Positions 1 through 64,000 of a stretch of DNA of 64,000 bases are shown in pieces. Each line of letters opens with the position of its first letter. The stretch's first letter is position 1. Both the position numbers and the translations under genes were made by a program. The stretch is from Vitrella brassicaformis CCMP3155. Its lineage: Eukaryota; Protista; Chromerida. The notes beneath the pieces were generated by a model that was not told where the DNA came from, did not search any database, and was given only the letters and a program-made list of their open reading frames with translations. The stretch covers positions 19,274 through 83,273 of the forward strand of contig CDMY01000414.1 in assembly GCA_001179505.1 (NCBI GenBank), written 5' to 3'.

Positions 1-1179
1 ATCTATGTAGGTCCCGCCTCCTTCCCTCACCACCTCCCAGCCCATCTCCTCTGCCGCCTGAATCGTCTGCACCGAGTCATTGGACCAGTTGTCTGGGTCG
101 ACCAGGTCACGGGCGACCTCAAGTCGGCAAATGACCTTGAGCTGGCGCTTCCTGGCGGCTCCCGACGGGGAGGGGGAGGGGAGGGGCGGAGGATCCGCAC
201 TCGCGCTGCTGGACGAGGCCGCCGCACTGCCACTGTGCAGCGACAGCTGGCGCAGGAGAGTCACCAGCTTGCTGGTCTCCGTGTTGTGTGCCACCCATTT
301 GCTCCGCGACAGCGTGAGGTGGCCGACGTGGTGCAGGTTCTTAAGCGATGCGAGGGCAGCGGTGGTGAGGGGCACCACAGAGCTCTGGTCGTCGAGGGGG
401 AGGCTGTGCACACGGCAGCAGAGGAGCGGGAAGATGTCCAGGTGGCTGAGGGATGGGGACGAGCCGAGCATGAACGCCAGACTGCCATCAAATGTGGCGC
501 GCATGAATCCCCACTTGCCGAGAGGGAAGGTTGCGACGTGGTATTCCTCATACTCGGAGAGGACCTTGCCGGTGAGCCGCTCGAGCGCTGGGCAGACGAG
601 CTTCTGCTGCTGGAAGAGATGCAGTCCGTCGAGGCTGTCCACCTCAATCGACCTGACCGAGGGAAACACAGCTTCGGGCCCCTTGACCTGCGCCACTGGC
701 TGGTCGCTCGGCGCATCCTCCGCTCCATCGTCCGAATCGTCGTCTGCATCTCGTTCCGCCTTGGCTTGTGTCGTCTGGATGGCCTTGAGCGTGTCGGTGT
801 GGTAAACCAGCTGCAGCGACACAAAGGCGAACAGCCGCGCCCGGCCGATCTTCTCGACCTCCCCCTCTCTGGGCAGCAGGATGATGGCGTGTTGCTGCTG
901 CTCGAACGTCACCAGGCTGCCGCCCGGACCCCTGCAGCTGAGGCCGTGGTTGGGGCGGTGCCAGTTGATGACCCGGATCAGCGAATAGATGGCCCAGTAG
1001 AAGGCCCGACTGATGCAGCTCATCGCCAGGCGCTCCTTGACCGACTGGAATGACGCCACATTGAGCCAGGTATCGCCATCCAGAAGGCTCGTGAAGCTCC
1101 TCGGCGCGGCGCGGTTGGACGGGTCGTCACTCTGGGCTGGGGCGGCTGTGCGCGGGGCTTTGGCTGGCGGGTCGTCCAT
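1..1179 (-). CDS. F-box-like protein with possible LRR-like C-terminal region; single exon, 3'-truncated by the window edge
   Basis: Manual translation shows an uninterrupted frame from ATG 1179 (in-frame upstream ATG at 1254) to base 1: MDDPPAKAP...SFTSLLDGDTWLNVASFQSVKERLAMSCISRAFYWAI...FPSVRSIEVDSLD...LVCPALERL...SPSLSHLDIFP. It is absent from the ORF track because there is no stop inside the window. The + ORF 235..1053 is its in-register antisense shadow. Confidence 0.7.
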   Translation of the reverse strand, partial: MDDPPAKAPRTAAPAQSDDPSNRAAPRSFTSLLDGDTWLNVASFQSVKERLAMSCISRAFYWAIYSLIRVINWHRPNHGLSCRGPGGSLVTFEQQQHAIILLPREGEVEKIGRARLFAFVSLQLVYHTDTLKAIQTTQAKAERDADDDSDDGAEDAPSDQPVAQVKGPEAVFPSVRSIEVDSLDGLHLFQQQKLVCPALERLTGKVLSEYEEYHVATFPLGKWGFMRATFDGSLAFMLGSSPSLSHLDIFPLLCCRVHSLPLDDQSSVVPLTTAALASLKNLHHVGHLTLSRSKWVAHNTETSKLVTLLRQLSLHSGSAAASSSSASADPPPLPSPSPSGAARKRQLKVICRLEVARDLVDPDNWSNDSVQTIQAAEEMGWEVVREGGGTYID

Positions 1180-1595
1180 CTCAGCAAGCCCCAGAGATAG
1201 CGCTACGACGCTACAGCTACCTGCAACACTCAGAGACACAAGACGACTTGCCATGTGCACGGTGCTGCCTCTCCCATTCGCTTACGGGATCTGCGATAGA
1301 ATGCAATGTATGGCGACTCCCCTCAGTGGCCGGGCTCCAAACGACTGGTTTCGGCGGGTGAATCGGAGCGCGGTTTGCTGTCCAGCCGCCCAAGGAGGAT
1401 CTTTCCCTTTTCTTCTCTTCTCTCCCCTCCCAATCTGCGAGCTTAGCTGTGAGGAGGGAAGGAGTGGACCCTGCTTGGACCATCTGTGACTCTGACGGAG
1501 GGAATGAGGCGATGAGTTTTCAGCAATACGTTCGTTCGGCGCTGAGCTGAGGCTGCTGGCAGTGCTGCCATCGATGACCACCCCATAAATCAATC

Positions 1596-4475
1596 ATGTC
1601 GTTCACAGGCAGCTCGTACACCAACGTGGGTGAGGGGTACGGTGGAGAGGCGGAGGACGGCTGTCGGGACATCGCTGAGACCGACGAATGGGGATTCGTG
1701 CCCAAACGAAGCGAAGTCGTCATGCTCGGCTCCGGGCCCTCCACAGGTCTGACAGCAAGCATCGCCTGACGCGGGCCCTCACGCCAGCAGGATGGCTTGC
1801 AAACAGTGGTTTTATCCTTGTGTGGTGTGTGTGCTACAGGTGTGCCGTGGTTGCGTTGTCTGACTGACCCGATGGACGGCCGGCCTTGTCGTGTGTGTCG
1901 TGAGGCGAGGCGGAATTCTCTGAGCAAGAACCGGCGGCGCAACCCCTCCATCCTGCTCAAGATACGCAAGAAGGCACACGAGATTGAGAAGGAGAACCGG
2001 GACACAGCCAATGGAGGAGAAGGTGAGTGGGTTTGGTGTGTCGGGAGGGTGCGATGGATGAGTCTAGAGCGCGGGTGCTGTGTGTGTGTTGTGTGGTTTC
2101 AGGTCCTGATGCGTTCCACATCATCCTGATTGACTGCGGCAAGAGCTTTCGCGACGCAGTGGAGACGTTCTTCCCGCTGCTGGCCGTCAAGTGAGGCCAA
2201 ACATTGAGCACTCTTCCGCGACCATCGGGCTGATCATGTTTCCTGTCGTGTCTGTCATGTCAGGCGCATCGACGGCGTGGTCTTGACGCACGACCACGCG
2301 GATGCGGTGCTGGGCATCGATGACCTCAGAGACCTGCAGAGGTCAGACAGACAGCGGGGCGCCAACCATGGGGGCGTGGTTGATGCGTTGTGTGCCGTCG
2401 GTGTGTTGTGTTGTGTTCAGGTGCGAGAAGCGTGTGGATCCCGTGACGGGCCACTCCAACCTCGCCTCGACCAACGCCCTGCCCATCTGGGGCAGCTCAC
2501 AGGTCACACACACACACACACAGGCATCCCATACAAAGCCATGAGCACGAAGGAGCCGAATGCACCACCGGTCACTTGGGGGCATCGATCGCTTCATGCG
2601 TTCAGACTGTCGAGCGTCTCTTCAACATGTACCCATACCTCTTCGCCCCCGACCAGCGCTCCCTCGTGCGACGGCACTCGCCATCCGTCTCATCGCCACA
2701 AGCACACAACCCAAGCAACCCCCGCGAAGCGCGCCTCGAGGCCATCCAGGAGGCCAACGGCAGCGCACCCCACGCCACACACAACGGAGCCCTGTCATCC
2801 CCCTCATCACACATTCCCCCCGTATCATCATCGCCCGACTTTAAGCGACTCGTGGAGAACAACGGCGCCGCCAACACGGTCAAGGAGTCGCTCCCTGCCT
2901 CCTCCCCACCCACCCCGCCACGCACGCCCTTGCCAGAGGGGCTGGGGCTGGGTCCGCTGCCTGCCCGGAGGAGGCCGGTGGGGCCGGCGAGGTACCACCA
3001 CCACCCGCACCCGTTCGTCCCGCATCGGTCCACATCTGACTATGTGCATCCCTCCAAGACGGCCGGCGACTCGTACGCGTGCCACCGGTCTATGAGTTTG
3101 TCGATCAACTTCTTCATCCCCTCGCAGCCGCTGCTGTTCGACGACCCCCCCTCCCCCTCGGCACTCTCCACCAAGACCACCATGGCCGCCATTCCCGCGT
3201 CGGCGCAGAATGTGCGGCCGCAGAAGAACAGGTGGGCCGACGACAAGCCGGTCAAGAAGGTGCAGCGAGATCACAAGGCCGGCCTCAAGCCGCCTGTCAA
3301 CGGCCCCATGCGGACGGCATCGGCCGATGTGCCGGGGACCGGGTCGACGTATGACCCCTCCAGCACCCTGCAGGACCGGCGCGGCTCCCCCAACCTACGC
3401 ATCACCATCAAGGAGCCGACCACCAAGTCAGCGTCACTCACGCCCAAGCCCATCGACTCGCCGGTCGAGTCGGTGCCGTCGCTGCCCATGACCCCGTCAG
3501 ATTCGTCGCCCCAGCTGGCGGCATCGACGTCGCTGGAGAGCAATGACCACGACATCAACACGCCGCTGTCTGGCAAGAGTGAGGGGCGTGCTATGAGGAT
3601 GGAGGAGCGGCGGGATGAGGGCGGGATGGGCAGCGGGGTGGGTGGGGCGGGGGAGGTGAAGAGGAAGGCCGTTCCGACGCGATTCACGGCGTCCATCGAC
3701 TGGCAGTTCTTCGAGCCACTCGAGAAATTTAAGGTACGTCTGTGCTGGATGGGGGATGGCTGGCTGGGTGGGTGGCTGGGTGGGCGACAGCGCCTCACGG
3801 GGCGTGCGTTCATTGCGTTTGTGCTGTGCTGTGGCCGTGTGTGTGTGAGGTGTGTGGGTATGAGATAATGCCGCTGCCTGTCTGGCACGGCAAGGACTAC
3901 ATCTGCTATGGCTTCGAGTTCGGCGAAAAGGTACACACACCACGTGTTGAGGCCATCCATCCATCCCTCCATCGCTTGCCGTGTTCAGGAGCGTTTCGTC
4001 TATCTGTCTGACGTGTCTGCTGTACCTGAGGCGACCATGGCCTACCTCAAGGGGGGCCCACGCATCGCCACGCTGGTCCTCGACGCCCTCTTCAAGGACA
4101 AGACCCACCCCACACATTTCAGCCTCGTGAGCCGACCAAAGAAGGAATTATGCATCTAGCCAGCCACTGGGGAGGGAGCCGTGGGGAGGGTGTGTGTGTG
4201 TGTGTGGTGTGCAGGTGCAAGCGTGTGATTTGATCCGGCAGCTGCGGCCCAAGCAGACCTTCCTGACAGGGATGTGTCACGACTTCGACTACCCCCACGA
4301 CAACCCTACCATCAAAGCCACCATGGTCAGCTGACAAGGCAACAGACAGACGAACGAGTCGTCACTGCAAAGGGCTGCGCGCGTGTGTGTGTGTGTGTGT
4401 GTGATGCCGCATCAGAAATCTGAGGGTCTGCACGTGGAGATGGGCTTCGACGGCCTCTGCATCCCTCTCAGCTGA
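1596..4475 (+). CDS. PhnP-like metallo-beta-lactamase-fold hydrolase (multi-exon) with a large internal insertion
   Basis: Spliced motifs: VVMLGSGPSTG|VPWLRC..PCRVC..KNRRRNPSILL, ILIDCGKSF, VLTHDHADAVLGIDDLR, PLPVWHG, FVYLSDVS, LVLDAL..HPTHFSL, LTGMCHD, VEMGFDGL. GT-AG introns; TGA at 4473-4475. Confidence 0.9.
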
Positions 4476-5488
4476 TGAGCCAGCCGCCCGGGCCGTGTCG
4501 CGGGATAGTTGATTGAGATGCTGGGTGGCTTCACTGATTGATGTTTATGGGGCGTTTTGTCGGTGAGGGGGTCGACTTGACTTTGGTGTGGGGAATGGGA
4601 TGGCTATTGTTGACTGACGGGGTCCGGTCCACTCATTCCATCCATAGTTTGTGGTTCGTGTGTGTATGGGGTCATCGGTACGTGGTTTACACACACCCGT
4701 ACAGCGAGTCAGACTTTTTCTTGGCCCGCATCCATCCATCCATCCATCCAGATTTGGCCGCCCATTTCCGCGCATCCACCCCCTGGAGGCAGATGTGGTG
4801 TTTGTTTGTCGTACTCGTGGCTCATCCCTTGTGTGTGTGGGTCTGTGTGCTGACTTGAGGGGGTCCGCTTGGCACTGGTTTGGGAACCCCTTGGTGATGT
4901 TGGGCGCTGGTGGCACACGCACACGCCAAGAGCTTGACGTCGTCGAGGGGAATCCGAAGCACTGGCAAGAGGACTGACTCATCGCAATGATGAGTGAGTG
5001 CAGCAGCCAGCTGGGGTGTTCGCTGTGCTGCAGTGTGTTGTGTTGTGTTGTGTGAGTGTTTGAGAGGGACGCCTGACAGGACAGGACAGGGCCGGCCAGG
5101 GCCGATCAGTGTAGTGCTCCTTTCTGGTGCTGCGAGAGAGAGAGAGAGGGAGTGCCAGAGAGTGCCAGAGAGTGAGGGAGGGAGTGGCGTGACAATGATG
5201 TGACGACCATGCAGACAGACAGAAAGGTGATCTCGGGAAGTGATGCCTGTGTGTTTGTTTGTGGAGGGAGGGATGGACACATTTGACGGCATGCATGTAT
5301 GGTATGAACAAAGACAAGACACATGGAAAGAGGTCCTCCCGTCGGCCGACCGACCGTCCCTACTAGTTAGCGTCTCCCGTCTAGATCTACACCTACGTCT
5401 CAGCATTCTACCACACCACCTCACATCGCCTTGATCGATCCACCACCAAACCACACCACACCACACACTCTCACATGCGGCCGACTCT

Positions 5489-8400
5489 CTACCTACCTAT
5501 CGTCCTGCGTCGTCCTCTCCCGCCGCGACCTCTTAATGCCTCTGAAGGAGTCAGCCACTGGCTGTCATCTGGCGGTGGGGATGGAGGTGGGGGTGGAGGT
5601 GGGGACGAGGGAGGGGATGGTGCGCTGTTGCTGTGGTTGGCCCGGTTGGTCAGCTGCAGCTCCAGTCTGGCGGGGCCGTCCTGGTGGATGGACAGCCGCG
5701 GCTCCGCTGCACAGATCTGCTCCAGCTCACGGCGACGGAAACACCCATTCAGGTCTGAGAGGACACACGACGGGCACAGCATCCATCCATCGAACACGGG
5801 CAACGAACGGCCTTTTATGCATGCGCACGTGAGATGGGCAGGTTGCCGGACTGGGTGGGCACCAGGAGGCCTCTGACGGCGCATGCGTCTTTGATGAAGG
5901 GCTGCATGTGCTGCGAATGGACGAGCCGACGCAGGACCCTCTCGTCGCCGTTGAGCTGATGGATCGGCACGCGCCCTGCAGCGCAGCGCAGCGCACGCAC
6001 AGACACATATGTGGTGGTCTGTGGTGTGGGTGGTGTTGTTCGGTGTGTGGTCGTCTTGTACCCATGCCGGATCTGATGAGACCGTCCGCCAGCTCCATGC
6101 CCATACGCCTCGCCGCACCCGCCACGACACCCACGCCGCCGTCATGACCACCAGGGCCCACACCGTTGGGCTGCATGCTGGGGCCGCCTTGGGCCATCCC
6201 TCCCCCTCCCCCTCCCCTACCACCTCCCCCGCCACCTCGGCCACGATCGGACGGGCCGGAAGGAGCAGTTTTCCGGCCGCCCCTGCTGCCCCCTCCTCTC
6301 CGGCCGCTGTCTGGCTGCTCCAGGCCGAGGAGCTCCAAGATGGCCCGCCGGTCGTTCTTCTTGTCAAAGGGCTTGAATATGAGCTGCAGGTCAGGGACGG
6401 ACCGCACCGTTGCGAAGAGGGCGTATGCGCGGCGGAACTCCAGCGACAGCCGCTCGTGAGCCGAGAAACGACTGGCGCCTGACAAATAGACAAATAGATA
6501 GCCACGCACACACAGATGTCTGCCAGACATCCGGTTGTGTTGTGTTGTGTTTGTGTGGGCGTACTTACTGAGTACGCGATCCTTGTCGAATGGATCCTCA
6601 ATGGCCAGGCCGAGCGACACTGAGAGCCCCTCGATGTTGCGCTCCGCCACGACCTGCTCCAGCTCTTGCTCCTCAGCACCCTCACCCTCACCCTCGCCAT
6701 CACCATCACCGCCGCCATCACCACCACCCTCACCCTCCACTGGCCACCCCTGCTCCTGCGTGTAAAGGTAAGGGCCATTCTCGTCACTGTCGTGCTGGTA
6801 CGCGTCTGCGTCAGCTGCCGCTGGTGGGTCGGGGTCTGGTGCGAGGTGTGCTGCTGTGGGCGGCTGCTGCTGCTGCTTCTGGTAGGAGGTGAAGTACTTG
6901 GTCTTGCGTATCTTCTCGGGGTAGCGCTTGATGGAGATCAGATTGTGGAATAGCGGATACTCGTAGCTGACCACACCACCACACCACACCACACCACACA
7001 CAGGAACGATAGAGAGCATGCACACGCACCACGGCCCGCCCCTCTCCCCTCCCTCTCCCCTCCGCCCCTCAATTCTTCTGTCTGACCTGTAGAAGCGGAC
7101 GAACTTGTATAAGAGCAGCAGCAGGGAATCGTCGTTGGCGGCCTTCATCCCAAAGGCCTCCCGCCAGGCGTTGCCCCGCGGCTCCAGGATGCTCCGCTTC
7201 AGCTGACGCAGAGGCCTTACGGGATCGCTGAGGGCCGTGGGCGTGCCGTCGTGGTTGAAGTCCCGCGGCGAGCGGTCGTCGTTGAGGAGTGGTTGTGTGT
7301 TGGGTCCGTCGGTGGGGTGGACGAAGAATACGTCGTGGGTGTCCTGGTCCACCATGGTCTGGGGGAGGGGGTGGGCGTGGACTGACGGGGGCGGGCACTG
7401 CAGATTGGGCAGAATGCCTACAGACATGTGCCAGCAGAAAGAAAGAACCACACAGCAGACAGGGAGGGACGGAGGGAGGGAGGGAGGGAGGGAGGGGGTC
7501 GTGTGTGCATCTGTCTGTCGTCGTTGTCTTGTGCAGTGGCAGTGGCTGGCTGGTCCTGTTTACCGAGGTGTTGGAGGAAGAATATGGTCAGGAGTACCCA
7601 TGAGTACGACGACAAGGTGCCCGTGCGGGGGTCGGCGATGCCGCGCGCCTTGGCCCACAGCTTCACGGCCAACCCTGCCACACACCACACACACGCACAC
7701 ACGCCCACAGACAAGAACACAAGAACACAAAGCCAACAATCAGCCCAGCCCGGCTTGGACGTCCTCTTTTCTCTCTCTCCGTGTGCCCCACCCAATGCTG
7801 CAGCGCGAGGGTCCAGCTCTGCGTACGCCCTGAGAGGGGGAGGGAGGAACCATACACACACACACACAGACATCACACGATGCCTGCCTCCCTCCCTCCC
7901 TCCGTCCGTCCCCAGGAACCAACCGTAGTAGTCGGCTGTTGTGGATGTGGGCCCGACGGAGATGTCCACCTTGACCTCCCGACCACCAGCCTCACCGCCA
8001 TTGCCACTGCCACCGCCATTGCCATTGGCGTCGGGCTGCTTGAGTGTGCAGGTGAGGATGGGCACCCGGGCGGTCTCGATGGCCTGCACCGTGAAGCCCA
8101 CCTCCCGCAGCGGCTGCATCAGCTCACGTATCGCTATGATGGCCGACTCCTTGTCGACAGCTGTCGACAGAGGCACCAACACGTCCAAATCTGCAGACAC
8201 ACAGACATGGATAGATTAGCCAACGCAACGCATATATCGGTGGGTGCAGGTGTGTGGTGTGGTTGCGTCACCCCACCTACCTGACACGGACAGCGCGAAG
8301 CCGCTCACAGCGCTGCCAAAGAGGAGCCCCGGCACGCCGTACTTCGCCTTCAACACACCGGACACTGCACACACACACACACACACACACACGCATTCAC

Positions 8401-9346
8401 GGCCGCCTCAGCAACAGACACACAGACGAACAATGCCACCACAAGCCACCACCGGCCGTGCTGTGTAGCCTACCCTTTTCGTACGCCATGACGAGTAGGT
8501 CTACTCGCTCTGGTGTGGGAACGGCTTGCTGCACCAGCGACCAGAGCCAGCCGTTGGGGTGGGTGGGGGGCGGGGGCGACGGGTTCGACATGAACAGCGA
8601 TGCGGGCGGGGTGGGCAGGGCCAGCACTCTATCCTCCACGAGGAAGTAGGTCGCCTGATGCAGACACACAGAATGGCTTTGTTTGCGTGTGTTTTGGGGT
8701 GGGTGTGGCACCTGACCTGGTCGTGTCTGCAGCGGTGCATATAGGCGGTGCGTTTCTTCTTGACGAGCTGGTCGATGGCATCCGCCAGCGCAAGCCTCTC
8801 CTCGCCGCTCTCTCTCTTCCACAGGCCCTCATGCACCAGCAGCACATCTACCAACCTAAACACACACACGCACACGCACACACACACACACACACACATG
8901 GAGCAGTGGGTATATAGGTCTGCCTGCGAGCGTACCGCGCCACTTCGCTGCGTTTGTCCTACGTCATCCATGGCTGCGCCACCTCTCGCGGCAGCCGTGC
9001 GATGAGCGCCAGCACCTTCGTCAGCGACTCTCGCACAAGCTGCACGGAAAGGCCCTTCCCTCACACATGTGTGTCTGCGGCCGTCCCTCACCGTTGCGCC
9101 GAATCCTTCATCGTCATGAAAGCACTGAAACCGCCGTCCAGCCACCAGCCGCAGCACGAAGCTCATCGCGTGGATGCCGTCAGGCGCCCTCTCCAGGTCT
9201 CGCAGGCCCTTGCGAAACGCTCGGATGGCGTCCTGCTGTCGGTCCTGCGAGTGGAGGCTGGGGTACATCTGGATGTCCGCCAGAACGGCCAGTGTCTGCG
9301 GGCTGCATTTGGTCAGAGGATCCACAGACTGCTGCGACTTCGCCAT
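5489..9346 (-). CDS. Cid1/TUTase/GLD-2-type terminal nucleotidyltransferase (TENT family), multi-exon; 3' end uncertain
   Basis: FGSAVSGFALSVS|DLDV (GS..DxD, split by an intron near 8281-8192), ARVPIL, third Asp in KVDISV, LAVKLWAKARGIADPRTGTLSSYSWVLLTIFFLQ, and the nucleotide-recognition motif LAIEDPFD. ATG at 9346. Confidence 0.88.
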
Positions 9347-9503
9347 GGCACACACACACTCTCAGCAGGGCCGACGACGGAACTCTTTCGTCGCCGCGTC
9401 CTCTGCTATGATTGTCGAACCCCTCGCAAATGCGAGCTCAGTTGTGCCTGAGCGAGAGCTGCAGCGGTGCCTGGTGTAGATCCAGGTGTTTCGGCGTCGA
9501 AGA

Positions 9504-11366
9504 ATGGTGGAGCGGTTCCCTTGGAGTGACAAGGGCCTGCTGCCCGTCCTCCTCGCAGCCATCCTATCATCCGTCAGCAGTCTGACGTGGTCTGTCAATG
9601 GAGTGTCGTCCCCATCCTTGAGTGCGCCATCGCCCATGGCCTTTCTGAGCGGCGCTTCCCCTGCTGCTGGCGGCCGGCCATTTCGGAGGCGAAGGGTGAG
9701 CCTCACACGCAACGCAACGCAACGCAAGGAGGCCACTGATGTGTGTGTGTTTGTTTGTTTGTTTGTTTCCGTGTGTGTGTTGTGCCAGCGTGTGATTGTG
9801 ATGGCGAGGGACAGCCGCAGCGCCCAGAGCAGGATGATCAGGCGGCGCAAGAAGGGCATCAGACGGCTGGATGAGCAGCCCCCGGCGGACACCGCACAGC
9901 CAGAAAGGAACCAAGGTATCCAGCAACAGTCTCCCCCAGAAGCAGCATCGCCACCGACAGCTCCCCCACCCCGTGCACCGCCCGCCGCTGCTCCTCCCTC
10001 CCCCTCACCCTCTCCCCGTCTGCCGACCACCCTCACCCCAGAGGAGCAGGAACTCATGGCCGACACATCCACCACACAGACAGCCGATGGCTCCCAGAAG
10101 CTCAAGATCTCCAGCACCCTCAAGAAGTACGGCCAGCAGCCGACTCCCGACGTGGCGGGCGCCTCGTTCGACGAGATTTTTGCGCCGATATCTGCCAAGG
10201 GTCTTGGGCGTGAGAGTTTGTTCACCACTGACGACACGCAGATCCCTGAGCTGGAGGAGGTCTTTGAGGAGGCCGCCAGGCGGAAGCTGCAGCAGGAGAA
10301 GCGCGCCGATATCAACGCTGCAAAGGCGGTGGGTGCACTTGTTTCTCTCTGTGTGTGTGTGTGTGTCATGGGTGTCATGATGATGTGGTGTGTCAGAGGG
10401 AGAAGATTCGCCGTTCTGACACTGAGCGCATCCGCGAGGAGCTGTTGTACGACCCCTTCGCCGACACGCAGTTCGAGCGGTTCGTGGAGGACCGCAAACC
10501 GGTCGACGCTGTCGGCGCCGTATTCGGCGAGGGCCTGGCGCCCGCACAGCCATTCCTGGGCTTCATCCCCACGTCATTCTTGCAGACAGGTCGGTAATGG
10601 TGGGGTGGGGGGGTGTTCAGGTGTCTGTGCGTCTGTGTGTGTGGATGGATGGATGGATGTGTGTGTGTGCAGGTCATTTGGTGCTGCTCTTTGTTGTCGC
10701 GTTGTGTGGATTGGTGGAGGACCCCGGCAACCCCCTGACCAATCTGCCGCTGCCCATCAGGAACTTCTTCGTCACTGTGAGTGACGACACTGTCGCCACA
10801 CATGACACACACACACACACACACACACATCCGCCCTCCAGCCATCGACATGTCTTACCATGTGTGTCTTTCAGGGTTTGGGTCTTGTGTTTGCGGTGAA
10901 TGTGGTGCTGTCGGCGCTGTCAATCTCCCCCGCCATAGCGCGGAAGCAGCCGTGGTACTTCTGGGCCTTCAAGACACTCCTGCTTGGCGGACTGGCGTAC
11001 GATGAACTCATGCAGGTCGGCAGACAGACCAGGCACATGACATCGATGAGACGGACGGCACTTACACGCCATCCATTTGTGTGTGGGCGTGGGTGTGTGT
11101 GGTGTCAGATCCCGCCCTTTGACGAAGACCCATCGAAGCGGCCTCCCCCGCAGCCATCTAACCGCTTCACGGAGGCATCCAGGGCCAGAGCGGCCGACAG
11201 GGGCGACGTACAGGCCGTTGCAATGGCGCCACCGCCCACATCTGCCGGCCCCCCTGCTGGTGCTGGTGCTGGTGCAGGGAGGGCGGGTGTGGGCAGGGGC
11301 AGCGGGAAGGCCACCACTACGATCCGCAGGAGGCGGAGGAAGGTGCCCTCGAATAAGGGGACATAG
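9504..11366 (+). CDS. Putative plastid-targeted membrane protein (bipartite leader, about 3 TM helices)
   Basis: Signal-like LLPVLLAAILSSVSSLTWS, then MAFLSG and an Arg/Ser-rich transit-like stretch. Spliced core: PFLGFIPTSFLQT|GHLVLLFVVALCGLVEDPGNPLTNLP..|GLGLVFAVNVVLS..RKQPWYFWAFKTLLLGGLAYDELMQ. Confidence 0.7.
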
Positions 11367-11855
11367 CCTAGCCATGGGCATGGGCGGCGTGGAACTAAGG
11401 GAATTTTGCGACCGAGTTTGATTGATATGTTGGGCGGCTCACTCACTCAGTGGCTGGCAAGTGTGGCTGTGAGTGCTGGATGGAGTAGGGGTGTTTCTCG
11501 GACGTGAGGAGGAAGGACCATGACTGAGAGTGGTGTGTGTGGGGGGGGTTGTGTGGCTGAATCAAGTCACAAGATGTGTGGATGGATCCGTTGGCAACAG
11601 GTGCACTGACGCTCATAGACACACACATAAATGAGGAAGGCAATCCGACACATGCAGCGAATGTCTGACACATCTACACACACAAACAGACAACCCTCCC
11701 TCCCAGTACGCACCAGTTGCGCGTAGCGTCAAGTATGCAACCAGACACGCGAAAAGGCAGACAGACAAGACATGCAGACAGGCAGGCACTCCAGAGTGAA
11801 TTGCGAGTCTCCTCGACACACGACAAGCCCACCCCCCTGCAGCAGCAGCCGTCGT

Positions 11856-14394
11856 TCATTCTTCTTCCCTCTTTGTCTTCTTCAGCTCGTTCGCCATCTT
11901 CTTGATCTGTTTGCATATCGACCCGGCAATATGGACACTGTAGTTATATTCACAGTCGCCCTGCAGGCACCAGACAAGAAAGACATGGACAGACAATGGC
12001 AGGCAGAGCCACCGACCTGTAGTCAGTCGGTGTCTGTCTCCACTACTTGACTTACTGCCGACAAGATGCCGCGGACGATGTTGCCTGCGACGTGACACGA
12101 GCCGCTCTGCCCGGGGTAGGCGTCACATTTGGTGGCGGGGTAGAGGTTCTTGCAGCCCTTCTTGAGGGAGCACTTCTCGGGTTTCGCACTCGCACTTATG
12201 GGTGGGTAATTGCCAAGACAAAGAGACACACACACACAGAGAGAGAGAGAGACATACGCAGAACACCCGACACGTGTGTGTGTGTTGCCGGCCCTTACAG
12301 GTGTGTCCACATTGACGGCCAGTTCTTGCACTGAACGAGCAAGGGAGGGAGGGATATATGTGTGTGTGTGCGCGTGTTGGTGTGTGTGGTGCGCACGTCG
12401 CCTGGGTATCCACACAAGTCTGTCTTCCACACACTGCTCGCACACGGTGACAGACAGACAGACAAGCCAGACAGACACACAGCACACACAGACACGTGTG
12501 TTAGGAAGCAGCACAAGACGCCACACGATGTGCCTTACCTACCCCTTTCCACAGCCTTGGCTGCATTTTTTGGGCAGGTTAAAGTGTCCCAAGTGCTTCC
12601 CGACGGCCTGGCACTTCTTGCACCTGGGTCTCAGCTCCAGTGCACAAAAGTCGTTCTTCTGCAACCAACCAAGGCAAGGCAAGGCACCGTTCGTGTCGTG
12701 TGTGTGTATGTCGCTGTGTCTGTGTGCATCTGAGTAATTGTGACTCCTCCCTCCCTCCCTCTCTCCCTCGCCGCCCTCCTCACCCCAATGGAGGGGTCCC
12801 TGAAGTAGTCATTGTTCACTGCCAACGATATGACCCGTGCCTTCCCGTAACCTTTGCTCCCCTGAACTCCAAGAGACAGACAGACAAGACAGACAGACAG
12901 ACAGGGAGGGAGGGAGGGAGCGGTGCAATTGTCCGTCCGCCCAGCGAGCCATAGAGCTGCGTACGTACGTAGAATTTGTCTCGTCCCGGCTGGCAGTAGC
13001 GCGCATCCTGCCAGCCGACGTAAGACTTGCAGCAGTGGCCCGCCGTCAGGGCCACCTTGTCGCTGATGAGCTGCGCCGTGCACCCCACGTTGCCCACAAA
13101 GGCGGTGTACTTGAAGGGCTTCTTGCGCAGCTGCCACTTGGACACCTTCTTGCGGCTCTCCTTGTCGCAACAGAACCGACAGTGTTGCGCCTTCTCGCCC
13201 TGCTCGTCACTTTCAACATCACCGCCAGCGCCTCCTGTCATGTCGGGCATCAGGGCGCTCTTCTTGTCCCGCACACACACACGCTGCGCGCTTGGCTGCT
13301 TCTCGACCAGGCCATTCTCCTCCTCTGTCTCGGCCATGTCCTCTTCTTCAAGGCCTCCGTCACCCGCCACCACGTCGATATCGATGTCATCGATGTCATT
13401 GGTGTCATCGACGTCATCGATGTCATCAAGATCTTCTTCCTCCGTCTCGGTGTCCAGCCCGTGGGTCTCCAAGTAAACGTCCAATTGGTCCATGTCCAGG
13501 GCCTCGCGTGACACATAGGTGTCCCCTGTCCACGGATTGGCCCGCACCCAGCGGAACCGAACGGGCTTCTTCTGCTTGGCCTTGATCTCATCACGCTCTC
13601 GCTTCATCGCGATGAGCGTCTCGTTGGCCCAGGGAAGAGGCATCGGCCGCAACAGGTCCTCCTCCTCGCTACCACTGCTGCTGTCGATGTCGGAAGGAGC
13701 GTCCTTCTGCCGCGATTTTCCATGCTTGATTACCTCCATTCGGCCAATGAAGACGAAACCGTCGTCTCTGTACCGATTCACCACACCGGCGACAGAGCCG
13801 TCGAAGTCCTCTTCGTCCGTGATGGGGTCGCCATCGTCACCAGCGGTGTTGTCCTTGAAGCTGGCGGGCGAATCCAGCTTCTCCTCCGCCCTCACCGTTA
13901 CAACGCCATCTTCATCATCGTCACTCTCACAGGATCCCACCCCGTGGATCTGGCTGCCTTGGCAGAGGCAAAGGCACGCACTCGCATATGTGATGCCGTC
14001 CTCGCCGCACACGGGGCTCTCGTCGGTGGCCACCTTCACGGGGTCATCTTCCTCTGACTCTGCTGCTAAGGTTTCCTCCTGTCCCTCTTCGGCCGTGTCT
14101 GCGAGGCTGCGTGTGTAAGCTGCCTGGGCCACCGTGTTTTCCTCCTGTTGAAGGTCGGGTAAGGAGGTGAAGCTCTGGCAATCACACAGCTGGCTGGCCT
14201 TGGGCGGAGGCCCCTTGACCCTCCATCTCTGCAGCATAGCACAGCGGGAGCAGACAATCACAACATTCATGCGGCCGGGGATTTCTCGTACATACCCTGC
14301 TGGTTATTGGGAAAGGGGCAGCGGCGGCGATGCAGCATTTGAGCAGAACAAATGCTGCGAGATGACGGTCCCTCAGCACGGGAAAAGGCACCAT
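11856..14394 (-). CDS. Secreted trypsin-fold (V8/COG3591-like) serine protease with an N-terminal Kazal domain and acidic linker
   Basis: Signal-like exon MVPFPVLRDRHLAAFVLLKCCIAAA. Kazal-like PVCGEDGITYASACLCLCQGSQIHGVGSC. Catalytic triad in spliced exons: LTAGHC, KNDFCALEL, CDAYPGQSGS, plus CGYPGD. Confidence 0.85.
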
Positions 14395-14753
14395 CTGCGG
14401 GCGGACGAAAAAATACGAAGGCCGGACCACTATTTCTGTCTGGGAAAGAAATAGGCTCACGTGCATCGGCTGCACGTCGGGTGTGCGTTGTGTGTGTTGT
14501 GTGTGTTGCTGTCGTGTGTGGGGCAGAGTCAGCCGGCCGAGTTCCTGTCCGGCCGTTAGGGTAATATCCAAAAGACAGGCGGACCGGCCAGCGCAGCAAG
14601 CCCTTCAAGGATAAAGGTGGGCATCACCAGGCGGCTCTGACGAGAGGAAGAGCCACTGAGTTCTCCCTGCCTGCGAATTGCTTTCCTCCGCAGGTTGCCC
14701 ACGCAGGGCGAGCAAGAAGGAGGTGGCCAAACAGAGGTGCCCCGCAATCAGAT

Positions 14754-17700
14754 ATGGCGTCAACGAAGGTCTCAGTGACGACTGGAATGGCCACGAAGCG
14801 ACCAGCCGAACAACGCCCTCTCTACGCACCCGAGGAAACGTGGCGCCGCGATTGTCTGTCCAGGGCAGGCTCCAAGTACCATGTCGTCAAGGGGGGCTCT
14901 GCCCTCTGCTCGCGGCTCTACTACACACTGACCTACTGGTGCTTCTGCTTCGTGAGGCCGCTACTCGACGAGGTGCGCACAAGGCCACTGACGGCCGACG
15001 TGCTGCCCCCTCCGCCCAAGGAGATGAAGTGCCACAGAAATGCTCGCGACCTCAGGGAGAGCAGGAGCAGGGACCAGGGGCTCATGAGCACCCTGCTGGT
15101 CCTGAGGAGGTGGCCTTTGGTCAACCTGACCCTCTGGGCGGCGCTGCACCGGGCGTGTCTGACCTCCTTGCCCTTCCTGCTGTCGCTGAGTCTACAGAAC
15201 GACGACCCGACGGACGCCATGTCGATGGGCGGAGTGGGGCAGGGCTGTCTGCTCTTCCTCGCCATGTCGCTGCTCGCCACCTTCAGCAACGGCGTCTACC
15301 TCCACCTGGGACACAGAGAGGCTCTGCGCGCCAAGGGGGCGCTGGCAGGGATGGTTTTCGATGAGGCACTGAGGCAGCCGCTGAGCTACACCAAGACGCC
15401 TGACAGCGACAAGCTTAAGGACGAGGGCACCCTGGACGTGCTCAACTTGATCAGCTCCGACTGCGAGAAGGTCGGCATGGCGCTCTTCCAGCTGCCGACG
15501 ATCGGCCTAGTGCCGCTGCAGATGGGCGTGCTGATAGTGGCGCTGGCGTACCAGATCGGCTGGGGCGTCGTGGGTGGGCTGGGGGTGCTGGTCCTGCTCT
15601 TTGTGGCGATTGGGACGGTGCTGACGGTGGGCATCAAGGTGTCCAAGAGGGGCCAGCGGTTCGCCGATGAGCGGCTGAGGAGGATGGAGGAGATCTTGCA
15701 GAACATACTGGCCATCAAAATACACGGTAGGGTAGGTAGGAAGGGGTGCGTGTGTGTGAGTGTGAGTGTGCGTGCGCTGGTGTGCTGCAGCTTGGGAAGG
15801 AGGCTTCGTCAAGCTGCTCGACCAGCTCAGGTGCCTGCCAGACGAATCATGTCGTCCGTGCGCTATCCTGTCCTGCCACACACCTTGTGCGTCTTGTGTG
15901 GCTGCGTGGTTGTGTGCGGCCCAGAGAGAAGGAGATATGGTGTCTGGTGTACGCCCGTGTGCTGTATTCCATTCTCCTGTGGTCCTTCACCATGACCCCG
16001 CCACTCGTCACTCTCGCCGCAACGGGTAAATCAATCACTGTAGTACGAAGAGACACAAGACATCAGCACCAGCACACCAACCATACCATCTGTGTGTGTG
16101 TGGGTGTGTGTGCCTGCAGGTATGTATGTCTTGACGGGCCGCGATCTGACCATCGTGCGGGCGATGAGCGCTCTGGCGCTCTTCAAGGCCCTCCAGCTGC
16201 CCCTGCTCAACCTGCCCGAAGCCATCCAAGCCCTCAGTGAGCCCACTCACACACCACTCACAAAGGACAGAAAGCAGCCCGGGCTGCTGTCTCGGTGTCT
16301 CAGGCACCGGCATTGCTGCTTGCAAGCGCATCGAGGCCTACAGCCGCCAGGCCGCACCCGCAAGGGCACTCCCCTCCCGCCCATCCCAATCAGACAGCCC
16401 TGCCCCCCAGCAGCAGCAGCAGCAGCAGGCGGCCCCCAAGGACACACCCATCGTGTGCATCGACAACGTCTCATTCACACGATCATCCACCAGCCTCTCG
16501 TCAATGCCCAGCTTCTCGACAAGAGCCGGCACCGAGAGGGGGGATTACACAGCGGCCAATGTTGCTGCTGCTGCTGCTGCTGCTGCTCCTGACGTGTGTC
16601 TGTGGGATGTGGGTGTGCACGTGGGCAGAGGCGCGCTGGTGGGGGTGGTGGGGCCGGTGGGCAGCGGCAAGTCCACCCTGCTGCAGGCCATGCTCGACGA
16701 GCTGACCCCGATGGGCGAGCAGACGTCGCCACCCATCCTCGCCCCGCACACGGCGTACCTGCCCCAGCCGCCATGGCTGCAGTCGGCCTCTCTGCAGACC
16801 AACATCCTGTGCGGCCGCCCTTTGCAGACGGCCTTCTACGAGAGCGTGCTTGACGCGTGCTGCCTGGTGCCGGATTTGGAGAGGCTGCCTGACGGCGATC
16901 AGACTCGTGTGGGGCGGAAAGGGGTGACACTGAGTGGGGGCCAGCAGCAGAGGGTGGCGCTGGCGCAGGCCGTGTATTCCAAGGCGGAGGTGGTGCTCAT
17001 GGACGACCCTTTCTCTGCGCTCGGTCCGGACAGCAAGCAACGACCACACACAGGGAGGATGTGTGTGTCTGTCTCCCTCTGTGTGTCTCTCACTGTGTGT
17101 GGACCGTCAGATTTGGACGTGGCAAGGGCGATATGGTCTCGCTGTGTGAAGGGTCTGTTGAGCGACCGGACGCGCATCTTCGTGACGCAGCAGCTGTGGA
17201 TGCTCAACCAGTGCGACCACGTCATCGTCATGGACCAGGGGCGCATTGTCTCACAGGGGCCCTACACACAGGTCGCCACCAGCACAGTCTTCCAGGCACT
17301 GCTCGGCGCATCCTCCTCCTCCTCCACCAGCCCGCCGCTGCCCATCACCGACCCCTCTATGGCCGCCCCCACGCACACAGCGTCAGCACTCTCCCTCCCC
17401 TTCACCGACCAGCCCGCCACACCGACTGCTCTCTCTACTTCCAGCCTGCGCCAGCGCGCAGCCGCCACCCCCACCCCGCAGCACGGCAGTACGGAAGAGC
17501 CGTCCCTCCGCATATCGGTGAGAACTGACGACCAAGATCGGGACGACGAGACAGACACGAGCACGGCCGGGGGCGATGGCGATGACGGCGACAATGAGAG
17601 AGAGAGGGAGAGGGACTATGACCTGTGTGGGGTGGAGAGGGGCGACGAGGGGAAGGAGGCGCGTGTGGTGGAGAGCTATGTGCCGCATCTGCGGGTGATG

Positions 17701-20697
17701 GGCGGGTTTGGGGTGTGGGGCAGCGTCATCGTGTTGGGGGTGCTGGCGCAGGCCGCCCTCGTGGCGTCTGACTACTTCCTCGCCATATGGAGCCACCAGG
17801 AGCAGACCAGTGACAGCGTCACGGCATTTCACCCTTTTCAAGCATACGGTCAGCCACATGCGCAACACGCACACCACACACAATATCCCATATCTGCTGC
17901 GACACACACAGGATGGTGCATCCTTCTGGCCGGTCTGATGATGACCTTCCGCGCCCTGGCCTTCGCCTACGGCTGTCGGCTGGCGTCGACCTTCTACCAC
18001 CACCACCTCAGCCGCGTCATAACGGGCGCCAAGATGGCCTTCTTCGACCACACTCCGTCGGGCCGCATCCTGAGCCGCTTCTGCACCGACCTCGGCCACG
18101 TCGACGGGGGCATCCCCCATATGCTGGAGGCGCTGAGCCTGCTCGTGTTCACCATACTCGGGTAGGGTGGGTGGGGGCAGGGTGGCATGCATGACACACG
18201 TGGCACTGGGAATGGAAACGTGTGTGTTGTGGTGTGTTGTGTGCTGTGGATTGGCTTGTGGGTTGTTGCAGGAATCTGTTTGGCGTGGCGTTTGTGGCGC
18301 CGTCGTTCCTGGCGGCCATTGTGGTGGCGGCCGCACTCTTCTGGTAGTGGGGGCCCACACGCACACACAGACGTGAAGCAAGAGAGTCTCACGCTCTCGT
18401 CTGTGTGTGTGCATGGTGCTATCAGGCGCATCAAGAACGTTTGCTACAGGTGGGGTGGGTGGGGGCTGGTGGTGGATTGATGTGCCCCGCTCAATGCATT
18501 GACAGATTGTCTGTCTGTGTCTCTGTTTGTTTTGGTTGACAGGGGTGCGTGTCAGCTGCAGCGGCTAGACGCCTCGAGCAGGGCACCCATCCTGACCCTT
18601 GTCGAAGAAGCCTTCCAGGTACAATATACACATGCCTCTAATTCACACACCCCACCACAGACACACGTTCTTTCTTTGCTTCCTTTGGTGTGTGGTGTGC
18701 AGGGTCGTGTGTGCATCCGAGCGATGGGCAAGGGCGGCATGCAGTGGTTCACACAGCGCTTCTCCCGAGCTGTCGACCTCAACCTCGCCGCACACTACCA
18801 CCTCAGAACGGTCAGTCCGTGTGTTGGCTCTCAGATGCTATGCTCACCGACCCACCCACCCCATACATGGCCTCCGTGTCGTGTGTGTGCTCAGGTGTTC
18901 CGGTGGGCAGTGCTGCGTCTGGAGACGACCAATGCCATGCTGACGTCGCTGGCGGTGTTTGCCCTCTACGCCACCACCGCCGGATGGACGAGCGGACTGC
19001 AGCAAATCGACGGCACAAGGCGGGCTTACACCGTTCCAACCCCCCCCTCCCCCCCCTCCACACACACACACAGACAAAACAGAATGTGGTCCTTGTGATG
19101 CTGGATGCCTATCTGCGTGTTCAGTGGTGTGCACGACTCGGCATTGTTCGGCGTGGGACTCAACTGGGCCATTGCCAGCGGTGAGGACGACGAGAAAGGC
19201 ACCGTCCGTCACAATGACCTGCGTGGATGAATGGAATGGACGCCTGCCTTCCCTGTGTGTGTATTGCGTATGGTCAGCTGGTTATGTGGGGTTCCTGGTG
19301 TTTGTGGTGACCGACCTGGAGTCCAAAATGACGTCGGTCGACAGAATCAAGTAACCACACACACACACACTCCACTCCCAGCCACACACATCACCACCCA
19401 CCCTGTCTGCCCCTTTGCTGCCCTCACACCCCACCCAGAGATTACATCGACAACGTGCCCACCGAGCCCTCCGAGGCCCCCTCCCACCCCCCCGACGCAT
19501 GGCCCGACCTCGGACAAATCAGCTACCAGGACCTCACCGTTGCCTACAAGAGCAAATCAGACGACGACGACCACCACCACCAGCAGGGGCCAGGCGGGGA
19601 GGGTGAGGGTGGCGTGTGTGTGGCACTGAGGAATGTGACTGTCGATGTGGCTGGGGGCAGCAGGGTGGGGCTGGTCGGCAGGACGGGAAGCGGCAAGACC
19701 TCACTCGTCATGGCGCTGTGAGCAGTGAAGTGACGGCACACACCGAAATGGGAGACGTGATGTGTGTGTGTGTGTGCAGGTATCGATTGTATGACGAAGC
19801 GACCCAGGGTCAGATCACTTTGGACAACTACCCCCTCCACTCCATCCCTCTCGCCCGGCTGCGCGCCTCGCTGGCCCTGCTGCCGCAACACGCTGCCCTC
19901 TTCAACCACACTCTCAGGTACGGTACCCCACACGCCCTTCCTTCCAACCAACACACCACGATGATGTATGTGTGTGTTTGTCAGGTTCAACCTGGACCCT
20001 TGTGGTCGTGCGAGCGACGATGAGCTGGTGGGCATCATCAAGCGGCTGGGGCTGGGGCGTCTGGAGCTGCTCGGCAGCGCTGACGGCAGGAGCGCCACAG
20101 CCATGCTGGACGCTACTATCGAGCCGCAGGGAGGTCAGTGCAGTGCAGCCGCGCAGTGCATTGAGTTACACACAGAGGGAGGCTACACACAATGGCGTGT
20201 CTTGTGTCGTGTGTGTGTTGTGTGCGTCAGGCAATTTAAGTGGCGGTGAGCGCCAGTGGGTGGCGCTGGGGCGGCTGCTCATCGAGGCGCAGCGCGCACG
20301 AATCATCATACTCGACGAGTAAGGCCATGCACACGCAGCACAGGACACCACACCACAGCATAGCATTGGCCATATATGGCTCTCTCCTCCAGGCCCACAA
20401 GTCCCCTTGACAGCGGCACTGAAGCCATGATGGTCGCCCTCATCCGCGAGGTGGCTGTGGGCAGGACGCTGCTCGTCATCTCCCACAGACCCGACACAGT
20501 ACAGGTGAAGCGATCGACCACACACAGAAGGAGGGAGACACGGAAGCATGTCTGTCTGTCTGTCTGCGTGTGTGTGTGCGCAGGCTCTGTGCGAGCGGCG
20601 CATCAAGCTGCAGGACGGCGTCATCGTCGAAGACGATGCGCAGCAGCAGCATGAGGGGGAGGGGGGAGGGGCGGCTGAAATAAATGCCGACTTGTGA
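14754..20697 (+). CDS. Full-length ABCC/MRP-type ABC transporter (TMD-NBD-TMD-NBD)
   Basis: NBD1: GPVGSGKS, LSGGQQQRVALA, degenerate Walker B VVLMDDPFSAL. NBD2: GRTGSGKT, LSGGERQ, IIILDE, VISHR. FFDHTPSGRILSRF in TMD2. Stop TGA at 20695-20697. Confidence 0.95.
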
Positions 20698-21297
20698 ATA
20701 TTTACATCTCAGATGTTGCCATGCCACTACACGGTGTATCTAACTGAATGCATGTGTGTGTGTGTGTGCCTAGCTGTCTCTGTGGGCTGACTTTTACACA
20801 CACATGACAGCGCATGGCAGGCACACACGCATTTACTTGTACAGAGCGGTGCGGTTGGGGCGTGTGTGCAGGGGGATGTGTAGCGTAGGTGGCTCGGCTG
20901 GCCTTTGTTCACTTCACTTCCGTCTCTGTGCTGTGTGTGTGTGTGTCTGAGGGGTGAGGGTGAGGAAGTGTTTATAAGTAAGTATGTCCGTTCGTGTAGT
21001 GCTTTGTTGTCAAGCTTCGGCGCACACATAAAATGTCGACTGACTCACACAGAGAGACAGACAAGGGGAGCACCGCATTGCGGGGCTCTGGGATGCACAC
21101 CTATGTCGTAACACTCTATGTCAGTCACATCACACACACTCAGGCACGATAAATGCTATGCTCCAGCGCTCCCACACGCAGCTGTTCGTGTCGCTTTGCG
21201 TGTGTCAAGTCATGTATCATCCTCCCTCCTCAAACGAATGCGGGTCTCGCATCATCACATCGACTGCCCCACACCCACACCCACACCCATATACACA

Positions 21298-23868
21298 TCA
21301 CTCCCTCTCGACGTGGTTGTAGTCGGTGTACACCCACCGCCTCTCCAGCCCATGAAGCCGATAAGCGCCATACCCACACACACCCGACACAAGCAGGGGG
21401 ACCCCCCACAGCGCAGCCCCGCCCATGCAGGACATCAGGAAGCGGCTCAGCAGGCCGCCGGGCGGGAAGAGGAAGGCCATGGCCGCCACTGACGTAAGGG
21501 CATCGAGACCAAGACCGATCGACAGGACGGTGGTGAGGGAGCGGAGCACCCTGGTGATGGCGTACCTGCAGGCAGCCACGAACATAAGACACTGACTGCC
21601 ATGTGTGTGTGATGGGACTCCGTGTGTCTGTCTGTCTGTCTGCGCTTGCTTACGCTTTCCTGCAGATGGGGCAGTACTTGGTGTGAGACTCCCAACGGTC
21701 AAAGAGCTTTTTTCTGTCGGTCATGAGAGGCCCCAGCTGCCCGGTGCTGCCCTTCCATGAGGGCTTCCCGCCGCCGTCATTCATCAGCCACCGCCGGAAG
21801 GACCTCACCGCCGTGTCAGCGGGAGCCGGCATGTAATAGGCCCGGTCAAATTTCTCAAGACCTGTGCACACACAGGGTGTCGAAATGAGTGGAAGCAGGA
21901 GGGATTTGGTGGCTGTGTGCCTGTCGGCTGGTCGGTCAGCTGACTGACCATTTTCGTGTTCTCTGAGCCGCCGTTCTTGGTAGTGCACATGCATGTTGTC
22001 GCCATCCGTGACGGCCATGTTCTCAAGGTGGTCATCCCACCGCATCAGACTCTTTCTGCACACCACAGACAGACAGACAGACCGACAGGCATACGCAGCC
22101 ATCCATCCATCCACGCTGGTCTGCCTACTCGGCTGGCTGACACATCCGTCCATCCAGTCACTCGTGGTGCTTACACGTTCCGCCATCTGGTCCCCGCACT
22201 CGCAACGAATCGCGTGATGATGTAGGATTGTCCGGGGGCCGATGGGACGGCATAGACCACCAGGTAGAACTTGTGGCCGTCCAGCATCCCGCTTTTAACG
22301 GGCTTGGTGATCTTGGGCGCCAGGCCTATCTTGGACAACAGCCTGACCACACATACACATGCGCCGTGCGTCGCCACGGCTGGCCTGACCTTGTTACCTG
22401 ATGATGGGCCTCTTCTTCAGCACTCCGGCGAGCTGCGAAAAGTCGATCTGGTAGTACAGCAGGCAGGGAGGCCTGAAGTGGATGCGCGTCGTCAGGTTGG
22501 TGCCGAAGAGGTCTTGTATGGAGGTGACGGCGAAGCCAGCGTCGGTCAGGTTGTCCACCTTCATTCTAATCGGCCCGGCTCGGTTGCGGTTGCCCTGCGT
22601 GTGGAAGGACCACACACACAAGCCAACAGCCAGCATGAGCTAGCTGGTCGGTCCATGGAAGCACACCTGTATGCCGTGGTGAGCGAACGGCACGTGGGAT
22701 GGATCCCCCACGTTTTCCACCTGCACCCCATGCACACGTGGATCGACACACTCGTCACGTCAATCACATCAGATGCGGGTCGGGTGCGTCATCCAGCGGG
22801 CCACTCACTCACAAGTGTGTCGTAGTTGTAGTTGAGCACCCGGAAGAAGAGGCCGTTGTCTTTGGTCTTGATCAGCTCGGGCACCGTGTCAAACTCAGCC
22901 ACGGTCGCCGGCTCCACTTCCCTCGACGCTGCCCAGCCTTCACGCGTGCTGAACCAAGACACACCAACACGCATACCCAACTAGCATCCCCATCTCTGGG
23001 TGCTGCTCCGACGTGCCGACCTGTCAGGGAATATCCAGATTAGCGCGTGTGCCTCCGTGCACGGCACTGTCTGGAGGCACGCCCGCTTGTTCTTCCTGGC
23101 GGCCTCCTGCGCCTTGGCCTCCACTTGAGGGATCTTGGTGCACGCTCCTGTCCCATCGAACTCCCAGCCATGGTAGGTGCAGTGCAGCTTGCCGTCGTCG
23201 CTGATGCGGCCCTCAGACAGCGGCGCCAGGCGGTGCGGGCAAGCGTCCTTGGCCGCGGCGAACTTCTGCGTCGCCTCGTCCCACCACACCACGAAGTGCT
23301 CATTGAGTACGGTGAACTGACGCGGTTGCTTCTTGCCCAGATCACTTGCAATCGCCACGGGATACTGCACAAGACAAGACAAGACAAGACAGCGGTCGAT
23401 TGGGTGTGTGAGCGGGAGCCGGTGCGGTTCATGCGTCTGCCCACCCACTGTCGCCACCAATCGAAGGTGCCGGCATCCTCCTTCTCCGAAGCCTCAGACG
23501 CCTGCAAGGCATCAATGAGCCAAGCAACAGGACTGGCCGCGTGGCTCATCCAGCCTGAGGGCGGATCATTGCTCACTGCTGGCGTGAATGACAGCTCGAT
23601 GTTGTCGGTCCGAGGTGGCATTGTCTTGGCTGCCGGTGATGGCGCGGTCAGCACTGCAGACGGAAGAGCGGTGCGACGCGCTGATCTCCTTCCCCCTGAA
23701 GCACCGAATAGCCGGCCTGCAATGGAATCAACGTACAAACAAAATGAATGGCGACGGATGCACATCTTCTCGACCTGGCTGGGTTGCATGATAAGCAAGG
23801 CATCCTTGCAGAGCGAATGTCATGATCAGCAGCACTGCATTGCCGCAGACCACACGATGCTCCTTCAT
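21298..23868 (-). CDS. Plastid Rieske non-heme iron oxygenase, PaO/Tic55/PTC52 (ACD1-like) family
   Basis: Signal exon MKEHRVVCGNAVLLIMTFALQGCLA plus a transit-like exon. FDWWRQW|YPVA, Rieske CPHRLAPL...CTYHGWEF, mononuclear Fe site ENVGDPSHVPFAHHG, C-terminal HTKYCPIC and two TM segments. Confidence 0.93.
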
Positions 23869-24178
23869 CTTCCCTGATATGGATGCTTGACAAAATCAAC
23901 GGGACCTCTAGCGAGGACAAGCTCCCAATGCACGTAGAAGGAACAGATCTCAGGGGAAAAGGAAGAAGAGGCGAGGATGTGTTCGGTGGTAACGGGAGAT
24001 TTAGGGTGCGCGCTCAGCTCTCAGCTCGCACGTGTAAACACAGACGACGGGACAAAACGACAAGGGAGGAAGGAGAGAAGGAAGGCGAGGACGAAGGTCG
24101 TGTGTCGTGTGTCGCAGGAACGAAGCTGCGTTGGTTTTTTGCGTTTCCCGCGGTTGTCACTCGGCTGTGTGTCGGCTG

Positions 24179-24881
24179 ATGCTGGTGGTGTCACAGTGGT
24201 TGTGGCGCATCTGCTGCCGTGTGGCGTCATGGTGCTGGCGGCGACGCTCCTCCGAGTCCGATCAGCCAGAGCCGGCCACCCCGCAGCACCCCCTCACCCA
24301 TCTCTTTGTCGGCGACGACCAGTCCTGTCTGCTCGACCTCAGCACCATCCTGCAGCTGAGGGCCACCGCGCGATGCTTCTCAGAGGCCTTGTCGTCTGCA
24401 CAGCTGCGAAGCCGACTCCACACCTCGATCGCCCGCAGCGGCATCGACACTCAGCTGGTGCAGTTTAACGAGTCGCTGTGCGGGGGTACTGTGGTGGCGG
24501 CCCTGTGGATAGCTGAGGAGGGAGGGCAGTGGAACGATGGCACTGGCGACGTGCTGCGGCTGGCCGACCACTGCGGAGCCTGCACGCTGCCCGTTGTGCT
24601 GACTGCCGAAGACATCAACACACACGCCAACAAAACGGTCCGTAAGGCGCACTTCTGGCGTGCCCCACCCTTCTCTCTATGTCTGTGTGTGTGTGTGTGT
24701 GTCTGTTTAGGCGTATGTGTCGGTTCCCGTGTGATTGCTCAGCTCAAGATGGTCGGCCGCCACACCAACTTCGGCGACGGCGTGACGTTCCAGCTGTTTC
24801 AGCATGGCGACATGCTGCGGGCCCTCAAGGACGAGCCTGGCTTCGAGCTGACGCTTGACCCACTAGGCCTGCCTGCCGACC
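24179..24881 (+). pseudogene. 5' part of an expanded-family gene, with a frameshift at about 24726, cut off by the gap
   Basis: Near-copy of 25601-26304. After the intron acceptor it reads GCG TAT GTG TCG GTT CCC GTG TGA, one C fewer than the right copy (GTT CCC CGT GTG ATT). Confidence 0.6.
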
Positions 24882-25181
24882 NNNNNNNNNNNNNNNNNNN
24901 NNNNNNNNNNNNNNNNNNNNNNNNNNNNNNNNNNNNNNNNNNNNNNNNNNNNNNNNNNNNNNNNNNNNNNNNNNNNNNNNNNNNNNNNNNNNNNNNNNNN
25001 NNNNNNNNNNNNNNNNNNNNNNNNNNNNNNNNNNNNNNNNNNNNNNNNNNNNNNNNNNNNNNNNNNNNNNNNNNNNNNNNNNNNNNNNNNNNNNNNNNNN
25101 NNNNNNNNNNNNNNNNNNNNNNNNNNNNNNNNNNNNNNNNNNNNNNNNNNNNNNNNNNNNNNNNNNNNNNNNNNNNNNNNN
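24882..25181. other. Assembly gap (300 N)
   Basis: Run of exactly 300 N. Confidence 1.
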
Positions 25182-25600
25182 GCACATCTTCTCGACCTGG
25201 CTGGGTTGCATGATAAGCAAGGCATCCTTGCAGAGCGAATGTCATGATCAGCAGCACTGCATTGCCGCAGACCACACGATGCTCCTTCATCTTCCCTGAT
25301 ATGGATGCTTGACAAAATCAACGGGACCTCTAGCGAGGACAAGCTCCCAATGCACGTAGAAGGAACAGATCTCAGGGGAAAAGGAAGAAGAGGCGAGGAT
25401 GTGTTCGGTGGTAACGGGAGATTTAGGGTGCGCGCTCAGCTCTCAGCTCGCACGTGTAAACACAGACGACGGGACAAAACGACAAGGGAGGAAGGAGAGA
25501 AGGAAGGCGAGGACGAAGGTCGTGTGTCGTGTGTCGCAGGAACGAAGCTGCGTTGGTTTTTTGCGTTTCCCGCGGTTGTCACTCGGCTGTGTGTCGGCTG

Positions 25601-27468
25601 ATGCTGGTGGTGTCACAGTGGTTGTGGCGCATCTGCTGCCGTGTGGCGTCATGGTGCTGGCGGCGACGCTCCTCCGAGTCCGATCAGCCAGAGCCGGCCA
25701 CCCCGCAGCACCCCCTCACCCATCTCTTTGTCGGCGACGACCAGTCCTGTCTGCTCGACCTCAGCACCATCCTGCAGCTGAGGGCCACCGCGCGATGCTT
25801 CTCAGAGGCCTTGTCGTCTGCACAGCTGCGAAGCCGACTCCACACCTCGATTGCCCGCAGCGGCATCGACACCCAGCTGGTGCAGTTTGACGAGTCGCTG
25901 TGTGGGGGTACTGTGCTGGCGGCCCTGTGGATAGCTGAGGAGGGAGGGCGGTGGGACGATGGCACTGCCGACGTGCTGCGGCTGGCCGACCACTGCGGAG
26001 CCTGCACGCTGCCCGTTGTGCTGACTGCCGAAGACATCAACACACACGCCAACAAGACGGTCCGTAAGGCGCACTTCTGGCGTTTCCCACCCTTCTCTCT
26101 ATGTCTGTGTGTGTGTGTGTGTGTCTGTTTAGGCGTATGTGTCGGTTCCCCGTGTGATTGCTAAGCTCAAGATGGTCGGCCGCCACATCAACCTCGGCGA
26201 CGGCGTGACGTTCCAGCTGTTTCAACATGGCGACAGGCTGCGGGCCATCAAGGACGAGCCAGGCTTCGAGCTGACGCTTGACCCACCCGGCCTGCCTGCC
26301 GGCCACCTGTATCAACGCCACCGACAGGACCACGACCCACCAGCCAGCAGCCGCATTCGCTATTGTGAAGAATGGGAAGCGGAGGATGACGATTCTGAGG
26401 TCACCTATGCGTCGGTGTCGCACTTTGCCAAAGGGAAAATCCTTAACTACTTCAATGTGAGCCGTTCGGATGAGGAGCGGGAGATTGGTAATGACCTATT
26501 GAACTCAGAAGATGTCGACAGGGCGATGTCTGATGCTGACAGGTATGATGTACGGAACACGTCAGTCACTCCGGAGGGCACACATACTCGCGATGTGCGT
26601 GTCGTTGGTTGGCTCAGGCGTGGCGAAGGCGGTGGCCGTCTGACTGCCCTGATGACCGGGTCGCCTCACACACCAGCTATAGGGTGCTCGACGACCATCT
26701 GCAGCGATGGAATGCCAGGTCACCCTCTTGGGCCTGGAATGCTGGTGCAGCTGGTGCTCACGGACAGCAGCCACCCCTTCGTCGCGGAAATAATGCTCTG
26801 CAACTGCGTCAACGGCAGTCGGGACGAACAAAGTCAGCCGCGATGAGATATGATATAGCCGAAGAGATGGACAGGCAAATATGCTTTCTCTCTTTTATTT
26901 GCTTCTCTACAGTGTTTGGAATAGATATATCCACAACTGAGCCACGTGTGGATGTCAGCGGCCGCCCCTTCCCCTGCACGTCTCAGCAGCACTGTGTGTG
27001 CCCATGGGGGCCACGGTGTGTGTTCAAGTACGAATCCCCCGCGACCGCCGCGCTGGCGCGGGAGGCGCTGGGCGATGCGGTGGCGCCCATTGTCTTCGAC
27101 TGGATAGACGACAGCGACGATGACACCGACGATGACAGCGACGATGACGATGGTGACGATGGTGACGATGGTACGCTCTGACCGACCAGACGGGAGGGAA
27201 CACGTGTGTCAGTGTATGAGGTGTCTTGTCTGTGTGTCTCTGTCTGTGTGATGTAGACGGCAGCAGTGACAATGGCGATGGCGATATAGACGACGGCAGC
27301 CAAGGGGGCAGCGAAGGTACGCATCGCAAGGGAATACAAGGGGACAACAACACAGATGCCCATCCATCGCCCTCATCAAAACATGTCGACCTGCATTGCG
27401 TGTGTCTGTGTGTCATGACGACAGGTGATGATGCCGCAGCAGATGACTCGCCAACCGATGCCACATGA
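25601..27468 (+). CDS. Hypothetical protein of a Vitrella-type expanded family, with an acidic tail
   Basis: HPLTHLFVGDDQSCLLDLSTILQLRATAR..., AYVSVPRVIAKLKMVGRHI...RAIKDEPGFEL...DPPASSRI..., NG|MFGIDISTTEP. Asp-rich terminal exons end at TGA 27468. Family recognition is from memory, not from a search. Confidence 0.65.
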
Positions 27469-28358
27469 GACCGCGGGGTGAGGCTGGCTGACCACAGTAT
27501 ATGCTTGTGTTGGATGGGGGAGGGTCAATCTGTCTGGTGTGTGTCATGTGGTCATCCGTCGAGTAGTAGACTTGTGTGTGCGTTTGCGTGCCTCCGGGTG
27601 GTGTGTGCGCCTCGGTGTGCTGTTTGTATGAAGCGAGTGCAGCAGATGCGTCTGGTCGTTCCTCAGTACTCTTCCGTGTCATTTGTGGAATGTGTGTGCA
27701 GCCGGAGAGACATAATTATAGTACCCATGCGGGTGAATCGGTGCGTGTAAGGCCGGATTATACATACGTGTGAGTGTCATCGGTCGTGTGTGAGAATGTG
27801 TGTTCGCATTTGACACGATTACGTGAGCTGACTTACGAAGAATCTCTCTCAGCCGACCAATGCTCTCTTTCATCATCTCAAATTACTAGCTTAGATGGTG
27901 AGTCCGTGTGTCACGTGCATTCGCCTTCCCCCCTGATCCCCTCCCCATCGCCAACACCACATCCATCCATCCATTCCACGGATTGAAAAGAAGAAAAGAG
28001 AAAGTGTGAGAGAGTCGATCACGGAGCCCCACTGACCAGTCAGTCACCTCTCTTTGGCGGACTAGTCGGGCCTCTCGGATGCAACACCGCCACACACACT
28101 GCAACACACCACACCACACCACACACAGTCACGGAATTGGCTCATCTGTCTGTCTCCTTGAGGGTCTTAAAAAAGGGTGCGTGTCTGCCGACGCGCACGT
28201 GTACTCACACGTCACGTTGACTAACTCACATATCAGCCACACACAGGTACTTGCACAGGCAGGCCATGTCGACTCTTTTCAAAGCACGCATTACCAACAG
28301 CCCCTCTCCACCACTGATTGACGCCACCCAGACCACAGTAACAACACTATCTGCCAAT

Positions 28359-28442
28359 CACGAGAACAAACCAGCACACACGCAGGGGTGCCGACAGGCA
28401 CACGAGAACAAACCAGCACACACGCAGGGGTGCCGACAGGCA
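28359..28442 (+). repeat. Perfect 42-bp tandem duplication (2 copies)
   Basis: cacgagaacaaaccagcacacacgcaggggtgccgacaggca x2. Confidence 0.95.
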
Positions 28443-28666
28443 GCCGGCCGGCCAGCCAGCCTGTCGGGAAAAGTGACCGTGACAAAGACATACGCTACTA
28501 GCGACCATGTAGGTGTCTATACCATGTACACACAACAACCCGCTACCGATCGACGACAGAGTCGGCACACACATGAGGATAACATGGCACATGCACATGA
28601 AGCATCCATCCACCACCACACAGCCAGTCACAGACAGAACAGTGACACAGATCCCTGCCCATCTAT

Positions 28667-28904
28667 CTACTCCCGCCGCAGGTGGTATGGGTGACCATGG
28701 CCACCGCAGTGGCCACTGCTGCAGGGATGGTTAACGCAGCAGACAGGCTTGTTATCGATCCACTGGAGGTCGCCCCTGGCGCACACGTGCTGGACGGGAG
28801 CGTGGTCGCACCTGATGCACGTCTCCTCGTCTGCCCCGACCCCCAACACCGGCGGCAGCTCGCCGCCTCGCTTGAACTCGAGGCCATCCGGACACGAATG
28901 ACTG

Positions 28905-28937
<33 letters not shown>

Positions 28938-29627
28938 GGGACAGTGGATGGGTCAGGGAGCGCTGTGCCGTGTTGCTCCGTGTTGCTTACAGTCTCTCTG
29001 CGAAGTGCTTGGCGACGCACTTGTCACCGCTCGGGTCGTAGCCAAAGGGGCACCTGAAGTCAGCCGGGTACGTCTTGGTGATGACGCACAGATGCCTGTG
29101 CGCATCAAGGACGCCGCGGGGGCAGTAGGGGTCGCGGGGGGCATACTGGATCCTCCCGGTGTAGGGGCACTTGGTGTAGCACTTGGTGCCGTCGGCTGTC
29201 AGGTGGTAGCCGAAGCGGCACCTGTAGTCGGGAGGGCAGGTTTCCTCTGTGGTGCAGGTGGTGCCCGACAGAGTCGCGTGAGGGTCCCTGCAGTAGGGAA
29301 TGCGGTCGGCGTACTGATACAGAACACACTGATTGCCCTCAACCACATAGCCCTAAGAGAGACAGACAGCGAACACACCAATGAGTCATGACGTCCTATG
29401 TGTGTGTCTGGTGGGTGGGTCAACGTGCCTACCTGCTCAGCGCAGTAGTAGTGGGGCTCGTGACGGAATGGCTTGAGGCACTTGCCGCCACCGGCGTCAT
29501 ACATGAAGCCGTGCGGGCACTCAGGATGAGGCTCCTCCTTGATCGGGCAATGCTGAGCCGCTGCGAGGGGCACACAGGCCGCCAGGAGCGCCAGGACACA
29601 CGCCACCGCACCACACTTCATCATCAT
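28667..29627 (-). CDS. Secreted Cys-rich oocyst/cyst-wall-like protein (COWP/OWP-type CPxG repeats), 3 exons
   Basis: Signal MMMKCGAVACVLALLAACVPLAAA. Regularly spaced Cys units CPHGF..C, CRFGY..C, CPRG..C, CPFGY..C and a His/Gly/Cys tail. Confidence 0.8.
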
Positions 29628-30063
29628 CGCTATTGTCGCAGGTCAGGAGGATGGCTGACAGGAGAGAGAGGGTGCAGCAAGAGATCTGAGATGAGCTGGG
29701 GCGCGACGTCTCTTTGTGTAGGAGAGGGAGATCCACCTCCCTCTCCTCCAACCCCAAACTCGAATTCGGTGGGTTCCTAAACCCGAGAAGAATTCACAAA
29801 CCCAGAACCCTGGCGCGTTGTCAAGGGTTTGTAAACCTGAGGTTGGCGGCAAAAGAGGGTTTCTGGGGTGACTGGGCCGCGGTGATGCTCCGCCTTCACT
29901 TGAAACCATAGGCGTGCATTGATTCTCACAGAAAAGTCAACAATGTCGAATCTGACCATTGTCAGGTACAACTTGGAGAGAAGACACGCCGCAAACATCG
30001 CAAAAAACAGCAAGAATGAAACAAAAAAAGGTACAAGAATAAAACAAAAATGAAACCCTGTCG

Positions 30064-30203
30064 CTGCACCGCTGGCTCTTTAGCTGAAGGGCTGGCCCTG
30101 TGGCCGTAGGGCTGGCTTTGCAGCTGCAAGGCTGGCCTTCTGACTGCAGGACTGGCCTTGTGACTGGAGGGCTGGACATCCACCTGCAGGGCTGGCCCTA
30201 CAG
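30064..30203 (+). repeat. Imperfect 20-bp minisatellite, 7 units
   Basis: ctgcaccgctggctctttag / ctgaagggctggccctgtgg / ccgtagggctggctttgcag / ctgcaaggctggccttctga / ctgcaggactggccttgtga / ctggagggctggacatccac / ctgcagggctggccctacag. Confidence 0.85.
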
Positions 30204-30346
30204 GCCCTACAGGCGGACATGCCAGCCTTCCGGCCACAGGGTAGCTTTGGCGAACAGGTCGCGCCTATTGCACCGGCCTAGTGTTTCATCATCCACAAGG
30301 CCCCATACATCAGGGCCTTGCAGTACATGCCGCCGCCATTTGAGTC

Positions 30347-31119
30347 TTACATGCCGTCGCCGAAGCCAGTGGGAGAGTCTCCAGAGTCTCCACGGCTGTA
30401 GTCCACGAGGAGGACGCTGAAGAGACTGAAGAACTCAAGACAGCCAACGCCAGAACTGCTGCACACGCTCCCAGGACCTCGAAAACAAGACTCTGAGAGA
30501 GAAGCAGACAACGGCCATGAAATGAACAGATGCATTCTTCACTCCTGCCTGCTCGACCCGTGACGGCCCACCTTAGCACTTGGGTGGAGAGGATATCGGT
30601 CTCCGTCGCCTCAATGCCCCACTGTCTGAGCTCGAATCGCAGACCACCCACCGTGGCGTCCTCGGGCTTTTCGACAGGGAAACCTTAAGCGAAGACCTGC
30701 TTCGTATACTCGCGCCACAGCTTGGCGCAGCCAAGAATTACGACCGCTTGTTCTGCTGGGTTGTCCCGAGCGAGTCTCTCCGCCCACGTCTTGCCTGCAG
30801 GGGCAACGACAGAGAGCTATTCTCACGCAGACGGACTGTTGTGCATCGAATGCGTACCCTCATCATCCTGGGCGCCTTCGTTGACTATCTTGTAGGGGAG
30901 ACTCTTCTTGATCAGTGCGGCGTTCCGTTTCCCCTGCCAATCGGTTCCCCACTGGCGGCTTGATTTCAGCCAAGCGGTCTTCAGGTCGACCACCTCAGCG
31001 CTGGGACCGGTGCCCAATCTCACACGGAGGACGGGGGGCAGGTCTGAGCCTTCCTCTACTTCAGCTTCGAGTTCAGCTTCACTGGGAGCCGGGGGAGCTG
31101 CACACTCACCATCTCCCAT
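30347..31119 (-). pseudogene. Spliced hypothetical gene interrupted by an in-frame TAA; 3' end uncertain
   Basis: Exon MGDGE...QDDE, then a 63-nt GT-AG intron (30795-30857), then GKTWAERLARDNPAEQAVVILGCAKLWREYTKQVFA*GFPVEKPEDATVGGLRFELRQWGIEA in one frame. TAA at 30685-30687. Confidence 0.5.
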
Positions 31120-31241
31120 CGTTCTCGAGCGGTCCCCGGCCAGAAACAAGTCACGAGGGAGGGCCTCAACGCGCCAGGGTTCCGGGTTTGTAAACCCTTC
31201 TGGGGTCATCTCTGACCTGCGGAGCCCTGAACCCTTCCCTT

Positions 31242-32241
31242 ATGGACGATATCTTCACTTCTCTTCGCTCTGGTGGGCTGATGCATCGAGAGAACATCAT
31301 GGAGCGCATCCGACAAGAGCAGATGGACAAAAGGGAGCGGCAGAGAAGGTTCGAGGAGCTATGCAAAGATGAATCATGCCTCGTCTATGAGCTGCTGTCG
31401 ATAGAGTACGTAACGCAATTGGCCGCTTATCTGCGGCAGCGAGTCACCTTTCTGAGGGACATCCGGCAGCAGCAGGAGGAGCAGCAGGAGGAGCAGCAGC
31501 AGCAGCAGCGTCCCCCTGCCCGAGAACAAGTTGACATCCTCGAGTATGGAAGACCAACGCAAAGCGATTCGATTCGCGTATGTATCCTCTTGATTGATCC
31601 TCTTGCATGCTTGTGTGTGTAGGTTGGGGTGCGGCAGAGGGCTTCTGGCGTTCTGCCTGCAGCGAGAGCTCAGCAACGACGAAGCGCCGAGCCGCCCGAT
31701 CAGCTATGTGGCCACTGACAGCCACCCGCCCTTCAGTGACCCATGTCTGGGCATGGTGCCGATTGTCTGTGTGGATGCTGAGGCCGCGCTGCGTCGTTAC
31801 TCGCCTCTGCTGGTGCTGATATCCTGGATGCCCTTTGCCGTCGACTGGACATCGGCCGTCCGGTTGTCTGATGCACTCGAGTACGTGTTGATTGGCCACG
31901 GCGAAGGCGGGCTGATGGGCAGGCACTACGAAACATGGGGATGCGTACGCGCCGACCCGCACACAGGGGATCTGGACCCGCTGATCAGACGACGACTGGA
32001 TGACAACAGAGTGGGTGATGGCGAGGGAGATGATGACACGTGCTGTTATCCCGAGGGCCCACTACCGGACGGCTTGCGGCCGTATGTCTGTGATGGGTTC
32101 GAGCGTGTGCGTCTGGTGGATCTGCGTGAGCTGCAACTGTGTCGCTTCGATGACCTGGAGAGCATGCTGGTGGCGGGGGGGCTGTCGACCTCACAGACTA
32201 ACTCCTTCAGACGGTGGACAAGGGAGGGAGGGAATCATTAA
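31242..32241 (+). CDS. Class I SAM-dependent methyltransferase-like protein, 2 exons
   Basis: The splice gives motif I ILE|LGCGRGLL, followed by YVATD, LVLISWMP..DWT, EYVLIG and the C-terminal CRFD..SQTNSFRR. Confidence 0.7.
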
Positions 32242-32808
32242 TTAGGCAGCTAGCGAGGAGTGAGCGAGAGTGGTTCCTTTCGATAAGGCTGTGCAGTACG
32301 GCTGTGCGGATGCGTGTGTACTGTGCGGTGCGTGCCAAGCGATGATATATGTGTGGAGTCAGTCAGTCAACCTTGGAGAGTCTATCTGGTTAAGGAAGGC
32401 ATGCTCGTCTCCAGGCATTTGACACCATTAAGTATTGCGTGACCGACACAAAGATTCTCCTCCTCGTGTGGATGAGAGAGATCTCCTCTACTTTTTGGAA
32501 TGTCTCCCGTCCATGTGGGCGTGTGGTCCAGATAGATGGATGGATGGCTGGATTGACGGACGACTGACGAATGACGAATGACATACATCGTGTCCGTCCG
32601 CATCACAGAGACAAATAGTACAGCCGCTGACCTAACGAGCCGACAGACTCCCTCCCTCCCTCCCTCCCTCCCCGACTCGACCAAGGCTCAACAACAGTCA
32701 GGCACTCTGTCTGTCTGTCTGCCAATCTCCCACCGGTCATAAACAAAGCGCCGCGCCCTCTGGTCGGTCTATCTTTACACACGCATGTCAGTGAGTGACA
32801 GATGAAGG

Positions 32809-34675
32809 CTACCAGCCGCTGAAGTCGAGTTGTGTCCTGATGGCCTTCTTTTTGACGGGCACGGCGGCGTACTCCTCCTCTATGTCGCCCTTCTCGGCTA
32901 TCGTCGTCGGCAGCTGACCACGACCTGCTGGTGCGGAGGACGGGGCGGCCTTGCTAGGTGCTGCACCCGGCCTGAACGAACGAACGATAAAGACCAACAA
33001 CACACACCACACACACCGCATAGCATACAGACAGACAGATAGGGCGGGCGTGACCTTTGTTCGCGTGTCGTGTCGCCCGCCTTAGGTACTGACTTTGCTT
33101 TCGCCGCTGCCTTGGGTGCTGCAGCTGCACTGCCGGCCACATACTTGCCGATCTCGTCCGACTCCCTGACAAACACACACACACACACACAGACAGATGA
33201 ATGCATGTGATGTGTGCTTGATGGTGCGGTGCATTCATGTGATGTGTGGCTACTTACCGCTTCGGGTGGCTGGCCATGGCGTCGAGTGCAGCCCTGTTAG
33301 AAAACCACGCCGCATTGGGATCCTCCTGCAGACAGACAGACAGACAGACAGAGAGGAGACACACTCACACCGTCATCTCATCGCGGTCGTTTGTGTTGGC
33401 CGCCTGTCTGCTGTGTGAGTGCGTTTGTGATTGGTTGTGACCTCTGCGGGGTTAAGTTTGTCCTCCTCTTCCTTCTGGAGCTGCTCCTTGGCCTCGGTGA
33501 AGGGGTTGCTGAACACGTGGGTCTCAACTATCCTGGGCGGCACCTGTACCGCACCAACACACAGACACATCAATCAGTACTGTGCCCATGGCATGCGTGT
33601 GTGCCTTGCTTGGTGGTCTCGTCTCACGAGTGGTTTGTCATTCTTGTCGGTGTCTAGGGCCTCCATAGCCCGCAGCACGTCCACACCGCCCACAACTGAC
33701 GGATACAAACAGAGGCAAGGACACACACACAGACGTGACTGGACACATGGACACAAACAGGAGTGCAGTGCAGTGCAGTGCAGGTGTGTGTGTGTGTGTG
33801 TGTGGACTCGACTCACCCCTTCCGAATACGGTGTGTTTGTAGTTGAGGTGCTCGCAGGACTTGAACGTGATGAAGAACTGAGATTTGTTGGTGTTCTTGC
33901 CCGAATTGGCCATGCTCACCACACCCTGGCCCTGATACACACACACACACACACACACATGGTCGCACACAGCAGCACTAGTCACCCTTCCCGTCTGGCT
34001 GCCTGCCGGCATTCGTCCACACACACCTGGTGCAGCAGCTTGGACACCATTTCGTCTCTGAATGGCTTGCCGTCCTCGAAGGCGCTTTCGCCACCCTCAC
34101 CAGTGCCCGTCGGATCGCCCCCCTGAATCATGAAACTCGGGATGCACCTGCACACCAAACCACACATACACTTGCCAGGCGCCAGTGAAGTGAAGTGGTG
34201 CAAAGATTGCCTCACTCACTGACCGACTGACCTGTGGAAGATGGTGTCTTTGTAGTATCCCGACTCGCAGTGTCGTAGGAAGTTGTCGCAGGCCATGGGC
34301 GTCAGGTCGGCATGCAGCTCGATGTTCAGACCACCGAGAGTCGTCTCGATACGCACGTACCTGCACTCAGGGAGACACACACACAGAGAGAGATGGAGAG
34401 AGAGAGAGAGAGAGAGAGCCCGTCATGGTCGGTGTAAGTGTGTTGATGTGTTGATGTGTTATGTGACTGACCCCTTCTTTTTGTTCTTCTTGACTCTGGC
34501 GTAGTAGGTCTGCCGCACCTCCTCGCCCGTCATGTCGCGGTACTCAAACCGGGTGTCGATATTCACAGCCGTCGACGTGAAACTCGCAGCCTGCCTGCAA
34601 CCATTCCATTCGACAATAAGGCGATGATCAGTTGCATGGGCTTTCCATCCATCCGTCTGTCCGGCCATCGGCCTA

Positions 34676-34711
<36 letters not shown>

Positions 34712-35940
34712 TGTGCGGATAAGTACTTGCTGGTGGTGAGGAATGAGTGTTTCTTCTTGGCCTCTGGGGGGGCTGACGCGTCAGCGGGAGCCGGCCTCTT
34801 CACGCCTGATCGATATACCGACAGACAACACAACCCATCACATCAGACAAGAGACGACCACACCTGTCCTGCCTGCTTGTCTCTCTCGTCTGGTCTTACC
34901 ACCACCACCAGCGGCAGCGGCAGCGGCAGCGGCGGGCTCCTCATCCCCCTCCTCGTCGACAAGTGCCTTGAGTTTGTCCTTTTCCTTTTGCTTCTGCTCC
35001 TCCATTTTCCTCTTCTCCTCGTAGACCCGCTCCATCATGTCAGGCCGCTTGATGTAGGCCGTGCTGCTGCCCTCCTCGGCCGGCACGCCCGACGCAGACC
35101 CTGAACCGGGAACAGCCAGTCCTGCAGATCAGATGGATGACCGACACAACCGACCGACCGACCGACCGACACGGCACACACACACATGCATCGATGGCCC
35201 TTTCCCCCTCTGTGTGCGTCTGACCGACCTCTTTTGATGTGGTCGAATTCTTCGATTTTCCTGAAGAGGACATCCTGCGGGTCCTGGATGGTGATGACGT
35301 CGGCCGAGCTGAATGGCTCTCCCGTGATGAGGTCCTTCCAGTTCTTGGCCTTGCGATTGAGCTCCTCGACGGCCTCCTTGGCGTACACGTGTCCGCTCTT
35401 GGCGTTGGCCACGATGGTGCTGCGGTCGGTGAAGACCTTGAACGTCACCGGGCAGTGGTACTCGCCCGCCGCATTCTTGTGGAACTTCAAAGGGATCAAA
35501 TCACCTACGGGAACGAACAGACAGACAGACACGACACAATCACAGCACAGCACATCAGGTCAATCGGATGTCTTCCGGTGTGGGTGTATGTGTGTGACTC
35601 ACCCGCTGAGAGCGGTTTTGCGTTGACGGGGTTGCGCTTGTATTTCTTGATGTAGGCAAGAATGCGGGATGCGTCGAAAACGATGCCCTCTTTGGTGCAC
35701 ACGGGGTCGTCGAAGGGCGAGAGGGAAAGGCCGCAGCAGTAGAAGGGCAGGGCCTTGAAAGGCAGAGCGAGGTTCTGCTTCTTGTAGCCTCCCCAGTCGC
35801 GGCCATACTCACTCGGGATGATGTACAGCTATATGAGGTGGGACACACGCAGCACGCAACGCAACAGGTCAGATCTCGTATGCCGATATCTGCATTCTTT
35901 TGGACCTCACCTTGTCTTTGCTGTGCTGCTTCTTGCCCAT
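32809..35940 (-). CDS. PPIL2: Peptidyl-prolyl isomerase-like 2 (U-box/RING plus cyclophilin; Cyp60)
   Basis: [10 protein letters not shown]|[96 protein letters not shown], end FSGW*. Confidence 0.97.
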
Positions 35941-36278
35941 AGCTGCAAAGGAGGAAGGGTCAACGCAATGGGAAAGCTTGCATTCGAAATCAGGCTTAGG
36001 GTACTGCGTGAAACCGCTGCGGAAGAACGAGATTTCGCAGAAAGACCTTGGAGCTGTTTGTGGCCCTTGCGCAACGAGGTGAGTGACGGGGATGCCAGAG
36101 GGGCCATCAGACACGGCATACGTCACCCTTGGCTGTGTGATCTGATGACAGCACCAGCAAGACAAGCTCTCGAGTGGTCGCGGGATCTCTCCCTGGTGTC
36201 ATCGAGCTTCATTCCATCGGCTCAACGCCATGCTTCAAGAGAGGACCCACGACAGGCGGCGGAGAGATCTCTGATGTG

Positions 36279-38877
36279 ATGGCGATGCCTGTGCGATTGG
36301 CTGGCGCGTGGCGTATGGGGGAGGACTGGTGGTGTGTGATTATCATCGTCGCTCTGGTCGTCACGCAGGCCAGCGGCCAGACAGAAGTTCCGTCTGAGTC
36401 ATCGAGGTGCTTCGGCCACTGGGGCGAGTGGAGGGCGTGCCAGCTGGATGAGGGCGGCAACTGCACGCGGTCACGTGACCAGCACCTGGATTTCCCGGTG
36501 GACGACGAGAATAGGCCGTGCGTCCCCAAGACGCAGACAGAGCCATGTGCACCCGAGGAGTGCGGCGACCCGAGGGTGTGCAAGGGCAGCTGGAGCGCCT
36601 GGTCAACGTGTAGTGAGGAGTGCCGGCAGACACAAACCTTCACCCTCGACAACAATGACACATCGGTGGACACGAGTCACTGCGCGAACCAAGACAGCGA
36701 CACCGAGTCCAGAGATTGCGATGGCGGGGCCTGCGTCAAGGGTGAGCAGACAGACAGCTCCCATGTCCACACGCATCCACATCAGTCTCGTGACGGACCC
36801 TTTTGTGTGTTCGTGTGCCCCGTGTGTGGTGTTCCGTTGCAGATACAGCACCGACCAGCCTCAGCTACCCCGGCCCCGACGTGACGATCCTGTGTGTCGG
36901 AATGCCCATTCCCGGGCGCAGGCCGACGTGGGAGGGCGGCGCGCCAGAGCGCTTTGAGAGCGACCGGCTGCCCCCGGCGCTGGCGGTCAACACGACCACT
37001 GGCGTGCTGGGGGGCACACCAAGGGAAGAGTCCAGCGAGAAGTCCTACACGATTGAGGTATGCCATGTGTGCGTGAGGATGGACAGAGGGGAAGGGGATC
37101 GAGACTATGCAACTCAACTGGTGGATTGGTGTGCTTGTGCTGGCTGTGCATGGTTCAGGCGGTCAATTCGGGCGGCCGTGCGTCGACAACTCTGACTCTG
37201 GAGGTGAAGCCGCCGATGCAGCTAGGGTCCACACCGGTCCGTCGCAAGAAATGGTCCCCCGTGGTCGACATCGAGCTTACGTCCCTCTCGACCACCTACT
37301 ACACGCCCCACGAGGTTGTGGCGGTCGTGGCGCCCTCACAGACGCCCCTCAACGACATCCTCTGCCAAGCTGTGCCCCTCCTGAGGTCCGATGCCAGCTC
37401 CATCATCTCTCCCACAGAGTGCCCTGAGGAGGGGAATGATGGCGGGGGTTTGTGTTTGGTCGGCATGTTGGCCACACCCGGCGAGAAGCAGACGCTGTAC
37501 CTCAATCTGATGGAAGAGGAGAGCCCCCCGTGTTGGCCGCTTCTCCATGACAGCGAGGAGCTCAAGGTGGTGGGTCTCGTGACGCTCCTCCCTAACGAGC
37601 AGGCCAGGCGGGACGTGCCCATGATCCGCGAGTACCTCGACAAGCACCACGCTGTAGGCGGCGATGAGACGCCCAATGTGCTGATGCTGGGGATGTCTTC
37701 GCCCGAGGAGCGCGCCTTCAAGTTTGTGTTGGAGGACCCCAGCGAGGAGGACAAGACGGCCCCTTTCCAGACCACCATTCAGCTCAACACGGGCAGCCTC
37801 AGCGTCGACAGTCTCCGCGAGCTGGAGCAGGAGGTTGAGAAGCTTCTCGGTGTGTCGCCCGATCGCATCCGCGTGAAGTCCGCCCCAAACCAGGCCGTCA
37901 CAGTCGTCTTCATGCCGGAGAAAGTGTCAAGACGTCGCAGTCTCCACACTGGCCATGCCGAGTACGCCAAAACGCCCTTTGTGCTGTTTGAGGACTTCCG
38001 CCGGCACGTCACGGACCCCAGGAGCCGCCTCTACCAACAACGCGACGAATTCCGGTGGCTTGATGAGGTCGTGGCCAGCAATAAGCCACTCGTGCCACAG
38101 AAAATGGTGCTCTGTGCCAGCGGCGCGGTCGCAGACAGCCCACAGAAGTGCCCCCCCGGGCCGCCCCCCGCCGACAGATCCACACCCGCCCCGCCCCCCA
38201 CCGATGACAACCCTTGGTATGAGCACGACTGGGTGTGGGGGATGATCGGGACGGTCGTCTCGCTAGTGGGGCTCGCCATCTCGTTCCAAATCACCCACTG
38301 CAAGAGGACGCGGAGACAGGCTCAGAGGGACGCCGCTGATGGAGACGGCGGCGATGAGGAGCAGGGCCGGAGCAAGCGGACGGATGACACCAGTGACGAC
38401 GACAGGCAAGACGGCGACAGCGCAACCCCGCCCGGCAGGGCGGCTTCTTCGGTCCCGGCGACTCGCCTGCCCAGCCAGGCGTCGCGTGGCGTGGCCGATG
38501 ATGAAGATGACGCCGACACGACGTACGCAGAGGAGGATCCGCCCACGGCTGCCCCTGCCCTCGGGATGCCCTACGGCCATCCCCACCCCCAGCTGTCCCC
38601 CTACGTGGGCTATTTCCATCCTCATGCGCCGCCGCACTTCCCCCCCTCTATGCCCTACTACCCCCCCCACCATCATTACGCCTGCGGGAGGCTGTCGGGC
38701 GTGCCGATGCACACGCAGAGCGCCACTCGCAGCAGCCGAAGTGCCTCTGCCAGCCCGGCGGGCAGCTGTCACTGGCCGTCGACACGGTTCGCCTCGAGCA
38801 ATGTGCTGTCGGTGGCGGTGGGGGATTCGGCGGATGAGCAGCAGAGAGAGAGAGAGAGGCGGTCTGAGAGAGGGTGA
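36279..38877 (+). CDS. Type I membrane protein: signal, 2x TSP1-like, putative Ig (He_PIG-like) module, TM, acidic and Pro/Tyr-rich tail
   Basis: CFGHWGEWRAC...RSR and CKGSWSAWSTCSEEC..Q.QT (TSP1-like). LPPALAVNTTTGVLGGTP...YTIE|AVNSGG..TTLTLEV (He_PIG-like). TM WVWGMIGTVVSLVGLAISF. Confidence 0.8.
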
Positions 38878-39768
38878 GGGAGAGAGGAGTTTTGGTTGTT
38901 TTTATTGGGCAATCTGTCCAGCTCAGCTGCCTCTCTGTCTGATGTCATGTGTCAGTGTGTGTGCGTTGTGAGTGCGGTGCGTTGGTATCGATTCGATCGT
39001 ATGTGTCCGTGTGTTCGTTCGTGTAATCGTGTTTGTACAAGTCTTGTACCACACTACCTGTGTGTCTCCCTCTCTGTATGTGGTGCGGTGCGCTTTATCT
39101 AACCCGGTGAGTGAGTGACGATGCGAGCCACTGTAGAGTGAGTGAGTGGGCTGGGGTGGGGTGGGAGGGGCGGCTGGTTGGCTGCACTGACCTGACTGAC
39201 GTGTGTCTGACGCGTGTGCCCGTGTTGCGTGCACCTCAGCTCAGCTCAGCTCAGCTCAGCTCGGTCTCGTGATCGATCCATGGGACAGTGTTGTCCTACT
39301 GTTAATGCGGTGTGCTGTGTGTGTGTGTGTGTGGTGATGTGGCCCCGAACTGTGACTTGACGTGTGTGTGTGCGATTGTGTGAAATCGCCTGATCCGTCG
39401 ACACGAGGAGATTCCATTGCAATGCCCCATATGTGGGCAGACAGACAGACAGACAGGCAGTTCAGGTCTCTCGCACTCACAGCAGCAGCACCAGCGACAG
39501 GCAGATAAAAACGATGCAAGTCTGGCTCCTTCTGTACCACCAAACGAAGACACACACACACACACACACACAAGGAGAGAGAGAGAGAGAGAGACACGAA
39601 CGACGCGCAGAGATGCAACAAGTTGGGGGGTTGAAAGAGCGACGCACGCAGAAATGTCACGCACAGAAGAAGCGTGCCGTCAGGTCACGCACAGGCACAA
39701 CACAACAAGCACACGGACACGCAGGGGTTAAATAGACGGGCGAGAGAGGCAGCCACCCCGCCCCCCCC

Positions 39769-40068
39769 NNNNNNNNNNNNNNNNNNNNNNNNNNNNNNNN
39801 NNNNNNNNNNNNNNNNNNNNNNNNNNNNNNNNNNNNNNNNNNNNNNNNNNNNNNNNNNNNNNNNNNNNNNNNNNNNNNNNNNNNNNNNNNNNNNNNNNNN
39901 NNNNNNNNNNNNNNNNNNNNNNNNNNNNNNNNNNNNNNNNNNNNNNNNNNNNNNNNNNNNNNNNNNNNNNNNNNNNNNNNNNNNNNNNNNNNNNNNNNNN
40001 NNNNNNNNNNNNNNNNNNNNNNNNNNNNNNNNNNNNNNNNNNNNNNNNNNNNNNNNNNNNNNNNNNNN
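39769..40068. other. Assembly gap (300 N) flanked by poly-C
   Basis: Exactly 300 N with C-runs on both sides. Confidence 1.
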
Positions 40069-40099
<31 letters not shown>

Positions 40100-40754
40100 C
40101 CCGGCCCCCCATCACTGATGCTATAGTGGGCAGTGCCCGGCACAACACGTCTGTCATGCAGAGCCATACATACGCCATTGAGAGAGACACATGCGATTCG
40201 TCCATCCAAGAAAGAGGTGGAGAGGACCCACCGGCCGACAAACACACTGGGTGAGAGAGAGAGAGAGAGAGAGGTGAGCGGCAGGCTTTCAATCAAAGCC
40301 TGCCGCCGTGGCTCGTCCAACCAACGAAACGGCCTACCGCCTGCCTAAACGAGATGGTTTCTATGAGAGCCAGCTCTTCGCAGCTAGCAATGCTGTGCGG
40401 CCATCCCATAGCCATCATGAAGGAGTCAATCGGTGCGATCAATAACAAACAGGGCCATACCAGCCAACAAAGGCAATCACAAAACCTCCCCATGTCCGAT
40501 GGATCGATGGATGGATGGATGCATGAATTCATCCACCCCCCCACGCAGAGAGAGACCCACTGATCTTGAGAGGAGTCCCTCACGCGCCTTCTCGCCCTCC
40601 CCCTTCCCCTCCCTCCCCCCGCCCAGCCCGAATGAACAAACACAAACACAGTAGGTGGGAGTACGAATTACAAACACACCATGAGCACATCAGTCGGGAA
40701 AACGATACACACATACACGCACAAAGCAGCGAGCAATCGCCCACATGCCGACAC

Positions 40755-43700
40755 CTAGTTCCCGCTGCCATCGTCATCGGCAGAGCTGTCGTCCTCGTCT
40801 ATCTCCAGCACGTCGGTGTCCTCCTCCTCCTCCTCCTCCCCTCCACCACCACCCGGCGCATCCGTGGCCGCCTCGGTATCCGCGTCTATGTCTTGGCCGT
40901 AGAAGGACGCCTCTGGCGGCGGGTACACCAGGGGGGCGCCCTCGACCTCCTCAAGTGTGCTGCTCGCCGTCGCTGCTGGCTGAACCTCACCACCTGATCA
41001 GATCAACCATCACACAACCAGCCGTGACGCGTGTGTGGGTGGATGGTGCAGGTCCGCTACCCACCTTGCGAGCCTCTAAAGCGTGGTTGCTGTCCGACGG
41101 TGTGTTCCGGCAGGCTGACATTGGACCCTGGCGCGACGAAGGTCGCCGCGGCGTCCTGGTAGTAGCACCAGGGGACGCCAGCGTTGGCTGATGGTGCGTA
41201 GCAGCACTGCCTGTCCAGACACTGCTGGGCAGTGATGCCGTAGTACCCACAGTCGCGCCGCACATCCAGCTCGTCCGCCGCGGCACACGCACTGGCCTCT
41301 CCTGATGCTGATGTGTCGTTCCCCACTGCCGTGCCTGAACACACACCCACACACACAAGTGTGGCCATCCGTCGGTGCACTCTCTCTTTCTCTCTCTCTC
41401 TCTAGCAGCTCACTTTGTGCCCGTGGTGGGCCGCCCCCCGCCTGTGCGGTGGCGTTGACCTGCTGCGCCACCACCTGGTAACACCGCTTCGGGCCGGACA
41501 CGGCCGGCTGTCCGTCGGCAGGGGACCTCCTGCCGACATCAGTGGCCTTGAGCAGACAGCTGGGGTTGCTCGTGTCCACCCTGTTGGGCCTGAAGGTGAA
41601 GAACTGGCACTGCGGGTCGTCCCTGCAGGCCGCCTGGCAGGCGGCCGAGGTGTCGACTGCGAGGGCTTTGATGTCGGGCCCTGTAAAGACGATGCCAGCC
41701 TCGTAGCACTTGTCGCCGGCCCAGTAGACCATCACGATCTCGCCGGTCATGTCGGAGGAGACATACATGTGGCCCTGACAACACGCCACGCCACACCACG
41801 CACTTGTCATGTTTGTGTGGGTGTCTGGGTGGTGGGTGGCTTGGTGTCTGTGGGCGCTTAGCTTACCCTGTGGTCGAAGGCCACCGAAACGGGCCGCAGG
41901 TCAGTCGACCACAGACGATTGATGCCTATGCGACACCAAGGACAACAAACTGTTTACACACGCCGTCACACCTCTCTCTCTCTAAGAAGAGACGGGCGTA
42001 CGCTACCGAGGTGTGTGAGGACTTTCTGCTGGTCGCCGTCGAGCCGCATGTCTTGGCTGACAGGCACCCGCACCACCTCATACCCCACAGGCACCTCCCT
42101 GTTCCACGACCCATGCAGCGCCACAAACAGGTCCCCCCGCCACGCACACGGCAGTGCGGTGGTGTCCTGCCGGCCGTCTTGGCGACATGGCGCGTCAGGG
42201 TAGTCGACGCCGTAGAATGCGATGCCGAGAGGGGAGGTGTGCGCCGACATGAGGGTGAAGGGCTTGATGACGTTGGTGGCGTTGTTGCACCACTCGTCTG
42301 TGTAGTTGGTGAAGCCCGGCCACACCCTGACAGTTATACACAGCCACACCATACCATCAGCACACCCAAAAACAAGAAGGAAGGGATGGCGACTGACTGA
42401 CGGGCAGACCAGACCATTGTGTTCTGGCGCCCCTGGCGAGGTTGTCCGGGAGGGCGTACTCGCTCCAGCAATACGGATAGCCGTAGAACCTGACACACAT
42501 CACACCACACACGATGCATTTCTTGTCGGCATTCGTGTATGTGTTCTGTGTCTGTCTGTTTGTTTTTCTGACCTGCCGGCATTCTTCCACTGGAAGCGGT
42601 TGATCTCGTCACCAGGGTTGTCTGTGAGCCAACGAAGGAAGCCGACATGCAGCTGTGTGCGGTTGTGTGACTTTGTGTCCGCCCTACTCTTGTGCACGTC
42701 GCCTCCAAGGTCAGCTCTGACCACACACACGGACACACGCATGCATCTGTTATCGCGCAATGGCTGTGGTATGGTAGCAGGGCTAACCTCTTCAGCTCGT
42801 CCGCGCCGGTGTCGCCGCCCCACAACATGCCTGTCAGGGAAGCATAGCATGCACACCCACCACGGATCCATCAGAGCCGCAGGGATGCATCTGTCTGTCT
42901 GTGTGCCTTCCTTCGTGTGTGTGTGTGTGTGGCTGGCTGGCTGACTGGTTTCCTACCGTCAGGTCCCCACGCCAGCCCCACCGTGTTGCGAACACCATCC
43001 TGAACGGACACACAGATACACACAATGGATTGGTCAGACTTTGCTGCATTTGCTGTAACCAAGCTTGCTTACCGCGAAGACTTCTCCCTTGGCGAAGTCT
43101 CTTGGGCCCCCGATGAGGGCATCCGTCATGCCCGGAAACCTGAGTGACATACACGGTGAGGGTATGGAGATGGAGGGATGCCCAGGCTGTCTTTCCCTTT
43201 GCCCTCACCTCCTGATTCGGGCCCTGAAAGACGTCCGATCGACGTTGCCCATCGAGCCGATCGAAACATATAGCGTGCCATCCTCAGACAATATCAGAGA
43301 CCTATGGATACGCAGCACCCCACCGACCACAATGCGCAACAAGTGAGATGGAATCCCTCAAGCCCTGCCGACCTCTCTCTCTCACCGTGTCCAGTGCCCC
43401 CTGTTTGCGCCGCCCCTGCCGTCGGCATTCATGTTGACGACCACCCTCTGCTGCGTCGTCAGGTCGATCGGCGTCCGCTGCTTGGGCTCGTACTTGTACC
43501 GAAACACGGTCGTGTCGGAGGAGACGAAGATGAAGCCGTGCTTGACGGCCAGGCCGTGCGTCAGCGGCACCTTGACGTTCAGCAGCATCGCCTGCTCTGT
43601 GTCGGGGTCGCTGAACTGCACCAGAACACAACACAACACATCACATTCTATGCATTGCATGCCTTTCCCCCTTTTCCTGGTTGACTCCCTCACCCCATCT

Positions 43701-44031
43701 CCATTATCGTCCCAGAGTGCGATGACTCGCGCAGAGTTCATCGAGATGCGATCAAGGACCAGCAGGTCGTTGCCCGTATCGGGACTCAACACTAGCTGAC
43801 GAGGCTTCCTGCAACCACGCAGTCACACACACACACAGAGGGGAAAACAGTGTGGGCCCTCCCTTTCTGTGCCCTTATCAGGCGTACTGACCCAAGGTTG
43901 CCAGTGAATCTGCAGGCGGCCACGCCATCCGGCGTGTCGGCTCGTGGGTAGGGCGGGCAGGGCAGCACAGCACTCACACATGCGATGCAGATCAGCAGAC
44001 AGAGAGAAGCGAGAAGGGCCTGGCGCGCCAT
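40755..44031 (-). CDS. Secreted PQQ-type glucose/sorbosone dehydrogenase beta-propeller (AA12-like) plus PAN/Apple plus P-type trefoil plus acidic tail
   Basis: Signal MARQALLASLCLLICIACVSA. Motifs: LYVSIGSMGNVD, GVRNTVGLAW, DNPGDEIN, FYGYPYC, AHTSPLGIAF, LHGSWNREVPVGYEVV, MYVSSD. PAN-like CQAACRDDPQCQFFTF..CLLK..SGPKRC. Trefoil RRDCGYYGITAQQCLDRQCC...VPWCYY. Confidence 0.88.
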
Positions 44032-44623
44032 TGGGGGGGAAAATTGAGGGCGCTCACCGCGGCCTGCAGCAGCACAAACAGAGCATACACAGGCGCATCT
44101 ATCTGTGTGTGATTGTATTGGCATTGAGAAGCGAGATCTTTCCCTCTCACCTTAGCTAGCCAGATCGGTGAGATCTGCGGATAGATAGCGTTGAATGTGA
44201 TCCTTGAAGCTGCGTTGAGATAAGCCCGCGGCCACCCTCTCTTCGTCTTCGCTTGCGCGATCCTCTCAGCCCGACCGAAATAATAGTACCCTGGTGGTTT
44301 CGGTGGGTCGGGGAGAGAGGGATGGATGGATGGATGTGTGGATTGGCTGTACAAGGGTTGACGCATACATGCAGGCAGGCCGGATCATGATTGTCATATA
44401 TACAGCAGACACCAGCTATTGTCACGACCACATGCACATCAGTCGACCACACACACCGTTTTGCTACACACCCGGCTCGTGCCTCATGGCGGCCCGCCGT
44501 CACCGTATCAGCTGCAGACAGGAAGCAGTGACAACACCCAGTGGACGGCGGGTAGAGAGCGGTGATAGTGCCTTAACATCTCACCTGTGTGTCTGCAGTG
44601 TTGATAGGGTTCATATGATCGAC

Positions 44624-46675
44624 TCAGTCGCTCCCCCCCTGGACACGCAGGCATGTGCGATGGCATCAGCATGCAGCCATGAGTGTTCCTTCCCCGTGCC
44701 CTCCCCGCCCTCACCTCTGTGATGTGCCATATCTCAATCTCGCTCGCTGTGAAGTTGTTCGACTGCGCCAATGTGCCGTTGCCCTGCTGATTGATGTTGC
44801 CCTTGTATCCCAACGGCAGCAGCTCGTCCTTCGCGATCCACTGGTGGCAGCTGCTGAGGTCGGCAGCCGGACCAGGCTCGGCGAAACCCAGCCAGAGATA
44901 CCCGCGACCGATGTAGACATTGGCAAGCGGCTCGCGCTTTTTGTCCATCACCGCCCCCTGTGTGCCGGCCACCGCCACCGTCTGCCTGTCCTCGGGCAGC
45001 TCGATCTTGGTGGGGGTGTCATAGGCGCCGGACAGCGAATAGAAGAAGGTGGGCACCTTGTATTCTTGGGGCGGTGTCAGCTCGCCGTCGATGAAGCACC
45101 CGAATCGGTGCGTGTCGCCGTCTCGGAGGGCGAACAGGAGGCCGCTCTTGCCCGCCACACACTGCAGCATCTTGGGGTACGCATACGTGTCGCGACTGCC
45201 CCTGAGGGATGGATGGCACGGGAGCAATACACACAAAGACGGTGTGTGCTGGGTGCATTTGCTCTCCGTGGCTTCATATGACTGCTCGCCCACCTGTATA
45301 TGAGCGATGGCTTTGGTGAGGTTTTGCCCGTCATCTTGAGCACCTCGTTCCACTCCTCGGCCGTCTCGATGACCAAGTTGCCCCCCGCCAGGCCGCTGCA
45401 GAAGGGCTCGTGCTTCAACCCATACATCTCGGTGTCGACCTGCATCTGCCTGGCGTTGCTTGCCGTCGGCGGCATGACGAGGGACGCAGGCTGTGTGATG
45501 CGCTTTCTGCGGGCAAAGTCGACCACCTTCATGAAAGGCGCAGACGACGTGGCGTGGACAGCCGCACCGCTGCAACAATACAGAGAGAAGATGAGAGTGG
45601 CCATGCAGCCTCTCCCGTCTGTTCGATCGGTGTTGTGTCACCTACTCGTGGAATGTCGTGTAGAGTCGTTTGTCGCGGCCAGCATGTGACAGTGTGGCCT
45701 CGGTGGTCGAAACCGTCTTGCCCCCAACCCGCACGCTCCTGATCTCATCCCCCTGCCCCACCCCCGACGCCAGCAGCGGCTTCACGAGCTTGTAGAAGTG
45801 CTTCAAGCGGTCCTCGGCCGCACCCAGCCAACCCACTGACGCATCCAGGCTTGCAATGCTCTTGCTGAATGTCGCCATGCCGTCGATCGCCTTATTCTCG
45901 CCCTCCTCCTCTCCGTCTTGCTGCTGCTGTTCGTCGTCGACCTGCATGTTGTCGTGGTCGTCATTGTCTGGCGTGGGTGCGTCTGCGGGCATGTCGATGT
46001 CCAGGCTGGTCTTGGAAGCGAAGAGGAGGTCGTGCCAGAAGAGCGACGAGCTGTCGGTGGCGTGAACGCCAGTGAGCTCAATCTTGGCGGTCTCGCCCTG
46101 GGCATCGACGCCGAACAGCTTGGCGATCTCGTCAAACAACCTGAGACAGACACAGAACAACCACAGAAGAAACCATTAGGTTGGCGGGCCGATTCTTCGT
46201 CATCTCTTTCGCACCGACTGCACAGGGTTGCAGCTTACCAGTCTACATACACAGGGTCAGCATCGAGGAAGGGCCGGCCGTCCGTGTCCTTCGGCAGTCC
46301 CTCCAGATGGTACAGCAGCAGATATGCAATGACGCTCTCACTCACGCCGGGCAGCAGCAGCGGCTTGCGCGGCACACACAGCACCGTCCCGCCCACGTTG
46401 ACCTCTATCTCCTCATCCAGTTGCCCCATGGCACTCGGCTGCCCTCCGTTGCTCGTGATGAGCCCTCGAATCATCGCCGCTTGCTCGCGCAGCTTTCTCC
46501 TCATCTGCTTGGCGTTCTGCTCGATAGCCGCCAGCGATTGGTCGGCCTCCTTGAGCGCTTCATCGATTCGTCGGCGGCCGATGGTTGGGAGCGGCTCAAA
46601 CTCGTCAACATCGCCTCTTGCTGCTGCCGCAACACCCGCAGGCGGCTCATCCGCCTTGCGCTTCTTCGACAACAT
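44624..46675 (-). CDS. BTB/POZ(T1)-like plus TLDc-like protein, expanded family, paralogue 1
   Basis: IEVNVGGTVLCVPRK...LPKDTDGRPFLDADPVYVDW, a second T1-like repeat SVRVGGKTVSTTEATL, and the TLDc-like SLIYR|GSRD..HRFGCFIDG..FFYSLSG..LWLGF..FTASEIEIW. Confidence 0.8.
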
Positions 46676-46802
46676 CGACTACGAGCAAAAGAGCGCCGCG
46701 ATCCACTCAAAGCTCGCGCATGAAGAGAGGTGCACACGCAGATGGATCTGTGTCCACCGCGCGGCATCCATCGTCAGTAAGAAGGTGTGTGAATAGATCC
46801 CG

Positions 46803-48975
46803 ATGCTGAGTCAGCAGGAGCTTGACACGCTGCTGCAGACGCTCAACGACATCAACAGCCCCTTCGAGAAGCTCGGCAGCGCCCTGCGGGACAGTTACCA
46901 GAAGCAGGACCTCTTCAAGGTCGGGTCGGTGATCTGCATCCTCCTCGAGGACGGCCTCCTGGCCTTCGAGGCGCGGCTGGTGGGCTTCTACCTGCTCTAT
47001 GACATCTACGCCTCGCAGTCCGGCGTGAGCTCCAGTCCCTTCATCCCCCTGGTGCTCGACACCATCCAGTCTACCAAGGATGAGCGGGAGCGACGGTTCC
47101 TAGAGTGCTTCCTCTCGTCGGTCCCCAAGGAGGTGCGCCGCGAGGGTGACACACACAGGGCGGGCATGCAGATACACGTGACGGACGGATGAGTGGCTGG
47201 CACTTTTGTGTGGTTGTGTGTGTAGATCCACACGCAGTCGCCTGTGCAGTGGCTGTCGAGGCTCAATCCCAATGAGGTGTGTAAGCCGGGCAAGGGCAGG
47301 GAGGAACGGTCTCTCTATCGCTGGCTGCTTCTGCAGAGCTCGGGCAACGTGGATCTTGCCGTCTTCAGAAGGTTCTTCTCTGAGGGTATGCCTCTGTCAT
47401 CATCGTCCATCCATCCATCCATCCATGTGTCGTGTGTTGTGTGTCCGCGTACGTGTGTGTGCAGGTGCGCCCAGTGTGACGGGTTTCGAGACTATGGGCG
47501 TGCGGCCGTCGGTGAGGGACTCCACGCCCTCGTGGATCGTCGAAGAGCCCCTCGAAGCCACGTGAGCAAACCAGATGAATGACACACAATGGGGCAGCCA
47601 GCCGGCCATGGCGGTGGTCATCTTTGGCTGCAGGACGTTGTCGTCTGAGGATCTCAAGTCGAGTGAGCTTCACATGCTGAGCCTGGAGCCGTCATGGGTC
47701 CGCCCACCGCCCCCCCTCCTGGACCCAACGGCTGACGAGGTATGCAGCCATTGATTGAGCCGATGTGCCTATCTGTTTGTCATTCACTCATCGGCTTGTG
47801 TGTTGTGTTGTGTGTGTCAGGTGTACTGGCTGCAGGTGCCCCTTTTGGCCGAGCCTTTGTGGGACTACAGCATGTGTGTGGACCAGGCCTTCGGGGGAGA
47901 GGTCAGTCAGACAGGCAGTCAGCCGACAGGGAGGGACACACAAGGGAGAGAGAGGTTCGCGAATGGCCTCTTTGTGTGCAGATGAAGGCTTTGCTGTCCA
48001 ACGCAATCGTCAACTCCGTCGCACCCGACGTCCAGAACGTACGTCGCCGCACACCGCGCCACACCACAGCACACCAACCAACAGATATCGCCATGGAGGG
48101 TTTATTGCTATGTATGTCTTGGTTGATGCAGACGATATGCGAGGCGATCGACCAGGACCCCAAGCTGGTCTACCACTGCGGCCTCACACCACAGAGACTC
48201 ACCTCACTGGTGCGGACACGACACAGCCACACAAGAGATCTCCGTCGCGTGGGTATGTGTGTCCGTCCGTCCACCCGTCGAGTCGATGGTCTGTCTGTGT
48301 CCTCAGATTGAGAAGAACCCCCCCGTGGCTGTCAAGTGCCTCGAGAAGCTCATGTCGTCCGCACAGATCACCGAGTGAGTGAGAAGACTGGGCTGTGCAC
48401 CCACCTAAGGCAGCCGTGTGCATCTTTTATGTGTGTGTGTGTGTGGTTCACATGGTCAGTTACCTGTCTGTGATGCTCAACAACCCGATGTCGCTTCGCT
48501 GCATGGAAGTCGTCGACAAACTCGCTTACTCAGGTCGGTCGGTTGGCGGAGTGGTGGCCGTCGCCGCAGCCGTCATCTGCAGGTCCCCATGTGTGTGTGG
48601 ATGTGTGTGTGCCTGTGTGTGGTGGGTGATCAGTTGAGCTGCCGGCCGAGTTCCTGCAGGAGTATATCGCTCGGTGCATCTACTACTGCTCAAACGTCTC
48701 AGACAGCACTCAGCAGCGACACGTCAGACTGGTCAGTGAGTGGAGTGCCCACCAGGCACCGCGCCAGTCACCCCATTCCATGCACTCACTCATCGAGTGT
48801 GCGTGCGTGTCGTGTGTGTCAGGTGTGCATCTTCATCCATTCACTGCTGCGCAACGAGCGCATCAGTGTCGACAACGTGCTGCTGGAGGTGCAGGCCTTC
48901 TGCATCGACCACGCCAAAATCAAGGAGGCCGCCAGCCTGTTCAAATTCCTGAGGCTCAAAGAGCAGGCCACGTAG
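46803..48975 (+). CDS. CNOT11: CCR4-NOT complex subunit 11
   Basis: RLVGFYLLYDIY..SPFIP, WVRPPPPLL, EPLWDYSMC, DPKLVYHCGLTPQRL..IEKNP, MSLRCMEVVDKL, LPAEFLQEYI, RHVRLVCIFIHSLLRN, EVQAFC..IKEAASLFKFL. Confidence 0.93.
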
Positions 48976-49480
48976 ACGACAGACAGACGGGACATGTGCA
49001 CTGTAGATGACGGACGGCATATATATCCAATCAATACACGGTGGTGGTCGAACGTACTTACCCGTGTGGACGTGTAGATCTACCTCGGTCTGGTCTGCCG
49101 TGGGTGCGTGGGCGTCAGTGGTGTGTCAACGATGTGTGCCGTCTGGCCTGCTGTCTGTTGACGGCACTTGAGGCCACAAGTAATGATTATCGCGACGGGC
49201 CAGCCAGTCACGTGTCCGTACAGAGAGACTGGCTGGCCCCAAATCGACAATCGTCCGACCCTTCCCTCCCCTTGAGGACCGTCATACGCAATGCGTGTGT
49301 TGCTCGCCCTTGGTTGGCTGTGGGTCCGCCTGACTGCGGCGCAGCAGGATGTGTGGCTGATGAGCATTTGTTCAAGCTTGCCACAGATTGGCGTCTTGGC
49401 AGCATGATATGAACTTTTGTCATGATCAGTCAGTCCGTCACGCATCATGGCATTTATGCCACTGCAGAGATAAAGCTACG

Positions 49481-49722
49481 CAAGACAAACAGACACAAGA
49501 TAGGCAGGCAGTGTCCAGCCTTACGATCACCAGTTGTAGACACGAAGCGCATGTCTTTCCTCTGCCAACAGTCAGTCGCTCTGCCTGTGCTGCATGGTGC
49601 GTTCCCTCATGTCAACCTCCACCCTGGCTTCATCATCTCCTCGCCCTCTCTTGGCAGTGAGGGTGAGGAGCTGACGAAGACGCCGGCAAGGGAGACATCA
49701 AGCAACACACCCACGCACAGAC
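49481..49722 (-). repeat. Dispersed non-coding repeat, copy A (truncated)
   Basis: Shares gataggcaggcagtgtccagccttacgatcac ... ttggcagtgagggtgaggagctgacgaagac ... caacacacccacgcaca with copies B and C. Confidence 0.92.
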
Positions 49723-49804
49723 ACACACAACGCACAATAGACGAGCCGTGCCGTCACGCTACGTTTACACACCTGCCTCTGTCTGTGTCAGTCAGTCAGT
49801 CAGT

Positions 49805-51206
49805 CTATCTGTAGTAAGCAGTGGACGTGGGGTGCATGAGTGTGGGATCGAGCAGGATCCGCGGCCCCCCACGGGCCTGCAGACTGCCGCCCAAGATGAA
49901 CTCCTCAGATGTGGGCGCCGTCTTGCTCTCAACCTTCAACGCTGATCGATTCGATCGACACACAGGGAGGGAGATCCATCACGCTCGTGTGGTGTGGGTG
50001 TGGGTGTGCAGGTCCATGCGCACCTTGGATGGCGGGGTCTGTCTTGGGTGTGAATCGAATGTCCTGGTGCGGGGGCCACTGGAAGGTGCCCTCGCCTGAC
50101 GTCGTGGCGCCGGTCGTCTTGGTGCGCACCTTCATCACCTGCACAACACAACATACACACACACATCCACACAAGAGGCAGACAGACATGGACGAATCGG
50201 GGGGGGATGGATGGATGGATATGTGTGTGTGTGTGTGTGTGATCTCACTCACCTCTCTGATGAAGTGTCTCATGTTCTCGAGCAGCTGAGCGGGCAGAAA
50301 CGCCGTGTGTGCCAGCTGGATGTTGATCTCGCCCTCGCCCTCGGCACGGAACTCTATCTGCACACACACACACACACACACCCCACAACAACAACAACAA
50401 CAACAACACACCCACGCAACGCAACGCAATGCAATGCATGACGGTCGTCCCCCTCTGTGAATCCGCCCGCTCTCTCTGTGGTCTTCTCATCTCACCTGAG
50501 CACCCGATTTGGCGAGTTTGATGGCTTCCCGCAGGTTCGCCGTGATCGTTCCGCTCTTGGGATTGGGCATCAACCGTCGAGGGCCCAATGTCTTGGCAAT
50601 CTTCAGCACCTGACAGACGACAGACAGACACAGACGCAGGTGGCTTCTGTGTCTGGTGTGTCTTGGTGGGGTGTGTGTAACCTGAGGCATGACGACAGGT
50701 GTGGCGATGCACCGCTCGAAGCCGATCCAGCCCTTGGAGATGTCCTGGATGGGCTGAGTCAGGCCAGCAAAGTCAGCACCAGCATCCAACATCTCCTGCG
50801 CCTCTTCGTCTGGGCAGAAGACGAGCAGTCGCGTGTCGGCCTGCAGCCCATAAGGCAGCTGCGTCACCCCCCGCACGCTCTCCCTCTTCAGATCCACATT
50901 CACCCGCATCCCAAACATCACCGGGTCACGCCGCTCGGGCCGGCTCACAAACGCCTGAAGCAGCCGGGCCGCCTGGAACGGCGACGCCAGGATGGGCGGG
51001 GCCTCCTTTGTCGAGACGCCCACCTGCTCGAGCAGCGCCTGGGTGGACGAGAGGGGCTCCCGCTTGGACGGGCTGCGCTTGCGGATGAAGTGGAAGGGGA
51101 TGTACTTCTTGGTGCGCTGCTGCGCGTGGCGGAAGGCCGGCGGGACGGGGGGGCAGCAGGGCAGCTGATGGGCGAACCGGGCGGCAGGGAGGGAAGAGGC
51201 GTTCAT
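49805..51206 (-). CDS. rpl1: Organellar (probably mitochondrial) ribosomal protein uL1, 5 exons; start uncertain
   Basis: VRGVTQLPYG..RLLVF..AGADFAG..I..GWIGFERCIATP..MPQ|V.KIAKTLGPRRLMPNPKSGT, IEFRAE..INIQL..F...QLLEN. There is no signal peptide, only a basic presequence-like N-terminus. Confidence 0.9.
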
Positions 51207-51392
51207 TGGACTTGCGTGTTCGATGATCAAATGTCCGCGGAACTGGGAGATCTGCCTTCTCCGCAGTGTCCAGCCGTCGTGGGCGTCACATACACGCCTT
51301 CTTCGCTGCTTCTCCCTTTCTACTCTGCGAGCTTGGCGGCGAGCTCAAATTCGCTTCCAGTTTTGAGCACGAGGAGAAGACGCCTGTTCGTC

Positions 51393-54300
51393 ATGGTCCG
51401 GTTCAAAGTTGACGGCTTGGATGTGTTCTTCCCCTATGAATATGTCTATCCCGAGCAGTGAGTGCGCCGACGCACACACCACAGGACAGACACGCCTGCA
51501 GCAGGCGCACACACAGATCCACACACACGCACACACAAGCGGCCTCATCCCTCTGTGTGTGCAGGTACCAGTATATGTACCACCTCAAGCAGACGCTCGA
51601 CGCGCAGGGCCACGCCGTGCTGGAGATGCCCACCGGCACCGGCAAGACCGTGGCCCTCTTCTCCCTCATCACCTCATACCAGCTGGCGCATCCCGCTACC
51701 GGCAAGCTCATCTACTGCACCCGAACAGTTCCCGAGATGGAGAAGGCCCTCGAGGAGCTGCGACTCGTCACCCGCTACCGCGTTAGCGAGCTGGCCAAGG
51801 ACCGCTCTGCAGCTGAGGACCACCAGATGCCTGACGCCGGTTCTGCTGCTGCTGCCGCTGCAGCCAGTGGTGGTGCTGGTGCTGCTGCGGGACCATCGAA
51901 GGACAAGTCGATGTCCAAGGGTCACATTCTGGCCATCGGTATGAGCGCCCGGCGGAACATGTGTGTGCATCCGTCGGTGAGCCAGGAGGCCGACCGCGAT
52001 AAGGTGGACGAGCGGTGCCGGCAGCTGACGGCGCCCTGGGTGCGGCAGTCGGTGCTTGAGAAGGAGGGCAACCACGAGCTGTGCGACTTTTACGAGAGCT
52101 TTGAGCGGCACGGCGCGACCACTCTGGTGCCGCCGGGGGTGTACACCATCGAGGACCTCAAGACGATGGGCGCCAAGGCCAACGAGCCCTTCTGCCCCTA
52201 CTTTGCTGCGAGAAGGCTGCTGCAGACGGCCAACGTGGTGGTGCTCAACTACCAGTACGTCCTCGACCCCAAAGTCTCACAGGTAGGAGGAGACGAACGC
52301 ACCAGCCGCCATCGATCTCATTCATGCACTGCATTGATCAATCTCGTTGCTCGGGTGGTGCTGCTGACGTCAGGCGGCCCTTCTGGGCACTGGTGTGGGC
52401 CGCGCGCCGCCCAGCTATGCGGGGGCGGCGTCGGCCGGTGCGCAGACGTCGGCCAAGTCGTTTGCGGCGAACAAAGAGCCGAGCATCATTGTGTTTGACG
52501 AGGCGCACAACATCGACAACGTGTGCATCGAGGCCCTGAGCGTCAACCTCAATCGACAGACGCTCGAGGCGTCCAGCAAGAACCTGACCAAACTGATGGA
52601 CCAAATCGAAGAGTGAGTGAGCGTGGGGGAGAGAGAACGTGATGCTTATGCCCGTGGGTGTGCATGTGGGTGTGGTGTGGTCTGTTGTGGTGTAGGGTGA
52701 AGAGGGTGGACCAGCAGCGCCTGCAGGACGAGTATCAGCGGCTGGTTGGCGGGCTGCGGGACGCCGGGCAGATCGATGCCGACATGTTTGAGCACCTCGC
52801 AAACCCTCTCCTCCCAGACGACATTGCTAAAGACGTACGTACGGCAACCACCCACACCCACACCCACACAGACATCTCTCTCTCTCTCTCTGTGTGATAT
52901 GTCATATGGTGGGTGCAGGTCATCCCGGGCAACATCCGTCGTGCGGAGCATTTCGTGAGTCTGATGCGGAAGGTGGTGCTGTACCTGAAGACGTACATCC
53001 GGGTGTTTGAGGTGCAGTCGGAGGGACCCCTGTCCTTCCTGCACAAACTGGAGCAGGAGACATCCATCGAGGCGAAGACACTCAAGTTCTGCTACGAGCG
53101 GCTCAGGTATGGATGGATGGCCACTTTGGGTGGGCACACAGGCAGACAGACGAAGAGAAGGCATCAGTGTCAGTGGATGCATGCATGGATGGATGGCTGA
53201 CTGTGTGGTGCAGGTCGTTGCTGAACACTGTGCGCGTGACCAATCTTGACGAGTTCACGCCCCTCACCCTCGTGGCCGACTTCTGCACACTCGTCGGCAC
53301 CTACTGGTCCGCCACCAGCACCAGCACCTCACACAAGACACAGACAGACAGGCGGTGCTCTCTCTTCCATGTGTGGACGTGTGGATGTGTGGTTGCAGGG
53401 ATGGGTTCATCGTGATAACAGACCCATGGCCTGAGGCGACGGGCATCTACGACCCATTGCTGCAGCTGAGCTGCCTCGACTCGTCCCTCGCCATGCAGCC
53501 GGTCCTCAAGAGGTACCAGTCTGTCATACTCACCTCGGGCACCATCTCGCCGCTGGAGCTCTACCCCAAGATTCTCAACTTTCAGGTATGTATCGATGTG
53601 TGATGTGTGATGTGTGATGTGTGTGTGTGTGTGTGTGGCCGCTTGCACCAGGGCTGGCTAATGTGGGTGTTGTCTTGTGCTCGTGCGTGTAGCCTGTGTT
53701 GACGGAGTCGTTTCCCATGTCGCTGGACCGCGACTGTTTCTGCCCGCTGATCGTTTCCAGAGGGGCCGACCAGGTGCCACATGTCAGCCAAGGGGAATGT
53801 TGACAATAGCCTGCATGGACCATCATGCCTGTGTGTGGTGTGTGTGTGTGTGTGTGTGTGTGTGCAGGTTCAGCTGTCATCCAAGTTCGAGTTGCGCAAC
53901 GACCAGTCTGTTGTGCGCAACTACGGCTCGCTGCTCATCGACCTCGTCAAGACGGTTCCTGATGGGATGGTCTGCTTCTTCACCTCCTACGCTTACATGG
54001 AACAAGTCGTCGCACAATGGTAAGTTAAGTACGTTCAGCTTGGTCACCTCACCCGACACACACACCGGACGGACAGCCGTGCCAAGAAACAGACACGTGT
54101 TGTCTCTCTCCCCCTGTGTGTGTGTGTGTGTGTGTGTGTAGGTATGAGATGGGCATCATGACTGAGGTCATGTCGCACAAGCTCATCTTCCTGGAGACCA
54201 AAGACGTCGTCTCGACCACACTGGCGCTACACAACTTCAGGTGCGGTGCGTCACGTCGACAGACACCCACCAGACAGACACACAGCACACCACACCACAC

Positions 54301-54782
54301 CACCTCCGCTTCTCTGTCTGTCTGTCGGTCTGTCGGTCTGTCAGGCGAGCCTGTGACAGCGGCCGCGGTGCGGTGTTCTTTTCGATTGCCCGCGGCAAAG
54401 TGGCCGAGGGCATCGATTTCGACCGTCACTACGGGCGGTGTGTGGTGCTGTTTGGGGTGCCCTTCCAGTACACCTTGAGCAGAATCCTCAAGGCCCGGCT
54501 GGACTTCATGCGAGAGCACTTCCAGATTCAGGAGGGCGAGTTCCTGACCTTTGACGCTATGCGGCAGGCGGCCCAGTGTGTGGGGCGGATTATTCGGTCC
54601 AAGAGTGACTACGGCATTATGATCTTCGCCGACTCCCGCTACAGCCGCCAGGACAAGCGCACCAAGCTGCCCCCGTGGATTCTCAAACACATGCAGGCCG
54701 CCAACATGTCGCTCTCATCCGACGTCGCCGTAAGCAAACACAGACATTCATCGGGTGTGTGTGCTGTCGGACAGCCCATCTC

Positions 54783-54819
<37 letters not shown>

Positions 54820-55116
54820 ATCGGTGTGGCCAAGACGTTCCTGCGTCAGATGTCGCAGCCCTACAGGGTGACCAACGCCTCCCGGCTCGACGCCAAGGCG
54901 GTGCACGCCCTGGAGGCCAAGTGCAGAGAGATGGTCAAGTCAGCATTCCTCAAGCAACACGGTGCCACAACCACTGATGCCAAGATGGAGGAAAGCGACA
55001 AGCCGTTTACCGACAAGGCAGAAGATAATACGACTGCGACGGGCAGTGCCGCTGAGGGCGGTGCTGCTGCGTCGAGTGAGCGCCCGGCGAAGCGTGTCAA
55101 AGTGGAGGAGCTATAG
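51393..55116 (+). CDS. ERCC2: TFIIH helicase XPD/Rad3
   Basis: [32 protein letters not shown], Fe-S cysteines (MCVHP, RCRQL, LCDFY, FCPYF), [49 protein letters not shown]. Confidence 0.99.
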
Positions 55117-55192
55117 AGAGAGAGAGAGAAGAGGGCACGGGCAGTGCTGTCTGCAGTGCAGTTGCCTTGTACATAGCAGAGAGGGAGGCACA

Positions 55193-55658
55193 TGTGCGTG
55201 GGTGTGTTGCTTGATGTCTCCATTGCCGTTGTCTTCGTCAGCTCCTCACCCTCACTGCCAAGAGAGGGCGAGGAGATACCGAAGACGAGGCGAATGACGG
55301 CATGAGGGAACACACCAGCACAGACAGAGCGACTGACTGTTGGCAGAGGAAATACATGCGCTTCGTGTCCATCTACAGTGATCGTAAGGCTGGACACTGC
55401 CTGCCTATCTTGTGTCTGTCTGTCTTGTGACGTCTCCATTTCGTGTGGCTGTGGCTGTGGCTGTGGCTGTGGCTTGTGTGCCTTCTCTCGCGCCTTCTCA
55501 TCCTATGTTCTTGGCCACCTTGGCCGTGACAATGTGCTGTGGACAGACACATGATTACTGCCAAGGGGGTCGGAGGGCTAATGAGGAAGAGGCGGGGGCA
55601 CAGAAGGGAAGCAACAGCACAGCTGGCGGAGAAAGAGCGGGAAGTGCCATGTGTGAAT
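55193..55658 (+). repeat. Dispersed non-coding repeat, copy B
   Basis: Reverse complement of 59627-60077 at roughly 90% identity by eye, with a 12-bp indel near one end and an internal (GTGGCT)n tract. Confidence 0.92.
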
Positions 55659-55664
55659 CTGCAT

Positions 55665-55700
55665 TAACCCTAAAGCAGAAACCCCTAAACCCGAACCCTG
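55665..55700 (+). repeat. Degenerate telomere-like/telo-box tract
   Basis: taaccctaaagcagaaacccctaaacccgaaccctg. Confidence 0.45.
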
Positions 55701-55849
55701 CTTGAGGCTGGTTCAGCGTGGAATTGAATTGGGCGGCCGCAGGTGATTCTCTTCTTTCCTCCCAGTGACGCCTCTCACGGTCGTTTTGTCGCTCCTTTCT
55801 GCAGGCGTTCGTTCAATGGAGTTTTTCCTCTCTCTCCTCACCCTACGTG

Positions 55850-57127
55850 ATGAGCACACCCATGGAGTCCTTCGACGCTGAACTGCTGCTTGTACCATCT
55901 GCGGCGAGGAGGGGTGCGACACTCCTTCAGCTGCTGGGCGGGCTGCTGCTGCTACTGTTTGTTCAAGTGGCTGTTGGGAGCGTTGAAGGAGAGCGGCGCA
56001 GCTGTCTGTCTTGGTGGCTGGACAGTCACTCACGCACACGCACGGACAAGAAGGTGAGCAGGGGAGGGAGGAAGACAGCCACTGCACTGCACAGCACGGC
56101 ACAGACACATCGATACGTACGCACTCTGCACTGAGTGGGAGGTCAGGTCGAGTGTGTTGTCTAGTGAACACGCCAAAGACATAGAGAAACAGATATATAG
56201 ATAGATAGCTCCTCTGCTGCGCTGCGCTGCGCTGCGCTGCTCGTGTCGGCCGACGCGATTTTTTGCCCTTTTTCTTTCTGCTCTTCACTTCGCTTGTCTT
56301 CATCATGGGTCACTGGATGAGACTCACTGCCTACCTTGTCCATCTGCCTCTCTGCCTTTCAGCCCCCCTCCCCCCTCTCTCTCTTCGTCACCCTCCGCCA
56401 CCCCCACAGCCGGCCGGCAACGCAGCCTCGCAATGCTCTCAAGGCATCGCGGCATCAAGACGACAGCCCTGCTGCAGACACAGAAGAAGACAGTGTCATC
56501 TTCCCCTCCTATGGTGACGGCAGCCGCCGGCGTGTGAGATGGTTCGACACAGAGGGAGGGGTGCGGTTCAAGTGCACCGAGTGCGGCAAGTGCTGCCGCA
56601 CCAGGGGCAACGTGTGGGTCAGCCCACAAGAGCAGCGGGCGATCATCGACTACCTTTCCATCGACGGGGCGGCCTTCATCGAGCTCTACACCGAGGAAGG
56701 GGTGGACAACGACGGCTGGCGGCTCCTGAGAGACGTGCCTGACGACGAGTGGGCAGGGGGCACAAGTCGCTGCATCTTCCTGTCTGGAACAGAGTGCTCC
56801 ATCTACCCCGTCAGACCGTTCCAGTGCGCCACCTACCCCTTCTGGCCTCCCATGTTGAGGTCCAAGGAGGCTTGGGAGAGCGAGGCTGTGTGGCCGGACG
56901 ACGAGAGAGCGGGCGATGGGTCCTTGCCGCGATGGACTTACGAGGGGGGCGGGTGTGAAGGCATCTGGTCGGATGAGAGGGTCAGGCAGCATTTGCTGGA
57001 GAGCAAGGCCGAGGGATTGTTCGGTCGTTTTAAGGGTGGGGAGGAGGGATACGAGTCGATATCTGCTGAGGTTTTGAACCGATTGTGGGAGGAGTATAGG
57101 GCTTACTGGCGTCGATTCCCCGGCTGA
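55850..57127 (+). CDS. YkgJ/UPF0153 CxxCxxCC cysteine-cluster protein, probably with a bipartite leader; first exon inferred
   Basis: FKCTECGKCC, CIFLSGTECSIYPVRPFQCATYPFWP, GCEG. The frame is closed by TGA at 56318, so an upstream exon is needed. Exon 55850-56053 (hydrophobic LLQLLGGLLLLLFVQVAVG) joins the acceptor at 56362 in phase 0. Confidence 0.8.
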
Positions 57128-57412
57128 CGCAGTGTGTGAGTGTGTGTGTCTTTTCCGCCCTCTGTATTGTCACTCACTGGGCCGTGTAGTGTAGTGTGTT
57201 GTATTGTATTGTATTGTATGGTGTCTGTCTGTCATCACAGCTAGATGTGCACATCATCCATCCATCCATCCATCGACCCACCCGAGCCAGGCTCCCATAT
57301 CTGTTCTTGCTGGGTGTGTCCATGTCTGTCTGTATCTCGGTAGGTGGTGTTGAGGCCGCCCTCTTGCTGTTCCTTTCTCCCCCCTCTCTCGCCCCACCTG
57401 CCGCCGCCCCCC

Positions 57413-58033
57413 ATGGCCACCCTGCTGCCATGCCGCACGTCCGCTGCCCTCGCCCATTCCCCAATTTCCCAGCCCCAGCCCCCACCTCTCAAGATCTTCA
57501 GCATCCGCCTCCCCGACTCATCAGCAGCAATCGGCATCTCAGAGTGTCCAGGAAAACGCGACCGTGACCTCACTGCGGACCTCGACGCCATCGCTGCTTC
57601 AGGCGCCTCTCTGGTGCTCACCCTTATCGAGAAATCAGAGATGGAGAGGCTGGGCGTGGCGGGCATCGGCGAGGCCGTCTTCGAGAGAGGCATGCGATGG
57701 CGGCATCTGCCCATCCGCGACTTCAACGCCCCCGGGTCGCTCTTCGAGACGGCCTGGGTCAACGGGGGAGGGCACGAGGCACGCGCCGTTCTCAGAAAAG
57801 GCGGCCGTGTGCACGTCCATTGCCGCGGCGGCATCGGCCGGGCGGGGACCATATCGGCAAGGCTGCTGGTGGAGCTGGGCATCTTCACACCAGAAGACGC
57901 GATCGACATGGTGAGGAGCGCGCGGCCGGGAGCGATCGAGACGCTTGACCAGGAGAGGCACGTGCGGCAGTGTCGGGCGGTGGTGGACGAGCGGCACCAT
58001 GACAGGGGCGCAATGAGGGAGAGGGACAACTAG
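57413..58033 (+). CDS. Intronless bacterial-type Cys-based protein phosphatase (CDKN3-like family)
   Basis: IGISECPGK, RDLTADLDAI, VLTLIE..E, WRHLPIRDF..P, P-loop VHCRGGIGRAG (57818-57841), VRSARPGAIET..QE. Confidence 0.9.
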   Translation: MATLLPCRTSAALAHSPISQPQPPPLKIFSIRLPDSSAAIGISECPGKRDRDLTADLDAIAASGASLVLTLIEKSEMERLGVAGIGEAVFERGMRWRHLPIRDFNAPGSLFETAWVNGGGHEARAVLRKGGRVHVHCRGGIGRAGTISARLLVELGIFTPEDAIDMVRSARPGAIETLDQERHVRQCRAVVDERHHDRGAMRERDN

Positions 58034-58316
58034 CTCACAGAGAGACAGACAGACAGACAGACAGAGAGAGGCGGGATGTACGATAGATGGACGGACAGAT
58101 GGGCTGGTTAGGTTAGCGCTTATCTCTGTGGGCCGAGCTGCCATTTTGAGAGAGGTGGGCTGCAGGCTCAGTTTTGCCCTTGTGCGTGCATTGACGACTC
58201 CGTGTACAGGTGTGTGTGTGTGTGTGTGTGTGGACATATCCGACCCGTTTTTGACGTTTTGCTCAAGTAGGTGAGTAACTATGCCTGTCTGTCTGTCTGT
58301 CTGCCCGTGTGTGGGG

Positions 58317-58354
<38 letters not shown>

Positions 58355-58396
58355 TGTGAGTACGGACGGCTTGATGAGTGAATATCTCTTTCTGGC

Positions 58397-59508
58397 TTGC
58401 TTGAAGCCGCATCCTCCCCCCGAACCAAGCTCTGCTCTCTGTCTGTCTGTCTGTGTGTCTGTATTGGCTTCAAGCAGGCATTATTCCAATGGTCACCGAA
58501 TGACACAGCCCCAGCCCACAACTGGTACGCAATCAACCCCACGCACAGCCACACGTCACTGCCTGCTGTCCCTCCTCGCTCCTCAGACGACCTCCGCGAG
58601 GCTCTGTGTGAGATCGATCGCATGATGGGCCGCCTGCACGCCAAACGACACACCGCCACCGACACATGGCTCTCGCCCACACGCACAGCAGCAGCAGACC
58701 ACGGCGAGACGGCCATCCTGCAGAAGATCACCCACCTCTGCACCAACACAGCCGAGACCGATCAGATCGCCATCGCCGGCGGCGTCTTCAGCCACACGAC
58801 CGACCCCCTGTGGATGCTGTCACAGGGGGATGACGTCTCCGTGTCGGTGCGGGCGCCAGCAGCATCAGGGGGCTGCCAGCGGCTGATGGATGGCGTGGGT
58901 GAGGTCAAGCGGGCGATTCAGGGGGCGGTGTGTCCGGTGTCTGCCACTGGCGACATCGTCCCATGCAGCTGGCTGCCGGGGGAGCTGACGGTTGTGGCCA
59001 AACGGGACCTTGCAAGGGGCGAGCTCATTGCCGAGTATCATGGGTACTTCCTTGACCAGGTAGCTGTGTGTGTGTGCATCCACACCCACACCCACATGCG
59101 CACGGCACACACAGGATCTCTCTGCTCTCTGTCTCTCTCAAGCAGAGCGAGCCCTCCAATGAGCACTACAATGCCACCGTCGGCGGCAGCAGGGGCATGA
59201 CCACAGTCGACCCCACCTGTGGCGACATCGAGGGCCCCAACACCGTCTGCTCCGAGTTCGCACACTCGATCGCATGCCGCATCAACGAGCCCCCGCCCCA
59301 CTCAACTACTGCAACGGCAGCAGGCGGTGTCAACTGCAGCTGGAAGATTCGCCGGCACAGGGCGCCGGAGGTCTATGCAGCGAGGGATATCGTGAGGGGC
59401 AAGGAGCTGTTTCTGGGTTATGGCGGGGGATTTGCGGACGAGAGGCGGTACCCAGTTGCCGAGGGGTGTCGCTGGCTGCAGACTGAGGACAGCTATGAGT
59501 CTGACTGA
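58397..59508 (+). CDS. SET-domain-like protein; start uncertain
   Basis: VVAKRDLARGELIAEYHG, IACRINEP...VNC, VYAARDIVRGKELFLGYG. Phase-0 intron at about 59061-59144. Confidence 0.7.
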
Positions 59509-59626
59509 CTGACCGTCTGGCTGGTCAGACTGACTGGATGGATGGATGGAAGGAAGGAGACATCTTGTTCGTCTAAATGCCTGTGCGGATGTGGATCATG
59601 CATGAGAGGAGAAGTATTGCTCACAT

Positions 59627-60077
59627 TTCATTCAGGGCACTTTGTCGCTCTTTCGTCTGTCCGCCAGCGTGGTGCTTTCTGTGCCCCCGCCTCTTCCTCA
59701 TTAGCCCTCCGACCCCCTTGGCAGTGATCATGTGTCTGTCCACAGCACATTGTCACCGCCAAGGGGGTGGACAGCAAAGGATGAAAAGGTGTGAGAGAAG
59801 GCACACAAGACACACACTCAGCCACAGCCACAGCCACACGAAATGGAGACGTCACAAGACAGACAGACACAAGATAGGCAGGCAGTGTCCAGCCTTACGA
59901 TCACCACTTGTAGACACGAAGCGCATGTATTTCCTCTGCCAACAGTCAGTCGCTCTGTCTGTGCTGGTGTGTTCCCTCATGCCGTCATTCGCCGCGTCTT
60001 CGGTATCTCCTCGCCCCCGCTTGGCAGTGAGGGTGAGGAGCTGACGAAGACGACGGCAAGCAACACACCCACGCACA
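59627..60077 (-). repeat. Dispersed non-coding repeat, copy C
   Basis: See copies A and B. Confidence 0.92.
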
Positions 60078-60146
60078 GACGCACCCGACCAACCAAGAGC
60101 AGAGACAGCCAAGATCACACCTACTCGGCCCACCTCGCTATGGCTC

Positions 60147-62053
60147 CTATCTGTCGATCTGTCGGCACATTCCGCCGAACAGCCAGTCGATGAAGCTTCT
60201 TGGCTTCTCTGACTGCCACCCATATGTGGTGGGCTCCATATGATAGATTCCATCTCATCACACGTGAAGTTCATGGTCCGCGCCATTAAGCCGTCGCCGT
60301 TGCCCTGCTGAGTGTACCCCCCCTTGTACCCTTCCGGCAACTGGTCCCTCTTGATCCACAGGTGGCAGCTGCTGAGGTCGGCCGCAGGGCCAGGCTGAGC
60401 GAATCCCAGCCACAGATAGCCGCAAGCGATGCACACATTGGCAAGCGGCTCGTCCATGTCGTTTTTCGACGCCCCCTGTGTGCCGGCCACCCCCACCGTC
60501 TGCCTGTCCTCAGGCAGCTCGATCTTCGTGGGCGCCTCGTACGCGCCGGAGAGCGAAAAGAAGAAGAGGGGCATCTTGTAGCGGTTGGTCTGTTTGGGGT
60601 CGGCCGGCGGGGTGATCTGGCCACCGAGGAAGCAGCCGAATCGGTGCGTGTCGCCATCTCGGAGGGCGAAGAGGAGGCCGCTCTTGCCCGCCACACAGTC
60701 GAGCATCGTGGCATAGGCACTCCCATCACGGCTAGACCTGATCCACACACATACACACGTGCATCCACTGCACCGACGGGACGCACAGCCATTCGTGAGC
60801 GCCCGGCTTACTTGAAGAGCAGCGATGGTCTGCACATGGGCTTCTTTATCATGTCCAGCAGGCTCACCCACTCCTCTGCCGACTTGATGACCCACTCATG
60901 GCCGGCCGGCAGGTCCAAAATGGGCAGTAAGTCAGACCATACATTGTCAAATCTTCTCGAAACAGCTCACGCTCGGCCTCGTCCATCAGCGGGGGGCGGA
61001 TGAGCTGCCCCTTGGGCAGCACCGAAATTCGCCGGGCGAAGTCGACTGTGTTGACGAAGTGCTTGGTGGGGGTCTGACGCACACGACGGTCACCCCAGCA
61101 GGGCGGAGTGCTGCACAACCACACACATACACAGATGTGACCTGCCTTGTCGCTCTCCGTCTGTCGTTTGTGAATGTGTTCACTTTGAGAATCGCGTTAG
61201 CAGGGGATGGTCATTGCCAAGTCGCTGGAGGGTGCGCTTCATGCAGCTCACCTTCCGACCCATCACGTCCAAGCTCAGCACCGCGCTGTCACCTCTGGCG
61301 TCATCCTGACCCTTCATAAACGGCTCCATTGCCGAGAGGAACTTGACCACTTCCTCCCTGCGGCACGTCAGCCGCTTCATGACCTTCTCCAGATCGCTCA
61401 GCGACGTCTGAATGATATCCGCGATGGCCTTCTCGTCACATGCGCCATCGACCGCCTTGGTCGTGGCGGCACCGTGGCGCCTGTGTGTCGGAGCTGAGAA
61501 GGACTGCAGCTCTCGCATGAACAGGGAGTGGTACTCGCTGTAAGTCGGGTCAGCCGCCTTGGAGGGCGGCAGCTCGACACTGCCGGTGCGGTGGGTCTCG
61601 TGGAGTGTCAGCTCGTCCAGAAAGGCCTCGAAGTATGCGGGTGACGCCTCCAGATAGACATGGCCATCAGGATCTCGCGGGAGGCCGTCAGAGAAGTGCA
61701 TCAGCAGGACTGAGATGTATCGCTTGCGCATCAAGGGAAGGAGGAGCGCACGGCGGGACACCGGAAACACCACGCCGCCTGATCAGCCAGCCGATACACA
61801 CACGACAGACAGACCAACACAGACAGTCACATCACGACTCTCATGCTCTCGTCCTCTTCTGCCCTGCCCAGCACTGCACGCCTGCGTTGACGAGCATCTC
61901 TCCTTTGGTCTCCGGGGGATGCGACACGCCGCCTCTCTCAGCAACGAGCCGCGAGGTCACCTCCGTTAACACCGATTTGGCGCTCATGAGTCGCTGAATC
62001 GACGCATCCAAGTCGCCGTCGATGGTCTCGCATCCGCCAAGCAACTCAAGCAT
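60147..62053 (-). pseudogene. BTB-like plus TLDc-like family paralogue 2 with two apparent 1-nt deletions
   Basis: Clear paralogue of 44624-46675 (CVAGKSGLLFALRDGDTHRFGCF, KIELPEDRQTV, PGPAADLSSCH). Homology is restored only by frameshifts near 60926 and near 60250. Confidence 0.7.
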
Positions 62054-62423
62054 CACGACGAACCAAGATGATGACGACGACTGGCTGAATCCAACCGAAG
62101 ATCCTGGTCACACAGGCTGCCAGCTGTCAGCTGCTATGCCGCGGTCAGACGCCTTTCCTCCCACCGCCTTGCTCGTCTGCGAGCTGCGAGCTGAGCTCGT
62201 AAAGGGCAAAGGAGGAAGGAGAAGAAACAGCAACAGCCGTCATCTTCTCCTCTTTCTCTTCCTCCGAACTGCGTGTTCGAAGAGTCTGAGACGTGTTTCG
62301 CCGCGAAAAGTCTTCCCCACGCAAGCCCCACACTGTGAGTCAGTGGGGGAAACCGGCAAGAAGAACCCAAGCGGGGAGTCAGTCAGAGGCAGAGCGGTGA
62401 GGCGACGCTTCACCGACCACGCC

Positions 62424-63855
62424 ATGACCGAGCCATCATCGAGCGCCGCAGCTGCAGCGGCTGCTGGTTCAGCAGGGAACCACGTGGGGTTTCAGCAGCA
62501 GCATGGGGGTGGACCAGGCGCGCCGAGGCGTCCGCCGTCGGAGCTGGTGCTGTCTTCAGAGACCAATGTTGCAGGTGGGGGTGTGTCGAGTGGGGCGGTT
62601 GGGGCGGGTGCAGGGGCAGGGGGAGGCTCAGCGGTGCCAGGGGGACCCGGTGAGGAGGCGAAGAGGGAGGTGCCGAAGAGCAAGAAGAGCGTCATGTGGA
62701 CCGAGGAGGTGCTGCAGCGGTACCAGCAGAGAAACATCTTCCTCCTGCCTCCTAGACCACCAATGCCACAGGTCAGTCAGGCCGGCAGGCCGGGAGGGAG
62801 GGAGGAAGGGAGGGAGACTCCAACAAATGGATGGATGGATAGAAAAGGATGTGTGTGTGTGTGTGTGTGTTCAGACGCCGATGCGTGGAAGGACTTTTCA
62901 GCTGCATACCGGGGGTATGATCCCTCCTGAACTGCACTATGAGTACGACCCCATCATGGGATACCTCACGCCGCCGCACGCGACGCTGCCACAGGTGAGC
63001 GAGTGAGTCGTGAGAGGGTCAGCTAGGCCTTTTCTCTAGAAACACGTGTCTCCTTCTCCCCCCTCTCTCTCTTTCTGTCGTGTGCAGACTCCCATGCGCG
63101 GCCACACGACCACATTTGGCGGCCCCACATCGTTTCAGATAGCGTACCCCACCAACTGGCTGTGGTCCGTTGTGGGGTCGAGAGCGCCGTCCGTCTCAAG
63201 CAACCACTCTTTGCCTTCAGAGGCCGCGTAAGGAAAGAAAGGAAGCAGAGACACACTCATACACAAGGACCGGTTTTGCCTCCCTATGTGTCTCGAACAT
63301 CACGTCAGGAGCTCTCCCTTCTTTCGTGGCTACACCGTGGGCAGCGGCGGGTTCCAGTACCACCCCGCCGCAGTGCCGCCCGCCTACCACCACCTGACGC
63401 CATCACTCCAGTACCTGCACCTGCAGACACACGCCCAACAGATGATGCCGCCCTTCCAGGGACCCCCCTCGCCCCCCTACGCCTACTCGTATGGCCATCA
63501 TGGCCACCACCAGCACCACCAGCAGTATGTGGTGCCGTCGCTGTACGGCAGCCTGCCGGCGCATCTCAACCTGCACGTGGGCGGCCACCGCACCCCGGGC
63601 GGCCCGCACACACACGCACCCGGACACGCGCAGCTGCACCCAGCAGCAGCAGCAGCAGCAGGGTTTCCGCCGGTGCCGTTCCCGGGGTACCAAGGGGGGT
63701 ATCACTACTCGCAGCCCCAGCCGGTGAACACGTATGTGTTCCACCAGCTGGGGCTGATGACGCCCGCCCACGGGGCTGCGTCGGTGGCGACCAGCGGGCC
63801 GTCGAGCCCTGCGAGGGAGAGAAGGCCGAGTGCGCCGAGCGTTTATCGGTATTGA
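62424..63855 (+). CDS. Low-complexity Gly/Pro/His/Tyr-rich hypothetical protein with a KSVxW motif, 4 exons
   Basis: ATG 62424. In-frame GT-AG joins: MPQ|TPMRG, LPQ|TPMRG, EAA|SSPFFRG. Stop at 63855. Confidence 0.65.
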
Positions 63856-64000
63856 TTGCCTGACTGTTGGCTGGATGAATGGATTGATGGATGAATGGCT
63901 TGGCTTGGATTGGCTTGGATTAGCTTGGCTGAATTGCTTGAATGAACTGGTTGAGTGAGTGGGTTGGTGGCGAGATGGGTGCGATGCCATTGGGGGGGGG

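What the first reader, a model, noticed from the sequence alone, without database searches (positions are those of the whole stretch)
49481..60077. A dispersed repeat sits 70-83 bp behind the stop codon of three unrelated genes, always in the same orientation
Seen: three copies (A 49481-49722, B 55193-55658, C 59627-60077) share one end. Read in the direction of the adjacent gene, that end begins 83 bp after the uL1 stop (49805), 77 bp after the XPD stop (55116) and 70 bp after the frame-corrected TLDc stop (60147). Copy A lacks the distal half. The proximal 60 nt or so look like an intron 3' end (tgtgcgtgggtgtgttgctt...gtcttcgtcag|). No TIR, TSD, poly-A tail or Pol III A/B box was seen. Inference: either a non-autonomous mobile element that targets 3' UTRs or polyadenylation sites, or a portable 3'-UTR/terminal-exon cassette. 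Random insertion would not be expected to give this polarity and spacing, but n is only 3, and copies A and C also lie between convergent gene pairs.
Basis: partly seen in the sequence, partly recalled or inferred. Interest (0 to 1): 0.75.

Follow-up and report, generated by a model that had tools for sequence, protein, structure and literature searches.

The report
Locus-private triplicated hairpin spacer behind genes
A 240-465 base stretch carrying two long hairpins sits just behind three unrelated genes of the alga Vitrella brassicaformis, but these are its only copies in the genome, so it looks like a footprint of two small neighbouring inversions, not a jumping element that targets gene ends.

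Summary
The repeat is real. There are three copies: A 49481-49719, B 55193-55657 and C 59627-60077. They are 85-88% identical overall, and B and C are about 98% identical in the proximal half. All share one sharp end that lies 85, 76 and 69 nt behind the stops of uL1, XPD and TLDc. The repeat is not dispersed. BLAST, three exact-pattern scans and a covariance model found no other copy in the 72.7-Mb Vitrella brassicaformis assembly. It has no TIR, tRNA head or Rfam match. I saw no obvious TSD by eye. The copies alternate in orientation (+,-,+) and bracket two adjacent gene blocks. The shared end is the base of a ~135-nt hairpin. A telomere-like tract sits at one predicted junction. My best reading (about 0.5) is a once-unique double-hairpin spacer copied during two adjacent micro-inversions that reused one breakpoint. 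The polarity argument is weak: two copies lie between convergent genes, so only copy B is informative. This is probably a work-around for a 1-nt frameshift. Function is untested. The scan has noted similar long hairpins between convergent genes elsewhere in this genome. Interest is low to moderate.

The parts
49481..49719 (-). Copy A, 239 nt. It is truncated and lacks the distal half. The strand given is the direction of the adjacent uL1 gene, on which the hairpin folds best.
55193..55657 (+). Copy B, 465 nt, full length. Its sharp end at 55193 lies 76 nt after the XPD stop.
59627..60077 (-). Copy C, 451 nt, full length, with a 12-nt deletion in the 5' arm of the hairpin. Its sharp end at 60077 lies 69 nt after the frame-corrected TLDc stop.
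55193..55325 (+). Proximal long hairpin of about 135 nt with 48 predicted pairs. The equivalents are 49590-49719 in A and 59960-60077 in C. The shared sharp end is the base of this hairpin.
55470..55610 (+). Distal imperfect palindrome or hairpin of about 100-140 nt. The equivalent in C is 59672-59810. It is absent from A.
49805..49807 (-). Stop codon of the organellar-type ribosomal protein uL1 gene (annotated protein P0001, 331 aa).
55114..55116 (+). Stop codon of the XPD/Rad3-type helicase gene.
60147..60149 (-). Frame-corrected stop of the TLDc gene, supported by the C-terminus of homologue P0122.
60246..60250 (-). Approximate site of the 1-nt frame shift in the TLDc gene relative to its homologue. 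It may be a real mutation or an assembly error.
59977..60040 (-). Terminal coding exon of the public TLDc gene model (…T|SSPSLPSGGEEIPKTRRMTA*). It lies inside the proximal hairpin of copy C, behind the acceptor ..cgtcag|.
55664..55699 (-). Degenerate telomere-like tract (GGGTTCGGGTTTAGGGGTTTCTGCTTTAGGGTTAA on the minus strand), 6 nt beyond the distal end of copy B. Its G-strand 3' end points at that junction.
48973..48975 (+). Stop of the CNOT11 gene, 505 nt to the left of copy A. It makes the gap holding copy A a convergent one.
59506..59508 (+). Stop of a weakly SET-like gene, about 119 nt from the distal end of copy C. It makes that gap a convergent one.
55850..56053 (+). Inferred first exon of the CxxCxxCC (PF03692) gene, with an ATG, a hydrophobic leader and an AAG|GTGAGC donor. 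If correct, copy B lies between tandem genes.
   Evidence: inference from sequence

Best explanation
I read the repeat as a once-unique intergenic spacer of about 465 bp, made of two long hairpin-forming palindromes. It was copied twice as a by-product of two small adjacent inversions, not by transposition.

In the staggered-break model, the sequence lying between paired nicks at a breakpoint ends up at both ends of the inverted block, in inverted orientation. Here one inversion turned the head-to-head uL1-XPD block and left copies A and B at its ends, with only the proximal 239 nt duplicated. The other turned the CxxCxxCC-phosphatase-SET block and left B and C at its ends, with the whole unit duplicated. 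Both events broke at the same point, the base of the ~135-nt hairpin. This is expected if a long palindrome is a fragile site.

What is shown: the copies are private to this locus, their orientation alternates, they bracket two gene blocks, they have no TIR or tRNA-like head, and the sharp end coincides with the hairpin base. What is inferred: the inversions themselves, their order, and the fragile-site role of the palindrome.

The module now forms the 3' flank of three genes. It is probably transcribed at least as read-through. No function is demonstrated.
For: (1) The sequence is private to this locus. BLAST of the full unit and of its distal half, two 29-33-nt patterns allowing 3 mismatches, and a covariance model of the hairpin find only these three copies in 72.7 Mb. 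Two metagenome scans found nothing.
(2) The orientation is +,-,+. A and B are an inverted pair around the uL1-XPD block. B and C are an inverted pair (408 nt, 91%) around a 4.07-kb block.
(3) The tree is (A,(B,C)), and the older copy is the shorter one. This fits two successive events with different nick spacing.
(4) There are no TIRs, no tRNA or Pol III head and no Rfam family. I saw no convincing TSD by eye.
(5) The sharp end coincides with the outermost pairs of a 48-bp hairpin. Fold z-scores are -4 to -7.5.
(6) A short telomere-like tract lies 6 nt beyond the distal end of B. Its G-strand points at the junction, as expected for repeats added to a broken end.
(7) In Drosophila, 17 of 29 inversions carry inverted duplications of non-repetitive sequence at their breakpoints, and breakpoint reuse is widespread (PMC1885836).
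(8) The genome is compact, with a median gene-to-gene distance of 92 bp (PMC4501334). Tolerated breakpoints are therefore forced close behind stop codons.
Against: No outgroup or second strain could be examined, so no inversion has been observed. Two independent breakpoints falling 69-76 nt behind a stop, next to an ancestral 85 nt, is still a coincidence of roughly 0.01-0.05 under random breakage within the gaps. A and C share 6 of 7 bases beyond the sharp end, which the simplest order of events does not predict. An alternative order that explains it by microhomology contradicts the tree unless B and C were later homogenised by gene conversion. The differences between B and C are patchy, which hints at such conversion. 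The telomere-like tract could equally be a promoter motif of the next gene.
Confidence: 0.5

Rival explanations
1. The module is functional and is kept behind genes by selection. It could be a 3'-end-formation or terminator unit (a GU-rich start followed by strong hairpins). It could instead be a hairpin-RNA gene (small-RNA precursor or snoRNA-like) processed from read-through transcripts. How the copies arose is then a secondary question.
For: All five hairpin instances fold better on the strand transcribed with the upstream gene, by 1.4-18 kcal/mol, and four of the five carry more G-U pairs on that strand. The sense-strand start is GU-rich. All three copies begin 69-85 nt after a stop. The genome has Piwi-domain genes. 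Other readers of this scan noted long hairpins between convergent genes elsewhere in this genome. The window holds further long hairpins at 4861-5000, 5481-5620 and 30101-30240. One possible old relative of the hairpin lies about 295 nt behind another gene's stop on C517.
Against: No expression or small-RNA data were available. Only one predicted pair shows a change on both sides, and the 5' arm is no more conserved than neutral divergence predicts. Rfam gives only sub-threshold noise, about 30 bits against gathering scores of 90-100. There are no copies at the genome's thousands of other gene ends. The strand bias could simply reflect GT-rich composition.
Confidence: 0.2
2. It is a very low-copy non-autonomous mobile element (MITE, foldback or SINE-like) that moved only locally. 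It has one defined terminus and is truncated at the other end in copy A.
For: The same end is shared by all three copies, and A and C share it to within 0-7 nt further. Copy A looks truncated at its far end, as 5'-truncated retrocopies do. The terminus is CA-rich. The proximal hairpin resembles a foldback element.
Against: There are only three copies, all within 10.6 kb, and there is no longer partner anywhere in the genome. There are no TIRs between the two ends, no tRNA, 7SL or 5S head, no poly(A), and the termini are not Helitron-like (TC...CTRR). I saw no convincing TSD by eye. Vitrella carries very little transposon DNA, 1.5 Mb (PMC4501334). Random insertion would give the alternating orientation only 1 time in 4.
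Confidence: 0.12
3. It arose by local duplication through some other repair route, with no inversion of the gene blocks. Examples are ectopic gene conversion, template switching between nearby intergenic regions, or fold-back repair at the palindrome.
For: B and C show long perfectly identical tracts interrupted by dense patches of change, which is typical of conversion or template-switch events. A 10-nt perfect palindrome (GCACA|TGTGC) is centred on the sharp junction of B. Non-coding local repeats occur at roughly 2 per 200 kb elsewhere in the genome.
Against: This does not by itself explain why the copies alternate in orientation and exactly bracket gene blocks. It also does not explain the reuse of one end point.
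Confidence: 0.13
4. It is a terminal-exon cassette: the AG acceptor inside the hairpin is really used, giving genes an alternative 20-residue C-terminus and 3' UTR.
For: The public TLDc model P0121 ends with 20 residues encoded at 59977-60039, directly after that acceptor. The same short frame, ending at the same TGA, is open in copy B and, as I read it from the sequence, in copy A.
Against: The TLDc gene has a 1-nt frame shift, and the homologue's C-terminus continues in the shifted frame to 60147. The model therefore looks like a predictor's escape from the frame shift. The annotated uL1 protein ends before the repeat. A 20-codon open frame is weak evidence.
Confidence: 0.05

Closest known systems
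Inverted duplications of non-repetitive sequence at inversion breakpoints (staggered-break model; Ranz et al. 2007, PMC1885836)
   Same: An ancestrally unique sequence is present only at the ends of gene blocks, in inverted orientation. It has no transposon hallmarks. One breakpoint region is used twice.
   Different: The scale is far smaller: blocks of 4-5.5 kb and duplications of 0.24-0.47 kb. The duplicated sequence is itself a pair of long palindromes. The inversions are inferred, not seen against an outgroup.
MITEs and foldback elements
   Same: It is short, non-coding and rich in hairpins, with a sharply defined end, and it lies in gene-proximal intergenic DNA.
   Different: It has no terminal inverted repeats between its two ends, and there is no dispersed family. 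I saw no convincing target-site duplication by eye. It exists as three copies at one locus only.
Pre-miRNA-like long hairpins between convergent genes, noted elsewhere in this Vitrella genome by this scan (s1-080136, s1-227167, s1-239624)
   Same: Hairpins of 100-135 nt lie in oversized gaps behind genes. They sometimes have a similar partner nearby and fold better on one strand.
   Different: Here the hairpins are embedded in a larger unit copied three times behind different genes. BLAST of the unit and the hairpin covariance model found no similar sequence elsewhere in the genome, so I found no sequence link to those hairpins. None has expression evidence so far.
Palindrome-associated fragile sites (for example the palindromic AT-rich repeats behind recurrent human translocations); cited from my own knowledge
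   Same: A long palindrome coincides with a recurrently used rearrangement end point.
   Different: This palindrome is GC-rich and imperfect, and breakage at it is inferred only from the shared boundary.

Membership tests
TIR DNA transposon / MITE | Terminal inverted repeats at the two ends of the unit | tested here: not met
   The sharp end (TGTGCGTGGGTG...) has no inverted counterpart at the distal end of B or C. The inverted repeats found are internal hairpins.
TIR DNA transposon / MITE | Target-site duplications flanking each copy | tested here: inconclusive
   I inspected the flanks by eye. They share only 6-mers at unequal distances (GCTACG for A, TGCAGA for B). I ran no shuffle control, and the distal boundaries are fuzzy.
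TIR DNA transposon / MITE | Multiple copies at unrelated loci | tested here: not met
   There are only three copies in 72.7 Mb, all within 10.6 kb.
SINE / retroposed element | A tRNA-, 7SL- or 5S-derived head with Pol III boxes | tested here: not met
   ARAGORN found no tRNA-like sequence. Rfam gave no small-RNA family match above noise.
SINE / retroposed element | A 3' tail shared with a partner LINE, and many copies | tested here: not met
   No other genomic match to any part of the unit. The end is CA-rich but has no poly(A).
Helitron | 5'-TC and 3'-CTRR termini, with a hairpin 10-12 nt from the 3' end | tested here: not met
   The termini read TGTGCG... and ...CACGCACA in either orientation.
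Inversion-breakpoint inverted duplication | The duplicated sequence is otherwise unique in the genome | tested here: met
Inversion-breakpoint inverted duplication | Copies lie in inverted orientation at the two ends of a gene block | tested here: met
   A and B lie around uL1-XPD. B and C lie around CxxCxxCC-DSP-SET.
Inversion-breakpoint inverted duplication | An outgroup or other strain shows the un-inverted order with a single copy | not testable with these tools
   No second Vitrella genome or close relative was reachable. Metagenome scans were empty.
miRNA-like / hairpin small-RNA precursor | A long, stable, mostly unbranched hairpin | tested here: met
   48 predicted pairs; -65 to -76 kcal/mol over 121-136 nt.
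miRNA-like / hairpin small-RNA precursor | Discrete small RNAs mapping to one arm | not testable with these tools
   No small-RNA data were available. No literature on small RNAs in Vitrella was found.
miRNA-like / hairpin small-RNA precursor | The host has Argonaute/Piwi machinery | tested here: met
   PF02171 hits above the curated cut-off at four loci of the genome.

The most novel reading that the evidence does not exclude
The double-hairpin unit belongs to a genome-wide but sequence-diverse class of long hairpins that Vitrella keeps in the gaps behind genes. These hairpins act on RNA, either as small-RNA precursors or as barriers that end transcription between closely packed genes. Under this reading the unit was retained behind three genes because it supplies that function, and it can even donate a terminal exon, as in TLDc.
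Probability: 0.15. Interest if true: 0.55.

Novelty: new member of a known kind. Interest (0 to 1): 0.27.

Why it matters
If the inversion reading is right, this locus is a clean, small-scale record of how a very compact alveolate genome reshuffles gene order. It would show breaks just behind genes, duplication of the spacer between the nicks, and reuse of a palindromic weak point. The locus also flags a likely error, or a rescue event, in the public TLDc gene model. If the hairpins instead prove to be functional, they would link to the other long hairpins seen behind Vitrella genes. That would open the untouched question of small-RNA or termination biology in chromerids, the closest free-living relatives of apicomplexan parasites.

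Tried and rejected
1. A dispersed family. Whole-genome BLAST, three pattern scans and a covariance model found nothing beyond the locus. In the model search only 150 of about 7,900 first-look candidates were scored.
2. The best other covariance-model hit, C517:45202-45341 (27 bits, E 0.14). It shares collinear blocks, including a 16-mer, and folds as a weaker hairpin. It lies about 295 nt behind a stop. I kept it only as a possible old relative.
3. The 14-mer ATGAGGGAACACAC. It occurs 6 times against about 0.5 expected (my estimate), with no match to the reversed control, but only C517 aligns beyond the motif.
4. The motif TCACTGCCAAG, shared by both hairpins. About 70 non-tandem genomic hits against 25 for the control, so it is not a family signature.
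5. Known RNA families and tRNAs: none.
6. A protein-coding reading of the antisense ORFs (116-192 aa). There is no Pfam match, and the frame is broken in copy A by a 4-nt insertion.
7. Conservation in relatives. A metagenome scan with P0122 and an exact 23-mer scan were both empty.
The word search did not return the annotated CxxCxxCC protein within its length range.
9. A contiguous 360-kb control sample.
10. A second duplicated segment at the other breakpoints. Only a 9-mer containing the palindromic CTGCAG was seen by eye, which I judge to be chance.

Exons were handled one at a time, by reference.
Full report
**Organism and setting.** The window is contig C414:19274-83273 of a 72,700,666-base assembly in 1,064 contigs. 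The annotated uL1 protein returned for the window (P0001) is from Vitrella brassicaformis CCMP3155. The size and contig number match the published genome (PMC4501334). That paper reports only 1.5 Mb of transposable elements. It also reports a median distance of 92 bp between protein-coding genes.

**The observation.** Repeat finding, alignment and self-BLAST confirm three copies.
- A is 49481-49719, B is 55193-55657 and C is 59627-60077.
- Identities are B-C 87% over 475 columns, A-B 88% over 240 and A-C 85% over 246.
- All end at ...CAAGCAACACACCCACGCACA|.
- A lacks the distal ~220 nt.

The flanking stops hold up.
- uL1 ends at 49805-49807, exactly as in the annotated 331-aa protein.
- The XPD C-terminal ORF (Helicase_C_2, E 8e-28) ends at 55114-55116.
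- For TLDc, the straight reading frame runs on through the repeat. The frame shifted by one base reads IYHMEPTTYGWQSEKPRSFIDWLFGGMCRQIDR*. This matches the C-terminus of a 75%-identical homologue, P0122, at 81% over 31 aa with E 1e-18.
- The gaps from stop to sharp end are 85, 76 and 69 nt.

**Not a dispersed repeat.** Several searches of the whole assembly returned only these three places.
- BLAST of the full unit.
- BLAST of the distal half at E up to 10.
- Two invariant 29- and 33-nt patterns allowing 3 mismatches.
- A covariance model of the hairpin, though only 150 of about 7,900 first-look candidates were scored.

The best other model hit is C517:45202-45341 at 27 bits and E 0.14. It shares collinear blocks, including a 16-mer, and forms a weaker hairpin about 295 nt behind another gene's stop. 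At most it is an old relative. Two metagenome scans were empty. Rfam gave only sub-threshold pre-miRNA look-alikes, about 30 bits against gathering scores of 90-100, and there was no tRNA.

**Anatomy.**
- The first ~135 nt from the sharp end form one long hairpin with 48 predicted pairs.
- The distal half, present in B and C, holds a second imperfect palindrome of ~100-140 nt.
- Whole copies fold 4-7.5 standard deviations better than shuffles on either strand.
- All five hairpin instances are more stable on the strand transcribed with the upstream gene, and four of the five have more G-U pairs there.
- Only one predicted pair shows a change on both sides.
- The antisense ORFs of 116-192 aa have no Pfam match and change frame in A.

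**Relationships of the copies.**
- In the shared 240 nt, A carries more than 20 private differences. Twelve of them are clustered in the 3' arm of the hairpin.
- B and C differ at four substitution sites there, plus a 9-nt patch and a 12-nt deletion in C.
- The tree is therefore (A,(B,C)).
- B and C show long perfect tracts broken by dense patches. This suggests gene conversion or template-switch changes.

**Polarity and spacing re-examined.**
- Copy A lies between CNOT11 (+) and uL1 (-). The last CNOT11 exon matches PF10155 with E 4e-13, and its stop is at 48973-48975.
- Copy C lies between a weakly SET-like gene (+, stop 59506-59508) and TLDc (-).
- In a convergent gap, either orientation puts the sharp end against a gene's 3' end, so A and C say nothing about polarity.
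- Copy B lies between XPD (+) and what I infer to be the first exon of the CxxCxxCC gene (+). That exon has an ATG at 55850, a hydrophobic leader and an AAG|GTGAGC donor at 56053/56054, with an in-frame acceptor at 56362/56363.
- B is therefore the only informative copy, and its polarity is a 1-in-2 event.
- Without the repeat, the three gaps would be about 590, 270 and 190 nt. By my rough estimate, three ends within a 17-nt band is a coincidence of about 0.01-0.05, judged after the fact.

**Best explanation.** The copies alternate (+,-,+) and bracket two adjacent gene blocks. A and B lie around the head-to-head uL1-XPD pair. B and C (408 nt, 91%) lie around a 4.07-kb block with CxxCxxCC, a dual-specificity phosphatase and the SET-like gene.

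This is the signature of inversions made by staggered breaks. Such inversions leave inverted duplications of otherwise unique sequence at both ends. In Drosophila, 17 of 29 inversions show this, and breakpoint reuse is widespread (PMC1885836).

A two-step history fits the tree.
- The ancestral order would be CNOT11> <XPD uL1> [unit] <SET <DSP <CxxCxxCC <TLDc.
- The first inversion turns XPD-uL1 and duplicates the proximal 239 nt.
- The second inversion turns the unit's other neighbours and duplicates all ~465 nt.

Both events break at the base of the long hairpin, a plausible fragile point. That last step is inference from general knowledge of palindrome instability.

A degenerate telomere-like tract is the only perfect CCCTAAACCC in the window. 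It lies 6 nt beyond the distal end of B, and its G-strand points at that junction. This is one of the new junctions the model predicts.

Weak points.
- No outgroup was available.
- The spacing coincidence remains.
- A and C share 6 of 7 bases beyond the sharp end. This needs either chance or a different event order followed by B-C homogenisation.

**Base rate.** I sampled twenty 10-kb stretches from other contigs. Six held local repeats of at least 100 nt. Most looked coding, and two looked non-coding, one of them inverted at 86% identity. The window also has a 1.1-kb tandem duplication and a TLDc paralogue. Local low-copy duplication is therefore ordinary in this genome.

**The terminal-exon point.** The public TLDc protein P0121 ends ...MNFT|SSPSLPSGGEEIPKTRRMTA*. 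The donor is AC|GTGTGA near 60262. Paralogues and P0122 continue past this donor (...NFTCDEME...), and the window continues likewise once the frame is shifted. I therefore think the exon is most likely a predictor's way around the 1-nt frame shift near 60246-60250. It could still be a real rescue by exonisation. Only RNA data can tell.

**Wider context.** Notes from this scan report near-perfect 88-114-nt hairpins between convergent genes elsewhere in this genome. One follow-up found a hairpin pair in an oversized gap and could not decide between small-RNA genes and a copying accident. My own scan of the window found further long hairpins at 4861-5000 and 5481-5620, apparently in a gap between convergent genes, and at 30101-30240. 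The genome has Piwi-domain genes. A functional reading of the hairpins therefore stays open. I put it at about 0.15-0.2.

**Verdict.** The sequence feature is real and its coordinates are accurate. The 'dispersed, 3'-end-targeting element' reading fails on copy number. The most economical account is a rearrangement footprint built on a palindromic spacer. It is a new local example of a known kind of event, of low to moderate interest.

No transcript data were reachable.

Noticed in passing
window 60246-60250 and 59977-60262 (minus strand): The TLDc gene has a 1-nt frame shift relative to homologue P0122. The public model P0121 skips it with a 222-nt intron into the repeat. It is either a pseudogene, an assembly error or a rescued gene.
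   Followed up: partly
window 55664-55699: A short degenerate telomere-like tract (TTTAGGG-type units on the minus strand) lies about 150 nt upstream of the inferred CxxCxxCC start codon. It holds the only perfect CCCTAAACCC in the window. It could be a break-repair scar or a telo-box-like promoter motif.
   Followed up: partly
window 23760-24881 and 25182-26304: A 1.1-kb tandem duplication at 98% identity, with copies 1,422 nt apart.
   Followed up: no
window 44508-46675 (minus strand), compared with 60147-62056: A second TLDc gene (P0129, 569 aa) lies 15.5 kb from the first, with 78% nucleotide identity over about 430 nt. The word search returned more than 30 TLDc paralogues in Vitrella, several clustered on single contigs, so this is a strongly expanded family with a shared N-terminal region.
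   Followed up: partly
window 4861-5000, 5481-5620 and 30101-30240: Further long, stable hairpins (-70 to -82 kcal/mol per 140 nt). The first two lie about 600 nt apart in what appears to be an oversized gap between convergent genes.
   Followed up: partly
L017:1501-1640 (G000:C517:45202-45341): A weak possible relative of the proximal hairpin (27 bits). It shares GTGTTGCYTGATG, CTCACTG and a 16-mer ending in CATGAGGGAACACAC, and lies about 295 nt behind the stop of a gene ending ...KKWKGTPTIRL*.
   Followed up: partly
G000:C749:10012-11614: A tandem array with a 30-nt period holds dozens of copies of TCACTGCCAAG. It is probably a repetitive coding or satellite region.
   Followed up: no
window 51230-51400: The uL1 (organellar-type) and XPD genes are head-to-head with only about 170 bp between their first coding exons, so they probably share a bidirectional promoter.
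   Followed up: no
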